A stretch of 64,000 nt of DNA from Marsupella aquatica. Lineage: Eukaryota > Plantae > Marchantiophyta. Position numbers and translations under genes: made by a program. The stretch spans positions 14,759,934 through 14,823,933 of the forward strand of contig OZ316899.1 of assembly GCA_973895155.1 (NCBI GenBank), written 5' to 3'. Positions within the stretch are counted from its first letter, which is position 1, and every line of letters starts with the position of its first letter. Shown here piece after piece: positions 1-64,000 of the stretch. The notes under the pieces are model-generated. The model was not told the DNA's origin. It did no database searches and saw nothing but the letters and a program-made list of their open reading frames with translations.

Positions 1-2046
1 CTCCGTCAAAGTCATTTCCAGCCTCTTTCAAATTTGGCCAATCGACACAAGTTTCTCTACTCCCCTCCAGGTGAACCACATTCCTGCCACAAATTCTTAC
101 AAGATAGCTTACTACAGCAGTAAGTTCTGCCACAAACTCCACCACATCTGTTTCACTGTGCAAAAGCTTGTTACTTACCCCAATCAGACTATCAATCCTA
201 TGGTCCAGACCTGAATGTTTCAACTGCATCAAGGGATAAACCTGCCTTTCAGGCCCTGTTCCGCTTGGGTGGGCCGATTTACAGCTCGAGAGCTCCTGCT
301 CTAAACCTGTTACTTTAGCCAATGCTTCGATAGCTTGTACTAAACTTCGGACTGTGGTAAAAAAGTCTAGACCCCTCGTACTGGTTTTGGATTCAGAATC
401 AGACAAGACAGAAGCAGAGTGCTCACTTACTTCATATCTAAGCTCTGATGAGCTTCTTGAGGACAGAGATCTTCTGACGGAATTGTTTACCTCATCAGCG
501 TATTGACTTCTTCCTTTGGTATCATACAACATAACTTCATTGGCTGCCCCTGCTCTAACGGCAATGGACTGGGCCTCCACAAGATCTTCCAGTTCTTTGG
601 TTATACTCCGATCTCTGACATTATCAGCATCGCCCTGCTTGTCACACAGCTTGTCCAATTTTTCCTGGACCTTAACCAAGGCTGCTTCGTTGGCACCGTT
701 GCGAGACTGTAAGATGGAGAGTTGTTCCTTGGCAAGCATAAGCTGTTGGCTTACTTCCCTGCACAAAGAATTGGCTTCTTCGAGCTCCGTTTCCTTGGCA
801 ATCAGTTTTTTTCCTAGAAATTCAGCAACTGCATCAAATGACTTCTCACTTGGCTCGTCTTGTGTGGTGCGAAGCTCGCCTTTCTCTGTTGCCATAGCCA
901 GCCTCTCAATCTTTGTAAAGTCATCCACGAGGTCCAGCTTGCCCATCTCAAGCTCTTTGTCTGCGCTCTTCTTGAAATCGGCCAAGTCAGCAAGAAATGC
1001 TGATGTTGAACTACAAGGATCAGCTAGTTCATTTCTCTTTCTTACACCTTCCCTTTGACGTATAAAACACAGATGGCTGGTTTCTCTCTTCGACATACCC
1101 TCAGCAGCCTCTAGTTGTTCTTCGACATTTGAGAGTTTGCTTGCTGTCTTTGCACACATGAGACGAGATGCTTGCAATTCTTCATCCCTCTTTGCTAGAG
1201 CCTCCTTCAGCAATTTCAGCTCAGTATCCATTCCCAGAAGTTCTTCAGAACGATTATCTGCATTTCTACCGGTCCCATGACTGTCACGGGAACCGTCAAA
1301 AGTTGAGTTTATTGGGTTATTCATATCTCTCGGGAATGTACAACCACTCCGACCCAAAGACCTCCTTCTCTGCAGATCGAGTCCAGTGTCATTGCTACCA
1401 AGAGCATCTACTTCAATCTTCATTTGTGCCAACGCTGCAGGCCCTGGAAGTTTCTTACGAACCAGAACCCGCAACCTCTGACATTCTGCCTCTAATTTTG
1501 AGATCTTCTTAACATTCTCTAGTTGGTTCTTGCCAGCGTTTTCAGCTACTTTTCTCTCACAATCTCTTTCTACATTTCTTATTTCTACTTCCTTGCTCAG
1601 GAGATGCAGCTCATACTTTAAAGTTGAGTTCTCTTTCTCCATGGATTGAAGCTGGGCTTGAAGAATCTTTATCTCTGTTTCCGCGCATGTTTTGGTTTCC
1701 ACGGCCTCTGCCAAGGCTTTTGCCCTCTCTCGTAGAGTGATAGACATGGCATTGACTTCAGCTCGAACGTCTAGTACCTCAGAACAAGCATCCTGTAGGT
1801 GGTGACCAGCCTCTGACAGTTTAGCTTCCATGTCCTGTCGGAGTTTGTCGTACTCACGAGTTTTTTTTATGATGGTTTCATGGATCCTGACCTCTTGTTC
1901 CTCTCGAACGTGCCTTAGTTGCCTCATACACTCTTTCAGGGCACCATCTAGATGTGAAACTCGATCCTGAGTAGCTAGCTTCTGATGTATGGCTGTGTCT
2001 AGTTGTTTCTTCGTAGCAGATGCCTCCGCCTCAGCTTTCTCCCACC
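1..2046 (-). CDS. FPP: Filament-like plant protein, large coding exon 3 (appears to run off the window)
   Basis: AG acceptor 2048-2047; (G)WEKAEAEA...VSHLDGALKECMRQLR...KLEAECQRLRVLVRKKLPGPAALAQMK are FPP/DUF869 coiled-coil motifs; spot checks found no stop, and its absence from the ORF track fits a frame that leaves the window. Confidence 0.88.
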
Positions 2047-2427
2047 CTACAGCAAGCCACATGGACACAAAATGTCCCGGACAAACACCATTAATCCTGT
2101 GCACACTAAAGGCGCGCACTCCAAGATACAAGATGCAGGAGGAAAGGGTACTGGTGCCACTACGGAATGACAAACCTACTTGAAGGATCGAACACTGTAG
2201 CGATTAAGAAGGTCAAACTACCGACTCCCAGTTCCAACCAGGACATCTCGTCAAATCTGGAACTTCACGAGAACCAATCCATACAAAACCTGCTCCCAAG
2301 TATCCTCAATCGCTATACACTAGCTCCTCAAACCTGTGACATCAGAATCTTCCCCACTTCCACTAGAAAATCTGCATATGTAAAACTGATATTAAAACCT
2401 TCCACTTCAATTTACCATAGGCTGTAC

Positions 2428-2608
2428 CTGTCACTGCTTCCTCTGCAACCTTGGCATGCTGCTTCACCAATATATCCTTGGTCGTTAACTCTGTTTGTGC
2501 AGCATTCAGTTTATCAATCAACTGCTTGAGTTTTGATTCTGAATGTTGCCATTGGGTCATGGCCTCATCAGAAACACGGGCATGGTCTGACAGAATTTTT
2601 GACACATC
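2428..2608 (-). CDS. FPP: Filament-like plant protein, coding exon 2
   Basis: AG acceptor 2610-2609, GT donor 2427-2426; encodes DVSKILSD...KDILVKQHAKVAEEAVT(G), the hallmark FPP motif; phase 1 matches exon 3. Confidence 0.9.
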
Positions 2609-3207
2609 CTGTTGTCACAGAGTCCTGACAGTCAAGTAAGGGATAACCAATGACTAAAGGTCTAAATCATTGTATCAAAGTCCTGACAGTCAAGTAATAG
2701 ATAACCAACGACAGTCGAACATCACAGCTTGCAAATTATATCAACAAAATTAAATCGTCCGCAAAACCAGTCAACGTAGACGATGAGACGTCAATTCAAC
2801 TGTAAGGGCGGATAGGACTATGGAGTTCGGCATGTGAAAGAGTCTTCAACTTATCATAAGTAGGAAAATTCCTGGCCCTGTCCCTACACCTACCCCTTCC
2901 CCTTCCCCAAAATGCATTTTGTTAGGGACTACTCCACTAGTTCTAAAATTGAAGGAAAACGGAACCCTCAGATTGGGTGTAGTTCTAAACTTGAGGGATT
3001 TGAGGGAAAAAGGAACCCTCAGATTGGGTAATCCTCTCCCCCTCGGCCCCAACACCACCCCCACCCCCCCCCCCCCCCTTCCTCCGGGCACAACAACTAC
3101 CCAAGCACATAATTACTCACGTCCTCGGGGCTCATTAAACAAAATTCACAACATCTTGCCAGACAGAATAACAGTGGGGGTAGGTAGATCTCTGCAGCCG
3201 AGCAGAC

Positions 3208-3336
3208 CTGCTCGTCAAAGAACTTGGAGTTATGAGGAGAAGCCCGAGGTGATGATTCTATCGACTCAGGGGCAGACGCAATCTTTTCCTGAGCTTTCTT
3301 CTTCCAAGGCCAATTTCGTTTAGATGTTTCTGCCAT
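3208..3336 (-). CDS. FPP: Filament-like plant protein (FPP/DUF869), coding exon 1
   Basis: ATG at 3336; MAETSKRNWPWKKK resembles the FPP N-terminal WPWKKK motif; 43 codons, then GT donor at 3207-3206 (phase 0). Confidence 0.85.
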
Positions 3337-6300
3337 GATGATCAGCAATTCTCCCAGCTAATTCAACCTGGGGAAGCAAACAATGGTAGGATTAATTTGA
3401 CAAAATAATGAATTTGATCTGATTCCTCCCGCAGGAAACAGATGGGAGCAAGTATTGGCTACGCCAAATATGAAATTAAAAGATTTACAACTTTGATCTT
3501 CTCCGTAAAGATTCTGCTTTCTGCTAAACCACACAACAGATACGACGGGCGCATGGAACTCCTACGTCAAGCTTCAGCAGTCCGGACTTCTGGTTAGTAA
3601 CCCTGGCTTCTTTTCTACCAAGTTGTAAGGAAATGCACAAGAACTGCAAGGTACACGCATTGGACACCTCCTAAGAGCAATGTTCACTAGATCTGTACTA
3701 GACAACATCTACGAGCTTCCCCGCTGTTCCCCTGGTTCTCACATTGAGTTGCTAATAATGGCCTTAGGACAACCAGGCAACAGATATTGGATCACCACAG
3801 GATTTAGGTCTATTTGCCTCATGAAGTATACAATTAGAAACTATCAGCGATAGACCGTTCCTGAAAGATTATGGGGGTGCGCTATAGCTTTCGTACATCT
3901 CACTGCTTCACAACCTTACATGTTTACGTACGGTACCAGCAATGGACCCAAAGATTCTCTGACAGAATGTAATTCGACACCTATTCTCCCTATCCCTGCT
4001 ACACGCTTCTTAAAAGTCTCCAAAAACAACTCCGACTCGTACATAGACTTGGTAACACTAAGCCGAAACAAGTGAGCATCATATCTATCGCGGAGAATAA
4101 CAGTTCATTAGACCAACTTCAAGGGAGTTATTCCCAAAGGAAAATGACCAAACGATCGTTGTCGAACCAAGATAGGCTGGTGACAATGCCCCTCTAATAC
4201 ATACATGAGCATTGACAGCCCTGAACACATTATACAACAGGTCGTCTTTCCTTATCTCTCTTCACAGAGCGCTGTTTGTGACGAAGGGAGTTAATTAGCT
4301 TTTGAAGGACAGTAACTCCAACAATCAAGTGTAATGCGCCAGACAAGTCAGGCTCGGAGTCAGAGCTAGCTTTAGTTTGATAAGATACTGAAAACGTAAG
4401 GCTCATCAAAAATACATATTCGAGCAACTATTGGTGAGGCGGAGATGTTGGCGGGAGTCAAAAAATAGCGTTCCATAGTAGACTCCATCGTAGACATCGA
4501 CGAATGCAGCTTTAACAAAAGACAATAGCTTACACAACATGTCATAATGAAAATATACTCATTCTTCCGCTGCGTTCTTCCAGAAACATCAGACAATGAT
4601 CTCTGCGTCCCTCCTCGATTTCGTCTCAAGAAAACGGCAAGTAGGTCGCTACTTGCAAAGTGCTTAACACTTGTCTTTTTCTATCGCCAAAATGGATGTC
4701 CTAAAGAATGACCTGCCCCTCGACGGGTTTTAGTCCCGACTCTCCTCACTCGACAAAATGGGGCCTAATCCACACCATTTCTGTTAGAATCGTACACAGG
4801 TATAACGCCCCAATTCATACAACCTTGCGCCGCACTAAAAGGCGTTCGGGTAGCTGCACACCGAAGTACTCCACTCTACTCTGCCAAACATCTAGACTAG
4901 GCCATGTGGAGCGCATAACAGTTTAGGTTCGTTCTCTTATGGAAAGAAACGAGGAAGCGGGCAGGGAGGAATACTTGCTGGCGAGGGCATAACTTTTATC
5001 GAGTGGGACAAAAACTAATGTTAGCCACTCTATAGCCAAGTCAAACTATCACTTGCTATATGGCGAATCTTAGGGCCGTCTTGCATGTGACAAGTCCTTT
5101 GTGTTCCGGCCCTAAACTGAACCCGTGGCATTTGTAAATGCAGCAATAGGCTGGCAGTAGTGACGGCCACTTTAGAGGATATGCAAGGGCAAGGGCCAAA
5201 AAATTTCCCGAGGTCCCAAACTTTGAACTGCAAATAAAACAAAATCGCATCTGATCCTGCCCTGTACAATTTGCGGTGCCAAAGACAAAGAAGTAAATGC
5301 GATAGGGTAAGCACGGCACACGTAAGCTCTTCTTGATTGTATTTTTCTGACATCGGTGGGCTGCTAAGGGTTGCTTTTTTCAGGACTCTTGCACATGCAA
5401 GGCAGCCCTTAGTTTCAGTCTTCCTAGTTCATTTTTGTTTTGTTATTATTTTTATTTTTATTTGGCCTATGAGGGCTGTCTTCTTTGTTATCCCATCAGT
5501 TTTGAATTTATCTTAGACCCCCTATATGTTCTTTGTTATTTCAAAATACTTTGTTTTTCTTTTTTGCACTTGTACTCCTTTCCACAATTCTTATATAATT
5601 TTTCCCTTCAAAATAATCTTGAAGTGAAATAATTGTTACCTTTTTTTACTAACCTGTCCCCCACAATGGCTGAAATTGCTAAGTACTCCCCCATTCTATT
5701 TTAATTGCTTCCTTGTCCCCCATTTCGTATGTTGGGTTTACTTAACCACAGGGGCTGACCCAAGGTCGGCTCGCATTGGTCGATTTCCACGTGGTGCAAT
5801 TGGATGCGCTTCACCCCGGTCCCAAAACTGTAACTGGGCTCTTCCCTCCCCGGGGGCACTCCCATGCAACCTTTGCTGCCAGGCCCGGCCGCTCCCCTAT
5901 CGCATCTCACGCCCTCCCGTAAGCCCTTGGCTGCCAGGCGCGGCCCTGCCCTGCCCTTGCCAATCACCAATTGCTCTCGCCCCCCCACTGCCAGCCAAAA
6001 CCCTCCCAGGGCCGACGATCCTCCTCGCCCCAAAGACCAACCCTTTTGCCAGGCCCAGGCCCGATGACCACTTTAGGCTCGCTCGGACAGCCTTTGCGTA
6101 CAGGCCCGTTCTTTCCCCCAAAAACAGTCAAATGTTTGTACATTTGAATGTGTAAACAGCCGACGACAGATAGTTGACAACAACAGACGTGGAAGGGTGA
6201 GGGCGATGGGCAACTGAACGCGGATGTCAGTGTCAGGAGGTGCAGCAATGTTGGTTTAGGCAAGGACAAGTGTGAAACGAGACGCACAGAGTTTGTGAAT

Positions 6301-6881
6301 CGTGACTCCCATGCAAATTCATTTTTCCCCGAAAAAACTCACCTGAATGTTGCCACATTTGAGCACTGTATTTCTGCGATTTCAGTCTGTAGGATCCTCA
6401 AACTGAGTTGAGGAAAGGGCGTTAGTGGGAGGGCGAGGGCAGGGGTGAAGTTATGCACGAAGGCTGGCTAGGCAAAGGACATGGCGGTCAAGCTTACCAG
6501 CCTCGTGCAAGCTTTCTTGATCTGCATTTGGGCCACCCTGAGAGTGCTTAGCACATTGTTCATGTGATCTTGAATCTTGTTGACCATGCTCAAGACTATC
6601 TGCACCGCTGTTTACAGTCATTTCATTCAAGTAGACCTGCAATCTACAACCATGAACCAAGTGCTCCAGACTTCCCGTCAGACACATTGGGTGAGCACCC
6701 GGCTGAGCAAACCCGAGAGCAGACCAATAGTAATATGCTTTCAACAACAATGAAGGTGGAGTCAATGAGGGCTGAACCAGGGACAATCGAGTATCTCCAT
6801 GGTTCACACTTGGACTCAGGTTTTAGGATGGCAAAAGAAATTGGCAAAGGGCAAGCATAGGTCCAGAATGTTCCTTGCCCC

Positions 6882-8755
6882 TATCGTGCGCATACACATT
6901 GCTACACAACACATTGAAGCATAGTCACAATCCAACATTTCAAACATAAGAAAATGGAGTCCAAATGGAACCCATGTCCACACATGTCCAAAACCCACAA
7001 TCGCCCCCCTAGCTGGGAGTAAGGTCCCCTAACTCTAGCTAGCCATGAGTTCTACAAGGTTGATATACACCTTTTTAGGTGTGAAGATCAGGAGGTTGGG
7101 TGCAAGTGAGCCCCATTGATCACCTACCTGCAATCCATATCTTCCAAGTAAACACAAGTGATAACTAGTTGGCTTCACCGACATTGAGGACACAACCATG
7201 ATCCACTAGAAATCACCTGCAATGGTGGTGTCAAACACAACATGTGCCCTCCTCTAGAACATTGATCACAAATCAACATAGTAGCTGCTCCCTGAGTAGA
7301 TCCGCACAACATACACTTCAAGCCGGCACAAACATGTGCCAAGCTTGGATCCACTATACCATCAATGTTTGGAAGATGACATAGTGCACAATTGTGCACA
7401 TGATCCTTCCAAACCATATCATCGCTTCCCTCTAAGATTAGGACACCAGAAGGCACACACAAAATGGTTTGACCTATAGTCACATCAAGGGTTGTGGGTG
7501 TTGTCTGCTACAAATAAACATAATTGTTAGGATGAATTCTTCTAATCCTCATGCAACAACCTCCTCCACGAATAGTAACATACCACAAAGTATTGCAATG
7601 TTGGGCAATACCAAGGTTGTCAAAGGCCATGGGCATAACTCTCTCAAAAACTTGTGCCCTCTTTGAACAAACCTGGACCCAAACAGCTAGATCATCCAAA
7701 TCCACAACAATTGCAACATCACAACAAATAGCCATTGGCAAATCTGGCTCTCTACCATAGAGCAAAAAGTAAGGTGAGAAGGATGCAAGTGATGCTTGCC
7801 AACTGAAACGGTAGCCCATAGCTAACCAAGGTAGTTGGAGATCCCAATCTCCCAAATGACCAACCTAAAAAACCATACTTGCACAATCCTCTCTTCATAG
7901 TTTGTATAACTCTCTCAGCCAATCCCTCTGCCTCAAGATGATCTTGAGAAGTAGTACGATGATCAATCAAAACTTGCTCACACAAACTCTCAAATTCTCC
8001 ATGGCATTTTGTGCCCTGATCAGTCAACACCTCAGTTGGTGCTCCAAAATGACTGAGTCCATGATCCAAAAATGTGGCAGCAACTCCTTCACTAGCTTTA
8101 TCTGACAACGCCACTAGCTCAATCCACTTGGATAAGTGCTCCACCATGACCAAAACATACCAACTATGTCGTTGGGTAAGGGGCAATGGACCAGCAAAAT
8201 CTAAATTCCATTGATATCCCAAACCCATGATTAGCAACAGATGCAACTAGGGAGTGGGAGCATTGAACGATGCCCGCACTCAATCACAAACCACACACTT
8301 AGCTATCAATTGTTGGACATCAATGTGCATACCACGCCACCAATACTGTGTCTACAATAAGCTATAAGTGCGCTTCACACCAAAGTGACCCAACTCCTTG
8401 TGCGCATGTCACACCGAATGTACTCGTTGTGATGGTTTTGGTACAACCAACACCTTACCATCATGTAGTACCCTCAAAAGATGGTTTCCTTCCCATCAAA
8501 ACCTCTTGGCTTGTTATAGAACCCTATCCCGCTCCTTAGCATCACCATTGCCACCAATGGAGCGGCCACGCAGATATTCCAACACTCTCACATCGTTGTG
8601 AATATCTTGTTGCCCAAAAACTACATCACCAACATCCATATGAAGACTCGTCATCTACTCCATCCAATGAAGTAGAGTCCACAGATCCACTACATGTTGG
8701 CACCCAACAAAGGAAGACAGATGCATGTCATCTTGACACCATCTCCTTATCTATC
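6882..8755 (-). mobile_element. 3' part of a degraded PHD-bearing Ty3/gypsy element (copy C, oldest of the nest)
   Basis: Integrase fragments (WNLDFAGPLPLT, LTDQG, GLAER), PHD finger CMLC..CDQC..H..C..CPQC, PPT (tcgcccccct 7001-7010 on +) followed by a single ~119-bp B-type terminal segment 6882-7000. Confidence 0.85.
7175..8755 (-). pseudogene. Integrase + PHD finger of copy C, fragmented
   Basis: ORF pieces 7175-7483, 7508-7855 and 7752-8246 align by eye to the 17912-20301 protein; stops and frameshifts present. Confidence 0.85.
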
Positions 8756-9339
8756 TGTCGTGCGGACACACATCCATACACAACTCACATTGCAGCACAC
8801 CATGTAAACAAGAAAAAGATAATCACATGACACACAACACATGTACGCCAAAATCCATGACAAATCTTTTGCAAAACGGAACCCCGCCGCAAGGTATCAC
8901 TAAGTCGAGCCAAACTCACCCGCTAGCCATGCGGGACTCCAAGTCTATACACATAGCAAAATCCTGCTAATGTTGCTCTACATGCCAACCGTCATACACT
9001 CTCTCTCTCTCTCTCACACCATAGCCACATTTACATGAGCTCTACTAGTGCCGAGAGGCTCAACTTGGAAGAATGAGGAGCTAATCCTCCATTCCCCAAG
9101 GCACAAAGACATGGTAACCTGCGTGAAGAGGTCACCCCTAACAGGTGACCTGCTATACCAAGTCATCCTCCCAAACTCATAACACATGTGCAACCAACAA
9201 AGTTGCAACCCAAATGCAACATGGGGTGACAACTGTCATATGGACACACATCCCTACACAACTCACATCGCGGCACACCATGTAAACAAGAAGAAGATAA
9301 TCACACGACACACAATACATGTACGCCAAAATCCATAAC
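8756..9339 (-). repeat. B-A-B terminal structure of copy B (B2 8756-8861, A 8862-9231, B1 9234-9339)
   Basis: Two ~106-bp direct repeats flank a 370-bp segment; junction gaca-ac-tgtc at 9228-9237; PPT gccccct at 9341-9347. Confidence 0.85.
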
Positions 9340-11098
9340 TGCCCCCTAGCTGGTGGTTAGGTCCCGCTAACTACAACTAGCCCTAAAACTAAAAGGGAGT
9401 ATACACCGTTTGGGTGCACAGATCAAGAGGTCGGGTGCAAAGGAGCCCCATCGTTAATTGCCTGCCTGCAATCTATACTACCTAATAAGTTTTATGCTAA
9501 CCTAATAAGTTTTATGCTAAGTTTTATGCCAATCTTTATCTACGATTGGGACACAACCACCATCCTTCAGGGATTGAATCAAGAGGTGGCGTCAAGCACG
9601 CCAAGTGTCAACCTCTTGAGCAACCATCACAAATCAACATGGTTGCAGCTCCTCGGGCGGATCCACACAATATACACCATAAGCCTGTAGGTATCACTGC
9701 TAGACTAGGATCTATGCTATCATCAATGTTTGGAAGGTGACAAGGTGCACAGTTGCGCACATGATCCTTCCAAACCATATCATCACGACCTTCTAAAACC
9801 AAAATGTCTGATGACAAAACCTTCTGCACTCGCAGAATAGTACGTCCGGCAATGACATCCAAGGTGGTAGGTGTTGTCTATTGCAGATATACAGTCTCCA
9901 GAATGAAATCACTTGATGCTAGGGCGATATCCTCCTCCCCGAATAGTGGCATACCTCAGAGTATCCTGATGTTGCGCAATAGCTAAGTTCTCAAACGCCA
10001 TGGGCATCACTCTCCAAAACAAGTCTGCCCATTGAGAACAAACTTGCATCCACATGTCAGGGTCATCCAACTACAACACCTCACCGGCCTCCCATTGAAT
10101 GGCTGCTGGTAAACTGTCTCCCTACCATAGAGCAGCAAATATGGGGAAAAGGATGCAAGAGATGCTTGCCTATATACTGAAGCAATATCCCATTGCCAAC
10201 TAGGGTAGTTGGATATCCCAATATATCATTCACGTGACCCTTTTGCAAGCCATACTTCCACAATCCTCTCTTCACTATCTAGAAAACTCTCTCTACCAAT
10301 CCATCTGCCTCTGGATGATCCCTAGACGTTGTACGGTGATCAATCAATGCTTGATCACACAAGGCCTGAAAATCTCCATGAAACTCAGTCCCCTGGTTAG
10401 TCGAAACCTCAGCAAGAGCACCAAAATGGCTCAATACACGGTCCAAAAAGGCATAGGCAACTCCTTCGCTACCTTTATCTGGCAATGCAACCAACTCAAT
10501 TCATTTAGAAAAGAGCTCCACCATCACTAAGGCATAACGGTTGTGACATCTAGTTAGTGGTAAGGGTCCAGCAAAATCTAAACTCCAACAATATCCCAAG
10601 CCTCATGATCGGCAAGGGATGCAGCTGCGGGGTAGGAGCATTAAATGATGCTCTCACTCTGTCACACATAGTACACCACCACACAAATTGTTGCACCTTA
10701 GCATGCATTCCATGCCACCAATATTGGGTCTGGAGTAAGTTGTATGTCCGCTTCACTCCAAAATGTCCAAGCTCTTCATGAGCATGTTGCACCAATTGTG
10801 CATGTTGGGATAAAGGAGGTACCAACCGCACCTTGGCATCATCCCAAACTCTCAACAAGTGAGATCCTTCCCATCTGAACCTCTTAGGTCGTTGTAGGAT
10901 TTGATCTCTCTCCTTGGCAGTTACCATGCCTGGCATGCTGCCCATGCGCAAATACATCACAACATCTGCATCATCATGAATATCATGTCCAATAGACTCC
11001 TCACTAGAAATCTATGGATCCATAAAGTCTGCATTGGGCCTCTCCAATGATGCCACTACACCAAGACCATCCATACTCTGCAACAAGCACAAATAAGC

Positions 11099-11462
11099 TG
11101 TCATGACCATACGTAGCTTGCTAGACTATGTAGTGTGCTAGCGGAGTCCATACCTTAGATGGGCCGTAGTGCCTAGTTAAGAGTCTGGTTCCATGGTAGA
11201 GGGTTAGAGGGGGTGCCCTGTTGAGGGTGACTCCTCTAGTAGGACCCGCCCTCAGAGTTGGAGGGTATAGTGTGGAGAGGCTCAAAGGACGGTTAGTTCT
11301 TTGAGTTGAGCCTTTGGCGTTGGGAGAGCCTTGGTAGTGAGTGGAGCTCCTTGGCTATGGTGTCCCGTTAGCTTCAACCTAGATTTTCCATTGCGGAGTG
11401 GGTTTGGCTTGACTGTGTGTGTTCTTACGTGTTTTATGACAGTATGTCTTTCACGGATTTCA
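11099..11462 (+). repeat. Terminal repeat A1 (364 bp)
   Basis: Direct repeat of 20586-20949, about 8 substitutions by eye. Confidence 0.95.
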
Positions 11463-11473
11463 CTCAAAGAACT
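11462..11473 (+). promoter_or_regulatory. Putative self-priming primer binding site (Tf1-like)
   Basis: ACTCAAAGAACT directly after A1 is the exact reverse complement of AGTTCTTTGAGT at 11295-11306, which lies ~25 nt downstream of a TATA-like gtatag; no TGG tRNA-type PBS. Confidence 0.7.
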
Positions 11474-13117
11474 CGTAGTGATCGATTGTAACTTCGATCA
11501 GAGATCAGTAGGATCTGGTAGGTTGTTTGCTAGCATCAGCCGTGGATACATTGTGGTTCGTGGATCTGGTGCGTGTATGGGTGGGGAAGAAGCGCGTTGC
11601 TGAGAGCTTTCCAACGCACTAAAGATCGCCCGGTTTGGTCGAGCGAGTTGGAAGTAATCAAAGAATGAAGAATTTGGTTCGTGTTCAACGGTTTTTCAGA
11701 TTTGGAAAGCTTGAGAGCGGAAGCTCTGTTGGAAGTCATCCAGATCGGGTGAGAGGTTTCTGATGTTGATCCTTGTTTGATACGCAACATCAATTCAATC
11801 GTGCAGAACTATTTAGCTATGGTGTGTGGAGCGAATTGTTGTTTAGAGAGGGACCGTTGCAGATTTCTGTATTGATGAATCTATGCGGAAGCACTGTCGG
11901 ATTTCAGTGCGTTGGTAGTAGATCTGGATGACAGAGTTGCAGATCTGTGTTGTGTGATCAGTGGCGCAGAAGCGCTGTCCTAGTTGTGGCTCATAGATCA
12001 TGAGCGAAAGCGCTGTGCAACTTCGGAAATGTATAGGCCAAAATGTTGTCCAATTTTTAGCTCGAAGTACAGACCTCAGTTGTAGTTGATTTCTTGTGGA
12101 GAGATAGCTATGGTGGCCAATTGAATTCTGGTCCAGATAGATTAATTTTTTGTCAAGGATTTCACGGAGTAATCAGAGGTCAAAATTTTGCGGACTAGCT
12201 CAAGGCCTCGCTATGGTGGATAGCGAACCTGCATGCTGGGGGCGCTTTGCTCGTAGCGGAGCAAGTCGGGGCGAAAGGGGCGTGTCTCGAGCATTTCTCG
12301 GCGTTTTGAGGCTTCGAGGCAACTCGTGGTAGCTCGGGGCGAGTGGGCGTGAGAGGCGGAGAAAAGGAGCAAGGGAGCAAGCAAGCAAGCTTGCTTGGGC
12401 GTGAGATAGTTTTGCAGATTTGTGAGTAGTTATGTGAGTATTGTGTTGCATAATTGGTCACCCATCTTTGCACTATTCTGCTTGCAAGACGCTTAATTGG
12501 TAGATTCTGAATTTTGCTAGTGTATAGATTGCCTTAGAGGAATTGGTGTAATATTTGGACGTTTTCCCCCACATATGCATTGTTTTAGGTTGTGTTAGGA
12601 CCCGTTTTGGGATTCCTAGCGGATGGTGGTGGATAGCGTTTCCATGCAGGTGACATTATCAAATGTTGGGAGTGCGAGGAGCACGTCATAGACTACTAGC
12701 GGAGTAGCTACATTGCGTTAGGATTGTGTGGTGTGTTTTGTGGATTCAGGGGGCGCCACGGTTGGTGGATTGTGTTACCTTGATTTCCATTTTGTATTTC
12801 ATTTGCGATTGGAGGGTTGTCGTTGGACTTCCTGTGTTTGGATCCCCTCCATTGCTGCTTCTTGCTTGCGCGCCCATTGTTAGGGCTGACGCTGATTTCC
12901 GGAGTAGTTTTACTCTAGTGTGCTGCCTGTAGTGAGGTTGGAGTGATGACCAGTCAGACTACCTATGTTTCTCTCACGGTGAGACTGGAGTAATGACCAG
13001 TAGACCATGGGAGGTTGCTTGTGGTGATGACGGGTTAGGTTGCCCACACCCATGTAGCTATTAGGGCTAGAGTAATACGGCAACATTGACGTTACTTGGT
13101 TAATTAGTGGTGGTGAT

Positions 13118-14941
13118 TTGGTGGTGGTGCTGTTGCAGCTTGTCATCACGGAGCAGTTTGGTGGTCCTGTTGGGGACCTTGGTGCTGACACTGGTGGTTT
13201 TACACGGAGTGGATTGAGGTATCAACTACCTTTTCCACTACCGTTAGTTGATGAGGACGAGGACGAGGGTGTTCCAGACATCAAGTCTTCAGTTGTATTG
13301 TCCAGTATAGCAACCCCATTGATTTGGGATATGGACAGGATGTATGGGGGCATGAAGGGCCCACGACGTTACTCAGGGGCAGTGGGCACCATTGAGTTGG
13401 AGGACTTCATTCAGGAGTTTGATACATGGTGTGATATGCAGATGTTGCGTAATGCCACGTTATTTACACCTTTCTTGGCATGGAAGGGGTTGTTTCAACA
13501 CTTGGAGGGGCCTCCCATGGATGATTATCATGAGTTCCGGAAGGACCATGCTATTGAGATTGAGGCATGGAGACAACATTGGTCTCCAGCCTATGTGTCT
13601 ATCACTCAGGGTGGTGTTGGTACTAGTGGAGGCACTAGTGGAGGTGCTAGTGGAGGCACCAGTGGAGACACTAGTGGAGGCACTAGCGCTCCACCTTCGT
13701 TCAGCCCAGTTACAGAGTTCTTCAAGAGGTTGAAGAAGAACTACCAGGGGGTGAAGACAGAGAAGTTGAGGAGTCTTCAGGAGTTTGAGAGAAAGACTGG
13801 TGAGAGTCTTTGTGAGGCATACACTTGTATGCGGCGTTTGATTTCAGTTACTCAGGGTGTGACTGAGGCACAGGCTGTCCAGTTTTGGTATGGGATTTTG
13901 GACAGAGAGTTGCGGAGGAGGGTACGTGATGCTACTCTGATGAGTGATGATCCACCCACGTTGTCCCGTGTGTTTGCTTTGGCTAAGAAGATTGAGCTTA
14001 ACATGGTGGAGGAGAGGGTAGTGACATCTGCATTCAGTAGGAATATAGCTACTACTTCTCGAGTTCAGCCAGCCACTTTACAATCTCGTAGTAGTGGTGG
14101 TGGTGGTAGTAGTGGGAGTCGTGGAGGTTCAGCACGACCTCAGTCAGGTTCTAGAGGGACGAGTGTGCAGAGACCGTTGGCTTCATATGCTGCCCAGTAG
14201 CAAGGACCAGTGTGTTGGACATGTGGAGGTGATCATGTTCGGAGGGTTTGTCCCCAGGAGAGTGGGGGACGGAGTTTAGAGGATGGATCTCAGTCAGCCC
14301 AGGTGCAGTGTGATCATTGTGGTCGAGCAGGTCATCCTCGAGACCGTTGTTTTGACCTATACCTAGAGTTGAGGATGGGTGGTCAAGGTCGTGGTGGAGC
14401 ACCTCAGAGAGGCCGATGTGGTGGAGCTGGTAGAGGTGGTAGGGGTGGTAGAGGTCCACCAGCAGTTGGAGCACCTATAGTGGCTGCCCCTCCCCCTACA
14501 ACAGAGGCTGCTATGGCGGCTAGGATTGAGCAATTGGAGCAGAGACTTGCTACTATGGCTGGTATTCCACCTCGAGCAGGTTCGGGAGTAGGGGCTTCCA
14601 CGTCTTATGGGGGGGATGATCTCTCTTATATGGCAAGTGCGGCACAAGTTGAGGCATCAGTTGCATTGACGAGAGGTGCAACTAGAGCTTTAGAGCCACG
14701 TGGTGCCACTGTGGAGTTGGACCCACAGAAGGGTGAGGCTGGGAGGCAGGCTAGGCTTCCCCAGTCATTCTTGTTGTCAGAGGTGCTTAGGACTCCATCC
14801 ATGGTTCCTATGAGACCTGTTGAGCCGATAGTGGATACAAGGGCATCTACATCACGTGTAGTAGACACAGATGTAGCCTCTAGTGCAGTGTTTGCAGATG
14901 GCAATCTCAGTATTAGGATCCTCATTGTTTTCTGCAACTGA
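13118..14941 (+). pseudogene. gag: Gag with two zinc knuckles (in-frame TAG at 14198-14200)
   Basis: FTRSG N-terminal motif, retrotransposon gag-like helical region, CWTCGGDHVRRVC and CDHCGRAGHPRDRC, RGG-rich tail. Confidence 0.8.
13619..13688 (+). repeat. 12-bp in-frame tandem repeat (GGTS)n within gag
   Basis: ggcactagtgga-like unit repeated about 5-6 times. Confidence 0.8.
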
Positions 14942-15169
14942 ATTGATGGCCTCAGGAGTTGACATGACTCGTGTATTTCAACTAGCTGGCACGTTGTGTG
15001 AACGTGGGAGTGTTGCTGCTACGAGTGCTGAGGTGTGTGAGGGTGTTGTTGTTGAGCAACCCTTAGTGTCAGATGTTGCATTAAGTACCGATGCTACTTG
15101 GCAGGCGGCAGCGGCGAGGATGGATGCATTACCAGCCCGACCAGCCATTGATCATGAGAGACTTACACC

Positions 15170-15600
15170 TGGAGTATGTATGTTGGACAACCGAACTGGT
15201 GTCTTTCAATTGGTGAGTCCTTCAGGACAGGTGTATAGACCAGAGAGGGTGTTGTTGGACTCTGGTGCCCAACCCTTGATGTTGGGGAAGGCAACTTGTA
15301 TTGGTTTGGGTATTTGGAGGTCAGAGTTGGAGCCATGCCCATTCCAGATTCAGACATCACTTGGAGGAGCCAGTGATAGGTCTCACTTCATGACATGGGA
15401 GAGGGTGTCAGTGCAGATGAGGCCAGATCATGCGACTGATAGCTCTACATTACGAGTGATTGCTGTGGTGACATCAGCAGAGTCATATGATGTACTAGTT
15501 GGAGGTGCAGTGTTGTACCCAATGGGTTTTCAGATGGACTATTGGACTGAGACAGCAGCCTTTAGACCTGGTTGGCAGTCTGGTGATGGACGTTTGAGCC
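15170..15600 (+). pseudogene. Aspartic protease domain
   Basis: VLLDSGAQ catalytic motif and downstream YDVLVGGAVL motif in ORF 14883-16256; domain limits approximate. Confidence 0.85.
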
Positions 15601-15983
15601 AGGTGCCTGTGAGGTTTATTTGTGGGGTTAGACCAGGAGGGACTTCCCCAGAGGTATTGGCATCAGTTGTTGGTTTTAGTGGAGTGGTCACTTGGCCAGG
15701 GGATTTGTTGGAGGGTAACCTCTTAACCGTGGATTCTCTAGTCTATGAGGAGGTAGAGGAGGTCTTTAGTTTGGCGGCAGTGGTACCCTCCTTGTTGGAT
15801 GTTCCACTTTGGAGTTCAGGTGGAGTGTTGAGGCAGAAGGTTGATCATTTGATATCACAAGCTTGGAGTACACCCTTTGTACCTGTGGAGGTAGAGACTC
15901 CAAGACGAGCTCCTATTGGTGGTCCAGTGGGGTTGTCTCCTTTGGATACAACACCCATTGTTTGGGAGTATCCACCAGAGGGT

Positions 15984-16900
15984 ATTTGTGTGTTGGACCT
16001 CTTTGGTGGGATTAGCACTGGTTTGGCTGTAGTGTTGCAGGCCGGGATACCCGTGAGGAAGTATTTGTATGTGGAGAGAGATGAGACCGCGAGGAGGGTT
16101 TCATCACGACATCTTGCATTGTTGTCACAGTCCACAATTTGGGGGTATCAACGGAGTTTGCCATCAGACATTTCATTGTTGGGGGCGCAAGACCTTGAGA
16201 GGGTTGGCCCTATTGATTTGGTGATTGCTAGATGGCCATGTCAGGGACATACTTAGGCTGGTCATGGTGGAGGGTTACATGACCCTCGTTCTCATTTGTT
16301 TTGGGAGATGTTGCAGGTGTTGCGTCATCTTCAAGTGCATCAGGCACGTGCTCCAGCTTACATTCTGGAGAATGTCCCTTTGTTGGGTGATACTAGATCT
16401 CATGTGATCACGGCTGCACATGAGGTAGGTCATGGATTGGACCAGCTGTTTTGTTGGATGCAGCGAGGGTGGGCTCGCGTGCACATCGTCCACGGTTGTG
16501 GTGGACAAACTTGTTACCCAAGGAGCTTTTGAGGTGCGCCTATGATGCAATCCAACGGCCTCTATCTCTCACCGTGGATAGTATTTTGGATGGTGGACGA
16601 CATTCTCAGGTGGTGAGAGCAGTGGATAGGTCACCCATGGCAATAGTGAACCTTGTGGGGCAGCCTAGAATGGCTTTGCCTACATTTGTGAGTTTTCCCT
16701 CGTCACATGCCTATGGGGATGGTGGTCCTGGGCTTGTATGGGATTCTCATGTGCGCCAGTTGGTGGAGCCCAACGCTGATGAGAGAGAGCGTGCTATGGG
16801 GTTTCCTACCGGTGTGACATTAGTCTCTTTAGTTTCAGAGGCATCACGTTGCCAGGTGTTGGGTCAGGCTATGGACCTAAACTGTTTGACGTGGATTGTG
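15984..16900 (+). pseudogene. C5 cytosine DNA methyltransferase domain (DNMT3-like) inside pol; one TAG and one frameshift
   Basis: Motif I VLDLFGGISTG, II YVERD, IV DLVIARWPCQG, VI ILENV, VIII AHRPRLWWTNL, IX ERERAMGFP, X LGQAM, in canonical order. Confidence 0.93.
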
Positions 16901-17199
16901 AGCCTTGCGATGGCCGAGCAGCGGAGACTTAGGACCATGTCTGTGGTTACTTCACCCGTGGTGATGAGCTCGTTGCCTTCTGGGAAGGTAGAGGCATCGG
17001 CTGGGGGCAAGGAGAGTGGTAGTTTGCATCCTTGGAGTACATGGGATGTGATGCATGGGCATGTAGAGTTGGTGGCCCATGCTGGTGGAGGAGTTGTTTG
17101 CTCAAATGATGGTGTAAAGGAGCATGTGCCATCGTTTGAGGAGGTGGCATAGCAACCAATGGCGTCGTCCTCTTCCTCTAGTGTACCGGTAGAGGAGAC

Positions 17200-20100
17200 T
17201 TGGGAGCCATCACTTGGACCCAAGCTGACAGGAGGTGAACAACGATGGTTGACACAATTCCTACATGCTTATAGGAGTTGTTTTGCCTTTAGCATGAAGG
17301 AGTTGGGTGCTTTGGTTGGACCTGGTATACGGATTGATTTGGCTAGTGATACGCCAATCCCTACAGATATAGTGATATGGAGAGGGACTTGATTCGGAGT
17401 AAGATGCTGGACCTTTTGGAGGCTGGATTAGTGGAGTTGTCGCATGGGGAGTATGTGTCAGCCACTGTCATGCCTGTCAAAAAGGATGTGCATGGCAACT
17501 ACATAGAGAGGCGGATGTGTGGAGATTACCGTCCTATCAATTGGCAGACAAAGGCCGATAGGTATGCCATGCCCACACCTGAGGAGATCTTTGATGTGGT
17601 GGGACATGCAAGGATTTTCAGTACTTTGGATCTTTGGGCAGGATACCATCAGTTGCCGATTTGAGTGAGTGACAAGGCCAAGACAACATTTTGGGGAGTC
17701 AACTCATATGGCAAGGATTGTTTGTATCAGTGGCGATTCTTACCCTTTGGGTTGAAGAATGCACCTGCCAAGTTTCAGAGAGTGATGGACAGGATCCTAG
17801 CAGGATTGGATTTTGTTTGGTGTTACATTGATGATATCTTGGTGTTCAGTGATACTGTGGAGGAGCACCAACAACATTTGCAGATTGTGTTTGAGCGATT
17901 GAAAACAACATTTGCAGATTGTGTTTGAGCGATTGAAAGCTCATGGTCTACGGTTACATCCAGGAAAGTGTAGGTTCTTCCATGAGGATGTTGAGTACTT
18001 GGGTCATGTGATCTACCCAAGTGGTTTGGGGGTCCAACGGGCAAAGGTTGAGGCTATTGCACGTATCCCTCGGCCGACAGATGTGAGTAGAGTTCGGGCA
18101 TTCATGAGATTGGCAAACTACTATCGGCGATATGTGAAGGGATTTAGTGTTGTAGCAAAGCCTTTGAACAAGTTGTTGAAGTCTGATCAGGAGTGGCAGT
18201 GGGGAGATGACCAGGAGAGAGCTTTTATGGAGCTCAAGGCCAAGTTGGTGTCTGCGCCTATCTTGAGGAGACCTATCAGGGGTCGCCCATTTCAACTGCA
18301 CACTGATTGGAGTATGTTGGGGATTGGAGCGGTGTTGACACAACATGATGATGAGAACAAGGAGTTTGTGGTGGCCTATGCAAGTTGTTCAAACAATGTA
18401 GCAGAATCAAGCTATGGTTCGTACGAGGGAGAGTGCTTGGCAGCAATGTGGGTTGTGGCACACTTCAGGTGTTACTTGTTTGGCACAGATTTTACCCTTG
18501 TTACTGATCACCAACCACTCAAGTGGTTGATGGAGTCTGATAAGCTTACAGGAAAGCTTGCACGGTGGGCTCTTATCTTACAGGAGTATGACTTTCAGGT
18601 GGTACATAGACCTAGAGTTACCAACCTTGATGCTGATGGGTTGAGTAGGAACCCATGTCCTAGTCAAGAGGATGATACTGGAGCTAGATGGCATGGAGAG
18701 GTTGATGAGGAGATGGTGCCAGGATGGCATGCATCTGCCTTTTTGTGTTTGTTGGGTGTGAACTCTAGTAAGGAGGATCACCTTACACCTTCCTATAGTC
18801 AGAGGGTAGATGGCCAGCCTGCAGATCCGGAGGTTGGAGATGGTGCTACAGATCAGCGTGATATTCATGATGATGCGTTGGTGTTAGAGTTCCTACGGAC
18901 CAGTAGGGTGCCAGGCATAGTGAGTGCCAAGGAGCGAGACCGTGTTCTCCAATGTGCTAGGAGGTACCGATTGGAGGGAACACATGTTCTCCGTGTGTGG
19001 GAGGATGGTAGAGTACGAGCGGTACCCCATATAGCTCAGAGAGAGCGCATTGTGCGACATGCTCATGAGGAGTTGGGACATTTTGGAGTAAAGCGTACGT
19101 ATAACTTACTTCTTGGTCAATATTGGTGGCGTGGCATGCACACTCAGGTGAAACAGTTGGTGTCACATTGTATGGTTTGCAATCGGGTGAGGGCATCTTT
19201 CAATGCCCCTACGCCACAGTTACACCCCTTACCTATTATGGGGTTGGGTTACTGTTGGAGTTTGGACTTTGCAGGACCATTACCGTTAACTAGGCGGCAT
19301 CATCGGTATGTGTTGGTGATGGTGGAGCACTTTTCTAAGTGGATTGAGTTGGTGGCATTGCCTGACAAGGCAAGTGAGGGAACGGCGTATGCATTTCTTG
19401 ATAGAGTGCTTAGTCATTTTGGTGCACTAGCGGAGGTGTTGACCGACCAGGGTATGGAGTTTCAGGGTGAGTTTCAGGTCTTGTGTGACAAGGCGTTGAT
19501 TGATCACCGGACCACATCTCAAGATCATCCAGAGGCGGATGGTTTGGCAGAGCGTGTTGTTTAGACAATGAAGAGGGGATTGCGCAAGTATGGCCTACAG
19601 AAGGGGCATCTTGGAGATTGGGACATTCAGTTGCCATGGTTAGCCATGGGTATAGGTTCAGTCATCAATCATCCTTGGCTTCCTTCTCACCTTATTTTCT
19701 ATTGTACGGCCGAGACCCAGACTTGCCCACAGCAATTCGTCAAGATTCTAGTGAGGTGGTGAACCTTGATGACCCAGAGGTGTGGCTGAGGGTGTGTTCT
19801 CAAAGGGCACAGCTCTTTCAGAGAGTTATGCCAACAGCGTTTGAGAACCTTGCCATTGCTCAACATAGAGATACGTTGCGTTATGCAACCATCCGGGGTG
19901 GAGGTTATCGACCATCCATTCGTAGGTTCCATGTGGGGGACTATGTCTATTTGCAGCAGACTGCACCGACAACATTGGATGTGACGGCAGGACGCACTAT
20001 CTTATGTGTGAGAGAGGTGTTGGCTTATGGAGTTCTCATGTTGGAGGGTCGTGATGGTGTTGTTTGGAAGGACCATGTGCGTAATTGTGCGCCATGTCAC

Positions 20101-20301
20101 CTCCCAAACGTGGATGGTACAGTGGACCCCAACTTTATAGTGATACATGTTAGCTTGAGGTGCATGTTGTGTGGGTCTGCTAGTGAAGCAGCCCATATGT
20201 TGGTTTGTGATAGGTGTTCTAGGGGTTGGCATATGTCATGCTTAACTCCACCTGTTGATGTTGTGCCTATTGGACGGTGGGTTTGTCCTTGGTGTACTTA
20301 G
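17200..20301 (+). pseudogene. pol: RT - RNase H - DDE integrase - PHD finger
   Basis: LPFGLKNAP, YIDD; TDWS..GECLAA..TDHQPL; HHCC (HEELGH..CMVC); WSLDFAGP, LTDQG, GLAER; C4HC3 PHD at 20161-20295. Confidence 0.95.
17871..17938 (+). repeat. 34-bp perfect tandem duplication that frameshifts RT
   Basis: acaacatttgcagattgtgtttgagcgattgaaa occurs twice in a row. Confidence 0.95.
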
Positions 20302-20462
20302 GAGGTGGATGACTTGATCTTCACATGGTATGGATTGCAGATGGGCAATTAACGATGGGGCAACATAGCACCTGGCCTTTTGATCCGTGCACCCACGAAG
20401 GTGTATAGCATGTAATAGATGGATAGGGCTACCTGGGAGTTAGAGGGACCTAACCGCCAGTT

Positions 20463-20472
20463 AGGGGGGCGA
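20463..20472 (+). promoter_or_regulatory. Polypurine tract upstream of B1
   Basis: aggggggcga; equivalent motif precedes B in copies B and C. Confidence 0.75.
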
Positions 20473-21060
20473 GTTGCGGTACACTGTCTTGTATTTGTGT
20501 ATGCTCTTGTCCATGTTATGCATGTATGTGAGTATGGCATGACCAGCAATGTATGTTGTATGACGATGTGGATTCGCACGACAGCTGTCATGACCATACG
20601 TAGCGTGCTAGACTATGTAGTGTGCTAGCGGAGTCCATACCTTAGATGGGCCGTAGTGCCTAGTTAGGAGTCTGGTTCCATGGTAGAGGGTTAGAGGGGG
20701 TGCCTTGTTGAGGGTGACTCCTCTAGTAGGACCCGCCCTTAGGGTTGGAGGGTATAGTGTGGAGAGACTCAAAGGACGGTTAGTTCTTTGAGTTGAGCCT
20801 TTGGCGTTGGGAGAGCCTTGGTAGTGAGTGGAGCTCCTTGGCTATGGTGTCCCGTTAGCTTCAACCTAGATTCTCCATTGCGGAGTGGGTTTGGCTTGTC
20901 TGTGTGTGTTCTTACGTGTTTTATGACAGTATGTCTTTCACGGATTTCAGTTGCAGTACACTGTCTTGTATTTGTGTATGCTCTTGTCCATGTTATGCAT
21001 GTATGTGAGTATGGCATGACCAACGATGTATGTTGTATGACGATGTAGATTCGCACGACA
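20473..21060 (+). repeat. B1 (20473-20583) - GC - A2 (20586-20949) - B2 (20950-21060)
   Basis: B1 and B2 are 111-bp direct repeats with 4 differences; A2 matches A1; junction palindrome GACAGCTGTC at 20580-20589. Confidence 0.95.
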
Positions 21061-23900
21061 AAGCAGAAGCATGCCAACTTGGCACCATCTCCTCGTCTGC
21101 CTCATCATGCCAACATGCTCCTGTCAAATCCCTCTGGCTTGGGCAGGGATTGCAACTCAATTCATCAGCATCCTGATGTAAGTGACCAGATCTATGCAAG
21201 GCCTCAAAATCATACTCCTCAAGTATGAGTGCCCAACAAGCAAGCTTACCAGTAAGCTTATCTGACTCCATCAACCATTTGAGTGGTTGGTGATCCGTAA
21301 CAAGAGTGAAGGGATTACCAAATAAGTAACATAAAAAATGAGCAATTGCCCACATTGCAGCCAAGCATTCTCCCTCATAGGAGCCATACTTTGATTCTGC
21401 AGTGTTATTCGATTGATTGGCATATGCTACCACAAACTCCCTTCCCTCATCATCCTGCTGAGTGAGCACTGCTCCAAGTTCCAACATGCTCCAATCAGTA
21501 TGCAACCTGAATGGAGCATGTGATAGGGAGCCCCCTGATAGGTCTCCTCAAGATGGGCGTTGATGTGAGCTTCTCCTTCAACTGATGGAAAGCTCTATCC
21601 TGGTCAGCACCCCACTGCCACTCATGGTCCAATCTCATAAGTAACGTCAAAGGTTTTGCAATTGCACTGAATCCTTTCACATAACTTTGGTAAAAGTTTG
21701 CAAGCCCCAAAATGCTTGGACTCTACTCACATCTGTAGGCTGAGGGATGCCAACAATTGCCTCCACCTTTGTCTACTGCACACCCAATCCACCTGGATAA
21801 ATGGTATGCCCTAAATATGCAATCTGGTCATGGAAGAACTTACATTTTCCAGGATGCGACTTCAATCCATGCTCTCTCAGCCGCTCAAACATCTACTGCA
21901 AATGTATAGCATGCTCCTCCACAGTGTCACAATAGACAATAATGTCATCGATATAACATTTGGCAAAATCCAGGTTTGCCAAAATCCGATCCATGACCCT
22001 CTAAAACTCAGCTGGCACATTCTTCAATCCAAACGGTAAGAATAACCACTGATACAACACATCCTTCCCATGAGCATCAATCCCCCAAAATGTTGTCTTT
22101 TGCCTATCACCAATCCTGATAGGCAGCTGGTGATATCCAGCCCTGAGATCCAATGTACTGAACACTCTCGCATGCCCAATTGCATCAAATATTTCCTCCG
22201 GTGTGGGCATGGCATATCTGTCAGACTTAGTCTACCGATTAATTGGACGATAGTCTCCACACATCCTCCTGTCAGTCCAATTGCCATGCATATCCTTCTT
22301 GGTTGGCATCACAGTGGTAGAAGCGTACTCATCAAATGACTTCTCCACAAGTCCTACTACCAACAAATCCTGGCACCTTGCCTAAATCAGTGCCCTCTCC
22401 ATATCTGAACATCGATATGGTCTTCAAAAGATGGGCGCATCAACTGCCAAATCTATCCGGATGCCTGGTCCCTTTAACATGCCCAAATCCTGCATGTTGA
22501 AAGCAAAACAACTTCCATAACTCTGTAGAAACTATCATACACATTGCCTCTCACCTCCAGTGATCTTGGGGCCAATAGTTGGCTCCCAACTGTCAATGGT
22601 AAGCTTGGCAGAAGGTGCAAAGAACGCCAATCGTGGTTGCTATGCTGCAACCTTAGGAGGAGCAATACCATGTTGCTACAAAAAATAAAGCCCACTGGCC
22701 TCTCCACTGACTCCCCACGAAGTCGAGGGATGACAATTTGTGACACTGTCACGTCGTTAGCCTGGGCCTTAACCCGGGCTTCGGCTTAGACAGGCACATC
22801 CTTCGTAAATATGAGGGTTCAGGCAGGGAGGGACGCACGGAATGCACCTAACTCCCGTAAACTAGCGCTAAGTGCGTCTACTATTACTTACGGACACCTC
22901 CTAGGTATGATTTGTGTTCCACCGCCGGAACGTACCTTAGTCAATAGCGGGATCGACCCCGGCTTACGGGCTTTTAAGCCTTTATGTTGTCCGCCTTTGA
23001 TCCGGATTCAATGATATGGGCACTCAACCCGGGCTCACAACCACTTACCCGCAAGCTGCACCCCGTGCATGGCTCAGGTAGTGCGTTCGGCCAAGCGTTG
23101 GCACCCATACACAAGATTCACACATACACACACACAAGCATACAATCTCGATTTACGCAAAGGAAATAATGGGAAAGGATTTTACTACACAGGTGGACAT
23201 ACACGTACACTAAGTTGACCCGAAAGCTCTTGAATGAACAGGTCCAAGGCCGAGGGTGTACACTACAATGGAGCCCGGCTCCGCACTCACCCAACAAGCT
23301 TAGTCCTACCCCCTCCCCTTGGTACTCTTTCACTCACAGAAGTCGGGACTCCCCGCACATACCGCGGATGTCCAACTCTAAGACTAAAAAAACCCCCTGC
23401 CTCTACCGATGAGTGCACTAAATACTAAGGGCTGAGGACCGGAGTGGTCTCAAGCCCAAATATTCACTAACTAAGATCCTAACTAAGCTGGCTGTCAGGC
23501 CGGAAAATGGCTTGTCTTATTAGAAGATTCTAATCTACGCAAGCTGGACAGTATGGCAATGCCGCTTTAACTAGGGCAGGTGCTTGTCCCTATAGCCCGA
23601 TTTAGCTACTCCTAACTCTATTTTAATCCTACTCCGCCGCTAATGTCTGGCACGCTTGCCAGAGCCGCCCGAGTGGGAGCGGCTATCCCGTTGCCTCTTG
23701 ATCCTGTCGGCATCCTGCTTGAGTAGCTGGACCTGATCCAGCAGAGATTTGTTCTCTCGCTTTGCCGCGTCTGTCTCCTCCGCGGTCTCCTGGCATGCCT
23801 CCTCTAGTTGTTGGACGTTGCTCGTCAGCTTCTCCACCAATTGGGCCTGCTTTGTGGCTTCTCCTTGAAGCCGTGCCATCTCTGTCTTCAGGGTGTCTAT

Positions 23901-26900
23901 TGTGACACGGGTAACGTGTCACTTAACCAAACCCAGGTCGTAGATTAGGTCTTATATGGTCATTAGGACCGTAGCCGTAGCATAGAATAGCACGTATAGC
24001 CGTCTGTTACCATTATGAATAGATTAGGAGTAGGTTAAGTTGACCGAATGATTATGAATCTAGGAGGAGAATTATTACGCGTGACCGAGGTACGGTGGTG
24101 GCGGCGGAGTAAAATCCGTTAGGAGCATCACGCTTGGACCGAGGCACCGACTTCAGCTCATTATTAACGACCAAAACGGCCTGGCCTTCTCACGCTCGGG
24201 CTCACCCTGGCACCTCCATAAGAGAGGAGCCGATGGCGCTGCGGGCCATTTGTTCATTTCTACCTTTCGGAATTTGCGGACGCTGCCATTCACTCGCCTT
24301 TTTGCTCGAATCAAGCTGACCTTTACAAGGAGATTATTGAGAGATAAGAGCGGGTTGTGGCAAGATTTAGTTAGGACAAGGAAGGCCTCCACCAATAAGC
24401 AGACCGAACAGCGGGAACGCGGACTCGACGAACCAGACTACAAAGGTTAGTATGACCCTTACAGCCTTGGGATTTTGGACCTTGTTTGGCGAGGTAGGTG
24501 CTAAGTTCTCCGAGACTTACTGGTACTCTTGTCCCAAGAAAGCCGCTTATGAACGAAGATACGCAAAGCTGGTGGCCAAGGTAGCATAGGTTAATTGCGA
24601 GAAGACAGCCATCACCAGAGATTCCAGCTACAACGAGCTGCGAGACTACATAACCGAGCTATATCTCAGCGAGGAAGGGCTTAGATCGGTAGCAAAGGCG
24701 ATTCTTGAAGTCCCTGCAAAGTTCTTTAGGCTGAAGGGCAGCCAGCGGCTTACTCAAGCGGAGTTCGACAAGATTCCGAGGTACCTAGACTAGCAGATCG
24801 CAGCCGAAAGGCGCCAAGAAGACATCAGCAGACAACGGGAAGCGGCGCGTAACCTTACGTTCCTCGGGGAAACGTCCAACGCCTTCAACTGGGATATGGC
24901 AACACCAACACCACCAGCGCCTCAGCCGATGACCACCAGTGTACCACCGAACCAGTCCCAAGTCCGCCCCGTGAACAACACCGAGTGTTCTTTGGGTTCC
25001 GAGCGAGTTAGTCCGCATCTCGAGCAGCGTTCTCGTAAGCGGGCAAGAACAACGCCAGCCCCTGAATCGACAACACAAACCAACGCCGCTCCTGCACCTG
25101 CCCCAACAAACCCCCCGGCCAACCAGACCCGACGGCCCCCGGATAATCCCAAGTCTAACTTATTATAGGTAATCCGCGTTCCCGAGGTAGTCTGGACCGC
25201 GATCAAGAAACTCAACCACGCGGACTATCTCAAGGAGCATCAGTTAGAGTAGTTTGCTCACTTGCTATGGAGACCGTGCGCGGCCAGGCCAAAGGAGATT
25301 TGTGAGTTCATCTCCAATTTTGACACCGACGCATCGACCACTAAGGTTTCAGGGCATACCTTATCACTCACGGAGCATCGATTGGCACAGATCTTCTACC
25401 TGCCAAGCGGGCCTGTGCCGGTTGAACTATGAATTTGGGATAAGGAGTATACACCTCGGCACTTCAAACCCAAAGGTAAGATGGACAACGGATACAAGCA
25501 GGGGTCGTGCACCAACTTAATCTGCATGGAGCGGCTTAACTTCATACGGACTACCCTACACATGATTGAGCCACGATCCGAGATTTCCCTCTGCACGATC
25601 GTGCAGGTGGAACAGTACAAACGGCGGAACTGGGCCCAATTCTTTTACCAAAGGTTCTCGGGAGAGCTTAAGCGGGCTCAGGGAGGTATGGCTATCGGGG
25701 GGAAGACTTACCTGGGAAGTTATATCGCCATCATCCTCGACTGGTACAAAGCACGGTGGGAGGCCAGGGGAAAGAATATGGCCACCTCAGCCCCGACTAA
25801 TGTCACCCCCGCCCCAGAAGAGGCAACCCTGAGCGCGCGGACTACCGTCCCTCGGGCAAACCCTGAGCCGGAGGCCCCGACTAATACTCCGTCACCTCCT
25901 CCTGTCAAAATTTTGCCGCCCCCTTCCGTCGAGCCTTCGCTACCCGCAGTACAACCACCCCCAATTCCTCCACCACCTGAAGAAACCTTCCCCTCCCCAG
26001 CGCAGACTACGGAGGAGATCGTTGCCCCGCCCGAGGAACCACCGGTACCCGAGAGGATGGAGGACTACCAAGTAGCCCCGGGGACCATGGCCTACGACCT
26101 GGTCTAGAAGTTTAGCCAGACTATGTCTGGGGAGCTGGCGACGTACATCGGACAACAAGTCTTGACGTACTTTCAACCAGCCTTCTTCATGTTAGAGCAC
26201 CAACCACGGATTGTTGGCCGCTTGGAAGAAGAACTCATGGCGAAGGGGAATGAGACCGGGCGACTCCAAATGCTGGTGGAACACCTCGAGGAGGAGGCCA
26301 CTACTTGCCGCGAGGAGTTAGCCCGCACCGTCGAATAGTGAGACGGACTAACCCAGGAGTTGAGCGGGGCACAAGCAGATCTCAAGAAGTTGGACGACTC
26401 AAAATCCTCGGCTCGGGTTACTAGCCTATCCGACCTCAACAACCAATTCTTGCAGGTAGCTCAGGAGGTGGCTAGTCTCTCCACCAAACGGGATAAATTG
26501 TTGGCGCAGGACCAGACCCATCGCGACTCCATTAACCAGCTCAACCTGGAGGTAGCTCGGCTCCAGACAGAGGCCGATGAAGCCGCAAACGAGGCGGAGG
26601 AGGCGGTGCGGGACAACAAGGCCTTGCAGGACCACGTTACCCTGCTCGTCCTCCAGCGGGGAAAATTTGGGCCCACCTCTGATCAAGGCGGCTCAAGGTC
26701 TCGCCCCAACAGGGGGATAAACCCTGGTCCAACCACAGGATGCACGTAAGGGGTGGTTAGCGAAGGGTGGAAGCAGGCGCCACGCGAGGCAGTGAGTCAG
26801 TGGCATCTTTTGGTTAGGCGTAACGACAGAATAGCCGTCATTAGGCGCCGATTAGCGGTAGTAGGAAGAATTAGGACCGAATCAGTTAGGATCAGCCAAC

Positions 26901-27725
26901 GTAGGATGGAGTCCATCAACGGACTAGATTTTGTCAGTAGGCTTAGCTGCTGCCATTCCGGTCGGCACCCTTGTCGTCGACGGTCAACCAGTCAGGGCGG
27001 CGCGGCCAGTTAGTCAGAGGGTAGTTAGTCAGTAGGTATTACTTTGAAAGGTAGTATCCTCCGGTTCCCTTCCGTAGTAGTTAGGCTTCCCCTTCCGCTA
27101 TGGGGAGGGAGAAGGCTTACTTATCTCAGCAGAAGAAAAGGCGAGACACGGGGAGTCCCGGCCTGAGTAGGGTCAGAGCGCACCAAGGAGTGAGAGCCAG
27201 AGTCGAGCTTGCTGGGCAAGTGCGAGGCAGGGCCTCGTAGAGATTGGGCATCGACTGCCGTTGGGCCTGTTGACCCCCTTAGAAGTCGAGTCAACCATGT
27301 AAACTGATGCTTCGCTGAGTAAATGTAGTCTTTTCCCTCTAATGTTTCCACGAGTAACTGGTGTTGTGTGTATGCATTGTCTGGGCAAAGGTGCCATTTC
27401 AAAGGACGTACCGGGTGCGGACTAATGGTAGGGATTGCCACCCATTGCATGTCACAAGGTTCTGTCGCGTCGATGGCTTGAAAGCCCCAAGCCGGGAGTT
27501 AGTCCGAGTCACTAACTGTGGGAATATTCCAGCGGTGGAAAACAAATATACCTATGACTAGTACAAGTTGCGTAAGTGTTATACCAGTAAGTATATTGCC
27601 TTAGCCCAACTAGGGGCTAATCGAGGCCGCTACACACCTCCTTGCCCGAACCCTCACCCCTACTAGTGGTCAAGGTCGCGCCATGGAGCTAACCTGGATT
27701 TAAGGCCCAGGTTAGGGACGCGACA
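23901..27725 (+). mobile_element. 3.8-kb solo LTR carrying a degraded extra ORF
   Basis: TG...CA ends, 5-bp TSD TCTAT (23896-23900, 27726-27730), terminal hairpin GTGACACG-GGTAA-CGTGTCAC, no gag/pol inside. Confidence 0.85.
24250..26749 (+). pseudogene. LTR-borne accessory ORF (Athila ORF1/env-like-type domain, Pro-rich linker, coiled coil), fragmented
   Basis: In-line ORF pieces separated by TAG stops; block MIEPRSEIS...GGKTYLGSYI matches MEPRGKIS...GGKAYFASHI at 28529-29032. Confidence 0.65.
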
Positions 27726-30700
27726 TCTATCTCGGCTGCGTATCTATCCAAGAGTCAGCTTCCTCCAAATCCTTCTGCCAAATGACGGCTTGTCCCTTCA
27801 AACCATCAATCTTGGTCCGGAGCCGTGCAATCTCGGCGTCCTTTCCAAGCTCGGCCTGCTCTGCTAAGGCTGCCGGGCCCTGGCCTCGACAACTTGATCC
27901 TCCATGGCCGTTACCTGAGGTCGCAGTTGTTGGAGTTCAATCTCTAGGGCCACCACTTTGTCCTTCAGGTAGGCAGACTCAACCCGGTACCGCTTTATTC
28001 TCTGTGCCATCTCAACCTGCGCATGTCCTGCCTTTACAGCCACAACCAACTCCTGGTTAAAGAAGTAGGCCACCTTTTGTGCCATGTATTCCCCCGTATC
28101 CCGTGCCATTTGTTGAGAGAAATCTCCCAACAACCCGTTCAGAAACGTGCCCGATGCAAAGAGTTCCGAGTGGTCCAGACTATGGCCATCTGGATTCAGG
28201 CACGAACAGACCCCAGACTGCGCAGGAGTAGGAGTGGAAACATCCAGCCCTTGAGGTAAGTCGGTCAAAGGGGCTGGTTCCACTGGAGCTGGGCGGTTCT
28301 CCTGCACAACCGTGGGGGGTGGCGGGATCTCCTCGGCCACCGTAGTATCGGGTTTGGGTCTGGCCTCAGCCGGCCTGGCTTTGATTGTGTTGACCCGGTT
28401 GATCGCGTCCAAGGTCGCAATAACTACATCTATGGGTACGCTTGGCGGGGCGGTAGCGGCCGGGGAAGTAGGTCCTGCAGCTGCCAGGCTTCGGGCTGCG
28501 GTCGCCTCTCCTAAGCCGGGAATACCCACTATGATGGGGTCAATTTTGTCTTGTTGCTACGGGGGAGGCTTTGGCGGTCAAAACGGCCGTACCACTCGAT
28601 GATGATCTCGATGTGGCTTGCAAAGTACGCCTTTCCGCCAAGGTATAAGGTCTTCCTTCTCCTCTCCATCTCCTCGTGGAACTTCTTGACAAAGAAGGAC
28701 GCCCACCTCCTAGGCCGAAAGTTCTCTACTTGTATGACCTGGGCGGCGGATATTTTGCCCCGTGGTTCCATCATGTGGAGGGCATATTGCTGGAACTCCA
28801 CGCATTCTGCTACCTCCAGGATGAGGCATGTCCTCATCAAGAATCCATTGTCCACTGCTCCCTCGGTCGGGAAGCTAGAGGACTGGTATTTAGCTCCCTT
28901 GCCCCCAGGAGCCCGCGACTCTACCCAATTTATCCCCTCGAGTAGGCCAAAAATCATCTTCAGACGTGCCTCATTGAGACACACCACTCTCCCGTGCGCT
29001 CGAGTTTGTTGGCGGGCCTTGTCAAAGTTCATATCCTAAACTCCGTCATATCCTGCCCGTAGTACCTACTTCCATTCCAAGGAATGGTTGACAAGGGCTC
29101 ACAGTCCTTGATAGAGAAGATTGAACTCGTTTAATTGACACAAGTCATGAACTAAGTCTAAAAGGACTGTACAAGACTCGCTCCTGCGTACACTCCTTTC
29201 AAAAAGGACCAGACCCTCATCTAAGATTACTTGGATTAGAGAGTGACTGTGCAATTACCAACAAGAGATTGCTAAAGGTTCCTCATCATTTGCAGATGAC
29301 ATTTGCCAATAGAGGGTTTAGTGAAGACTTACCAGTGAGAAACTGAGAATTGCTCAAAAATATGATTTGCGGCTGGTCTTTCAAGTCTGCACAAAGAGCA
29401 TGGAGGAAGTTTTAAACACAAAAGGCATGAAAATCACGGTATGCGCATTGCAAAATGTAGACCAGATCTTCAACATCCACAGAATCTATGACTTAAAACG
29501 TTATATGAGGCATAGGCATATTGTAAAGCTTCTTCTTTGGCCTAGCATCTACACCATCGCAATTTGGTGGAGGTATTGTTGGTCCATAAGGGCTTGGAGT
29601 CTTCAGTGAAGAGTATGTCTTAAAGGTGACATCTGCCTCTGGGGAAAATGGGAGAGTGGCACTAGGCGTTAGCACATCTTGACCAGGCTTAGCACTCAAC
29701 AACGGTATTAATTTCACCTTCATGCTAAAATCTACATCACACTTCCGTTTTTCCCCTGAATCCTCATCCTCAACCTTTGGTGACAACATGACCATCTTGG
29801 ATGATCTGTCTTCACCACCGCAATCCTCAATAGCTGCATCCTCAACCATGGAAGAAGGTATTATAGAAGCCAAGCTAGATCGTTCACCACAAATTGGTCA
29901 AATTATCCACAATGACGTCCACCTTGACATCATCCTCTGGTTCCGCATAGTCGTGGAACTTGACTACCTTAACACCTAGCTCCGGCGTTGCTGACTCCAA
30001 CGCCAAGCTCCCTTATGGTCCAGGCCCGGATAGGCCATCCGGGGAGGACTTAGCATGGGGAGACTAATGGGCAATGAGACGTGGCACTAGCGAAGGCAAG
30101 GAGCCAAGCTGGTGACACACACTAAGGACTTAGGTGAGCTGAGAGCTGGTTGGGTTAGGGGGAAAGGGGCCGGACTCAAGGTCGGCTGTCCGGGCCCCCA
30201 AACAAACTTTGAGTTATGAGGGCTTGAGTGAGAGCTCCTCTTGGGCCCAAGGCCAATGGAGTTGTCGCCATGGGCAACGAACGCTTGGGGCGTGAGTTAG
30301 GACCCGATCCGTGTTTGGCCGATCGGGGAACACGAGCGGCAATGAGACCTAAGGGCCTAGGCATGAGCACTGGGTCGGCCCAATCACAATGGGCTAAGGC
30401 ACTCCACTTGCAGACGCCTAACAAGAAAGTTATGGGCGTTGCCAATTGGTGGTGCGCCCACTATGCGCGATAGGATCCGGGTTGGAGGCCAAATGTTTAG
30501 GGACCAAAGTTGGTCCGTGGGTGGCAGGTATTCGGAAGCATATATGAGGGGAGTGGTGTCTCCTTGGGGGCCAAGGGCGAGCCGGAGTCGTGAGCCACGG
30601 CGGTCGTGACACTAAGGGAAAGCGCCAAACGGAAACGACGATATCTTCTCAACGGGAAGTCCGTTGGAGGACTTCTTGGGTGCGTTGGAAAGCTCTCAAG

Positions 30701-31765
30701 GAGGAATACATCCTCTTGAGCTAAGCTGGGTCTGGGGGTGCCATGGGTTCTCGAGGTTTGCGGGTGTTAGCTCGCTCGCTTGCCAAATCCTGCCGAACAG
30801 CAGCCAAGCCGCGTTCAGTATCCCAAGGGAGCTGGCGCAGGGGAGGCAAGGCCAAATAGGCATGGAGGTTGAGTTCCAAGGGTGCTCGGCCCCTAGACCA
30901 TCAGTGGAGCGAGAACCAAGAGTTGGTTGCTAGAGTCAGGATCATTCTGGTCCCGACGTGTTGTGACAAGCTTAAGGACAAGCTACACTATTTGGGCCAT
31001 GAGCATGTCTAGGGGTCAGGGCGGTCAGTAGGTGATGGATAGGTACGAGGGGGAACCCGGGCCGCGCCCAAGGAAGGAGCTGTTTTGGATGAACAATGGG
31101 CGTGGGTTCTGGTTCCGGCTTATGGCATCGGGAGGACCTATCGCTGACCTATTTACCAATGTCTATTGAGCTTGAGTTAAGATGCTAGACTTGGCAAGTT
31201 CTAGATCCTGAAGGGTTACATACTGAGGTGCTTGGTTGCTTGTGCAGACAGTGAGGACCGTTGAGAGCAGCAAAGAGACAGGACAAAGTAAGAGATAAAA
31301 CTATGGTGTAAACAGCGGTGAGTAAGGGCATCAGGTCTAAGAAACCAAGCAAGGCGGCATGAATTTGTCTAAGTAACAGGGATAGATTGGGAAAGGAAAA
31401 GTAAAAGGGCAGATTGGAAGATCCAAAAGGAGGAAGCAGGAGAAGAAGGTGTGGTGGGCAAGAGCTATTCATGTATGGAACCTGCTAACGGCGCGGGGAA
31501 GGGATGTATGCAAGTCTGCTAAACTTGGCAATCATGGAGTGGTAATTCACGGGATAGGGGCGGAGAGACATTGCTGGCACCACAAAGGAAGGACGGATTG
31601 AGAGGTGAGAAGGAACCCTTTACTTTGAGTACTCTTTGAAATCACGGCTTAAGCAATGGCGCCGATAGGCAAGGATAATGCAGGATATAGCAGGTAGGAC
31701 TCACATAGCTTGACTGCGCACCTTGGCCGGGGGCCCGGGATGCTCATGACCGTCGCCTTTTTTTT

Positions 31766-33636
31766 GTGGCCCAACAACCCTTTGACTTGTATGCTAACTC
31801 AGACAGGGCACGTAAGCGCCTGGCGGATCCAAGGGAGACACAAGAAAATAGAAACAAGCCTGGGATTGCAAGAGATAGTGAGATTGCATCGAGCCTTGCA
31901 AAGAGCAAGGTTAATGAGCGCAATTCTGAATCTGCCAAAACCCCTGAAGTAGAACCTCAGTCCATAAGACCTCAATTGGATGAGGAAAGGGCCCCGACAG
32001 AGCGCAAAACGCCGGATAATTCAGAAGGACAGGAAAGGGAAGTGGTCTTGGGTAAATGCATAAACATTTTAAAGGAGATCACGGACAATACAAAAGGTGA
32101 ATGGAGCTCTAAGCTATTCACCACAGTAGAATGGAGTCTGGAGGAAGCGGCGTGCAATGTAAAGCAATTGTACAAGTGTGCAATGCTGTGCTATTTTATA
32201 GACTGGACTCTGATGCTGCCAACATTCCGGGCATGGGTGGAAGAATGGATGGTAGAGAGGCAAGGTTGGCCAGTGCTGCAGGTGATGTTTGTCGGGAAAA
32301 GCTTCTATATGATTGTATTTGAAAATGCGGAGCATCAAGACTTGGCTTTACGGTGTGCACCGTGGTTCCTGGAGCGGAAATTAGTATTTACTTTCCCCTG
32401 GGACCCTTCATTTGATATAAGGTCTACAAAATTTACCAAGCTACCAATATGGATTGAGCTTCCTTTTTGAGCTTTGGTACTTGAAGGATGCAGGATAAAG
32501 ATTGCAAAATCACTGGGGAAGCTGCTACATTACATCCAAGGTGATGATTACAACTCCTATCCACACGACAGGGCTTGCATTGTCTAGGATACTGAATGCA
32601 AAGTACCTCAAAGTGCACGAGTCAAAATAAGGGAGCCGGATATAATTATCTGGCAACCCATTTTGTTTAAGAACATTCCTTTTCATTGCTTTAAGTGCAA
32701 TAAGAAAGGGCATTTGGCACGGAAATGCAGGGAAGGAAGGGATGTAGTTGCGGAGGCTGATCAGGAGAACAAGGGGGAGGCAGTGGATGACACCCCTGAG
32801 GAGCTGGATGTGGTAGCAGAAGGATACCCAGAGGAGGTATTGAGGAGGCAATTAGCAATGAATCTTTGGGTGCGGAAGGGAGCGGATTTGGCTGCTACCA
32901 GGGAGGGCAATATGGTAACTGCGGATCTACTAGCGGTGGAATCACTGATGCGAGAGGAAGCTGTTGCCGTTCCCGTTGCCACTAGAGCTGGGAACGGGCA
33001 ATTAAGCATTTCTAAAGGTGTTGACCGGGGAGAAGGAGACCCGCTGCTGCTGCCACCTTGCAAAGGCGGGGGGCACCGGAATTGGTTACACATATTACAC
33101 TACCACCCAGTGTGCTCGATGCTGGGGCACAAAGCTTTGCGCCTGTCAGGATTGCCTCAGCAATTGTTGATTTGATTGAATCACCCAGTGAGGGGGATGG
33201 TGCAGATCCAAAAGCTTATTCATATCACGGTGACATGGATGCTGATATGTCAGAATATGAAGATTATGTATCCGGTAAAGGGAAGGAGAGAGCCACGAAG
33301 TTGAACAAGAGGACACCTCCAATACCTCCAATAACCAAGAAAGATCGAGCTCCTCAAGAAGCTAAAAAGCAATGTTCCCTCACTTTCTCACAGTTGTCTG
33401 TGCTTGATACAGGGCTCAGCAAGCTGCACGCACATGGGACGGAGGGAGATCGACTGATGGTGGATATTGCTACCCCAATTGGCATTGATGGTGGGGGAGA
33501 AATGGAGCTTGCTTCTCCACACACAATGGACTTACTGATGGATGAGACACGAGAAATTGATATTGCAATGCCAAGAAGACGTAGAAGCGGCAGCATGGGT
33601 TTGGGTACGTCATCGGGTGGTTGGGTCCGACTGTAA
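31766..33636 (+). pseudogene. LINE ORF1 (DUF4283-like + CCHC knuckle)
   Basis: APWFLERKLVFTFPWDPSFD..LPIWIELP and CFKCNKKGHLARKC; internal stops and frameshift. Confidence 0.85.
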
Positions 33637-33699
33637 GCTTAGAGAGATTTGGGGGAGACCGGCTTTTAAATGGGTGGGTTGTTGAGGGCTGCCTCCTAG

Positions 33700-36234
33700 A
33701 ATGTGTGTGGGCTGTGCAAGCCCAATAGAAAGACTGTGGTGAAAAATTGGATAGAATCGCGGAAGGAAAGGCTGGATATTTTAGCATTGCAAGAAATTAA
33801 AGCTGATCGGTTTAGGCTAGACATTGCGTTGAGAGCAATACTGCCTACGTATCGGTGTGTCACTTTGATACCAAAGGAGGGATGGGGAGGCACTTCTCTT
33901 TTGCTACACCCTGCCATTAAAGTGGTAGCTTGGGCGCGCAGTATGGGCACTTGTAGTGTTTGAAGAGTGCAATTTTGGAATTGTGAGCGTGTATGCTCCC
34001 AATTCTCCCAAACGGAGAGCGATTCTATGGAATGAACTAAAGTTACTGCTGCCCTAGGCAAACTAGATTGTGTGTGGGGACTTTAATATGACCAAGAGGC
34101 GAGTAGATTCTACTGGGAACTCTCCCTTTACCAGGGGCCGAGAAGCTGAGTTTTGGCAATTCTTTAAGGTGAGATTTAATTTGGTAGATGCAATCCTCCT
34201 GAAGGGAGCAACAACTAGGGCATGTTTTACCAGGCGCAGGAATAGAAACGGGAGTATGGTTCAATCCCGGCTGGACAGGTTCTATTTTAGTGACAATGGA
34301 GACTGGATCGAACAGCTACTGGAGCTTGAGCATGACGGGGGTTCGGCCCTCTCGGACCATGACCCTATTGTGATAGGTGTGCGACTGGTCAAGGGTCTGA
34401 GGGGAGACAACCCTCAGGCTCGGATTAGACTCTTCAAGGCAAATCTGACACTAGTGTTGGTTGAGGGTACAGTGGAGGCTTTGCAAACGGCATGGAATGA
34501 GGGGAAAGGGGAGGGCTCTGAACCAATACTGGTGTTTGACAAGGCTAGTAGGAATTTGAGATGAGTTAACATGGTAAATCAAGCATCACCCAAGGAGCAA
34601 GAGGTAGAGATGTTGCTTCTACAAAATCAGCTTCGTATGCTTAAGGTTGCGATTATGGAAGAAAGTTCAGGAATTGAACTGCAGGAGTACATTGCAATGG
34701 AAGACTTATTACATGCAGTGGAATTAGAGGAGGCCCATCAAGTAAGACAACTGGCAAGAATCAAGTGGCTGGGGGAGGGGGAGGAGCCCTCCCAATTTTA
34801 CTTTGCAATGCTAAGGGCTAAACGGGAACACGAGGCTATGAAGAACTTAATGCTAGAGGGAGGGATGGTGATCACATATGCGGGGACGATAATGAGGGAA
34901 TTCAAAAAGGTGTGCCTTGAGCTATATGCCCCCAAGGCTCCCACTACTCGTGAGAAGGGAATTATCCTTAGGGAGCGCAGCAAACTGCTAGAGCACACTT
35001 GGGCTTCTTTATCCACTGCGGAGACTGCAATGCTCGAGGGGCTACCAAGTGCTAAGGAAATCCAAGAAGTGCTATGGTTACTCCCGAAAGACAAAGCCCC
35101 TGGCCCGGATGGACTTTTGGTGGAGGTTTATCAGGCATGTTGGGAATTCATGAAAGAGGATCTGATCGCCATGATACAAGAGTTCTGGCTGACTGGGAAG
35201 CTGGCAAGCGGGATCAAAGAGGGGACGATTAAGCTCATACCCAAGAAGCCTGATAAGAGAATGTTGAAGGATTGGAGACCTTTAACTATGCTGAACACCA
35301 TCTACAAGCTGATTGCTAAAATATTGGCACTCCGACTGATTAAGATTCTGCCACAACTTATAAGCCTGCAATAGACTGGCTTTATCCCCGAGAGAAATAT
35401 TTTGGAAAATATTTTGCTGGCCTGGTTAACTTTCGATTGGCTGAAAAACAGGAAGCATGAGGCGCTATTTCTAAAGCTAGATTTTGAGAAGGCGTTTGAT
35501 AGAGTAGACCATGATTACATATGGGAGATGATGCATCTGTTAGGCATCAGTAGCCATTTTATTAAACTAGTCTTGGCCCTGTTGACAAATGCAACGTCAA
35601 GGATCTATCTAAATGGGATGTTATCCAATGAGATAGGACTTAAAAGGGGAGTTAGACAGGGTTGTCCCCTATCACCGTTCCTGTTTGTAATTTCCATGTA
35701 GTCGCTAATGGATTTCATGGATGCAGAACTAGCAATGGGTAGACTTGCAAGGATACAGGTTTCTGAGGCACTTAGAATTTGTTACCATTTTTTTGCGGAT
35801 GATTTGGGGGTGTTTATGCCTGCCACGGAGAGGAACTTTCAGCAGGTTACTGCTATAATAGAGTGCTATGAAACTTCCACGGGGGCCCAACTCAGCTTGA
35901 GGAAATCGATAATAATCCCAATAGAGTTGGGGGATATATCGAGATGGCTCAGGGACACGGGATGTGTGATCAGTGGGAGGGGGGAGCTGCAGAAATATCT
36001 TGGGGCTCCATTAGGTGTGGATTGACGACGGAGCAGCTGCACAGCTTTGTCCTGGACAAAATTGGACAAAGACTATCCTCATGGGCAAAACAAGCTTCTG
36101 ACATTCACAGGACGATCACTGCTGGTGAGACACATTTTACAGGCCATACCGATTTATCACTCCATGTTTCTTAAAGCATCCAATGGGTTGGCAAGAAAAA
36201 TGACGGCACTGTGCAGAGATTTCTTATGGGGTTA
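33700..36234 (+). pseudogene. LINE ORF2, APE endonuclease + RT part
   Basis: LALQEIK, CGDFN, SRLDRFY, SDHDPI; KAPGPDG, WRPLTMLN, KLDFEKAFDRV, GVRQGCPLSP, FADD. Confidence 0.93.
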
Positions 36235-37345
36235 TGTCACTTGCCTCTCCAACGGTTAATACGTGCAAACCGCACTTTTCTTCGCTTAAACCGTTGGTAT
36301 CGTATTACGGGGTCGTGGAGGGACGCTATTTGGATTCTTTTCACACCAGGATGAGTATTTTGGTTTCCGCTCCCGGAAATGTAGGTTTTGATCAAGTCTA
36401 CCGACTACCCTCACCCCACAGCTTTTGATCAAGTCCTGCCGACTACCCCACTACACCTTCACTCGGAGTCACCCAAAGAGTGCTGTCACCACCCCTACTC
36501 ACAAGGCCGACTCAAACCAAGCAAGTTTCTTCAAATCATAGAACGGGAGAACACAATTCGGAAAGCGAAAAAGGGAGAAGGAACACACAACAAAAGCCCA
36601 TCAAGTCAAATGTACAGATCCATATCTCTTGGGAAAAACGATACACATTGCATGAGTAACCCGGCCTCCTGCCGTCTACTCAACTCCTGCCTCTCCGGAC
36701 AATGAGTATGGCTCCCCCTCACTACTCTGAACACGCTTTCAAACTCCTCAGGCTCCACTCTATCCCTCCTTGCTAACTTCACACTGAGTCCCCCTAACTA
36801 CTTCGGGGCTATCCCCCTAAATACTGAAAAATCACACCAAAGCACCCCTCACAGGGTCACAACGGTGGCGGCTACCCTAGCGGCGCCGCTAAAACCTTGC
36901 ACTAAGAGAAATCCTTAAACTGAAGAGGAGCATGCGGCACACACATGCTGCTAAAACCCTAAACCCAAAACAAGGGGGCCGACGGTGCCTTCGACGGCGC
37001 CCCAACAGTACACGTGAACCCTGAAAGTGAGAGGCACCCCAAAATGGCCGAAACTAGGTGCCCTTCCAAGTGCACACCTGAGCTCACCCCTGGATAGCTC
37101 TTCTTTTCCTGCTTCCGAATCACTAAGTCGCTCCCTCAACGGACTTCAGACGCCTGAGTTATGGCCGTTTCCGTACCGCAAAAACATAAGTTCTCCAGGC
37201 CATAACTTGCTCATCCTGGCTCCGTTTGAGGAGCGCCGCCTCTTGTTGGAATCAGCTCCGCGAGCTCATCCCAACAAGCCCATGAGTGACCCCCCACTAA
37301 AATGTTGGAAATCTGGAGGCCGTACACCCACGTCCGTACGCCTAT

Positions 37346-39202
37346 CTAATCCTCCTCTTCTTCTTCGCTCTCGGTGCCCGGACTTGTGCCCCGTGAGTGG
37401 TCCTCCTCCTCATCACTCACGGGAGTGAGTGCCACCGTACTTTTCTTCTTCTTCGACGGAGTACTCTTAGTGCTGCTGCTCCCGCGCTTCCTCAAAGCAG
37501 CCAAGGCCTGCCACGCCTTGATGTACCCCTCACCAATTGTGTCCTTCCAGAGGGTAGCCTCTTCTCCGGACCGCAACTCCAACGGTAGAACTTGCCCCGT
37601 GGCCATGGGAGTCCCGGGGGTGACAGACCTGGGTGGCATCCCCGTACTGACCTGAGCCTCCCGTAACGATTTCCGTACCTCCCGGAGCTTCTTCTCCAAG
37701 CTCTTACTCTTCTCCTGACTCTTCTTGGCTCCATCCAACAAGGGTCCATACTTCCCACTAACCTCCTTCACCACCATCTCGATAGCTTGGGAGATCACAT
37801 CCGGGGAAAGTGTGGAGCCAGGTGTGCCGGGACTCTTCCGTTTCCCTAGACTCAGGGCCTCACTTCTCTTCGCTCGTGTCTCAAAGGCTGCCACCTGACT
37901 CCGTAGTGCTCCCACCTGGTTCCTCCACTCCATCACTTCTCCAGAATTTTGCTTCTCTTTGGCCAATGCTTGCCTCAACGCTCCTACTTCTTCTGCTTCC
38001 TTGGCCTTGGTGGACAAAGCTCCCTTCAAGTTGGTGATCTCTACGTGAGCTGCATTGATGTGCCTGACCTTCTCATGAATGGTCTGCTCCTTGGTCTTGA
38101 TCACCTCCTTCAGTGACAGGATGCTCTGCTCTAACGTCTCTACTTTGACTGTGGCGTGCTTGAGAGACTCCCTCAATGCGTGGACTAGCTTGAGTCCCTC
38201 GTGGACTCCCTCTCTGAAATCCCGTAGCTCTGCCAAGTAAACATCCGGAATGTTGTATTCCAGAGGCTGTTTCGGATCTCCCACGAGTGATTCAAGCCAC
38301 TCCAATGTGCAATCATCCTCCTGGTTCTCTTCTTCTCTATTATCCTCCCCACCAGCAGACAATGATTCCTCCGTGAGCTTCCCTAAAACAGTAGTGGCAA
38401 TACTCCGGATCTCCGTGGTGAGAGATGATCCCGTGTCTTCATGCCCCGGAGAACCAATCAACCCTTCTGCCCTGGCCAATACAAATGACCCCATCAAATG
38501 TACAGCCCCACCTGGTTTCACACTCCCGGGCTCAGCGGCCAATAGCTTCTTCAATCCGTAGCACCACCATCCGTACACATGGGCTGGGTAGTTCTTGATG
38601 TCCATAGCTACCACGAAATGCTCCTCATTCAGCACTCCGGATTGCACGTTGCCAAGAACCCGTTGATGCACCTTGGCCAGGAAGCCCTTATACTCAACAT
38701 CCTTGACAGCAGAAAGAGGGATGGCGGTGGTGGAGGTAGGATTGGTCACCCAAGTGGCCACCATTTTCAACGTGAGTTCTCCCCTGATATTCCGAGGTGT
38801 GAATGAGAATTTCTGATTCTCAAGAAACAATAGCTTAGCCAACTCCACATGGGGCACTACACGTTTGAGACATTCAAAGTAGATTCCCTCCGTTCGGAAC
38901 TCCATCCCGGCCTCAATGTCCCAGCTCTTCCCTGAAGGGATGGTAATCTCCACCTTCATGAATTCTGTAAGCCCGGTGGCTTGGAAAATGTTCCGACAAT
39001 CCTCCATCACCTTGGTGGAGGTCTTGGGATAAATTCGACGAAAAATCTTCCTACCCACCGGTGAGGAACCCGCTGCCAATCCCGTGCTCATCATAACTTC
39101 TCTCTCTTCCCTTTCCCGTGTAATCCGAGTCTCCACGTAGTCACGGTAAGCAGCCTTGTATCTCCGAATGCGTGACGCACTAAACTCTGGTTGATCTAGC
39201 AT
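37346..39202 (-). CDS. 618-aa LTR-encoded accessory protein (coiled-coil C-half, basic KKKK tail), 3' LTR copy
   Basis: Uninterrupted ORF, sense to gag-pol, fully inside the LTR; function unknown. Confidence 0.8.
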   Translation of the reverse strand: MLDQPEFSASRIRRYKAAYRDYVETRITREREEREVMMSTGLAAGSSPVGRKIFRRIYPKTSTKVMEDCRNIFQATGLTEFMKVEITIPSGKSWDIEAGMEFRTEGIYFECLKRVVPHVELAKLLFLENQKFSFTPRNIRGELTLKMVATWVTNPTSTTAIPLSAVKDVEYKGFLAKVHQRVLGNVQSGVLNEEHFVVAMDIKNYPAHVYGWWCYGLKKLLAAEPGSVKPGGAVHLMGSFVLARAEGLIGSPGHEDTGSSLTTEIRSIATTVLGKLTEESLSAGGEDNREEENQEDDCTLEWLESLVGDPKQPLEYNIPDVYLAELRDFREGVHEGLKLVHALRESLKHATVKVETLEQSILSLKEVIKTKEQTIHEKVRHINAAHVEITNLKGALSTKAKEAEEVGALRQALAKEKQNSGEVMEWRNQVGALRSQVAAFETRAKRSEALSLGKRKSPGTPGSTLSPDVISQAIEMVVKEVSGKYGPLLDGAKKSQEKSKSLEKKLREVRKSLREAQVSTGMPPRSVTPGTPMATGQVLPLELRSGEEATLWKDTIGEGYIKAWQALAALRKRGSSSTKSTPSKKKKSTVALTPVSDEEEDHSRGTSPGTESEEEEED

Positions 39203-39639
39203 CCATGCATCCCGAAATCAATTTCTCAATCACCAATCCCGTCACCCGTGGCAATGTCAATTCCCTGGCCCGAAACAGCCCCCGTAGCCCGATCACTTAA
39301 ATTCTCTCAATTTCCCGTCACTACTCCGTGCGGCCGCCACTAATGCCTGGAAGAATGACGCCAGCAAGCCCCACTAATCCACCATGAAAGAGAGAGCTTC
39401 AAAAATAATTAGAATCTGGAGAGAGCTTCCGGCAAGAGAGAGAAGAACCCCGTTTTTGCTTTCGGCAATGAGAGGGTCGTGCAAAAGGAAGAGGGAAAGA
39501 AAAAGGAAGGAAAAAAAAAAAAAAATAGAACCGAAAAAACTCCTGGCGCCTTCGCCATGCGCCCCGGCCCATTTCTCGGGCCTTACCCTTGCGTCCTCCT
39601 GCGCGCGGCCCTATGCAGGGCGCGCGGCCATTCCTCCCG

Positions 39640-39866
39640 GCTCGCGGGAGGCCCTTCAACTCCCCCCCGCTCGCGTGATCCTCCCAGCTCGCGGGAGGCC
39701 CTTTAACTCCCCCCCGCTCGCGTGATCCTCCCAGCTCGCGGGAGGCCCTTTAACTCCCCCCCGCTCGCGTGATCCTCCCAGCTCGCGGGAGGCCCTTTAA
39801 CTCCCCCCCGCTCGCGTGATCCTCCCAGCTCGCGGGAGGCCCTTTAACTCCCCCCCCCCCGCTCGC
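39640..39866. repeat. 47-bp GC-rich tandem array in 3' LTR (4 units plus partial)
   Basis: ctcccccccgctcgcgtgatcctcccagctcgcgggaggccctttaa repeated. Confidence 0.95.
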
Positions 39867-40330
39867 TTGCGCTCCTTCAGCTCGCGGAGCCTCATTAATT
39901 GCCCGGGCACGCAGCCCTATGGGCTCGCGAGGCAGCCCCTTCAGCTCGCGGAGCCCCATTAATCGCCCGGGCACGCAGCCCTATGGGCTCGCGAGGCAGC
40001 CCCTCTTTCTCTCGGACGGCCACTAATGGGACTCGCCCTCCTGAGGAGGGATTTATTTAAAAAAAAACCCCCCCCTCTCCTGACTTTGCAATGGGGGTCT
40101 CAACAATAGCTCTTGAAGCAAAACGGTAAGTCCTATGGGGCTGGTCCTGGCTAGTTTCAAGGTCCCAAAATATTTGCCCACTTAGGTCGCCGCAAATCTT
40201 AGAACTATTATGAGAGAAAGAATATAAAGTCACCTGGGGCATCATCAACCTATAATGACGGAATTAACTAAAAATTAAAAAATGGCTTATTTACATTGAC
40301 TATTAACAAGGTATCGGCCTTTGCAACCAG

Positions 40331-43300
40331 TTATGTGTGACTTCCCGTGACGGGGTACCCGTCACATAGCTCCTCTCTTAATTGCGAAGCGCCCCCGCGA
40401 GCACCATACTCTTCCTCCGTGTAGTACTTCTTTAGGCGCTCTTGATTGATCCGTGTGTTGAGTAGTTGCCCCTCCAATGTCTTGAGTTGAACCGAGCCGT
40501 TGGAGTAGACGGCATCCACTACGTAGGGTCCCATCCACCGTGTATGCAACTTCCCGGGGAAATGCATGAAGCGGCTATCGTAGAGGAGCACCAAATCTCC
40601 CTCCTCAATGGACACACGACGGAGACGGGAATCGTAATGTGACTTGCGTTTGCCTTGCTCCTGCTCCGTATGTGTCAAAGCCTCTTCTCGTGTCTCCGTG
40701 AGTTGCTCCAACTGTTGGATCCGTGAAGCGACACTTTCTTCTGCCCCTTCCCTTTCCCGTGTTAGGATTCGAATGGTTGGAACCTCAAATTCCACCGGCA
40801 CAAGAGAGTGTTGTCCAAACACAAGGAAATAGGGGCTGTGGCCCGTGGTAGTCTTGTGAGCCAGGTTGTAAGCGTAAGTGGCAGCCAACAACTTCAAATC
40901 CCAATCGGTCTTGTGAGCGGATACCGTTTTGTTGAGGATCTTGCCCATGATCCCGTTGGCTCTCTCAGTGAGCCCGTTGGCTCGAGGGTGGTACGGAGTG
41001 GTCTTCCTATGTGAGATCAAGTAGTTCTCCGTCAAACGTTCAATCGTATGATTGAGGAAGTGAGTACCCCTGTCACTTACCAACTCCAATGGTGGACCAA
41101 ATCGTGTAAAAATCTGCTCATACAAAAAACGTGCCGTGGTGTTGGCATCATCCTTGGCAGTAGCTCGGGCCTCCACCCACTTGGTGGCATAGTCCGTTGC
41201 AAGAATGATGTAGCGCTTCCTCCCTCTTCGTGTGATGGGAGTGAAAGGGCCAATGAAGTCCACCCCCCACTTCTCAAAGGGTGCAAGAGGAAGTATGGGC
41301 ACCAATGGGTGTCGTGAGGAGGGCCCTGGTTTGCCTTGACGCTGGCACGGATCACATCGCTGGATGTACCGGTGTACATCCCGAAAGAGAGTTGGCCACC
41401 AATATCCAGCATCTAGTATTTTCCTTGCGGTGGTCTCCCGTGCAAAGTGGCCACCAGCTTCCTCCTCATGTAATGCTGCCATGACTGTACGTATCTCCGC
41501 TTCCTCCAAACAACGACGAAGTCGGCCATCCATGCCGTACTTGTGAAGTACTCCCTTCACAAGCAAGTAGGGACCTGTCTTACGCAAAAACACTGCTGCT
41601 CTCTCCGGGCCCAAACGTGAGGGAACTCTAGCCGTGCGGAGAAATTCCAAAATTTCTCCATACCAAGTAGTGGCCTCTGTATTCACGCTGAACACTTCCT
41701 CATCCGGGAACCGATCATCAATCTCCTGGGAGTCAGATGCTCCCTCAATACGGGAGAAGAAGTCTGCATTGCTATGACTCTTCCCCGATCTTACTCTCAC
41801 CTCATAGTTGAACTCTTGTAGCAACAAAACCCAACGTGCAATTCTCCCGGACAGATCTGGCTTGTTGACCATGTATTTCAAGCTGTTGTGATCCGTGTGG
41901 AACACAACCTTGTACCCCAACAAATAATGACGATACTTCTTACAAGCGTAGATGATACCAAGTGCCTCCCTATCGGTGGGTGAGTAGTTTTTCTCTGCCG
42001 GGGCCAACTGCCTACTGGCAAAGTAGATGGGATGGTCTCTTCCATCATCATCTAACTGACTCAAAACGGCACCGATGCAAAATCCTGATACGTCTACGTA
42101 AACATGGAATTCCTTATTCCAATTGGGCGTAATGAGCACGGGGGCCTCTAGCAATCGTTTCTTCAATTCATCAAAAGCAGCCTGACGGGAAGGAGTAGGT
42201 TCAAACTCACTTCCTTTTTTCAACATGGAAGTGAGTGGCATGGCTACCTTGGCAAAGTCTTTGATGAAGCGTCGGTAGTAGCCAACACACCCCAAGAACC
42301 CTCTCACTTCCTTCACATTCTTGGGAAATGAGACTGCTACCCACACGGCGACCTTCTCACGATCAACTTCAATCCCTCGTGCAGACACTTTGTGGCCCAA
42401 TAGGATTCCCTCCTCAATTCCAAAGAAACATTTCTCCGGATGCAGCTTCAGGCAAGTCTCCCGGCACCGCTGAAAAGTCAACCGTAAGTGTTCCGGATGC
42501 TTGACTCGTTTGCCGTAGACAGCAAAGTCATCAATAAAGATCTCCAAGAACCTGCGTAAAAAGTCATGAAATATATTCATCATGAGCCGTTGGAACATGC
42601 CAGGGGCATTGCACAACCCAAAAGGCATTCTCCGGAATGCAAAAATCCCCCACTCTGTTGTGAAAGCCGTCTTGAGTTGGTCCTCCTCCCGTATCCAGAT
42701 TTGGTTGTACCCAGAGTAGCCATCCAAGAAGCTGTATATCTCCCAACCTGCTACCATGTCCAACACGATATCCGTGAACGGTAGCGGGTAGTGATCCTTC
42801 TTGGTCGCATCATTCAACTTTCGAAAATCTTGGCACACCCGTATTTTCACCTTCCCGTCTGGCCCCTTTTTCTTGGGCACGATTACGATGGGTGACACCC
42901 ACTCACTATGCATGACCGGATAAATGAATCCTGCATCCAACAAACGGTCAATCTCCTCCTTCACCATGAGTGAGTATTTGGGGTTGAGGCGGTATTGGCG
43001 TTGCCTCACAGGTCGTGCTCCTGACATCAGGTCAATGCTGTGCTCACCAAACTCAGGTGGCACTCCTTTCAAATCTTGGTGGCTCCACGCAAATACGTCT
43101 TGGTACTCTTTCAACAATTCCTGAATCGTGCGTTGCTCCGTAGCATCCAACTTACTACCAATGTTGAGTGTCTTGCCCTCACCCACTTCCACCTTTGTGT
43201 ACTGCTCCGGCCTGATCACGTCCAACTTGTTGCGTGTCTCCTCATCAAAGGTTTCTTCCAACCGTGCGAGCCTCATCCCTCCATACACCGGTGCATCACT

Positions 43301-46300
43301 CTCCTCCTGGTCTGGTCGGGATGGAGGTGGATCCTTTGTCACATGGGCCATTATTTCTTCAACGTCAGATTCTTTGTAATGTGACAATAGCTCCTCTCTA
43401 AAGTCATCATCCAGGATGTCATTCAAAAACTGCTCTCTTTGCTCATCATCAAACATGATCGTGTGGGCTTGCATTTCCACCTCCTCGGGGTGATCCTCTG
43501 CCTCCCTATCATGAATCTCTAGAGGTTCAGCCTCCACAATTTTGCTTCGCTCGTCTTCCATCTCTTCTAGAACAGCGTGCACTTGGCTAACTGATTCCTC
43601 TACTGCATGCTCTTGAGTAGCAACTCCGGGGCCAAAAACATCTTCCTCCGTGAGGTGAGAAATCAGTTTCACCATGTATACTTCATCCTCGTCTTCATCT
43701 GAGGTGACCTCTGAATCATATTCCTCCTCCATAGTCGTAGTCTCCCCGTGAGGTGACTCCGCTGACCATGGAATAGTGATAGTGGGGATACCAAACCGAA
43801 ACTGCCGTTTGCCCCAATCACTTGTGACCTTGGCCACATACAACCATGGCCTGCCAATTAAAATGGGAAAACCGTACGGCCGAACGGGTCGCATCACCAA
43901 ATAGTTGAGGGGGAAAGATTTTCCCCCAATCATTGTTGGAATCTTGGTGAGACACCCCAACGGCACCACCCGTGCACCATCAGCCAACCTCATGGCACGT
44001 GCCGGTGGTTCTAACTCTGTATACCCCAACCGGTTTGCCGTCTCCTCAGTCATGATGTTGACTCCCGAGCCCCCGTCCACCGGTACAAACCGTATTGCAC
44101 ATCCATTGATGTCCACCGTGAGTTCTGGGGCACCCAAATCCTCCGTGACCCAGTTGACTTGTATGGGGTCAGCCCCAACTTTGGGTAACCTTCTTCTACG
44201 TCTCCTCCTCATGAGAATCTCCTTGACTTGGCGACGGTATAGGGAGCTATCCCGTAATAGTTGACCAATTGTGGCACTGACTGGGCAATCCAGAATGTCT
44301 TGAGCAATGTTGTACGCGGTTGCAGGAGGTATGGGTGGGATGACCTCTTCTCCCGGTTTCCAACGAACAACCCTCTCCTCCGCTTTCTTTCTGGCCTTTG
44401 CCTCCTCCATGTCTTTGTCAATGGCCGCTTGCATGGCTTGTGCTTCTAGCTCCTCCAACTGCTTACGTACCTCTTCTCCCACCTTCGGATAGAACAACTT
44501 GGGGTTGTCCCGATCAAAGTCACTATCCTCCATGGGTGGCACCTCCGGTTCGTGTGAGGTACCCGATGTGGAAGCTTGATGCACCTCCTTGTACTTCTGC
44601 TTGAGCTCGGACTTGCCCTTCTTTTTGCCGGATCGAGTGGAGACTCGGTAACAAGAGTAATGCCTTCTCTCCTCGTCGCTGTCTTCCTCCGGTAGATTCT
44701 CAGCATGAGTCCACTCATGACTTGGGGGTGAGGGGTTAGCAACTTCAACTTCCGTAGATGTTGCAACAACAACCACCGGTATCTCAACAACTGGAGATAC
44801 TACAACGACTAGCGGTACCACCTCCTCCGTTATGGTGGTCATCCTTTGCTTGGGAATGTTCACTACGGTTTCTTCTCTTCTAGTGATTAGAGGGGTGTCG
44901 ACTGCTTCCGTGGTGAGAAAGTTGACGCTAGCTTCTTTCAGAGGAGGTGGCGGCCCCTTCTTCTCTTGTGCCCCAATCGGTTGAGCCTTGAACGCCTCCA
45001 AGGTTGGGCAGTGTGGTGCAAGATGACCCTCCCCCTTGCATAGTTGACACAGCCGGGCAAAATCTCCATTGCCTTGACGGGTGGGCTCTGGGCACACATT
45101 AGCGTAGTGGCCCGCCACTCTACAATTGTAACAAATAGGGATCTTCCTCACTCCAGGGTACGGTGGTCGATTCCCTGGGTTAGCGTTGGGATAGTTGGAG
45201 TATGCGGGTGCTCCGGCGTTTGTTGAAACTCCATGAATGCTCCGTGGTCCCGGGTTGAGAGGTTGTACACTATACACGTTGGCCTCTGGTGGCTCCTCCA
45301 TGAAGTACTCTATTGGCCCTTCCGCTGCATATGAAGGATTTGAGTAGCTTGCCCCCTCAACATCCTCCTCCCGTACTTGGAAAACCTTGGCTGGTTCTCC
45401 CGCTGGGCACTCCTTCGGGGCATGACCAAACTTCATGCACTTGGTGCACCACACATTGGCTCTCTCCACCGGAACTTTTCTCCTCTCAGGTTTGAGTCCG
45501 GCAAAATGTACTTTCAACGCTTTCATTTGCTCCGTCAGCTCATCATATCTGGCCTCTTGCTCCTTCAGGCGTCTTGCCGTAGACAATGGTGTAACGGCCA
45601 CCGTGGGTAGTATCACTTCACGGTGAGAGGACTTCTTGACTTTCTTTGACAACTTCTTCTTCTTCCTCCTTCGTCTTTCAGCTTCTGACTCCGTAGTGTC
45701 TGACTCTGTAGTACTCTCAGAATCCTCAGATTCATCACTACTATCTGAATCAGATCCACTCGACTCCTCACTGGAGGAACTGTCAACCGGCTTCAGCTTC
45801 TTTCTTTGGCAACGCTTGCTTGTGGCATCAGCTGCGGTGTATGACTCCGCTGCTGCAATAGCTTCAGCCAATGTGGTTGGCTTGGCTTGACGTACAAAGA
45901 ACCCCATCTTGCTTGGTAGGGCAGCCACAAACCAGGCTTGACGCATAGCATCATCGGTACGGGCTTGGATCCGACGTACCAGCTTTTGGAACCTTTGCAA
46001 AAACCTCCGTAATGACTCCTTCTTCTTCATCCTGAGTTGGCCCACCTTTAATAGTGAGGTGGCCTCCACTCCTATGGATCTGAACTCCTTCAAGAAGGCT
46101 TGCTTGAACAGAGCCCAATCAGCTTTCACGTTGGCCAACAACGAAATGAACCATGGACCTGCCTCCCCTCTCATCATTCCAGGAATGATAGTGAGCTTAT
46201 GTGCAGACTCCCCATTAGCTTCGGCAATCCCTTCAAACTCCTCAATCCATTCGTCTGGATCATCCTTTGGTCTCCCCTTGAAGGGTACGTACTGAACACG

Positions 46301-46729
46301 GGTACGTTGTGCAGCTGCCATCGGTGCAGCCGGTGCCTGTATCAACACAGGTGGTAATGGCGCTTGTTGGGCCACCGGTAACAGCACCGATGATAGGTGT
46401 GAGATGATTTGTGGCAATGCAGTGAGCTCTGGGATCAGATTTTGTAACTCAGACTGCACCAACACAAAGGGCTCTCCTTCTTCTCGCTCGTGATCTATGT
46501 CTGGCTCTTCGTCTGGGCATATGGCCTCATTACGTTGAGCCTCTTCCTGTTGCACACCAACTTGTTCTTCCAGCACCAGTGGCAACCTCCTCTCTTCTGC
46601 AAGCCGTAAGCGTTCTTCGGCAGCAACTCGTCGTCTGGTCCCAATCCAAGAGGGCCCCCCTTCTAGCTCTGATCTTGGGGTACGTGTGTGTTGGGGACTT
46701 CCTCTACCTCCCCTTCTCCCTCTCGGCAT
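40331..46729 (-). CDS. gag-pol: Gag-pol polyprotein, 2132 aa (gag, three CCHC knuckles, protease, RT, RNase H, integrase)
   Basis: CTKCMKFGHAPKEC, CYNCRVAGHYANVC, CQLCKGEGHLAPHC; VDGGSG; MPFGLCNAP/FIDD; VDVS..DREAL..TDH; WGVDFIGP/SDRG/GLTER; WMGPY; stop lies 36 nt inside the 3' LTR. Confidence 0.97.
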   Translation of the reverse strand: MPRGRRGGRGSPQHTRTPRSELEGGPSWIGTRRRVAAEERLRLAEERRLPLVLEEQVGVQQEEAQRNEAICPDEEPDIDHEREEGEPFVLVQSELQNLIPELTALPQIISHLSSVLLPVAQQAPLPPVLIQAPAAPMAAAQRTRVQYVPFKGRPKDDPDEWIEEFEGIAEANGESAHKLTIIPGMMRGEAGPWFISLLANVKADWALFKQAFLKEFRSIGVEATSLLKVGQLRMKKKESLRRFLQRFQKLVRRIQARTDDAMRQAWFVAALPSKMGFFVRQAKPTTLAEAIAAAESYTAADATSKRCQRKKLKPVDSSSSEESSGSDSDSSDESEDSESTTESDTTESEAERRRRKKKKLSKKVKKSSHREVILPTVAVTPLSTARRLKEQEARYDELTEQMKALKVHFAGLKPERRKVPVERANVWCTKCMKFGHAPKECPAGEPAKVFQVREEDVEGASYSNPSYAAEGPIEYFMEEPPEANVYSVQPLNPGPRSIHGVSTNAGAPAYSNYPNANPGNRPPYPGVRKIPICYNCRVAGHYANVCPEPTRQGNGDFARLCQLCKGEGHLAPHCPTLEAFKAQPIGAQEKKGPPPPLKEASVNFLTTEAVDTPLITRREETVVNIPKQRMTTITEEVVPLVVVVSPVVEIPVVVVATSTEVEVANPSPPSHEWTHAENLPEEDSDEERRHYSCYRVSTRSGKKKGKSELKQKYKEVHQASTSGTSHEPEVPPMEDSDFDRDNPKLFYPKVGEEVRKQLEELEAQAMQAAIDKDMEEAKARKKAEERVVRWKPGEEVIPPIPPATAYNIAQDILDCPVSATIGQLLRDSSLYRRQVKEILMRRRRRRRLPKVGADPIQVNWVTEDLGAPELTVDINGCAIRFVPVDGGSGVNIMTEETANRLGYTELEPPARAMRLADGARVVPLGCLTKIPTMIGGKSFPLNYLVMRPVRPYGFPILIGRPWLYVAKVTSDWGKRQFRFGIPTITIPWSAESPHGETTTMEEEYDSEVTSDEDEDEVYMVKLISHLTEEDVFGPGVATQEHAVEESVSQVHAVLEEMEDERSKIVEAEPLEIHDREAEDHPEEVEMQAHTIMFDDEQREQFLNDILDDDFREELLSHYKESDVEEIMAHVTKDPPPSRPDQEESDAPVYGGMRLARLEETFDEETRNKLDVIRPEQYTKVEVGEGKTLNIGSKLDATEQRTIQELLKEYQDVFAWSHQDLKGVPPEFGEHSIDLMSGARPVRQRQYRLNPKYSLMVKEEIDRLLDAGFIYPVMHSEWVSPIVIVPKKKGPDGKVKIRVCQDFRKLNDATKKDHYPLPFTDIVLDMVAGWEIYSFLDGYSGYNQIWIREEDQLKTAFTTEWGIFAFRRMPFGLCNAPGMFQRLMMNIFHDFLRRFLEIFIDDFAVYGKRVKHPEHLRLTFQRCRETCLKLHPEKCFFGIEEGILLGHKVSARGIEVDREKVAVWVAVSFPKNVKEVRGFLGCVGYYRRFIKDFAKVAMPLTSMLKKGSEFEPTPSRQAAFDELKKRLLEAPVLITPNWNKEFHVYVDVSGFCIGAVLSQLDDDGRDHPIYFASRQLAPAEKNYSPTDREALGIIYACKKYRHYLLGYKVVFHTDHNSLKYMVNKPDLSGRIARWVLLLQEFNYEVRVRSGKSHSNADFFSRIEGASDSQEIDDRFPDEEVFSVNTEATTWYGEILEFLRTARVPSRLGPERAAVFLRKTGPYLLVKGVLHKYGMDGRLRRCLEEAEIRTVMAALHEEEAGGHFARETTARKILDAGYWWPTLFRDVHRYIQRCDPCQRQGKPGPSSRHPLVPILPLAPFEKWGVDFIGPFTPITRRGRKRYIILATDYATKWVEARATAKDDANTTARFLYEQIFTRFGPPLELVSDRGTHFLNHTIERLTENYLISHRKTTPYHPRANGLTERANGIMGKILNKTVSAHKTDWDLKLLAATYAYNLAHKTTTGHSPYFLVFGQHSLVPVEFEVPTIRILTREREGAEESVASRIQQLEQLTETREEALTHTEQEQGKRKSHYDSRLRRVSIEEGDLVLLYDSRFMHFPGKLHTRWMGPYVVDAVYSNGSVQLKTLEGQLLNTRINQERLKKYYTEEEYGARGGASQLREELCDGYPVTGSHT

Positions 46730-46946
46730 CCCATTGAGACCTGCATTCCAAACTTACACCAATGTCTCAGAAAGCAATATTTGTAAACATCAACCGTCGC
46801 ACGATGCGTTGTGGTTGACGTACAATAACAAAGTAACCAACAAACTTCTCACGTATCAACCGTCGCAAGTTGCGTTGTGGTTGATAGGTTTGAACTCCCA
46901 ATAGACGTAGCTCCCCTCCTTCGTGTCGTCAAACAAGAAGAAGGAT

Positions 46947-46964
46947 TCCCCGGCAGCGGCGCCA
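46947..46964 (-). promoter_or_regulatory. Primer binding site, tRNA-Asp type
   Basis: TGGCGCCGCTGCCGGGGA, one mismatch to the Athila-type TGGCGCCGTTGCCGGGGA; 20 nt from the LTR edge. Confidence 0.85.
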
Positions 46965-48095
46965 AAAACAAAAGACCACACTTATGTCACTTGCCTCTCC
47001 AACGGTTAATACGTGCAAACCGCACTTTTCTTCGCTTAAACCGTTGGTATCGTATTACGGGGTCGTGGAGGGACGCTATTTGGATTCTTTTCACACCAGG
47101 ATGAGTATTTTGGTTTCCGCTCCCGGAAATGTAGGTTTTGATCAAGTCTACCGACTACCCTCACCCCACAGCTTTTGATCAAGTCCTGCCGACTACCCCA
47201 CTACACCTTCACTCGGAGTCACCCAAAGAGTGCTGTCACCACCCCTACTCACAAGGCCGACTCAAACCAAGCAAGTTTCTTCAAATCATAGAACGGGAGA
47301 ACACAATTCGGAAAGCGAAAAAGGGAGAAGGAACACACAACAAAAGCCCATCAAGTCAAATGTACAGATCCATATCTCTTGGGAAAAACGATACACATTG
47401 CATGAGTAACCCGGCCTCCTGCCGTCTACTCAACTCCTGCCTCTCCGGACAATGAGTATGGCTCCCCCTCACTACTCTGAACACGCTTTCAAACTCCTCA
47501 GGCTCCACTCTATCCCTCCTTGCTAACTTCACACTGAGTCCCCCTAACTACTTCGGGGCTATCCCCCTAAATACTGAAAAATCACACCAAAGCACCCCTC
47601 ACAGGGTCACAACGGTGGCGGCTACCCTAGCGGCGCCGCTAAAACCTTGCACTAAGAGAAATCCTTAAACTGAAGAGGAGCATGCGGCACACACATGCTG
47701 CTAAAACCCTAAACCCAAAACAAGGGGGCCGACGGTGCCTTCGACGGCGCCCCAACAGTACACGTGAACCCTGAAAGTGAGAGGCACCCCAAAATGGCCG
47801 AAACTAGGTGCCCTTCCAAGTGCACACCTGAGCTCACCCCTGGATAGCTCTTCTTTTCCTGCTTCCGAATCACTAAGTCGCTCCCTCAACGGACTTCAGA
47901 CGCCTGAGTTATGGCCGTTTCCGTACCGCAAAAACATAAGTTCTCCAGGCCATAACTTGCTCATCCTGGCTCCGTTTGAGGAGCGCCGCCTCTTGTTGGA
48001 ATCAGCTCCGCGAGCTCATCCCAACAAGCCCATGAGTGACCCCCCACTAAAATGTTGGAAATCTGGAGGCCGTACACCCACGTCCGTACGCCTAT

Positions 48096-49952
48096 CTAAT
48101 CCTCCTCTTCTTCTTCGCTCTCGGTGCCCGGACTTGTGCCCCGTGAGTGGTCCTCCTCCTCATCACTCACGGGAGTGAGTGCCACCGTACTTTTCTTCTT
48201 CTTCGACGGAGTACTCTTAGTGCTGCTGCTCCCGCGCTTCCTCAAAGCAGCCAAGGCCTGCCACGCCTTGATGTACCCCTCACCAATTGTGTCCTTCCAG
48301 AGGGTAGCCTCTTCTCCGGACCGCAACTCCAACGGTAGAACTTGCCCCGTGGCCATGGGAGTCCCGGGGGTGACAGACCTGGGTGGCATCCCCGTACTGA
48401 CCTGAGCCTCCCGTAACGATTTCCGTACCTCCCGGAGCTTCTTCTCCAAGCTCTTACTCTTCTCCTGACTCTTCTTGGCTCCATCCAACAAGGGTCCATA
48501 CTTCCCACTAACCTCCTTCACCACCATCTCGATAGCTTGGGAGATCACATCCGGGGAAAGTGTGGAGCCAGGTGTGCCGGGACTCTTCCGTTTCCCTAGA
48601 CTCAGGGCCTCACTTCTCTTCGCTCGTGTCTCAAAGGCTGCCACCTGACTCCGTAGTGCTCCCACCTGGTTCCTCCACTCCATCACTTCTCCAGAATTTT
48701 GCTTCTCTTTGGCCAATGCTTGCCTCAACGCTCCTACTTCTTCTGCTTCCTTGGCCTTGGTGGACAAAGCTCCCTTCAAGTTGGTGATCTCTACGTGAGC
48801 TGCATTGATGTGCCTGACCTTCTCATGAATGGTCTGCTCCTTGGTCTTGATCACCTCCTTCAGTGACAGGATGCTCTGCTCTAACGTCTCTACTTTGACT
48901 GTGGCGTGCTTGAGAGACTCCCTCAATGCGTGGACTAGCTTGAGTCCCTCGTGGACTCCCTCTCTGAAATCCCGTAGCTCTGCCAAGTAAACATCCGGAA
49001 TGTTGTATTCCAGAGGCTGTTTCGGATCTCCCACGAGTGATTCAAGCCACTCCAATGTGCAATCATCCTCCTGGTTCTCTTCTTCTCTATTATCCTCCCC
49101 ACCAGCAGACAATGATTCCTCCGTGAGCTTCCCTAAAACAGTAGTGGCAATACTCCGGATCTCCGTGGTGAGAGATGATCCCGTGTCTTCATGCCCCGGA
49201 GAACCAATCAACCCTTCTGCCCTGGCCAATACAAATGACCCCATCAAATGTACAGCCCCACCTGGTTTCACACTCCCGGGCTCAGCGGCCAATAGCTTCT
49301 TCAATCCGTAGCACCACCATCCGTACACATGGGCTGGGTAGTTCTTGATGTCCATAGCTACCACGAAATGCTCCTCATTCAGCACTCCGGATTGCACGTT
49401 GCCAAGAACCCGTTGATGCACCTTGGCCAGGAAGCCCTTATACTCAACATCCTTGACAGCAGAAAGAGGGATGGCGGTGGTGGAGGTAGGATTGGTCACC
49501 CAAGTGGCCACCATTTTCAACGTGAGTTCTCCCCTGATATTCCGAGGTGTGAATGAGAATTTCTGATTCTCAAGAAACAATAGCTTAGCCAACTCCACAT
49601 GGGGCACTACACGTTTGAGACATTCAAAGTAGATTCCCTCCGTTCGGAACTCCATCCCGGCCTCAATGTCCCAGCTCTTCCCTGAAGGGATGGTAATCTC
49701 CACCTTCATGAATTCTGTAAGCCCGGTGGCTTGGAAAATGTTCCGACAATCCTCCATCACCTTGGTGGAGGTCTTGGGATAAATTCGACGAAAAATCTTC
49801 CTACCCACCGGTGAGGAACCCGCTGCCAATCCCGTGCTCATCATAACTTCTCTCTCTTCCCTTTCCCGTGTAATCCGAGTCTCCACGTAGTCACGGTAAG
49901 CAGCCTTGTATCTCCGAATGCGTGACGCACTAAACTCTGGTTGATCTAGCAT
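48096..49952 (-). CDS. 618-aa LTR-encoded accessory protein, 5' LTR copy
   Basis: Translation identical to 37346-39202. Confidence 0.8.
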   Translation of the reverse strand: MLDQPEFSASRIRRYKAAYRDYVETRITREREEREVMMSTGLAAGSSPVGRKIFRRIYPKTSTKVMEDCRNIFQATGLTEFMKVEITIPSGKSWDIEAGMEFRTEGIYFECLKRVVPHVELAKLLFLENQKFSFTPRNIRGELTLKMVATWVTNPTSTTAIPLSAVKDVEYKGFLAKVHQRVLGNVQSGVLNEEHFVVAMDIKNYPAHVYGWWCYGLKKLLAAEPGSVKPGGAVHLMGSFVLARAEGLIGSPGHEDTGSSLTTEIRSIATTVLGKLTEESLSAGGEDNREEENQEDDCTLEWLESLVGDPKQPLEYNIPDVYLAELRDFREGVHEGLKLVHALRESLKHATVKVETLEQSILSLKEVIKTKEQTIHEKVRHINAAHVEITNLKGALSTKAKEAEEVGALRQALAKEKQNSGEVMEWRNQVGALRSQVAAFETRAKRSEALSLGKRKSPGTPGSTLSPDVISQAIEMVVKEVSGKYGPLLDGAKKSQEKSKSLEKKLREVRKSLREAQVSTGMPPRSVTPGTPMATGQVLPLELRSGEEATLWKDTIGEGYIKAWQALAALRKRGSSSTKSTPSKKKKSTVALTPVSDEEEDHSRGTSPGTESEEEEED

Positions 49953-50390
49953 CCATGCATCCCGAAATCAATTTCTCAATCACCAATCCCGTCACCCGTG
50001 GCAATGTCAATTCCCTGGCCCGAAACAGCCCCCGTAGCCCGATCACTTAAATTCTCTCAATTTCCCGTCACTACTCCGTGCGGCCGCCACTAATGCCTGG
50101 AAGAATGACGCCAGCAAGCCCCACTAATCCACCATGAAAGAGAGAGCTTCAAAAATAATTAGAATCTGGAGAGAGCTTCCGGCAAGAGAGAGAAGAACCC
50201 CGTTTTTGCTTTCGGCAATGAGAGGGTCGTGCAAAAGGAAGAGGGAAAGAAAAAGGAAGGAAAAAAAAAAAAAAAATAGAACCGAAAAAACTCCTGGCGC
50301 CTTCGCCATGCGCCCCGGCCCATTTCTCGGGCCTTACCCTTGCGTCCTCCTGCGCGCGGCCCTATGCAGGGCGCGCGGCCATTCCTCCCG

Positions 50391-50664
50391 GCTCGCGGGA
50401 GGCCCTTCAACTCCCCCCCGCTCGCGTGATCCTCCCAGCTCGCGGGAGGCCCTTTAACTCCCCCCCGCTCGCGTGATCCTCCCAGCTCGCGGGAGGCCCT
50501 TTAACTCCCCCCCGCTCGCGTGATCCTCCCAGCTCGCGGGAGGCCCTTTAACTCCCCCCCGCTCGCGTGATCCTCCCAGCTCGCGGGAGGCCCTTTAACT
50601 CCCCCCCGCTCGCGTGATCCTCCCAGCTCGCGGGAGGCCCTTTAACTCCCCCCCCCCCGCTCGC
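50391..50664. repeat. 47-bp GC-rich tandem array in 5' LTR (5 units plus partial)
   Basis: Same unit, one extra copy. Confidence 0.95.
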
Positions 50665-51164
50665 TTGCGCTCCTTCAGCTCGCGGAGCCTCATTAATTGC
50701 CCGGGCACGCAGCCCTATGGGCTCGCGAGGCAGCCCCTTCAGCTCGCGGAGCCCCATTAATCGCCCGGGCACGCAGCCCTATGGGCTCGCGAGGCAGCCC
50801 CTCTTTCTCTCGGACGGCCACTAATGGGACTCGCCCTCCTGAGGAGGGATTTATTTAAAAAAAAACCCCCCCCTCTCCTGACTTTGCAATGGGGGTCTCA
50901 ACAATAGCTCTTGAAGCAAAACGGTAAGTCCTATGGGGCTGGTCCTGGCTAGTTTCAAGGTCCCAAAATATTTGCCCACTTAGGTCGCCGCAAATCTTAG
51001 AACTATTATGAGAGAAAGAATATAAAGTCACCTGGGGCATCATCAACCTATAATGACGGAATTAACTAAAAATTAAAAAATGGCTTATTTACATTGACTA
51101 TTAACAAGGTATCGGCCTTTGCAACCAGTTATGTGTGACTTCCCGTGACGGGGTACCCGTCACA

Positions 51165-52507
51165 GGTTATAATGCGGAGGGGGGTCAACGGGTGCCATTG
51201 GTATCTTGGGCCAGAATGTCCCGCCCTCTAGATGAAGGGGGTCGGGGATTAAGGACTTTAGGAGTCACTCTGATGCTCTACTGGCTAAATGGTTTACTGG
51301 AGCGCTTGATTCCCCTGAGTCAGAATGGGCTTGTATGTTTGCTGAAAACTTGAATCTGATAGGATGGCAAAATTACAAGGTGGTACGAAGGAACAATTAC
51401 TCTTTTTGGGACAAGATGCTGCTTTGTAGCCCGAGGGCGCTCCATGGACTGGCTTACACAGGAGGACTCTGGAAGGCCTGGGAGGCGCTACGGTCAAATC
51501 TGATATTTTGCCGAACGGGAAGGATACCGGGGAGGTGGTCTGTTGGGGATGTACTCCAATGTCTGAAGGGCTTTCAGTCTTGGAGCAATGTGGATATGGC
51601 TGCTACTACTGTGCTCTGCGGGAGATTGGGTATAAGATGTATACAGGATCTCTGGTCGGAGGACAGACAGGATTGGAAAAGGATGGAAGGACGATGGGAG
51701 CATTTGAGGGGATTCACACCTGAGCACCAGACTCTTGGCAGGAGTTTCATGGAGGCCTTATATGAAATTGCACAATGTGAGTGGAGATTTGAACCAGGAC
51801 CCGGTTGTTGGTGCTGGGCTGATAATTCTGCCCCTTTGAAGTGCTTCAAGTTACCCAATCGGAGAGCTTACCACCTACTAAGACCAGTTTTGGAGGAGGC
51901 GCTCAGTCTGAACAGGACGTGGGGTACTTATAAGACTGAGATGGAATGGAAGGTGTGCTGGGCAGGGCTGTGGGGGGCAAGCATGTCACTGCGGGCAAAG
52001 ACCTTTATGTGGAGGGTAATTGCTCTGGGGCTGTTCACTGGGGTGAGGGCTGTTAAGATTGGTAAAGGAAGTGGGGATTGTAAGCTATGCCCGGGAAGAA
52101 TAGAGTCCATCGCGCACCTATTCTTGGACTGCCCACATGCACAAAAATGTTGGGCTCTCTGCGCACAAGGCTTCGGGGGAATGTTTGCGGGATACGCTGG
52201 GGGACTGATTGGGCTGTTGGATTTTGCTATTGGAAGGCACCATAGTAAGACAGTAATGATGGTAGTGTTGTTTCAGATGTTGTGGGCATTGTGGCTGGGG
52301 CATAATGAGCATATGTTCCAGGTAGCTAGGAGCAAGAAATTAGACTTCCAATTCATAATGTCTGAGGCAGCGGATCATGTCTGTGCTGTTTTGATTTCAT
52401 TGCCAGTGTGCAACCGGAAAACACGATTACTGAGGGCAAAGGAAATGATTAATAGGGAGAGGATTGCATGGCTAAAGCGTAGGGATGTATGGATCACTTC
52501 GGGATAG
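51165..52507 (+). pseudogene. LINE ORF2 C-terminal part with zf-RVT
   Basis: RPLDEGGRG; KTFMWR..CKLC..ESIAHLFLDC zinc motif. Confidence 0.9.
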
Positions 52508-55179
52508 GCAAATAGGATCTGGGGGAAATATGGTAAGATGACTGAGAGACGGTTAGGTGGCATGCTTGACTGAGTGGGTGGGCTGTTGGCATTGGTGGTG
52601 ACCATGAACCGCCTTGGGGTTTGGGTCACCTGGTCTGGGCCTCAGAGTGGCCTTTTTTGCTGATGGATGTTTGGGTGTGTCTTTTGGCTATGTGTGTCTC
52701 CTCTGCCACGGGGTTTTCGTGGCCACTATATTAAAAATATACAAAATGTTGTAAGGAATTAGGCAGTATTAAAAAGAACCTACCAAACTATCATTTTCCA
52801 CTCAGGCAAAAATCCCTCCCAATCCTACAACACTAAAGGATTCCATAAGCTAGCCAGAGATAAGAATTTGTACTTCTTCCTAGGGTTGAGCCCAACACTT
52901 CTAGCTATGGGGCATCACACTTGACTCTGGCAGCACACTCAAAAGATTGAAAAAAATCAGGATGAATTTCAAGGTCAGACACTGCCAAACAAATTTTGAA
53001 CACAACAAACACAGTAGTTTATTGCCAATAGAATTTTGAACACAATGGTGCAGCATCTTGATTTGCCTAAACTCCATGAACTTAATAGCAGATTCTTATT
53101 TTCAATTAGGCACCATTAAACAGACCAGCCTTCCACTCACGCATAAACAATACTGGCCCACTTAGGCATTAAACAGGGTGGAGCCAAAAACCATTGCCAA
53201 GGCAAAGAAACAAACACAATAACAAAAACAGAAGAGGGGCTAGATAAAAGTGATGTTGCAGGCTAAGAAAATGGTCCGACCAATCAAGCCTTATCTACGT
53301 ATAGCAGCACCTTGTTGGCTACAAGAAAATAGCTGGCTGCATCTAGCAGAGGAGGAAAAAGTAGTGGCCCTGAGCTATCTCAGAATGGCAACAACTAACA
53401 ATGAACACAGACTACCAAGAGTTACATTTTATCAATGAAACTCCCAGTCACTTACACAACATTAGCAAATCAGAGAGAGAGAGGACAAACTGTTTCTCTG
53501 CAATCGGAACTCAATATTCTGGACATTGAAAAACTGGTAAACTTTAATTCAAGCACTTAGAGAGAGACGGAGAGGGAGCGAGAAAGAGAGCAAATAGTCT
53601 CTTGGCAATGAAAGCTTATGAAAACATAAGCATAGCAAACTGGACTAGAGAGTTCTCAGACAACAAAAATTGTTTCCCCACAATTAAATCTCCCCATTCA
53701 GTAGCATAAGTGTCGGCTGAAGTGGAGCAAACCTTTTGCTTTAGGCAAAATGAAGTACAGGAGACAGGGCAAGTCAAGGTTTTGAGTTTTTTTAAACTTT
53801 AACCAAGAACACGTGTGTCGGAAAACAAACAATCTGCTCGGAGGCCAGAAGGGGAGCCAACAACAACCAAACATGGCTATACAAGCCAAAGGCAGCCAGA
53901 CATAAACACATAACAAAACCTAGGTGGAACCACTGCCAACAATGGAGAGGCAGGGGCTGATGCCACCAGACCACTAGTTTCAGGAATAAGGTCATCAGGC
54001 AATTTGAGCTGGAAAGATGGAAATTTGAGCTCCATCTCAAGGAACTCGGCACAAAGGAGTTAAATCCCGAGGAACGATTTCACAATGTGATAACATTATG
54101 CTGTCCAAAATCCAGCATCCAACGTAAGCACAGCAGAAACACTAAAGTCACAGCAGGCAAAGGGGAAAATAAGCACAAATTGCAGCATGGCCGGCAGCGA
54201 GAATAAGCACATCTTTGATTTGGAAGTTGAAGGTAGCAGGTATGGAAACATCTGGAGGGGAGGAGAGGACATATTACGAAGACTTCTTGAACTCCTATCC
54301 TGTGCCTGTAACATGTATGGTTTGCTGGGAAAGTTTTCCAGTTCTGGATCCTGCTATGCTATATATACAGCAGCAACCTGAGCTCCATGAATTTGTTTTG
54401 TATAGATGACCTTTTGACCACGGCTACAACTTCAAAACAATCACCCAATCAAATCATAACAGAACCCACCCGCAAGCTGAACACAGAGGACAGAGACAAA
54501 GAAAATCTGTGAAAGAAAGTAAAGAGCAACAGAGATCCAACATACGCAGATTTTTGACAGGGGGATCAGCAAAGCACAAAACCTCACTCAAAGAGAGATT
54601 GAGGGAAAGCTACTGTTTAGGGACGAGGGTTAGATTTCCACAATTGGGAAAGTTGATTGGCAGGCATAGTACTTAATGGTCTCAACATTTTCAAATATTT
54701 GGCACGTGAACAACAATGGTCTTCAAGTGGAATTAACAGACATTCTTCATGTAGTAAACGATACTAGTACTGCAGCTCACAGCAAGGGTTGGCTGTCCAA
54801 GTAGACGAAGAAGCTATGGGAGAAGCTCAGCTCAAGTTTGATGATATATCAAACTTGCAGTTCATAAAATAACATTTTGACCAGTCCTTTGCCGTACATA
54901 ATCAAGAATAGACAAAATGAGACAGGGACCAATAGTGGGCAATCGAACTTCAGACAGGGACTGTAGGAAATCAACAACAGCAATAGAAATAGAGAAACAT
55001 AGCAAGAAGGCAGCAGGCATTGGATTGGGATGAACAAGCTTTAAGGATTGATTAGGGAAACAACAAACCAAGGAAACCATGACTCATAGACTGAAACATA
55101 GCCAGAAGGGGAAGAAGCGCAAGATTGCACGAACCTGACCCCAGCTCCAGCCGTTGCTTGATCCCGCAGCTCCTCCCGT

Positions 55180-55590
55180 TGCAAGGACCCACAGACTGCA
55201 AGCCACCTTCCGCAGCGGTCGCCTTCCACAGGGATTGCCTTCACAACTCCAATGTCCACCTTCCGCAACAGCAAATGATTGCCTCCCTCCTCAGCCTCCT
55301 TTGAATGCCTCCGCGAGCTTAAGGACCCACTGCAGTCCACCTTCCTTAGCGGTCGCCTTCCACAGGGATCGCGCCAACTCCAATGTCACCTTCCGCAGCC
55401 CCAAACAATTGCCTCCCTGCTCAGTTCCTTTGAATGCCTCCGCAAGCTTAAGGACCCAATGCAGTCCACCTTCTACAGCGATCGCCTTCTGCAAGGATTG
55501 CCTTCCTCAACGATTTCCTTCCGTAGTCCACCTTCTGATTGCAGCGATCACCTTCCGTACGAGCATGCAGGTCCACCTTCCGCAGCAGCA
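55180..55590. repeat. Degenerate tandem repeat, ~130-bp period, about 3 units
   Basis: aaggaccca recurs near 55183, 55321 and 55450; cctttgaatgcctccgc and ccaccttccg recur. Confidence 0.7.
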
Positions 55591-55861
55591 GGTTGGTCAC
55601 TTGAGGATTTGTCAAACTTGGAACCTTAGCTCTCCTCCCACCAAACTCCCACCACTGTCCGACCACACAAGCTTTGGTTGGTGAAAAAGCAATGCCGCAA
55701 AGCTCCAACTTTGGAGCTTATGACAGACCTCCGCAACCGCAATGGCGCAAAGCTCCTCCCCTCAGCTTATGATAGACCTCGCCACCTCAGCGCCTTCCCA
55801 GACCACAACTCCTCCCCTCAACACCTCCCCTCAACACCTCTCGGACCGCAACTCACTAAAA

Positions 55862-56020
55862 ACCTAAGCACTCAGGAGTGCCCTCGACAATGTTGCCGTT
55901 GCGCTGCACATTGCCCTTTTGCACGACATTTCTCATAAGGAATGGAATGACCTAAGCACTCAGGACTACCCTGGACATTGCCGTTGCGCTCCACATTGCC
56001 CTGTTGCACAACGTTTCTTG
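55862..56020. repeat. ~88-bp imperfect tandem duplication
   Basis: acctaagcactcagga...ttgccgttgcgct..cacattgccct occurs twice. Confidence 0.75.
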
Positions 56021-57714
56021 GTAGAAATGGAGTAGACCAAAATTGGCTAAATCTGTGTCCTCCCCGTAGCTTTGTTACAAGTAACAGAATGCGGGCATAC
56101 TCCCATTCACATGTGATAGTCCTCCCGCAATGCAGGGCGTCATCTTAGCTGTCGGCATTTGTGTAGGTGCCAACAAGAAGGTTAAGGACCAATGTTATTT
56201 AAAAAATGATGCCCATGATATAAAAGGTCCTTTTGAACCAAGGGGAAACCTTGGTTTTGTAACTTGGTGCTCTAGAGTTATGGCTCAAGATCACATTGAC
56301 CCTAAACCCACAACCCGCCCCTCATTTAAACAAATTAATCCTTCATGGGAGGTGAAGGTGTTGTGGATTACACTAGTGTAATTAACTATGTAACGGCCAT
56401 GTTTTTGGGGTGATAGGTTTTGTCTGCAAAAATATATGCATGCATGTCGAACACAATTTTGGACTACCTTATTAGTCTCACCATATGATAGTGATACTCA
56501 TCCAAATGTTAGCATTTAATAGCTCTCCACTCGTGACTCAAATGAGAGAAACCCTCATTGATGACTCGAGCACATTCTAGGGCAACTATTAGTTTCATAG
56601 ACATACGTATAGTATGTGTACTTTTGTACTAGCCCCCTTGTCTGGCCCCTTCCCAGGCCCCTTACATGCTACATGACCACTACATATGAGGGCTATGTTG
56701 TCTAAGAGTTTTTGAGAGCATTATAGCAAAGCATTAATAAGTGAGCCTTCCGATGACTATATGACCTCCAGTATGCCAACATTAATGGCTTCCAATATGA
56801 CAGCGTGAGTGACCCCACGTTTAGTCATTCAGATTGAAGCACCACTTAATTCACAAATGACCCAATGAACTCGCTTGTACCCCCCAATAGCCTTTGTAAC
56901 GACCACATTTCCAGTCATTTGGTACTTCTGACCTCTAGTATGACAACCAAGATGACCCTAATTTGAGGTGTTTTCATTAATGACACACCATGAGGGACCT
57001 CTCTAATGACCATATACGCAGTCATTTGGTCCAAATGACCTCCAATATGACTACCAAAATGACCCTTAATGTGTTAGGTATTTACTCAAGGTCTAGGGTT
57101 ACGACATGTAACTGGAGTTAGACTAACCGTAGTTGGAGACATGGTTAGATTAACTAGGATGTACACTATATGCCAAGCGGTGTTTGCTTGGATAAGGGGA
57201 ACTTAGGCTCATTGTTATGGAGCCACTTGAGAGATAAGGAGAGCTTACACTATAGAGACTTGGTATAGCCGACGGGCTTAGAGTTTAATAAAGCTCTCTT
57301 GTGTGTTCTTGTGGACGTAGCTCTCTTGTGTCGACTACTTGCGCGTTGACATTCTCTTGTGTCTTGACCGACTATGGAGTCTTCTTTTGCCTGAGTGGGG
57401 TTTCTTGTCGTTGCATTCGACTCGGAGGGAGAGACGTGAAGTACTTGGGTTGAACGGAGAGATCACGAAGAGGTGATCATTTTGAGTCCAAGATTGACAT
57501 TTTTGCCCATGGGAGGAAGGAGTTCTGAACTTTTGCCACTGATTGACCAGCAAACGGTGCGGGTGCGCAAATCTTTCCAACCCACCGACATCGATTTCTG
57601 ATTCCTCACGGTAATCCGAATGTTACAAGGTGCAAGAGTTTTTTGTTTGATTTTCACAAGCATTCTTGGATTTCTTACGGGCCAATTTTTGGTTCAAAAA
57701 CTACTCCATTTACG

Positions 57715-57739
57715 TCTCTCTCTCTCTCTCTCTCTCTCT
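57715..57739. repeat. (TC)n microsatellite
   Basis: About 12 TC units. Confidence 0.9.
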
Positions 57740-58372
57740 TGCCCCGGTGACTAAGCGGAAGTGGAACCTTAACCAGACTCCCATCAACGACTCTGCCAAA
57801 CGTAAGGGTATTTACGCCAATCAAACTCCACAGCGCGGACGTGGCCGTGGTAACTATACTTGGCATCCGCACACTCCCAACTCGTCCGTGGGTGCCCCCA
57901 GTTGCTTCGCTGACTCACTATCACGTGCCCAGAACTCTACATCTGATTCGGGCCAGTCGCCGCTTCAACGACATAACTTACATTTCTGAAATACGACTGA
58001 TAGGATGATAGGAAGATACGCGTTCGACACTGATTAGGCCGTTTATCCCAGGTGGACGTGTACCTAGATTAACTAATACTACTTCCATGCCTCTATTTAC
58101 ATGCTTGATTCTCACGAGATACAATCCCATCTATTTATGATCCTTTGTCGTTGTTGCTTTACTCGACTGGACGATTCTGATCACATGTTGCCTTTTTGAT
58201 CTTGCACCATTCTGTAGGCCACTAGCATCGCACACTACTACTGACATTCTCCAATACAATTTTTCCACTCTTCTATCTTCTTTGGATTATATAGGATACC
58301 CACGTCACATAATAAATCTCTTTACTAATCATCTGTCATGTACCACATTACCAAGGGAATGGCACACCTAAC

Positions 58373-61300
58373 TGTGATGCCTAGACAGGAATCACTCGGC
58401 CAGTTAAGTGGGTAAAGCAGGAATGCACCCTGGAAACACCTTAGTATAGGGACAAAACAAGGAAAATATAAACAATTAGGGGCGACTATGGAACCCGGGC
58501 CGAGGCCGGAGGTAAGGACGCTGGGGGTGAAAACTCGATTAGGGTTAGGGCGCGCTAAGCGTCGGCGGCTAGGAAGGATCAACGGGAGGAAGGACCGGAA
58601 GAGGAGAGGGGTAAGGAGCGCTTGCAGGAGATGGTGGCTCATTTGCGAGCACAAACTAGGCAGACGCCTACGGGAGGCCAACTACTGTCAGCTGCTTAGG
58701 CAAGCACTCGGGGAGAGAGTAGATACCGACGATCGATCTAAGGAGGGTATGAGCAACGTCAATCAAGCGGCACATTTCTGGGGATGCCTGTTCGAACGGC
58801 CAACTGAGTACATCAAGACTTACGAGGACAAAGAATCAGAAAGGGCAGCTCGAGAACGGCAGGAGCTCGCTCGATTGTGGGAGCTGCAGAAGACGGCTTT
58901 CTTAGGAGGCAAACTCATCAACGCCAAGTTCTTGTGGACTCCTACTTCCAATCAGCTCGACAATCTTCTGTTTTGTGAAGACAGAATCATCGGCATTCAA
59001 GAGGCCATCAAGAATTGCAACGACATACACTAGGAATTGAAGGGTAGCACGGAAAGGTGGACCCCGGCAACGGTGCTAGGAGAAACCTCCACGGCAGCAG
59101 AGATGAAGAGGAAGGGAGCCGTCAACGATGAAGCCACCCCGGCAAAAAGAACGAGGTCGGCGGCACCAAGGAAGCCAGCCGAGCAGCAGAGCAGGAGGCA
59201 GGGAGAAGCCGAAGAGGAGGAGGTCGATCCCATCAATGCCATTCCAACCAGGGATGACACCTGGAAAGGCTGGGCGGCAACCCTACCGGTGGAGGTGCAA
59301 CTACATTTTGCACGGGAGGAGGATGCATGCTTTACGGCCATGCAGACCAAGAAGTACCAAGGCTTCATGGCCGGATCCGGCTTAGAGGCCTTTGTAAGAT
59401 TACCATGGCTGAAGCCGGAGGTACCGGATTCAGACCTATTAGAATTCGTGGGGTCATGGGAACCCGAGACCAATTGCACGAGGATATATGGGAAGGATTT
59501 CTATCTTACTCCCAAGGTGATTGCCGAAGTGTTTGGCTTGCCAATAGGCAATAAGACCAAAGTTGATACCAGGAAGACCTTGCCTGACAAGGAGGTCCGG
59601 TCGTTCCCCGGGCCATGAACGAAGAATGGCTTCTTCCGGAACACCTGCACCAACCCACACATAGGAGAGATGATCGACTTCTTGCGGGTGACCATGCATT
59701 GTAACTTGCCGAGGGCAGAGATTGGCAAGGCACAGGTCTATCTGGCAGAGAGGCCAGACCCAAGCCGGGACTACAACGGGTACCTCCTCAACCAATTGAA
59801 GAAGATGTTAAAGGAGGAGCAGCAGGTAATCGGCATGGGGAGCGTGTCGCGGCTTGGCTATCACATGCCGCTGTTGTGTCGGTATGCCAGAGGTCAGACC
59901 TTTGCCCCAGTACTTCCCTGCAGGTAAGGACACCTGAGGAAGCTCCAGCACCGAGGCCGGTAGCAGAGAAGCCTCAACCACCTGTTAGCCCTACGATCGA
60001 GCAGGTGTTTAGGCCAAGGACGGAGGACTTGCCGATGCAGCAACCAGGCATGCAGAATCTGCTGAAACTACTGGAGAAAGAAAAGAGATCGGCATCGGCA
60101 ACGACAACGACAACAATGCAGGACACTGCTCTAGAGGTAGGCCTACACCGGCTTACAAGGGAAAACCCCTTTACTGGAGACAAGGAGAGAATCAGGCCAG
60201 AATCCAAGCCGGGTGTTCGAATGTACGTGGGAGTCTCAAGCTCTGAATCTGAGGCAGAATTGCCTGAAGCTCCTACCGACGAAGAGGAGAGGGAGAAGCC
60301 GGAAGTCCAAGAGGAAGAGGAGGCAGTGGAGGACTGCAGCCATGATAACTCCGGCTATGGGTCGGACCATCACGTTCCAGGAGTAAGGACCTGTGGCCGG
60401 TTTATCCCCACACTTCCAAGGGTAGTACGAGGGGACCCCAACCAGCAGAGTAGCCCTGAGTCTCCCCCACCAGATGTTGCTCCCCCGAGCTTTGACGGCA
60501 TAAAACAGACGGCGCAAGAATTTCAGGAGCGGATCAGGCAGGAAGAGGAGGCAGCCCTGGCTAGGGAAAAGGATTTGCCAGGAGGAGATTGGCCGGAGGA
60601 CATCAGGCGGCTAGCCGAAAAAGGAAGCAAACCTCTAGCCACGATTGAAGAGATCCGCAAGACGGCTTGGGAGCAGAGGCCGCGGTGGATGATGCCGATG
60701 ACTTCTACTTCCTCCACCTATGCTAAAGACAGAGCCATGGAGTACGGGGAGATGTGTGGAGAACTGGCGCTCAGCATATTTGGGGAGGAGTTGGAGCAGG
60801 GACCCTTTTTCCAGAGGGAGATGTTGGAGAAGCGCCAATTAGAAGAAGCGGTGGCCTTGGAAAGAAGCAAGAAGGACGAGGTCATCCGTCGGCTTAGGGA
60901 AAGGGAAGCCGAAATCAAGGACCTGAGGGTGGCCAAGAAAGCCCAAAATGAGTTGCGGATTAAGCGACATGAGCTAAATATCATGCAGGGCCAATTGGAT
61001 ACCGCACAATCTGATAATCGGATGATCGAGAATCTACTGACGCGGACCCAGGGAGAATTGGCCGACGCAATCAAGGACAGGGAGAAATGGAAGAAGGAGC
61101 TGAGGAATGCAGAGGAGGCCCACATAACATCCAACAACCGGGCCATGGCGGAGACCCAAAGAAAGGAATGGGCGTTGAAGGGGGAACTCGAGAAAATCCG
61201 CGGAGCCCTTGAGCAGAAGGAGGCCGAGTTAGGGAAATCCTATCAAGGGATTATGGCGCTGCAGCAGGAGCTTGCGTCCCTGACGGCCAGCTTCAAGGCC

Positions 61301-63056
61301 AACCTAAGGGAGAAGGACGAGATGCTCGATCAGACTTACGCCAAGATGAACCAGATGGAGTCTGTCATCATTGCAGAGCTCGACAAGTAGCTAAGAGCAA
61401 CCCGGGAGGAGAGGGCTACCACCAAGAAGGAATTGGAGGAAGCCCACAGGGAATTGGAGGAAGCCAAAAACGAGCTAGAAGAGGCGCACAAGGACCTGGA
61501 TGAGACCCAGGAGGAGTTGGAGGAAATCACGAGGAAGATGGAGAACCTCCAGCGGCGGGCCGACAACCAAATAGAGCGGTTGAAGAAACAAGCCGCAGTA
61601 TTTAAGTGCTTGTCTTCATCAGGCCCAACTCCAATTGGGGCAACCAAGTTACCAGGAGAGGTACTGGCCGAAGGACAAGTCGCGCCACCTGCACCGGTGC
61701 CGGAAGTAAGTGGGAATGGGAAGGGACCAGCTGCCGAACCAGAAAAGAAGAAGAAGCGGAAACCTTCAGGGTCAAGGAGTAATACAACTCCACTGGCCGT
61801 GGTGACCAAGGAGGTAGACCCAGCACCAACCTCCGGCATGAACACGGCAATAGATCCCGCTATCACCAAAGGTGGGGATGGCGCGGCCCAAGCCGAACTA
61901 CTCAATAATGAGGCCGGTATCTCAGATCCACCTCTTGAGCAGGCCGGGGAGACCATAGTCGGGGTTGAGGCCGTAGCCGAGAATGATTCCCGAGCCGATG
62001 CCGATGGTGGACCCAGTCAGGCCGATGGAGAGTTGACTCAGTCAAGGGCAGGTAATCTGTCAGAGAACGAACCTACTGCAGTGGCTGAGGAGGAAGCGTT
62101 GGGGGCGTCCATTGAGGATCCACCACCGGTGTCGTGACGGTGCAAGGGCGCCGTTCCTTTTAGGAAGGGCGGATGTGGAGGTAGGAGGCGTGAGTGGGCA
62201 GGGCGGGCGCTGATCTCCAAGTTTAGGATTAGGATCAGGACCAGGAGCGGCCCTGACACTTAGCTTAGTGGGATTGTGGTTCCACTGGTAGGAGCAACAC
62301 TTGTGCTCCTGCCTTGCTGTACATAGGTAGATCCGGGCAGGTAGATTACTGTTAGGTAGATTAGGCTTATGCTGCAAAGAATTAGGTGGATCCACTACCA
62401 GGATAAGTACCTGGGCAGCGGGGAGCTTAGGGCCTCTTCTTTAGCAAGTTTTTAGTTTGCACCAGCCGGGCTGGGATCAAGTAGTAAGAGAAGCTCTCGG
62501 TTAGTCATACAATGACCCTTGTGTATATTCATGTTTCCTCATGCCTAAGCGCTGAATAGAGTTGGCCTCACGGCTTAGTTCGCAGAGCTTGTGTATGAGA
62601 TGTACTGTTTGTATGCCAAGTGCATGGTATGACTCAGTCAGAAGGAGTCATTTTGCTATTTGTGTGTCGCATTAACTTGTGTGAAGAGTGCCCACATCAA
62701 CTAATAGAGGAAGGAAAGTAAGCAGGGGAGTGAGAGTTGGATGTGTCGAGCTGAGAGAGGTCTTAGCGGCTTAACCAAGCCTATTGGGGATCATTTCGGC
62801 GGCGGAATCCAAACATACCTAACAAGACGGAGGGGAAGACAAGGGAAGGCCTAGATTAGGCCGGCTACGTATCTCATGACCCGATGAAGGATCTGTCCAG
62901 TATATGTGTGTAAAATGTTAATAGTAGTAGTAGAAGGAGGTTAGCAGCGTCCCATGCCGCTAAGCCGCAGAAACGGCCTCGCCAAGCGCAAAACCTGCGG
63001 GAATCGGCTTGAGCTGGGGGGTTCCTTGGGTTTGGGGAGCCATGGGACGCACCAGA
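58373..63056 (+). mobile_element. Probable 4.7-kb solo LTR carrying a long degraded accessory ORF
   Basis: Starts TGTGATGCCT-AGAC-AGGAATCAC (terminal hairpin); flanked by CTAAC at 58368-58372 and 63057-63061; right end reads GA rather than CA; no gag/pol. Confidence 0.65.
58488..62137 (+). pseudogene. LTR-borne accessory ORF, roughly 1200 codons if repaired (Athila ORF1/Transposase_32-like domain + long coiled coil)
   Basis: Consecutive ORFs split by single stops (59033, 59618, 61390) and one frameshift near 59900; GLEAFVRLP..LLEFVGSW..IYGKDFYLTPKVIAEVFGLP motif. Confidence 0.7.
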
Positions 63057-63061
63057 CTAAC

Positions 63062-64000
63062 TACAATCTCGACTCTAACATTGCCCGATGCCCTTCATGT
63101 ATGTTTGTACAGAAGATCGACAGCTAAAGAAACTACCACACGACCGTCTCTCCATTCACGTAACCTTGATCGAACTGGCATAGGTTTCATACATCTCCTC
63201 TATACTAGTCATGCGTTTGAATGGTTACCACTACGTCAGATCTTCCAACAATGTCTTATAACAGTAGAGGCATCCGAATATATTCCGGCCTTAGAATATA
63301 TATGCTTTAGCTGGCGTTATACTCCCCCTATCTCTAAGCTATGCTATCATTCAGCCCACGTCTTTTGCAACTTCACATGTGAAAATCTTGCCTTTGATCT
63401 TACAGCTTGCTGCTGCCATGCCAATCGCATGTGGGCATTCTGTGATCCTCTAACTCAAACTGAGCACCAACTGCCGTCTGCCAATATCGACTTGCATGTG
63501 CGCACCACGGACCTTACAATCATCCACGATAAGCTACTTCGTTATGCTCTCTCATCAGGACTCAACCACATCATACCGCAACCTACAACCTATGATGATG
63601 CATTCCAAGAAATTTTGAAGGCTTGGCATTGCATTGGCAACCTTCTACAACTGTCTGAAAATGTGATTGAGTCAGGGATGGAAATTCTTCATGACATCTG
63701 TCATGACTTCTGGATTACTGGTATGCAACGTAACGTGGGACGGCATCGACGACATCTGCAGGGCCAACTTTCGCCCACGGCCATCTTCGAGTTGAACTAC
63801 CTTCTCAACCATTTATATTTTGCAGGCCTTGACAAAGCCGCTAACAACGCCTGCATTATGTGCATTCATCATATTCGTGTACAGGCTTGGCATCGACTAC
63901 AGGGGGAAGACTTCACCCCGGACCCACGACCACTCGAAGATGTGGTCAATACTTGCCAGACACAAATTGAGAAGCTTCTTCCAGAAGTCATCTTTCGGTA
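63062..64000 (+). mobile_element. Penelope-like element (Naiad/Chlamys-type) ORF, region upstream of the RT core, runs off the window
   Basis: Manually translated open frame of ~310 codons: YTPPISKL..CCC..HVRTTDLTIIHDKLLRYALSSGLN..LDKAANNACIMC, resembling the HVxTxDLxII..LR..G.N and DKAANN motifs of this PLE group. Confidence 0.65.

Follow-up and report, generated by a model that had tools for sequence, protein, structure and literature searches.

The PAT, Ngaro and TOC1 elements are tyrosine-recombinase retrotransposons with split direct repeats. Circular LTR DNA and cDNA with joined ends are generally regarded as side products. The order A-coding-B-A-B is drawn for DIRS elements in Fig. 1e of de Mendoza et al. 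(2018; PMC5890265), and the legend to Fig. 4 of that paper ascribes a DIRS-like repeat arrangement to KnitGypsy-Dnmt3 from Klebsormidium nitens. The original prediction knew of no description of such a case in plant gypsy elements; this legend (Fig. 4c) puts the layout in print for a streptophyte Gypsy. The layout is printed there once, in the figure legend on KnitGypsy-Dnmt3, and the accessible parts of the paper give neither the termini, TSD, palindrome, priming mode or single-B forms of the element nor a mechanism. Among the papers listed in literature searches, one mentions KnitGypsy and none showed a mechanism for the layout. KnitGypsy-Dnmt3 and the focal element both have the domains of a Gypsy element, with a DNMT as part of Pol (PMC5890265). 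The K. nitens protein KFL_009030040 (P0053), which presumably represents the named KnitGypsy-Dnmt3 element, is collinear with the focal element over PR-DNMT-RT-RH-IN and 48% identical over RT-IN.

The focal element lies in a window of 64,000 nt (the whole stretch of DNA that was analysed) and is a decayed Ty3/gypsy retrotransposon of the order gag-PR-DNMT-RT-RH-IN-PHD; its features are on the plus strand. Checked base for base, its repeats run A-internal-B-GC-A-B with a 4 bp TSD. The left TSD copy, AAGC (11095-11098), is followed by the 5' terminal repeat A1 (11099-11462), which begins with TGTCA, the left integrase end, and would comprise the 3' part of U3 plus R-U5. At the other end, a polypurine tract (PPT; about 20463-20472), found at the same place in relatives, lies directly 5' of B1 (20473-20583), which is probably the 5' part of U3 and terminates in CGCACGACA. 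A GC dinucleotide (20584-20585) stands between B1 and A2 (20586-20949), and B2 (20950-21060) is fused straight to the end of A2 without a PBS or PPT; its GACA terminus is the right integrase end and is followed by the right TSD copy, AAGC (21061-21064). Comparison of the repeats gives 355 identical bases out of 363 aligned for A1 and A2 (364 bp) and an identity of about 96% for B1 and B2 (111 bp). The element thus has TGTC...GACA termini, and the B1/A2 joint is the palindrome GACA-GC-TGTC (20580-20589, unstranded), the putative integrase cut site; GACAGCTGTC occurs once in the whole window, at 20580. The predicted layout, ends, PPT before B1 and palindrome agree base for base with these coordinates, and the proposal that the replicative LTR unit, from PPT to PBS, is B-GC-A is supported. 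The pol order PR-RT-RH-IN with a DDE integrase, the PBS after the 5' repeat, the PPT before the 3' repeat, the TG...CA ends and the short TSD are all those of Ty3/gypsy elements, but two equal LTRs do not bound the insertion: the 5' end is A only and the 3' end is B-A-B.

The gag region (13076-14938) is interrupted by a stop, shows CCHC-like knuckles by eye and weakly matches the N-terminus of P0017; a Pfam search of this region returned no match. An aspartic protease and then a C5 cytosine methyltransferase region follow in several broken frames (14877-17150), as judged from collinear tblastn matches with P0017, P0053 and P0023. The presence of the methyltransferase inside Gypsy Pol is indicated by collinearity with the PF00145 region of these three proteins, the pieces themselves having no direct match in the Pfam search. 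RT, RNase H, the integrase zinc finger and the DDE core (17350-19561, with frame changes breaking RT) match Pfam RVT_1, RT_RNaseH, Integrase_H2C2 and rve, and the top PDB match of the product is Ty3 Gag-Pol (E = 4e-49). The integrase C-terminus, with an AQHRD motif identified by alignment, and a PHD finger (PF00628, E = 1e-9) occupy 19504-20301. In a quick RT/RH tree (121/122 rows, picked by likeness to the query and without reference lineages) the focal element is sister to Marchantia P0023 (98), and the pair falls inside a group of 114 rows (98) that also takes in proteins from K. nitens, Closterium and chlorophytes, with no firm order among its inner branches.

The rve match is in line with the predicted DDE integrase, and no tyrosine recombinase was recognizable in 30 of the 64 six-frame ORFs of at least 60 residues and the seven main ORFs. 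The focal element has the same A-internal-B-A-B order as PAT, Ngaro and TOC1 but differs from them in its DDE integrase, PPT, PBS and random 4 bp TSD and in the lack of a recombinase in the ORFs scanned; DIRS, PAT and Ngaro elements are defined by a tyrosine recombinase and by having neither a DDE integrase nor a random TSD, and the focal element has both of the latter. Insertion of a circle at the palindrome by a tyrosine recombinase, either its own or borrowed, is very improbable. The repeat order would suit such a route, as would the terminal GC that the left TSD shares with the joint, but the TSDs are random 4 bp sequences, the integrase core is retained and neither the scanned ORFs nor the Pfam annotations of 120 homologues include a recombinase match. 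Among 13 distinct 5' flanks of relatives not one ends in GC, and the GC in common is put down to chance. Troyka, considered as a split-repeat lead, proved not to be one in the portion of PMC12440569 available; its CG...CG ends, 3 bp TSD and restriction to animals differ from what is found here, TGTC...GACA ends and a 4 bp TSD.

A similar arrangement is visible by eye in the Chlamydomonas reinhardtii library entries of Craig et al. (PMC9940879), where Gypsy-14a and Gypsy-14b read A...PPT-B-GC-A-B, Gypsy-14b being without the start of B2. Both Gypsy-14a/14b_cRei entries resemble the focal element in having an AQHRD integrase tail and a PHD finger, and they start with TGTCGTG and end with GCGCGACA. 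By the same inspection, the internal entries of Gypsy-6 and Gypsy-7a/b/c_cRei finish with PPT-B-GC, and this B, about 50 bp long in Gypsy-6 and 8 bp in Gypsy-7, is found again at the end of their LTR entries; the Fig. 6 legend of the paper states that the left LTR of Gypsy-7a is without the right LTR's final 8 bp. The available parts of PMC9940879 do not describe the repeats of Gypsy-14, -6 or -7_cRei as a distinct layout. Gypsy-7a_cRei is unlike the focal element in having a TGG-type PBS and the joint GACA-GC-TGTG, and the AQHRD motif was not seen by eye in its integrase tail. It is reported to transpose in laboratory Chlamydomonas, with 86 insertions in CC-4532 (PMC9940879).

The site predicted to resemble a PBS does lie directly after A1, although its nature has to be corrected. 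The 11-mer at 11463-11473 and the segment 11295-11305 within A1 are exact reverse complements of each other, and no further stretch of at least 11 bases complementary to A1 exists in the 9 kb internal region. The site matched none of the tRNAs tested, and no tRNA genes were found in the window. The Tf1 primer is 11 nt long. The complementarity suggests that Tf1-like self-priming is likely here, with the PBS pairing with the probable transcript 5' end and self-primer (11295-11305), 29 bases upstream of which is a TATA-like TATAG (11266-11270); 11 of 13 relatives have a comparable motif. The pairing is maintained with different sequences in two loci, over 13 nt in L081 and over 16 nt in L055, and was not established in L083 and L084; three of 13 aged copies have three or more mismatches, and the 5' fold taken as a whole does not stand out (z = -1.8, with 8 of 200 shuffles equally stable). 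A PBS complementary to the RNA 5' end, as proposed for this family, is a feature of the Tf1/Sushi and plant Tcn1 self-priming chromoviruses, according to the part of Neumann et al. (2019; PMC6317226) available. Those elements have chromodomains and paired LTRs, whereas the focal element has a DNMT and split repeats and, in place of a chromodomain after the integrase, a PHD finger; 'PHD' does not occur in the main text of that paper.

The 4 bp TSD has been borne out. Public empty-site contigs (three in X3 and one in X4) connect 11094 to 21061 with four letters assignable to either side, and the target is the minus-strand pol of an older relative, in which a single frame runs through the insertion site. 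Because these contigs share four letters and the target frame is unbroken across the site, the TSD AAGC is real. The same joint is absent from the X1 and X2 contigs, with two nearby joints in X2. The older relative is about 69% identical in pol, and sequence comparison places its 3' end, PPT-B'-GT-A'-B', at 8756-9350 (minus strand); the 3' end of a third relative (6883-7010, minus strand) consists of the PPT and a single B and then flank. The window is a nest of related elements. Family-specific targeting was considered and rejected, with one short match among 28 relative flanks. Nesting within the window might be taken to favour an ordinary LTR element altered by copy-specific nesting, tandem duplication or misassembly, of which the original prediction foresaw nesting and misassembly. 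This explanation is refuted: the layout recurs, made up of A and B sequences that are unrelated, in the neighbour, in relatives and in the curated Chlamydomonas entries, and no BA...BA element with a TSD was found.

The A-internal-B-A-B layout is a family trait, with the insertion ends at the internal palindrome. The prediction stood or fell by whether relatives mostly carry conventional paired LTRs, and it held: TGTCA begins all 13 distinct relative 5' ends, none of which is preceded by B, and all 13 open with TGTCATGAC next to unrelated flanks. The eight distinct complete sites have an exact 4 bp TSD in five cases, a 3/4 match in two and none in one (L066). The palindromic joint is kept in L081, L082, L054, L083 and L084, and in distant loci and the Chlamydomonas library entries GACA-GC-TGTC lies 50-110 bp 3' of the PPT. 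GACA-NN-TGTC is retained although the natural cDNA ends (B start and A end) vary between subfamilies; in L083 and L084 (42-44% protein identity) it lies about 58 bp after the PPT, against chance expectations of 0.002 and 0.005, and by eye it has this place in Gypsy-14a/14b too.

At the 3' end, a single B is the commonest form among the sampled relatives (20 of 32 distinct sites, with intact TSDs occurring) and B-A-B is present at 7 of 32, counts that come from short-read assemblies in which B-A-B could collapse to B. The 20 sites remain from 22 with B abutting flank after L039/L047 (internal deletion) and L073 (B-GC-TG and then other sequence) were dropped. L081 and L055, which read B-A-PBS (L081 with a 127 bp end overlap), were left out of the element counts because they are collapsed repeat contigs, and candidate viral contigs were confirmed in 0 of 1 and 0 of 18 cases. 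Median distances of 0.108 for single-B and 0.089 for B-A(-B) ends (p = 0.33) do not clearly make the former older, and in a tree the single-B copies fall at scattered positions among those with B-A-B. Of ten distinct sites with an A/B joint, nine could be judged: seven joints are precise and two (L018 and L057) retain PPT bases, as expected of end-joined cDNA; L018 also has a filler of 17 nt, part of which was copied from close by. One site, found in two assemblies (L013/L016), reads B-GC-A-PBS and then folds back along A to a TGACA terminus; its plus strand appears to have carried a copy of the PBS, to have paired with the putative start site and to have stopped at the palindrome in reverse reading.

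The original prediction invoked a 2-LTR circle opened within an LTR. Ends at the internal palindrome are confirmed, but the free cutting of a finished circle is not: a 2-LTR circle with two identical palindromes should also yield A-B-A-internal-B, which was seen at 0 of 13 5' ends and in 0 of 7 complete single-B elements, so that the cut looks polar. In an extended version, free closed 1-LTR and 2-LTR circles would be opened at any single palindrome, the former giving A-internal-B and the latter A-internal-B-A-B together with A-B-A-internal-B, which would collapse through AxA recombination. This single rule yields both common forms and agrees with the scatter of single-B copies in the tree and with the two A/B joints that look end-joined. 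We nevertheless consider it unlikely, in view of the missing A-B-A form and the persistence of B-A-B at seven sites; moreover, the fold-back copy is not a singly cut circle, and in X4 the contigs over A are about twice as deep as those of the internal region, and the A/B joint about 0.8 times as deep (a crude measure that does not distinguish B-A-B from A-B-A).

Slightly less probable still is copying of the PAT/Ngaro type, in which the RNA would extend through B2, the B1-A2 joint would template the ends, the A/B joint would be inherited through RNA and the integrase would merely replace the recombinase. The repeat order is that of split-repeat tyrosine-recombinase elements (Fig. 1e and Fig. 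4c legends of PMC5890265) and the majority of A/B joints are precise, both as this model would have it. Against it, a conserved PPT that abuts the start of B1 and a PBS that abuts the end of A1 suggest ordinary copying from two primers, and the PPT bases within two A/B joints show that B2 derives from a PPT-primed end.

The sequences argue with reasonable strength for a route in which head-to-tail joining of the two cDNA ends comes first and the integrase then cuts the palindrome on the PBS side before integration. The RNA would begin inside A1 and self-prime at the 11-nt site after A1, as in Tf1, and established LTR reverse transcription would give the cDNA BA-internal-BA. Because the usual two jumps cannot copy B2 from RNA, B2 would have to be remade from B in every cycle. 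End joining or a third RT jump may link the A end with the start of B, probably while the integrase already holds the ends; the polarity is itself an assumption, and would be explained by this hold on the cDNA ends at joining. If the two strands were each cut at CA^GC, in a staggered manner, two CA-3' ends with 2-nt 5' overhangs would be left, which would be inserted with a 4 bp stagger. The A-internal-B copies may be dead ends, produced by B1xB2 deletion after insertion or when 1-LTR circles, or linear cDNA that has been cut twice, insert directly. Retroviral integrases are able to cut a palindromic LTR-LTR joint, as the available parts of PMC1180852 and PMC4372172 report. The foamy virus and HIV-1 2-LTR circles of these papers resemble the proposed route in that a double-strand cut of a palindromic joint by integrase frees integrable ends. 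There, however, the cut at the circle joint restores ordinary LTR ends and is a side route, whereas in the focal family the site lies inside the LTR and is used by every copy seen.

More broadly, the balance tips modestly towards an ancient green-lineage Ty3/gypsy branch, extending from Chlamydomonas to land plants, in which the integrase attachment sites would have shifted from the cDNA ends to one U3-internal palindrome. End joining of the cDNA would thereby become obligatory and polar, with a circle-type joint as the normal substrate of a DDE integrase; split repeats would be possible without a tyrosine recombinase, and Gypsy-7a_cRei may be a present-day example, in minimal or convergent form. 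The mechanism is directly testable, because Gypsy-7a_cRei, in which the accessible library entries show the same layout by eye, jumps in laboratory Chlamydomonas. Paired-LTR search programs detect only A...A and are likely to miss B and the TSD, which may account for the poor cataloguing of the lineage. If correct, the proposed route would represent a natural case of an integrase that uses an internal palindrome, with every insertion requiring end-joined cDNA, and would provide an alternative path to the split repeats familiar from recombinase elements.

Repeats A (364 bp) and B (111 bp), PPT and GC spacer of the focal element (11099..21060) all lie where they had been predicted, as do its TGTC...GACA ends and AAGC duplication; A1 and A2 are 97.8% identical and B1 and B2 are 96.4% identical. 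The focal element has inserted into the pol of an older relative, element 2, which lies on the opposite strand. Two results make its boundaries and 4-bp TSD secure: in two of four runs, public contigs connect 11094 with 21061 through four shared letters, and the target pol reading frame is unbroken across the insertion site. The insertion (TSD 11095-11098) lies at the WHASA motif of this pol, and the 3' end of element 2 (8755) falls in the corresponding motif region of element 3, a third relative, some 13 codons further upstream; the comparison is post hoc, and no targeting of a WHASA-type site was found in the flanks of relatives.

The focal element encodes, in order, gag, protease, a C5 methyltransferase, RT, RNase H, integrase and a PHD finger. 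Its coding region is interrupted by stops and changes of frame, and its best solved-structure match is Ty3 Gag-Pol. The original prediction saw no recognizable tyrosine recombinase, and a search of the seven main ORFs and 30 of the 64 other ORFs likewise found none. A homologue search returned 757 proteins; named homologues among the 120 listed come from Marchantia, Klebsormidium, Closterium, Chlamydomonas, Pleodorina and Haematococcus. In a quick tree the element adjoins the Marchantia protein and the ordinary Gypsy of the window falls outside. Its host is probably a land plant outside the seed plants. In the focal element (19450-19560) and five homologues the integrase spaces its second D and E by 34 residues; the usual spacing is 35.

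The ordinary Gypsy (36235-51164, minus strand) has paired 4.1-kb LTRs that are 98.9% alike and a 5-bp TSD (GGTTA). Its gag-pol frame of 2140 aa is unbroken, and each LTR contains a 623-aa ORF (37349-39217 and 48099-49967). The plus-strand ORFs on both sides of it (31709-35371 and 51236-52504), which we take from their motifs to be LINE-like, are probably one interrupted element. A 734-aa coiled-coil host exon (2-2203, minus strand) presumably resembles filament-like plant proteins.

The split layout is real, family-wide and old. The relative set comprised 80 of 466 confirmed metagenome loci and four loci from genome contigs. (L081-L084 represent this eukaryotic family on four contigs filed under prokaryotic genome assemblies, likely contamination.) In the main subfamily a full PPT-side B is present in 41 loci, or 32 distinct sites: seven are B-A-B, three are B-A then something else and 22 are B then other sequence. 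Clean single-B ends number 20 of these 22, two having been dropped by hand (L039/L047 and L073); in L039/L047 a deletion runs from the PHD region into the middle of A2, so that half of A remains, followed by B2. Every 5' A copy (15 copies, 13 sites) begins TGTCATGAC, and B stands upstream of it at none of the 13 sites. Seven of the eight sites with both ends have the A-internal-B form; the 4-bp TSD is exact at five of the eight, matches at three of four positions at two and is absent from one. B-A-B also occurs in other subfamilies (L082 and, weakly, L075/L076 and L077), and element 2 (minus strand, 3' end 8756..9350) ends in B'-GT-A'-B', with sequences unlike the focal A and B. Conventional paired LTRs across the family, the outcome that the original prediction named as contrary to it, were not found: none of the relative loci sampled has a paired BA...BA arrangement together with a TSD.

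In the tree, single-B copies are dispersed and not clearly older (p = 0.33), so they may have arisen by subsequent deletion or direct insertion, or through collapse when short reads were assembled. The 3' end of element 3 (6883..7010) is a single B inside the window, which argues that at least some such ends are real.

The PBS-like site described after A1 is present and is probably of the self-priming type. The 11 bases following A1 are exactly complementary to 11295-11305 within A1, 29 bases downstream of a TATA-like motif; nowhere else in the internal region does an 11-mer pair with A1. The predicted fold closes on this 11-nt helix, with an overall z of only -1.8. Among 13 relatives the pairing is exact in three, with one mismatch in five, two in two and three or more in three, and in two other subfamily contigs (L081 and L055) it is maintained with different letters. 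The pairing therefore points to an RNA start inside A and to B-GC-A as the copied LTR, in agreement with the replicative LTR first proposed. A PBS complementary to the inferred RNA start would follow the Tf1 pattern; among plant chromoviruses, the available part of Neumann et al. (2019; PMC6317226) gives self-priming as predicted only for Tcn1. A short inverted repeat (11279-11305) straddles the inferred transcript start, and directly upstream of the self-primer is a close copy of the PBS, kept with other letters in other subfamilies (L003, L059, L081 and L055).

As judged from sequence comparison, the palindrome at the B1|A2 joint is a conserved site of the family: GACA-NN-TGTC is retained across subfamilies although B starts and A ends differ. 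L083 and L084 (42-44% identity) carry it about 58 bp downstream of a G-rich PPT. The available part of the Chlamydomonas repeat library (Craig et al.; PMC9940879) holds at least 11 occurrences of the palindrome 10-mer, nine of 11 being, by eye, as near a PPT-like G run as in L083/L084. Also by eye, the entries Gypsy-14a and Gypsy-14b read A...PPT-B-GC-A-B with an integrase tail of the focal clade, and Gypsy-6 and Gypsy-7a/b have the same layout with a B of about 50 bp and 8 bp, respectively. The left LTR of Gypsy-7a is reported without the last 8 bp of the right LTR (PMC9940879), on this reading because the layout is split with an 8-bp B.

Ordinary copying yields BA-internal-BA, so B2 must be newly made. 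We consider it fairly probable that the cDNA is joined end to end and then receives a polar cut at the PBS-side palindrome, the intermediate itself being a proposal. RNA would start inside A, the resulting BA-internal-BA cDNA would have its ends joined head to tail, and the polar cut would then fall at the palindrome on the PBS side. Random cutting of a free circle should also give A-B-A-internal-B, but no A-B-A start was found among the relative loci sampled. The 2-LTR-circle reading of the original prediction is partly supported: the insertion ends do sit at an internal palindrome, and a free circle opened at random is less likely. The A|B joint is precise in seven of nine cases judged; L018 and L057 retain the last PPT bases, and the L018 joint also contains filler, partly copied from nearby. 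The L013/L016 end runs B-GC-A-PBS, continues as an inverted A copy that stops at TGACA (arms 94% alike), and is best read as a plus strand folded back and cut at the palindrome in reversed reading.

In the legend to Fig. 4c of de Mendoza et al. (2018; PMC5890265), KnitGypsy-Dnmt3 is given DIRS-type repeats with Gypsy domains; the name did not occur in the other literature searched. For foamy virus and HIV-1, integrase is reported to cleave circle joints (PMC1180852 and PMC4372172). No description of the present mechanism was found in the literature searched, which lay apart from the main supplement of PMC5890265, the REM1 paper, Craig's thesis and Repbase. The initial statement that no description was known for plant gypsy elements therefore holds within that literature for the mechanism and not for the layout: the mechanism appears to be undescribed, and the layout has one mention in print. 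A laboratory alga offers a way to test the mechanism.

Follow-up and report, generated by a model that had tools for sequence, protein, structure and literature searches.

Among described retrotransposons, those closest to the element reported here are the Gypsy-borne DNMT3 elements of the alga Klebsormidium nitens, KnitGypsy-Dnmt3 (de Mendoza et al. 2018, PMC5890265), which combine Gypsy domains with an intronless, unrearranged DNMT3-like domain under purifying selection and with repeats in the order A1...B-A2-B, and in which methyltransferase and reverse transcriptase (RT) occupy a single ORF. The KnitGypsy-Dnmt3 domain gave no methylation in yeast, a result that its authors considered inconclusive, and the SymbioDIRS-Dnmt3 domain methylates CG sites de novo in the same host (PMC5890265). 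SymbioDIRS-Dnmt3 and SymbioLINE-Dnmt (PMC5890265), like the EpiLTR and DAM-LTR elements (bioRxiv 10.64898/2026.05.21.726589), are also retrotransposons bearing methyltransferases but belong to other element classes or methyltransferase clades; the EpiLTR enzymes are sister to DNMT4 and are described as distinct from streptophyte Gypsy-DNMT3. An unrearranged DNMT3-type domain, as here, is also found in the host DNMT3 enzymes of non-flowering plants, of which PpDNMT3b makes CG and CHH methylation de novo (PMC6453930).

The element analysed here lies in a 64,000-nucleotide stretch of Marsupella aquatica DNA, referred to below as the window. Its family unites a DNMT3-like domain, set within a Gypsy coding region, with DIRS-like split repeats and with purifying selection and, as KnitGypsy-Dnmt3 shares these traits, the kind of element is already known. 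The window family differs in that its hosts are land plants rather than an alga and in that a conserved stop codon lies between the DNMT and RT; the accessible text of PMC5890265 makes no mention of readthrough, self-priming, an internal att site, a 4-bp duplication or a PHD finger. In the literature covered, where subscription journals are thinly represented, bryophyte or other land-plant members, the readthrough stop, self-priming, the internal site, the circle route and the domain order of the chlorophyte elements are undescribed, although supplements (to PMC12344493 and the 2026 preprint) may hold bryophyte copies under 'streptophytes'. What appears to be new beyond KnitGypsy-Dnmt3 is thus a Gag frame that ends with a DNMT and a stop, a set of repeat signals of circle type and a sister group with the order RNase H–DNMT–integrase. 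The explanation that best accounts for the whole, and to which we give a probability of about 0.55, is that the window holds a decayed copy of a Ty3/gypsy element of mosses and liverworts with a DNMT-terminated Gag frame and a leaky stop, whose enzyme would methylate the element's own cDNA and whose circular form would be opened by integrase. The family extends the known range of DNMT-bearing retrotransposons from algae to land plants, among them the model Marchantia; as host methylation mutants exist there, methylation of its own cDNA by a transposon becomes directly testable; bryophyte genes annotated 'DNA methyltransferase' may be copies of these elements. The features of the copy are as follows.

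11095-11098, plus strand: left copy of the target-site duplication (4 bp, AAGC)
11099-21060, plus strand: whole element, first bases TGTCA, last bases CGACA, AAGC on either side
11099-11462, plus strand: repeat A1, starting TGTCA; predicted part of U3 plus R-U5; TATA-like box at 11266-11269
11295-11305, plus strand: predicted transcript 5' end and 11-nt self-primer, exact complement of 11463-11473
11463-11473, plus strand: predicted primer-binding site (PBS) of self-priming type, without TGG, the 11 bases right after A1
13331-14890, plus strand: gag, with two zinc-knuckle-like motifs (14213-14335), a premature TAG (14198) and a frameshift (near 14890); no Pfam match
15162-15575, plus strand: aspartic protease (PR; LLDSGA); the homologous region of P0055 matches, and P0055 carries PF13650
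15984-16924, plus strand: C5 cytosine methyltransferase domain of DNMT3-like type with motifs I-X in their canonical order; a pseudogene in this copy (deletion, TAG, frameshift)
15990-16010: motif I (VLDLFGG)
16068-16082: motif II
16230-16247: motif IV (RWPCQG)
16365-16376: motif VI (LENV)
16481-16513: motif VIII (AHRPRLWWTNL)
16781-16804: motif IX
16853-16873: motif X
17150-17158, plus strand: conserved in-frame stop in readthrough-type context (TAG CAA CCA), closing the Gag-PR-DNMT frame
17365-18622, plus strand: RT (YIDD at 17824) and RNase H; Pfam RVT_1 and RT_RNaseH
19022-19914, plus strand: DDE integrase (zinc-binding domain, rve core); Pfam Integrase_H2C2 and rve; TAG at 19562 and a frameshift
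20161-20301, plus strand: PHD finger, C-terminal in the integrase frame (PF00628, E 1.1e-9)
20463-20472, plus strand: polypurine tract (PPT), abutting B1, not A2
20473-20583, plus strand: repeat B1, ending in CGACA
20584-20585, plus strand: 2-nt spacer of the CA-NN-TG joint, the predicted unused internal integrase site
20586-20949, plus strand: repeat A2
20950-21060, plus strand: repeat B2, its CGACA end forming the right terminus; the A2/B2 joint is the predicted circle junction
21061-21064, plus strand: right copy of the target-site duplication (AAGC)

The empty site, joining 11094 to 21061 with four letters in common, is seen in two contigs of run X3. TG...CA termini with a short target duplication, together with the order gag-PR-RT-RNase H-integrase and an integrase of the DDE type, place the element in Ty3/gypsy. 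A DIRS/PAT identity was rejected: the rve integrase is present, and a scan of 24 ORFs revealed no tyrosine recombinase. Two full flanking LTRs, as in a canonical LTR element, are not found; the direct repeats are split in the order A1-internal-B1-NN-A2-B2, with 8 differences over 364 nt between A1 and A2 and 4 over 111 nt between B1 and B2. An ordinary LTR pair made up of 11099-11462 and 20586-20949 was rejected, since no target duplication matches that span; one does match 11099-21060. The same plan is seen in a neighbouring element in the window and in L012, L037, L046, L053, L063, L065 and L069 among the metagenome loci described below, the B-NN-A joint recurs in the divergent loci L057 and L058, and the PPT holds the same position in six loci inspected, in L057 and L058 and in two related window elements. 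With such repeats the whole lineage would escape standard LTR finders. Every gene of the window copy is damaged, the RT/RNase H region by frameshifts, one TGA and a 35-bp duplication, and the element is dead. Its gag is 66% identical to that of Marchantia P0011, and the protease piece gives no Pfam match.

The C5-MTase motifs include all those named in the preliminary description, in order from 15990 to 16873, with the catalytic PC dipeptide and the ENV of motif VI; the first half of the domain does share its frame with the protease (LLDSGA, 15252). That description had counted one TAG and one frameshift in this copy. Both exist (TAG at 16254-16256, frameshift near 16427) but further lesions accompany them: seven residues are deleted after motif II and the position directly before the PC dipeptide carries a non-conservative change. 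The Pfam check proposed at that stage gives a match of the N-terminal half, with X at the stop, to PF00145 (DNA_methylase; E 2.8e-8, 34 bits, cut-off 22), and among solved structures the same half is closest to DNMT3B and DNMT3A (E 1.5e-6). The C-terminal half alone has no Pfam match and only weak matches to DNMT3A (E 0.055), and a Pfam scan of the unjoined native ORFs of gag, PR and DNMT is empty. The suggested DNMT3-like identity is upheld by a profile of 12 homologues, which gives DNMT3A 51 bits, a DRM-type enzyme 25, M.HaeIII 23 and DNMT2 22. A Foldseek search with a model, itself weak (pLDDT 52), of the uninterrupted homologue P0003 returns DNMT3A/B at the top (E 1.6e-10). Judged by its sequence, then, the domain is genuine and DNMT3-like, yet a pseudogene in this copy. 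Host DNMT3 enzymes carry DUF3444 (PMC6453930), which the window-family domain lacks, and the Klebsormidium host DNMT3 gene is multi-exonic (PMC5890265), which the window-family domain is not.

The domain is not confined to one copy, an outcome that would have spoken against the preliminary reading. The N-terminal half finds 52 proteins at E<=1e-5, the best of them 70-78% identical, including named proteins from Marchantia polymorpha, Sphagnum and Calypogeia, and the DNMT holds the same place in 78 metagenome loci and in several plant lineages. Among viral contigs the search gave one weak match (34% identity), and the sequencing runs listed include no RNA run carrying the element. For counts of conservation, stop and flanks, loci with <150 aligned DNMT codons and copies >=99% identical were removed, reducing 76 rows to 65 (64 distinct copies and the window). 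Wherever the flank of a distinct locus is long enough, pol domains lie downstream of the DNMT (38 of 38); upstream, PR or gag is present in 45 of 47. Purifying selection, named earlier as a check, is evident in a median DNMT dN/dS of 0.27 for the window against 55 copies, compared with 0.23 for gag, 0.23 for PR, 0.20 for RT and 0.42 for the linker, pairwise values that are non-independent and raised by CpG mutation. L032 gives 0.19 and the pair L057 and L058 0.12; the 0.60 found inside the main clade is expected of decaying copies. Nor have the catalytic residues been lost: the catalytic Cys is retained in 61/61 copies and E, N and V of motif VI in 57/61, 62/62 and 60/61. Arginine losses in motifs VIII and IX are mainly to H, C, Q or stop, the changes that CpG decay produces. 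The DNMT frame is free of stops in 6 of 45 full-length distinct copies.

The earlier placement of the DNMT in pol, between protease and RT, needs partial revision. The order PR-DNMT-RT stands, but the DNMT closes the Gag-PR frame and RT, RNase H, integrase and PHD finger lie beyond a conserved stop, so that the enzyme is not simply inside pol. Homologous proteins terminate about 90-97 residues beyond motif X, which is the position of the window stop. Of 53 loci, 52 have a stop at this codon, as do 44 of 45 distinct copies; the share at other codons does not rise above about 33%. The exact context UAG-CAR-YYA is present in the window copy, the neighbouring element, L032, L070 and all five further divergent loci, and the residues encoded by the context hexamer vary (QP/QL/QS). 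Downstream of it, the frame is open both in the window copy and in the divergent loci. The nonamer is unchanged in copies from four public runs, save for single-contig variants. In the Sphagnum-like majority the context is CAA CCC, one base off the readthrough consensus, and TAA takes the place of TAG in 14 of 45 distinct copies. Among plant viruses, UAG-CAR-YYA defines type I readthrough, as in tobamoviruses, benyviruses and pomoviruses, and the context functions with UAA too (PMC3542737). The window stop is set apart by its location in a retrotransposon, past protease and DNMT; the gammaretrovirus stop falls between gag and protease. By lineage, the distance from DNMT to RT is 459, 501, 573 or 582 nt, all in frame; the DNMT-RT frame is intact in 29 of 42 distinct copies, and we read the other 13 as decayed. 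The stop is therefore likely to be leaky and read through into RT-RNase H-integrase-PHD, with Gag-PR-DNMT as the presumed major product and the downstream domains as a minor one; because the DNMT sits in the Gag-PR frame before this stop, it would be made in capsid-like amounts, in other words in bulk. In P0055, P0093 and P0129 the frame runs on from the DNMT into RT without a stop, which makes the stop a mark of a sub-lineage, and the stop-bearing copies form one group, to which the DNMT tree gives support of 86 and the RT tree 94.

From the domain order, its conservation, the stop and its context, the split repeats, the 4-bp duplications and where the PPT and the complementary 11-mer lie, we infer the following route. 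Transcription would begin within A1, and most ribosomes would halt past the DNMT whilst a minority continued. The protease would free the DNMT within the particle, where self-primed reverse transcription would give a normal cDNA with B-NN-A as its true LTR. Ligation of the cDNA ends would create the A2/B2 joint, and integrase would open the CA-NN-TG of the 5' LTR and so insert A1-internal-B1-NN-A2-B2. The DNMT would meanwhile methylate the long-lived extrachromosomal DNA, such that the new copy arrived pre-marked, either protected or tempered.

The most likely role of the DNMT is to methylate the cDNA of its own element within or close to the particle, a role favoured by retention of the enzyme in cis, by its preserved active site, by the capsid-level amount predicted and by a circular intermediate that would be exposed for long. 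We consider it unlikely that the abundant enzyme acts instead in trans or after integration, entering the nucleus to methylate rivals, the target or older copies, with copy number or competition limited as a result and the PHD finger steering insertion. In favour of such action, capsid-level output would far exceed the need of one cDNA; the window copy is nested in a related element in a window full of repeats; and the best structure-sequence matches of its PHD finger are those of CHD4, PHF12, KDM5 and BHC80, of which the CHD4, KDM5 and BHC80 fingers prefer unmodified H3K4. Options of this sort were listed by de Mendoza et al. (2018, PMC5890265). The benefit of action in trans would, however, be shared with cheaters, yet one lineage after another has kept the domain in cis, and the trees of DNMT and RT are in broad accord; in the sister group, moreover, the DNMT lies in pol, at low stoichiometry.

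The self-primer matches the PBS at 11 of 11 positions in the window and begins 29 nt behind the TATA-like box; of 26 5' repeats, counted with duplicates, 18 match at 8 or more of the 11 homologous positions. In an RNA fold of the predicted 5' end the primer pairs with the PBS, modestly beating shuffles (z -1.8, 8/200). Speaking against self-priming, no compensatory changes are seen in self-primer/PBS pairs among the 5' repeats compared, and immediately upstream of the self-primer a further 10-mer resembling the PBS forms a local inverted repeat (11281-11305) that is near-perfect in Sphagnum-like copies. Priming by tRNA was set aside, ARAGORN having found no tRNA in the whole window and the PBS lacking a TGG start. 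The self-primer of Tf1 is likewise 11 nt long. Tf1/Sushi and Tcn1 gypsy elements also have a PBS complementary to their own predicted 5' end, but they are chromoviruses with ordinary LTR pairs rather than split repeats (PMC6317226), and as that survey, in its accessible text, demanded standard LTR pairs, elements of the present kind would have escaped it.

The positions of the PPT and PBS mark B-NN-A as the LTR copied by reverse transcription. The integrated form would then be a circular permutation of a two-LTR molecule, opened at CA-NN-TG of the 5' LTR, where a staggered cut would leave the two-base overhangs that are usual for integrases. The 4-bp target duplications point to integrase; of nine elements, seven have perfect ones, one has a mismatch and one is unresolved. 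In circles of IS3/IS30 type, abutted ends meet in a palindromic junction that a DDE enzyme opens. A precedent among retroelements is the foamy virus integrase, a DDE enzyme that cleaves two-LTR circle junctions at the palindromic joint of abutted ends, as predicted here; the cut predicted in the window family differs in lying inside the LTR, on an obligatory route, and not at ligated ends (PMC1180852). The model revives the old notion of circles as integration precursors and suggests specifically how a Gypsy element could come by DIRS-like repeats, which have had no explanation. At the A2/B2 joint, L043 and L044 carry a PBS remnant and L037 filler plus PPT-side bases, the termini of all three being precise. 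Forms that end at B1 (A-internal-B) occur in seven loci, against eight (L046 included) with B1-A2; they fit one-LTR circles but can equally have arisen by recombination between B1 and B2 after insertion. L043 itself (6023-13570) has a truncated RNase H, then an inverted piece of A, then R-U5-PBS-B, with exact termini and a CACA duplication, and has the appearance of an aberrant circle that became integrated.

Against the circle model, mirror integrants would be expected as well if a two-LTR circle were symmetric, and none was seen in 21 5' ends. A more far-reaching version of our reading, which we regard as doubtful, would make this a green-plant gypsy lineage with an obligatory circle substrate opened inside the LTR and a DNMT-loaded capsid methylating the cDNA before insertion, CpG methylation of CGACA shielding the earlier-made 3' site; such shielding would account for the recovery of one of the two possible integrants.

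It may also be that the DNMT has been read correctly and the anatomy has not, pol being expressed through reinitiation or a spliced message, and a PAT/Ngaro-like template switch, with no two-LTR circle, copying the split repeats. The lack of mirror integrants is in keeping with this, as are A2/B2 joints that are mostly identical among elements, an ATG 6 nt past the stop in the window copy and the Sphagnum-like clade, and some Marchantia and Sphagnum gene models spliced over the stop. That ATG is, however, missing in L032, L057-59, L066, L070, L077 and the neighbouring element, all of which keep CAR-YYA, whilst the PPT and PBS place B-NN-A as the copied LTR and the 4-bp duplications, with no tyrosine recombinase in the ORFs scanned, favour integrase. 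Such an alternative anatomy is in our view quite unlikely.

Returning to the preferred role, a methylating enzyme might be expected to leave traces in its own element. CpG observed/expected ratios are 0.24-0.69 in DNMT elements and 0.36-0.63 in the non-DNMT elements of the window, overlapping ranges that show no consistent footprint of self-methylation, and no clear signal was seen when CpG, CWG and CCG depletion was examined in the elements. These data, the inactivity of the Klebsormidium domain in yeast and the replacement of the motif IV PC by EC in 56 of 121 distant representatives would suit a DNMT that is mainly a non-catalytic DNA- or RNA-binding module or decoy, shielding for example the internal site or the circle, with methyl transfer incidental. 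The near-invariance of Cys, ENV and motif I in the bryophyte clade and the CG methylation performed by the related SymbioDIRS-Dnmt3 domains make this improbable. That one copy captured a functionless host methyltransferase by chance, an idea to which the damage in every gene of the window copy might lend itself, is refuted by the presence of the same domain at the same place in the 78 loci, across several plant lineages, with dN/dS well below 1, and can be set aside.

Beyond the bryophytes, a full profile search (the profile spans gag and PR too) gives 448 clusters at E<=1e-30. Among the best 150 of these 448, 121 have a long DNMT match, with the DNMT after RNase H or before integrase in 64, after gag/PR or before RT in 16 and alone in 41. 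Named members with the order RNase H-DNMT-integrase are the chlorophytes Hariotina and a 'Chrzof1' model, and those with PR-DNMT-RT are Closterium and bryophytes; a Scenedesmus pol is also among the profile matches. EC for PC, with the Cys kept, is seen in many members of algal type, as in P0055, P0092, P0061 and P0115 and in the 56 representatives. One member, P0062, is a 4231-aa polyprotein (RT-RH-DNMT-IN-PHD) that also contains PF01585 and PF00293, which we take to be G-patch and NUDIX domains.

Trees were built from hand-picked rows, 42 for the DNMT (9 of the 78 loci offered) and 25 for RT (6 of 78), the window row in the DNMT tree being a 166-aa C-terminal piece only. The quick DNMT tree parts the two orders with support 98 and the quick RT tree broadly agrees, P0061 being the exception. 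A large sister group, chlorophytes included, thus appears to have its DNMT between RNase H and integrase. A Klebsormidium fragment covering 46% of columns groups (100) with PR-DNMT and DNMT-RT proteins and falls on the window element's side of the 98 split in this unrooted tree, which has no host outgroup; common ancestry with the Klebsormidium element may be the reason. The shared split repeats, Gypsy domains and purifying selection bear out the connection to Klebsormidium elements drawn in the preliminary description. Candidate donors of the DNMT are a host DNMT3 and a phage enzyme: DNMT3-like phage enzymes score as high as human DNMT3A, three of them reaching 45-56 bits with a query that gives DNMT3A 48, and matches 2 and 3 in the atlas are viral clusters. 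RT of the window copy differs from the Marchantia (P0011/P0027) and Sphagnum-like (L006) copies by about 0.16 changes per site, a small distance for the moss-liverwort split that would reflect either strong constraint or horizontal transfer.

Several other elements share the window. The insertion is hosted by an older relative on the minus strand (22747-21065 and 11094-8755), the neighbouring element mentioned above. It is about 73% identical in DNA and has the same TAG CAA CCA stop (22642), a PHD finger and split repeats, here joined by CA-GT-TG; another sequence, with a TGTCA start at 22748, severs its upstream part. A third relative (8612-6885, minus strand) comprises integrase and PHD finger and seems to end at a single B-like repeat, as in the A-internal-B forms. 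At 59705-62137 lie open frames of 561 and 248 aa, coiled-coil-like and with no convincing Pfam match. A young, ordinary gypsy element without a DNMT (36235-51164, minus strand) encodes an intact 2140-aa polyprotein between LTRs of about 4.1 kb that are 99% identical, with a 5-bp duplication (GGTTA); each LTR contains a 623-aa coiled-coil-rich ORF with no family match (37346-39217 and 48096-49967) and a 47-bp tandem array. Its insertion has apparently split a decayed LINE (31700-35400 and 51236-53000) in which DUF4283, a zinc knuckle, an endonuclease, RT and zf-RVT are recognisable.
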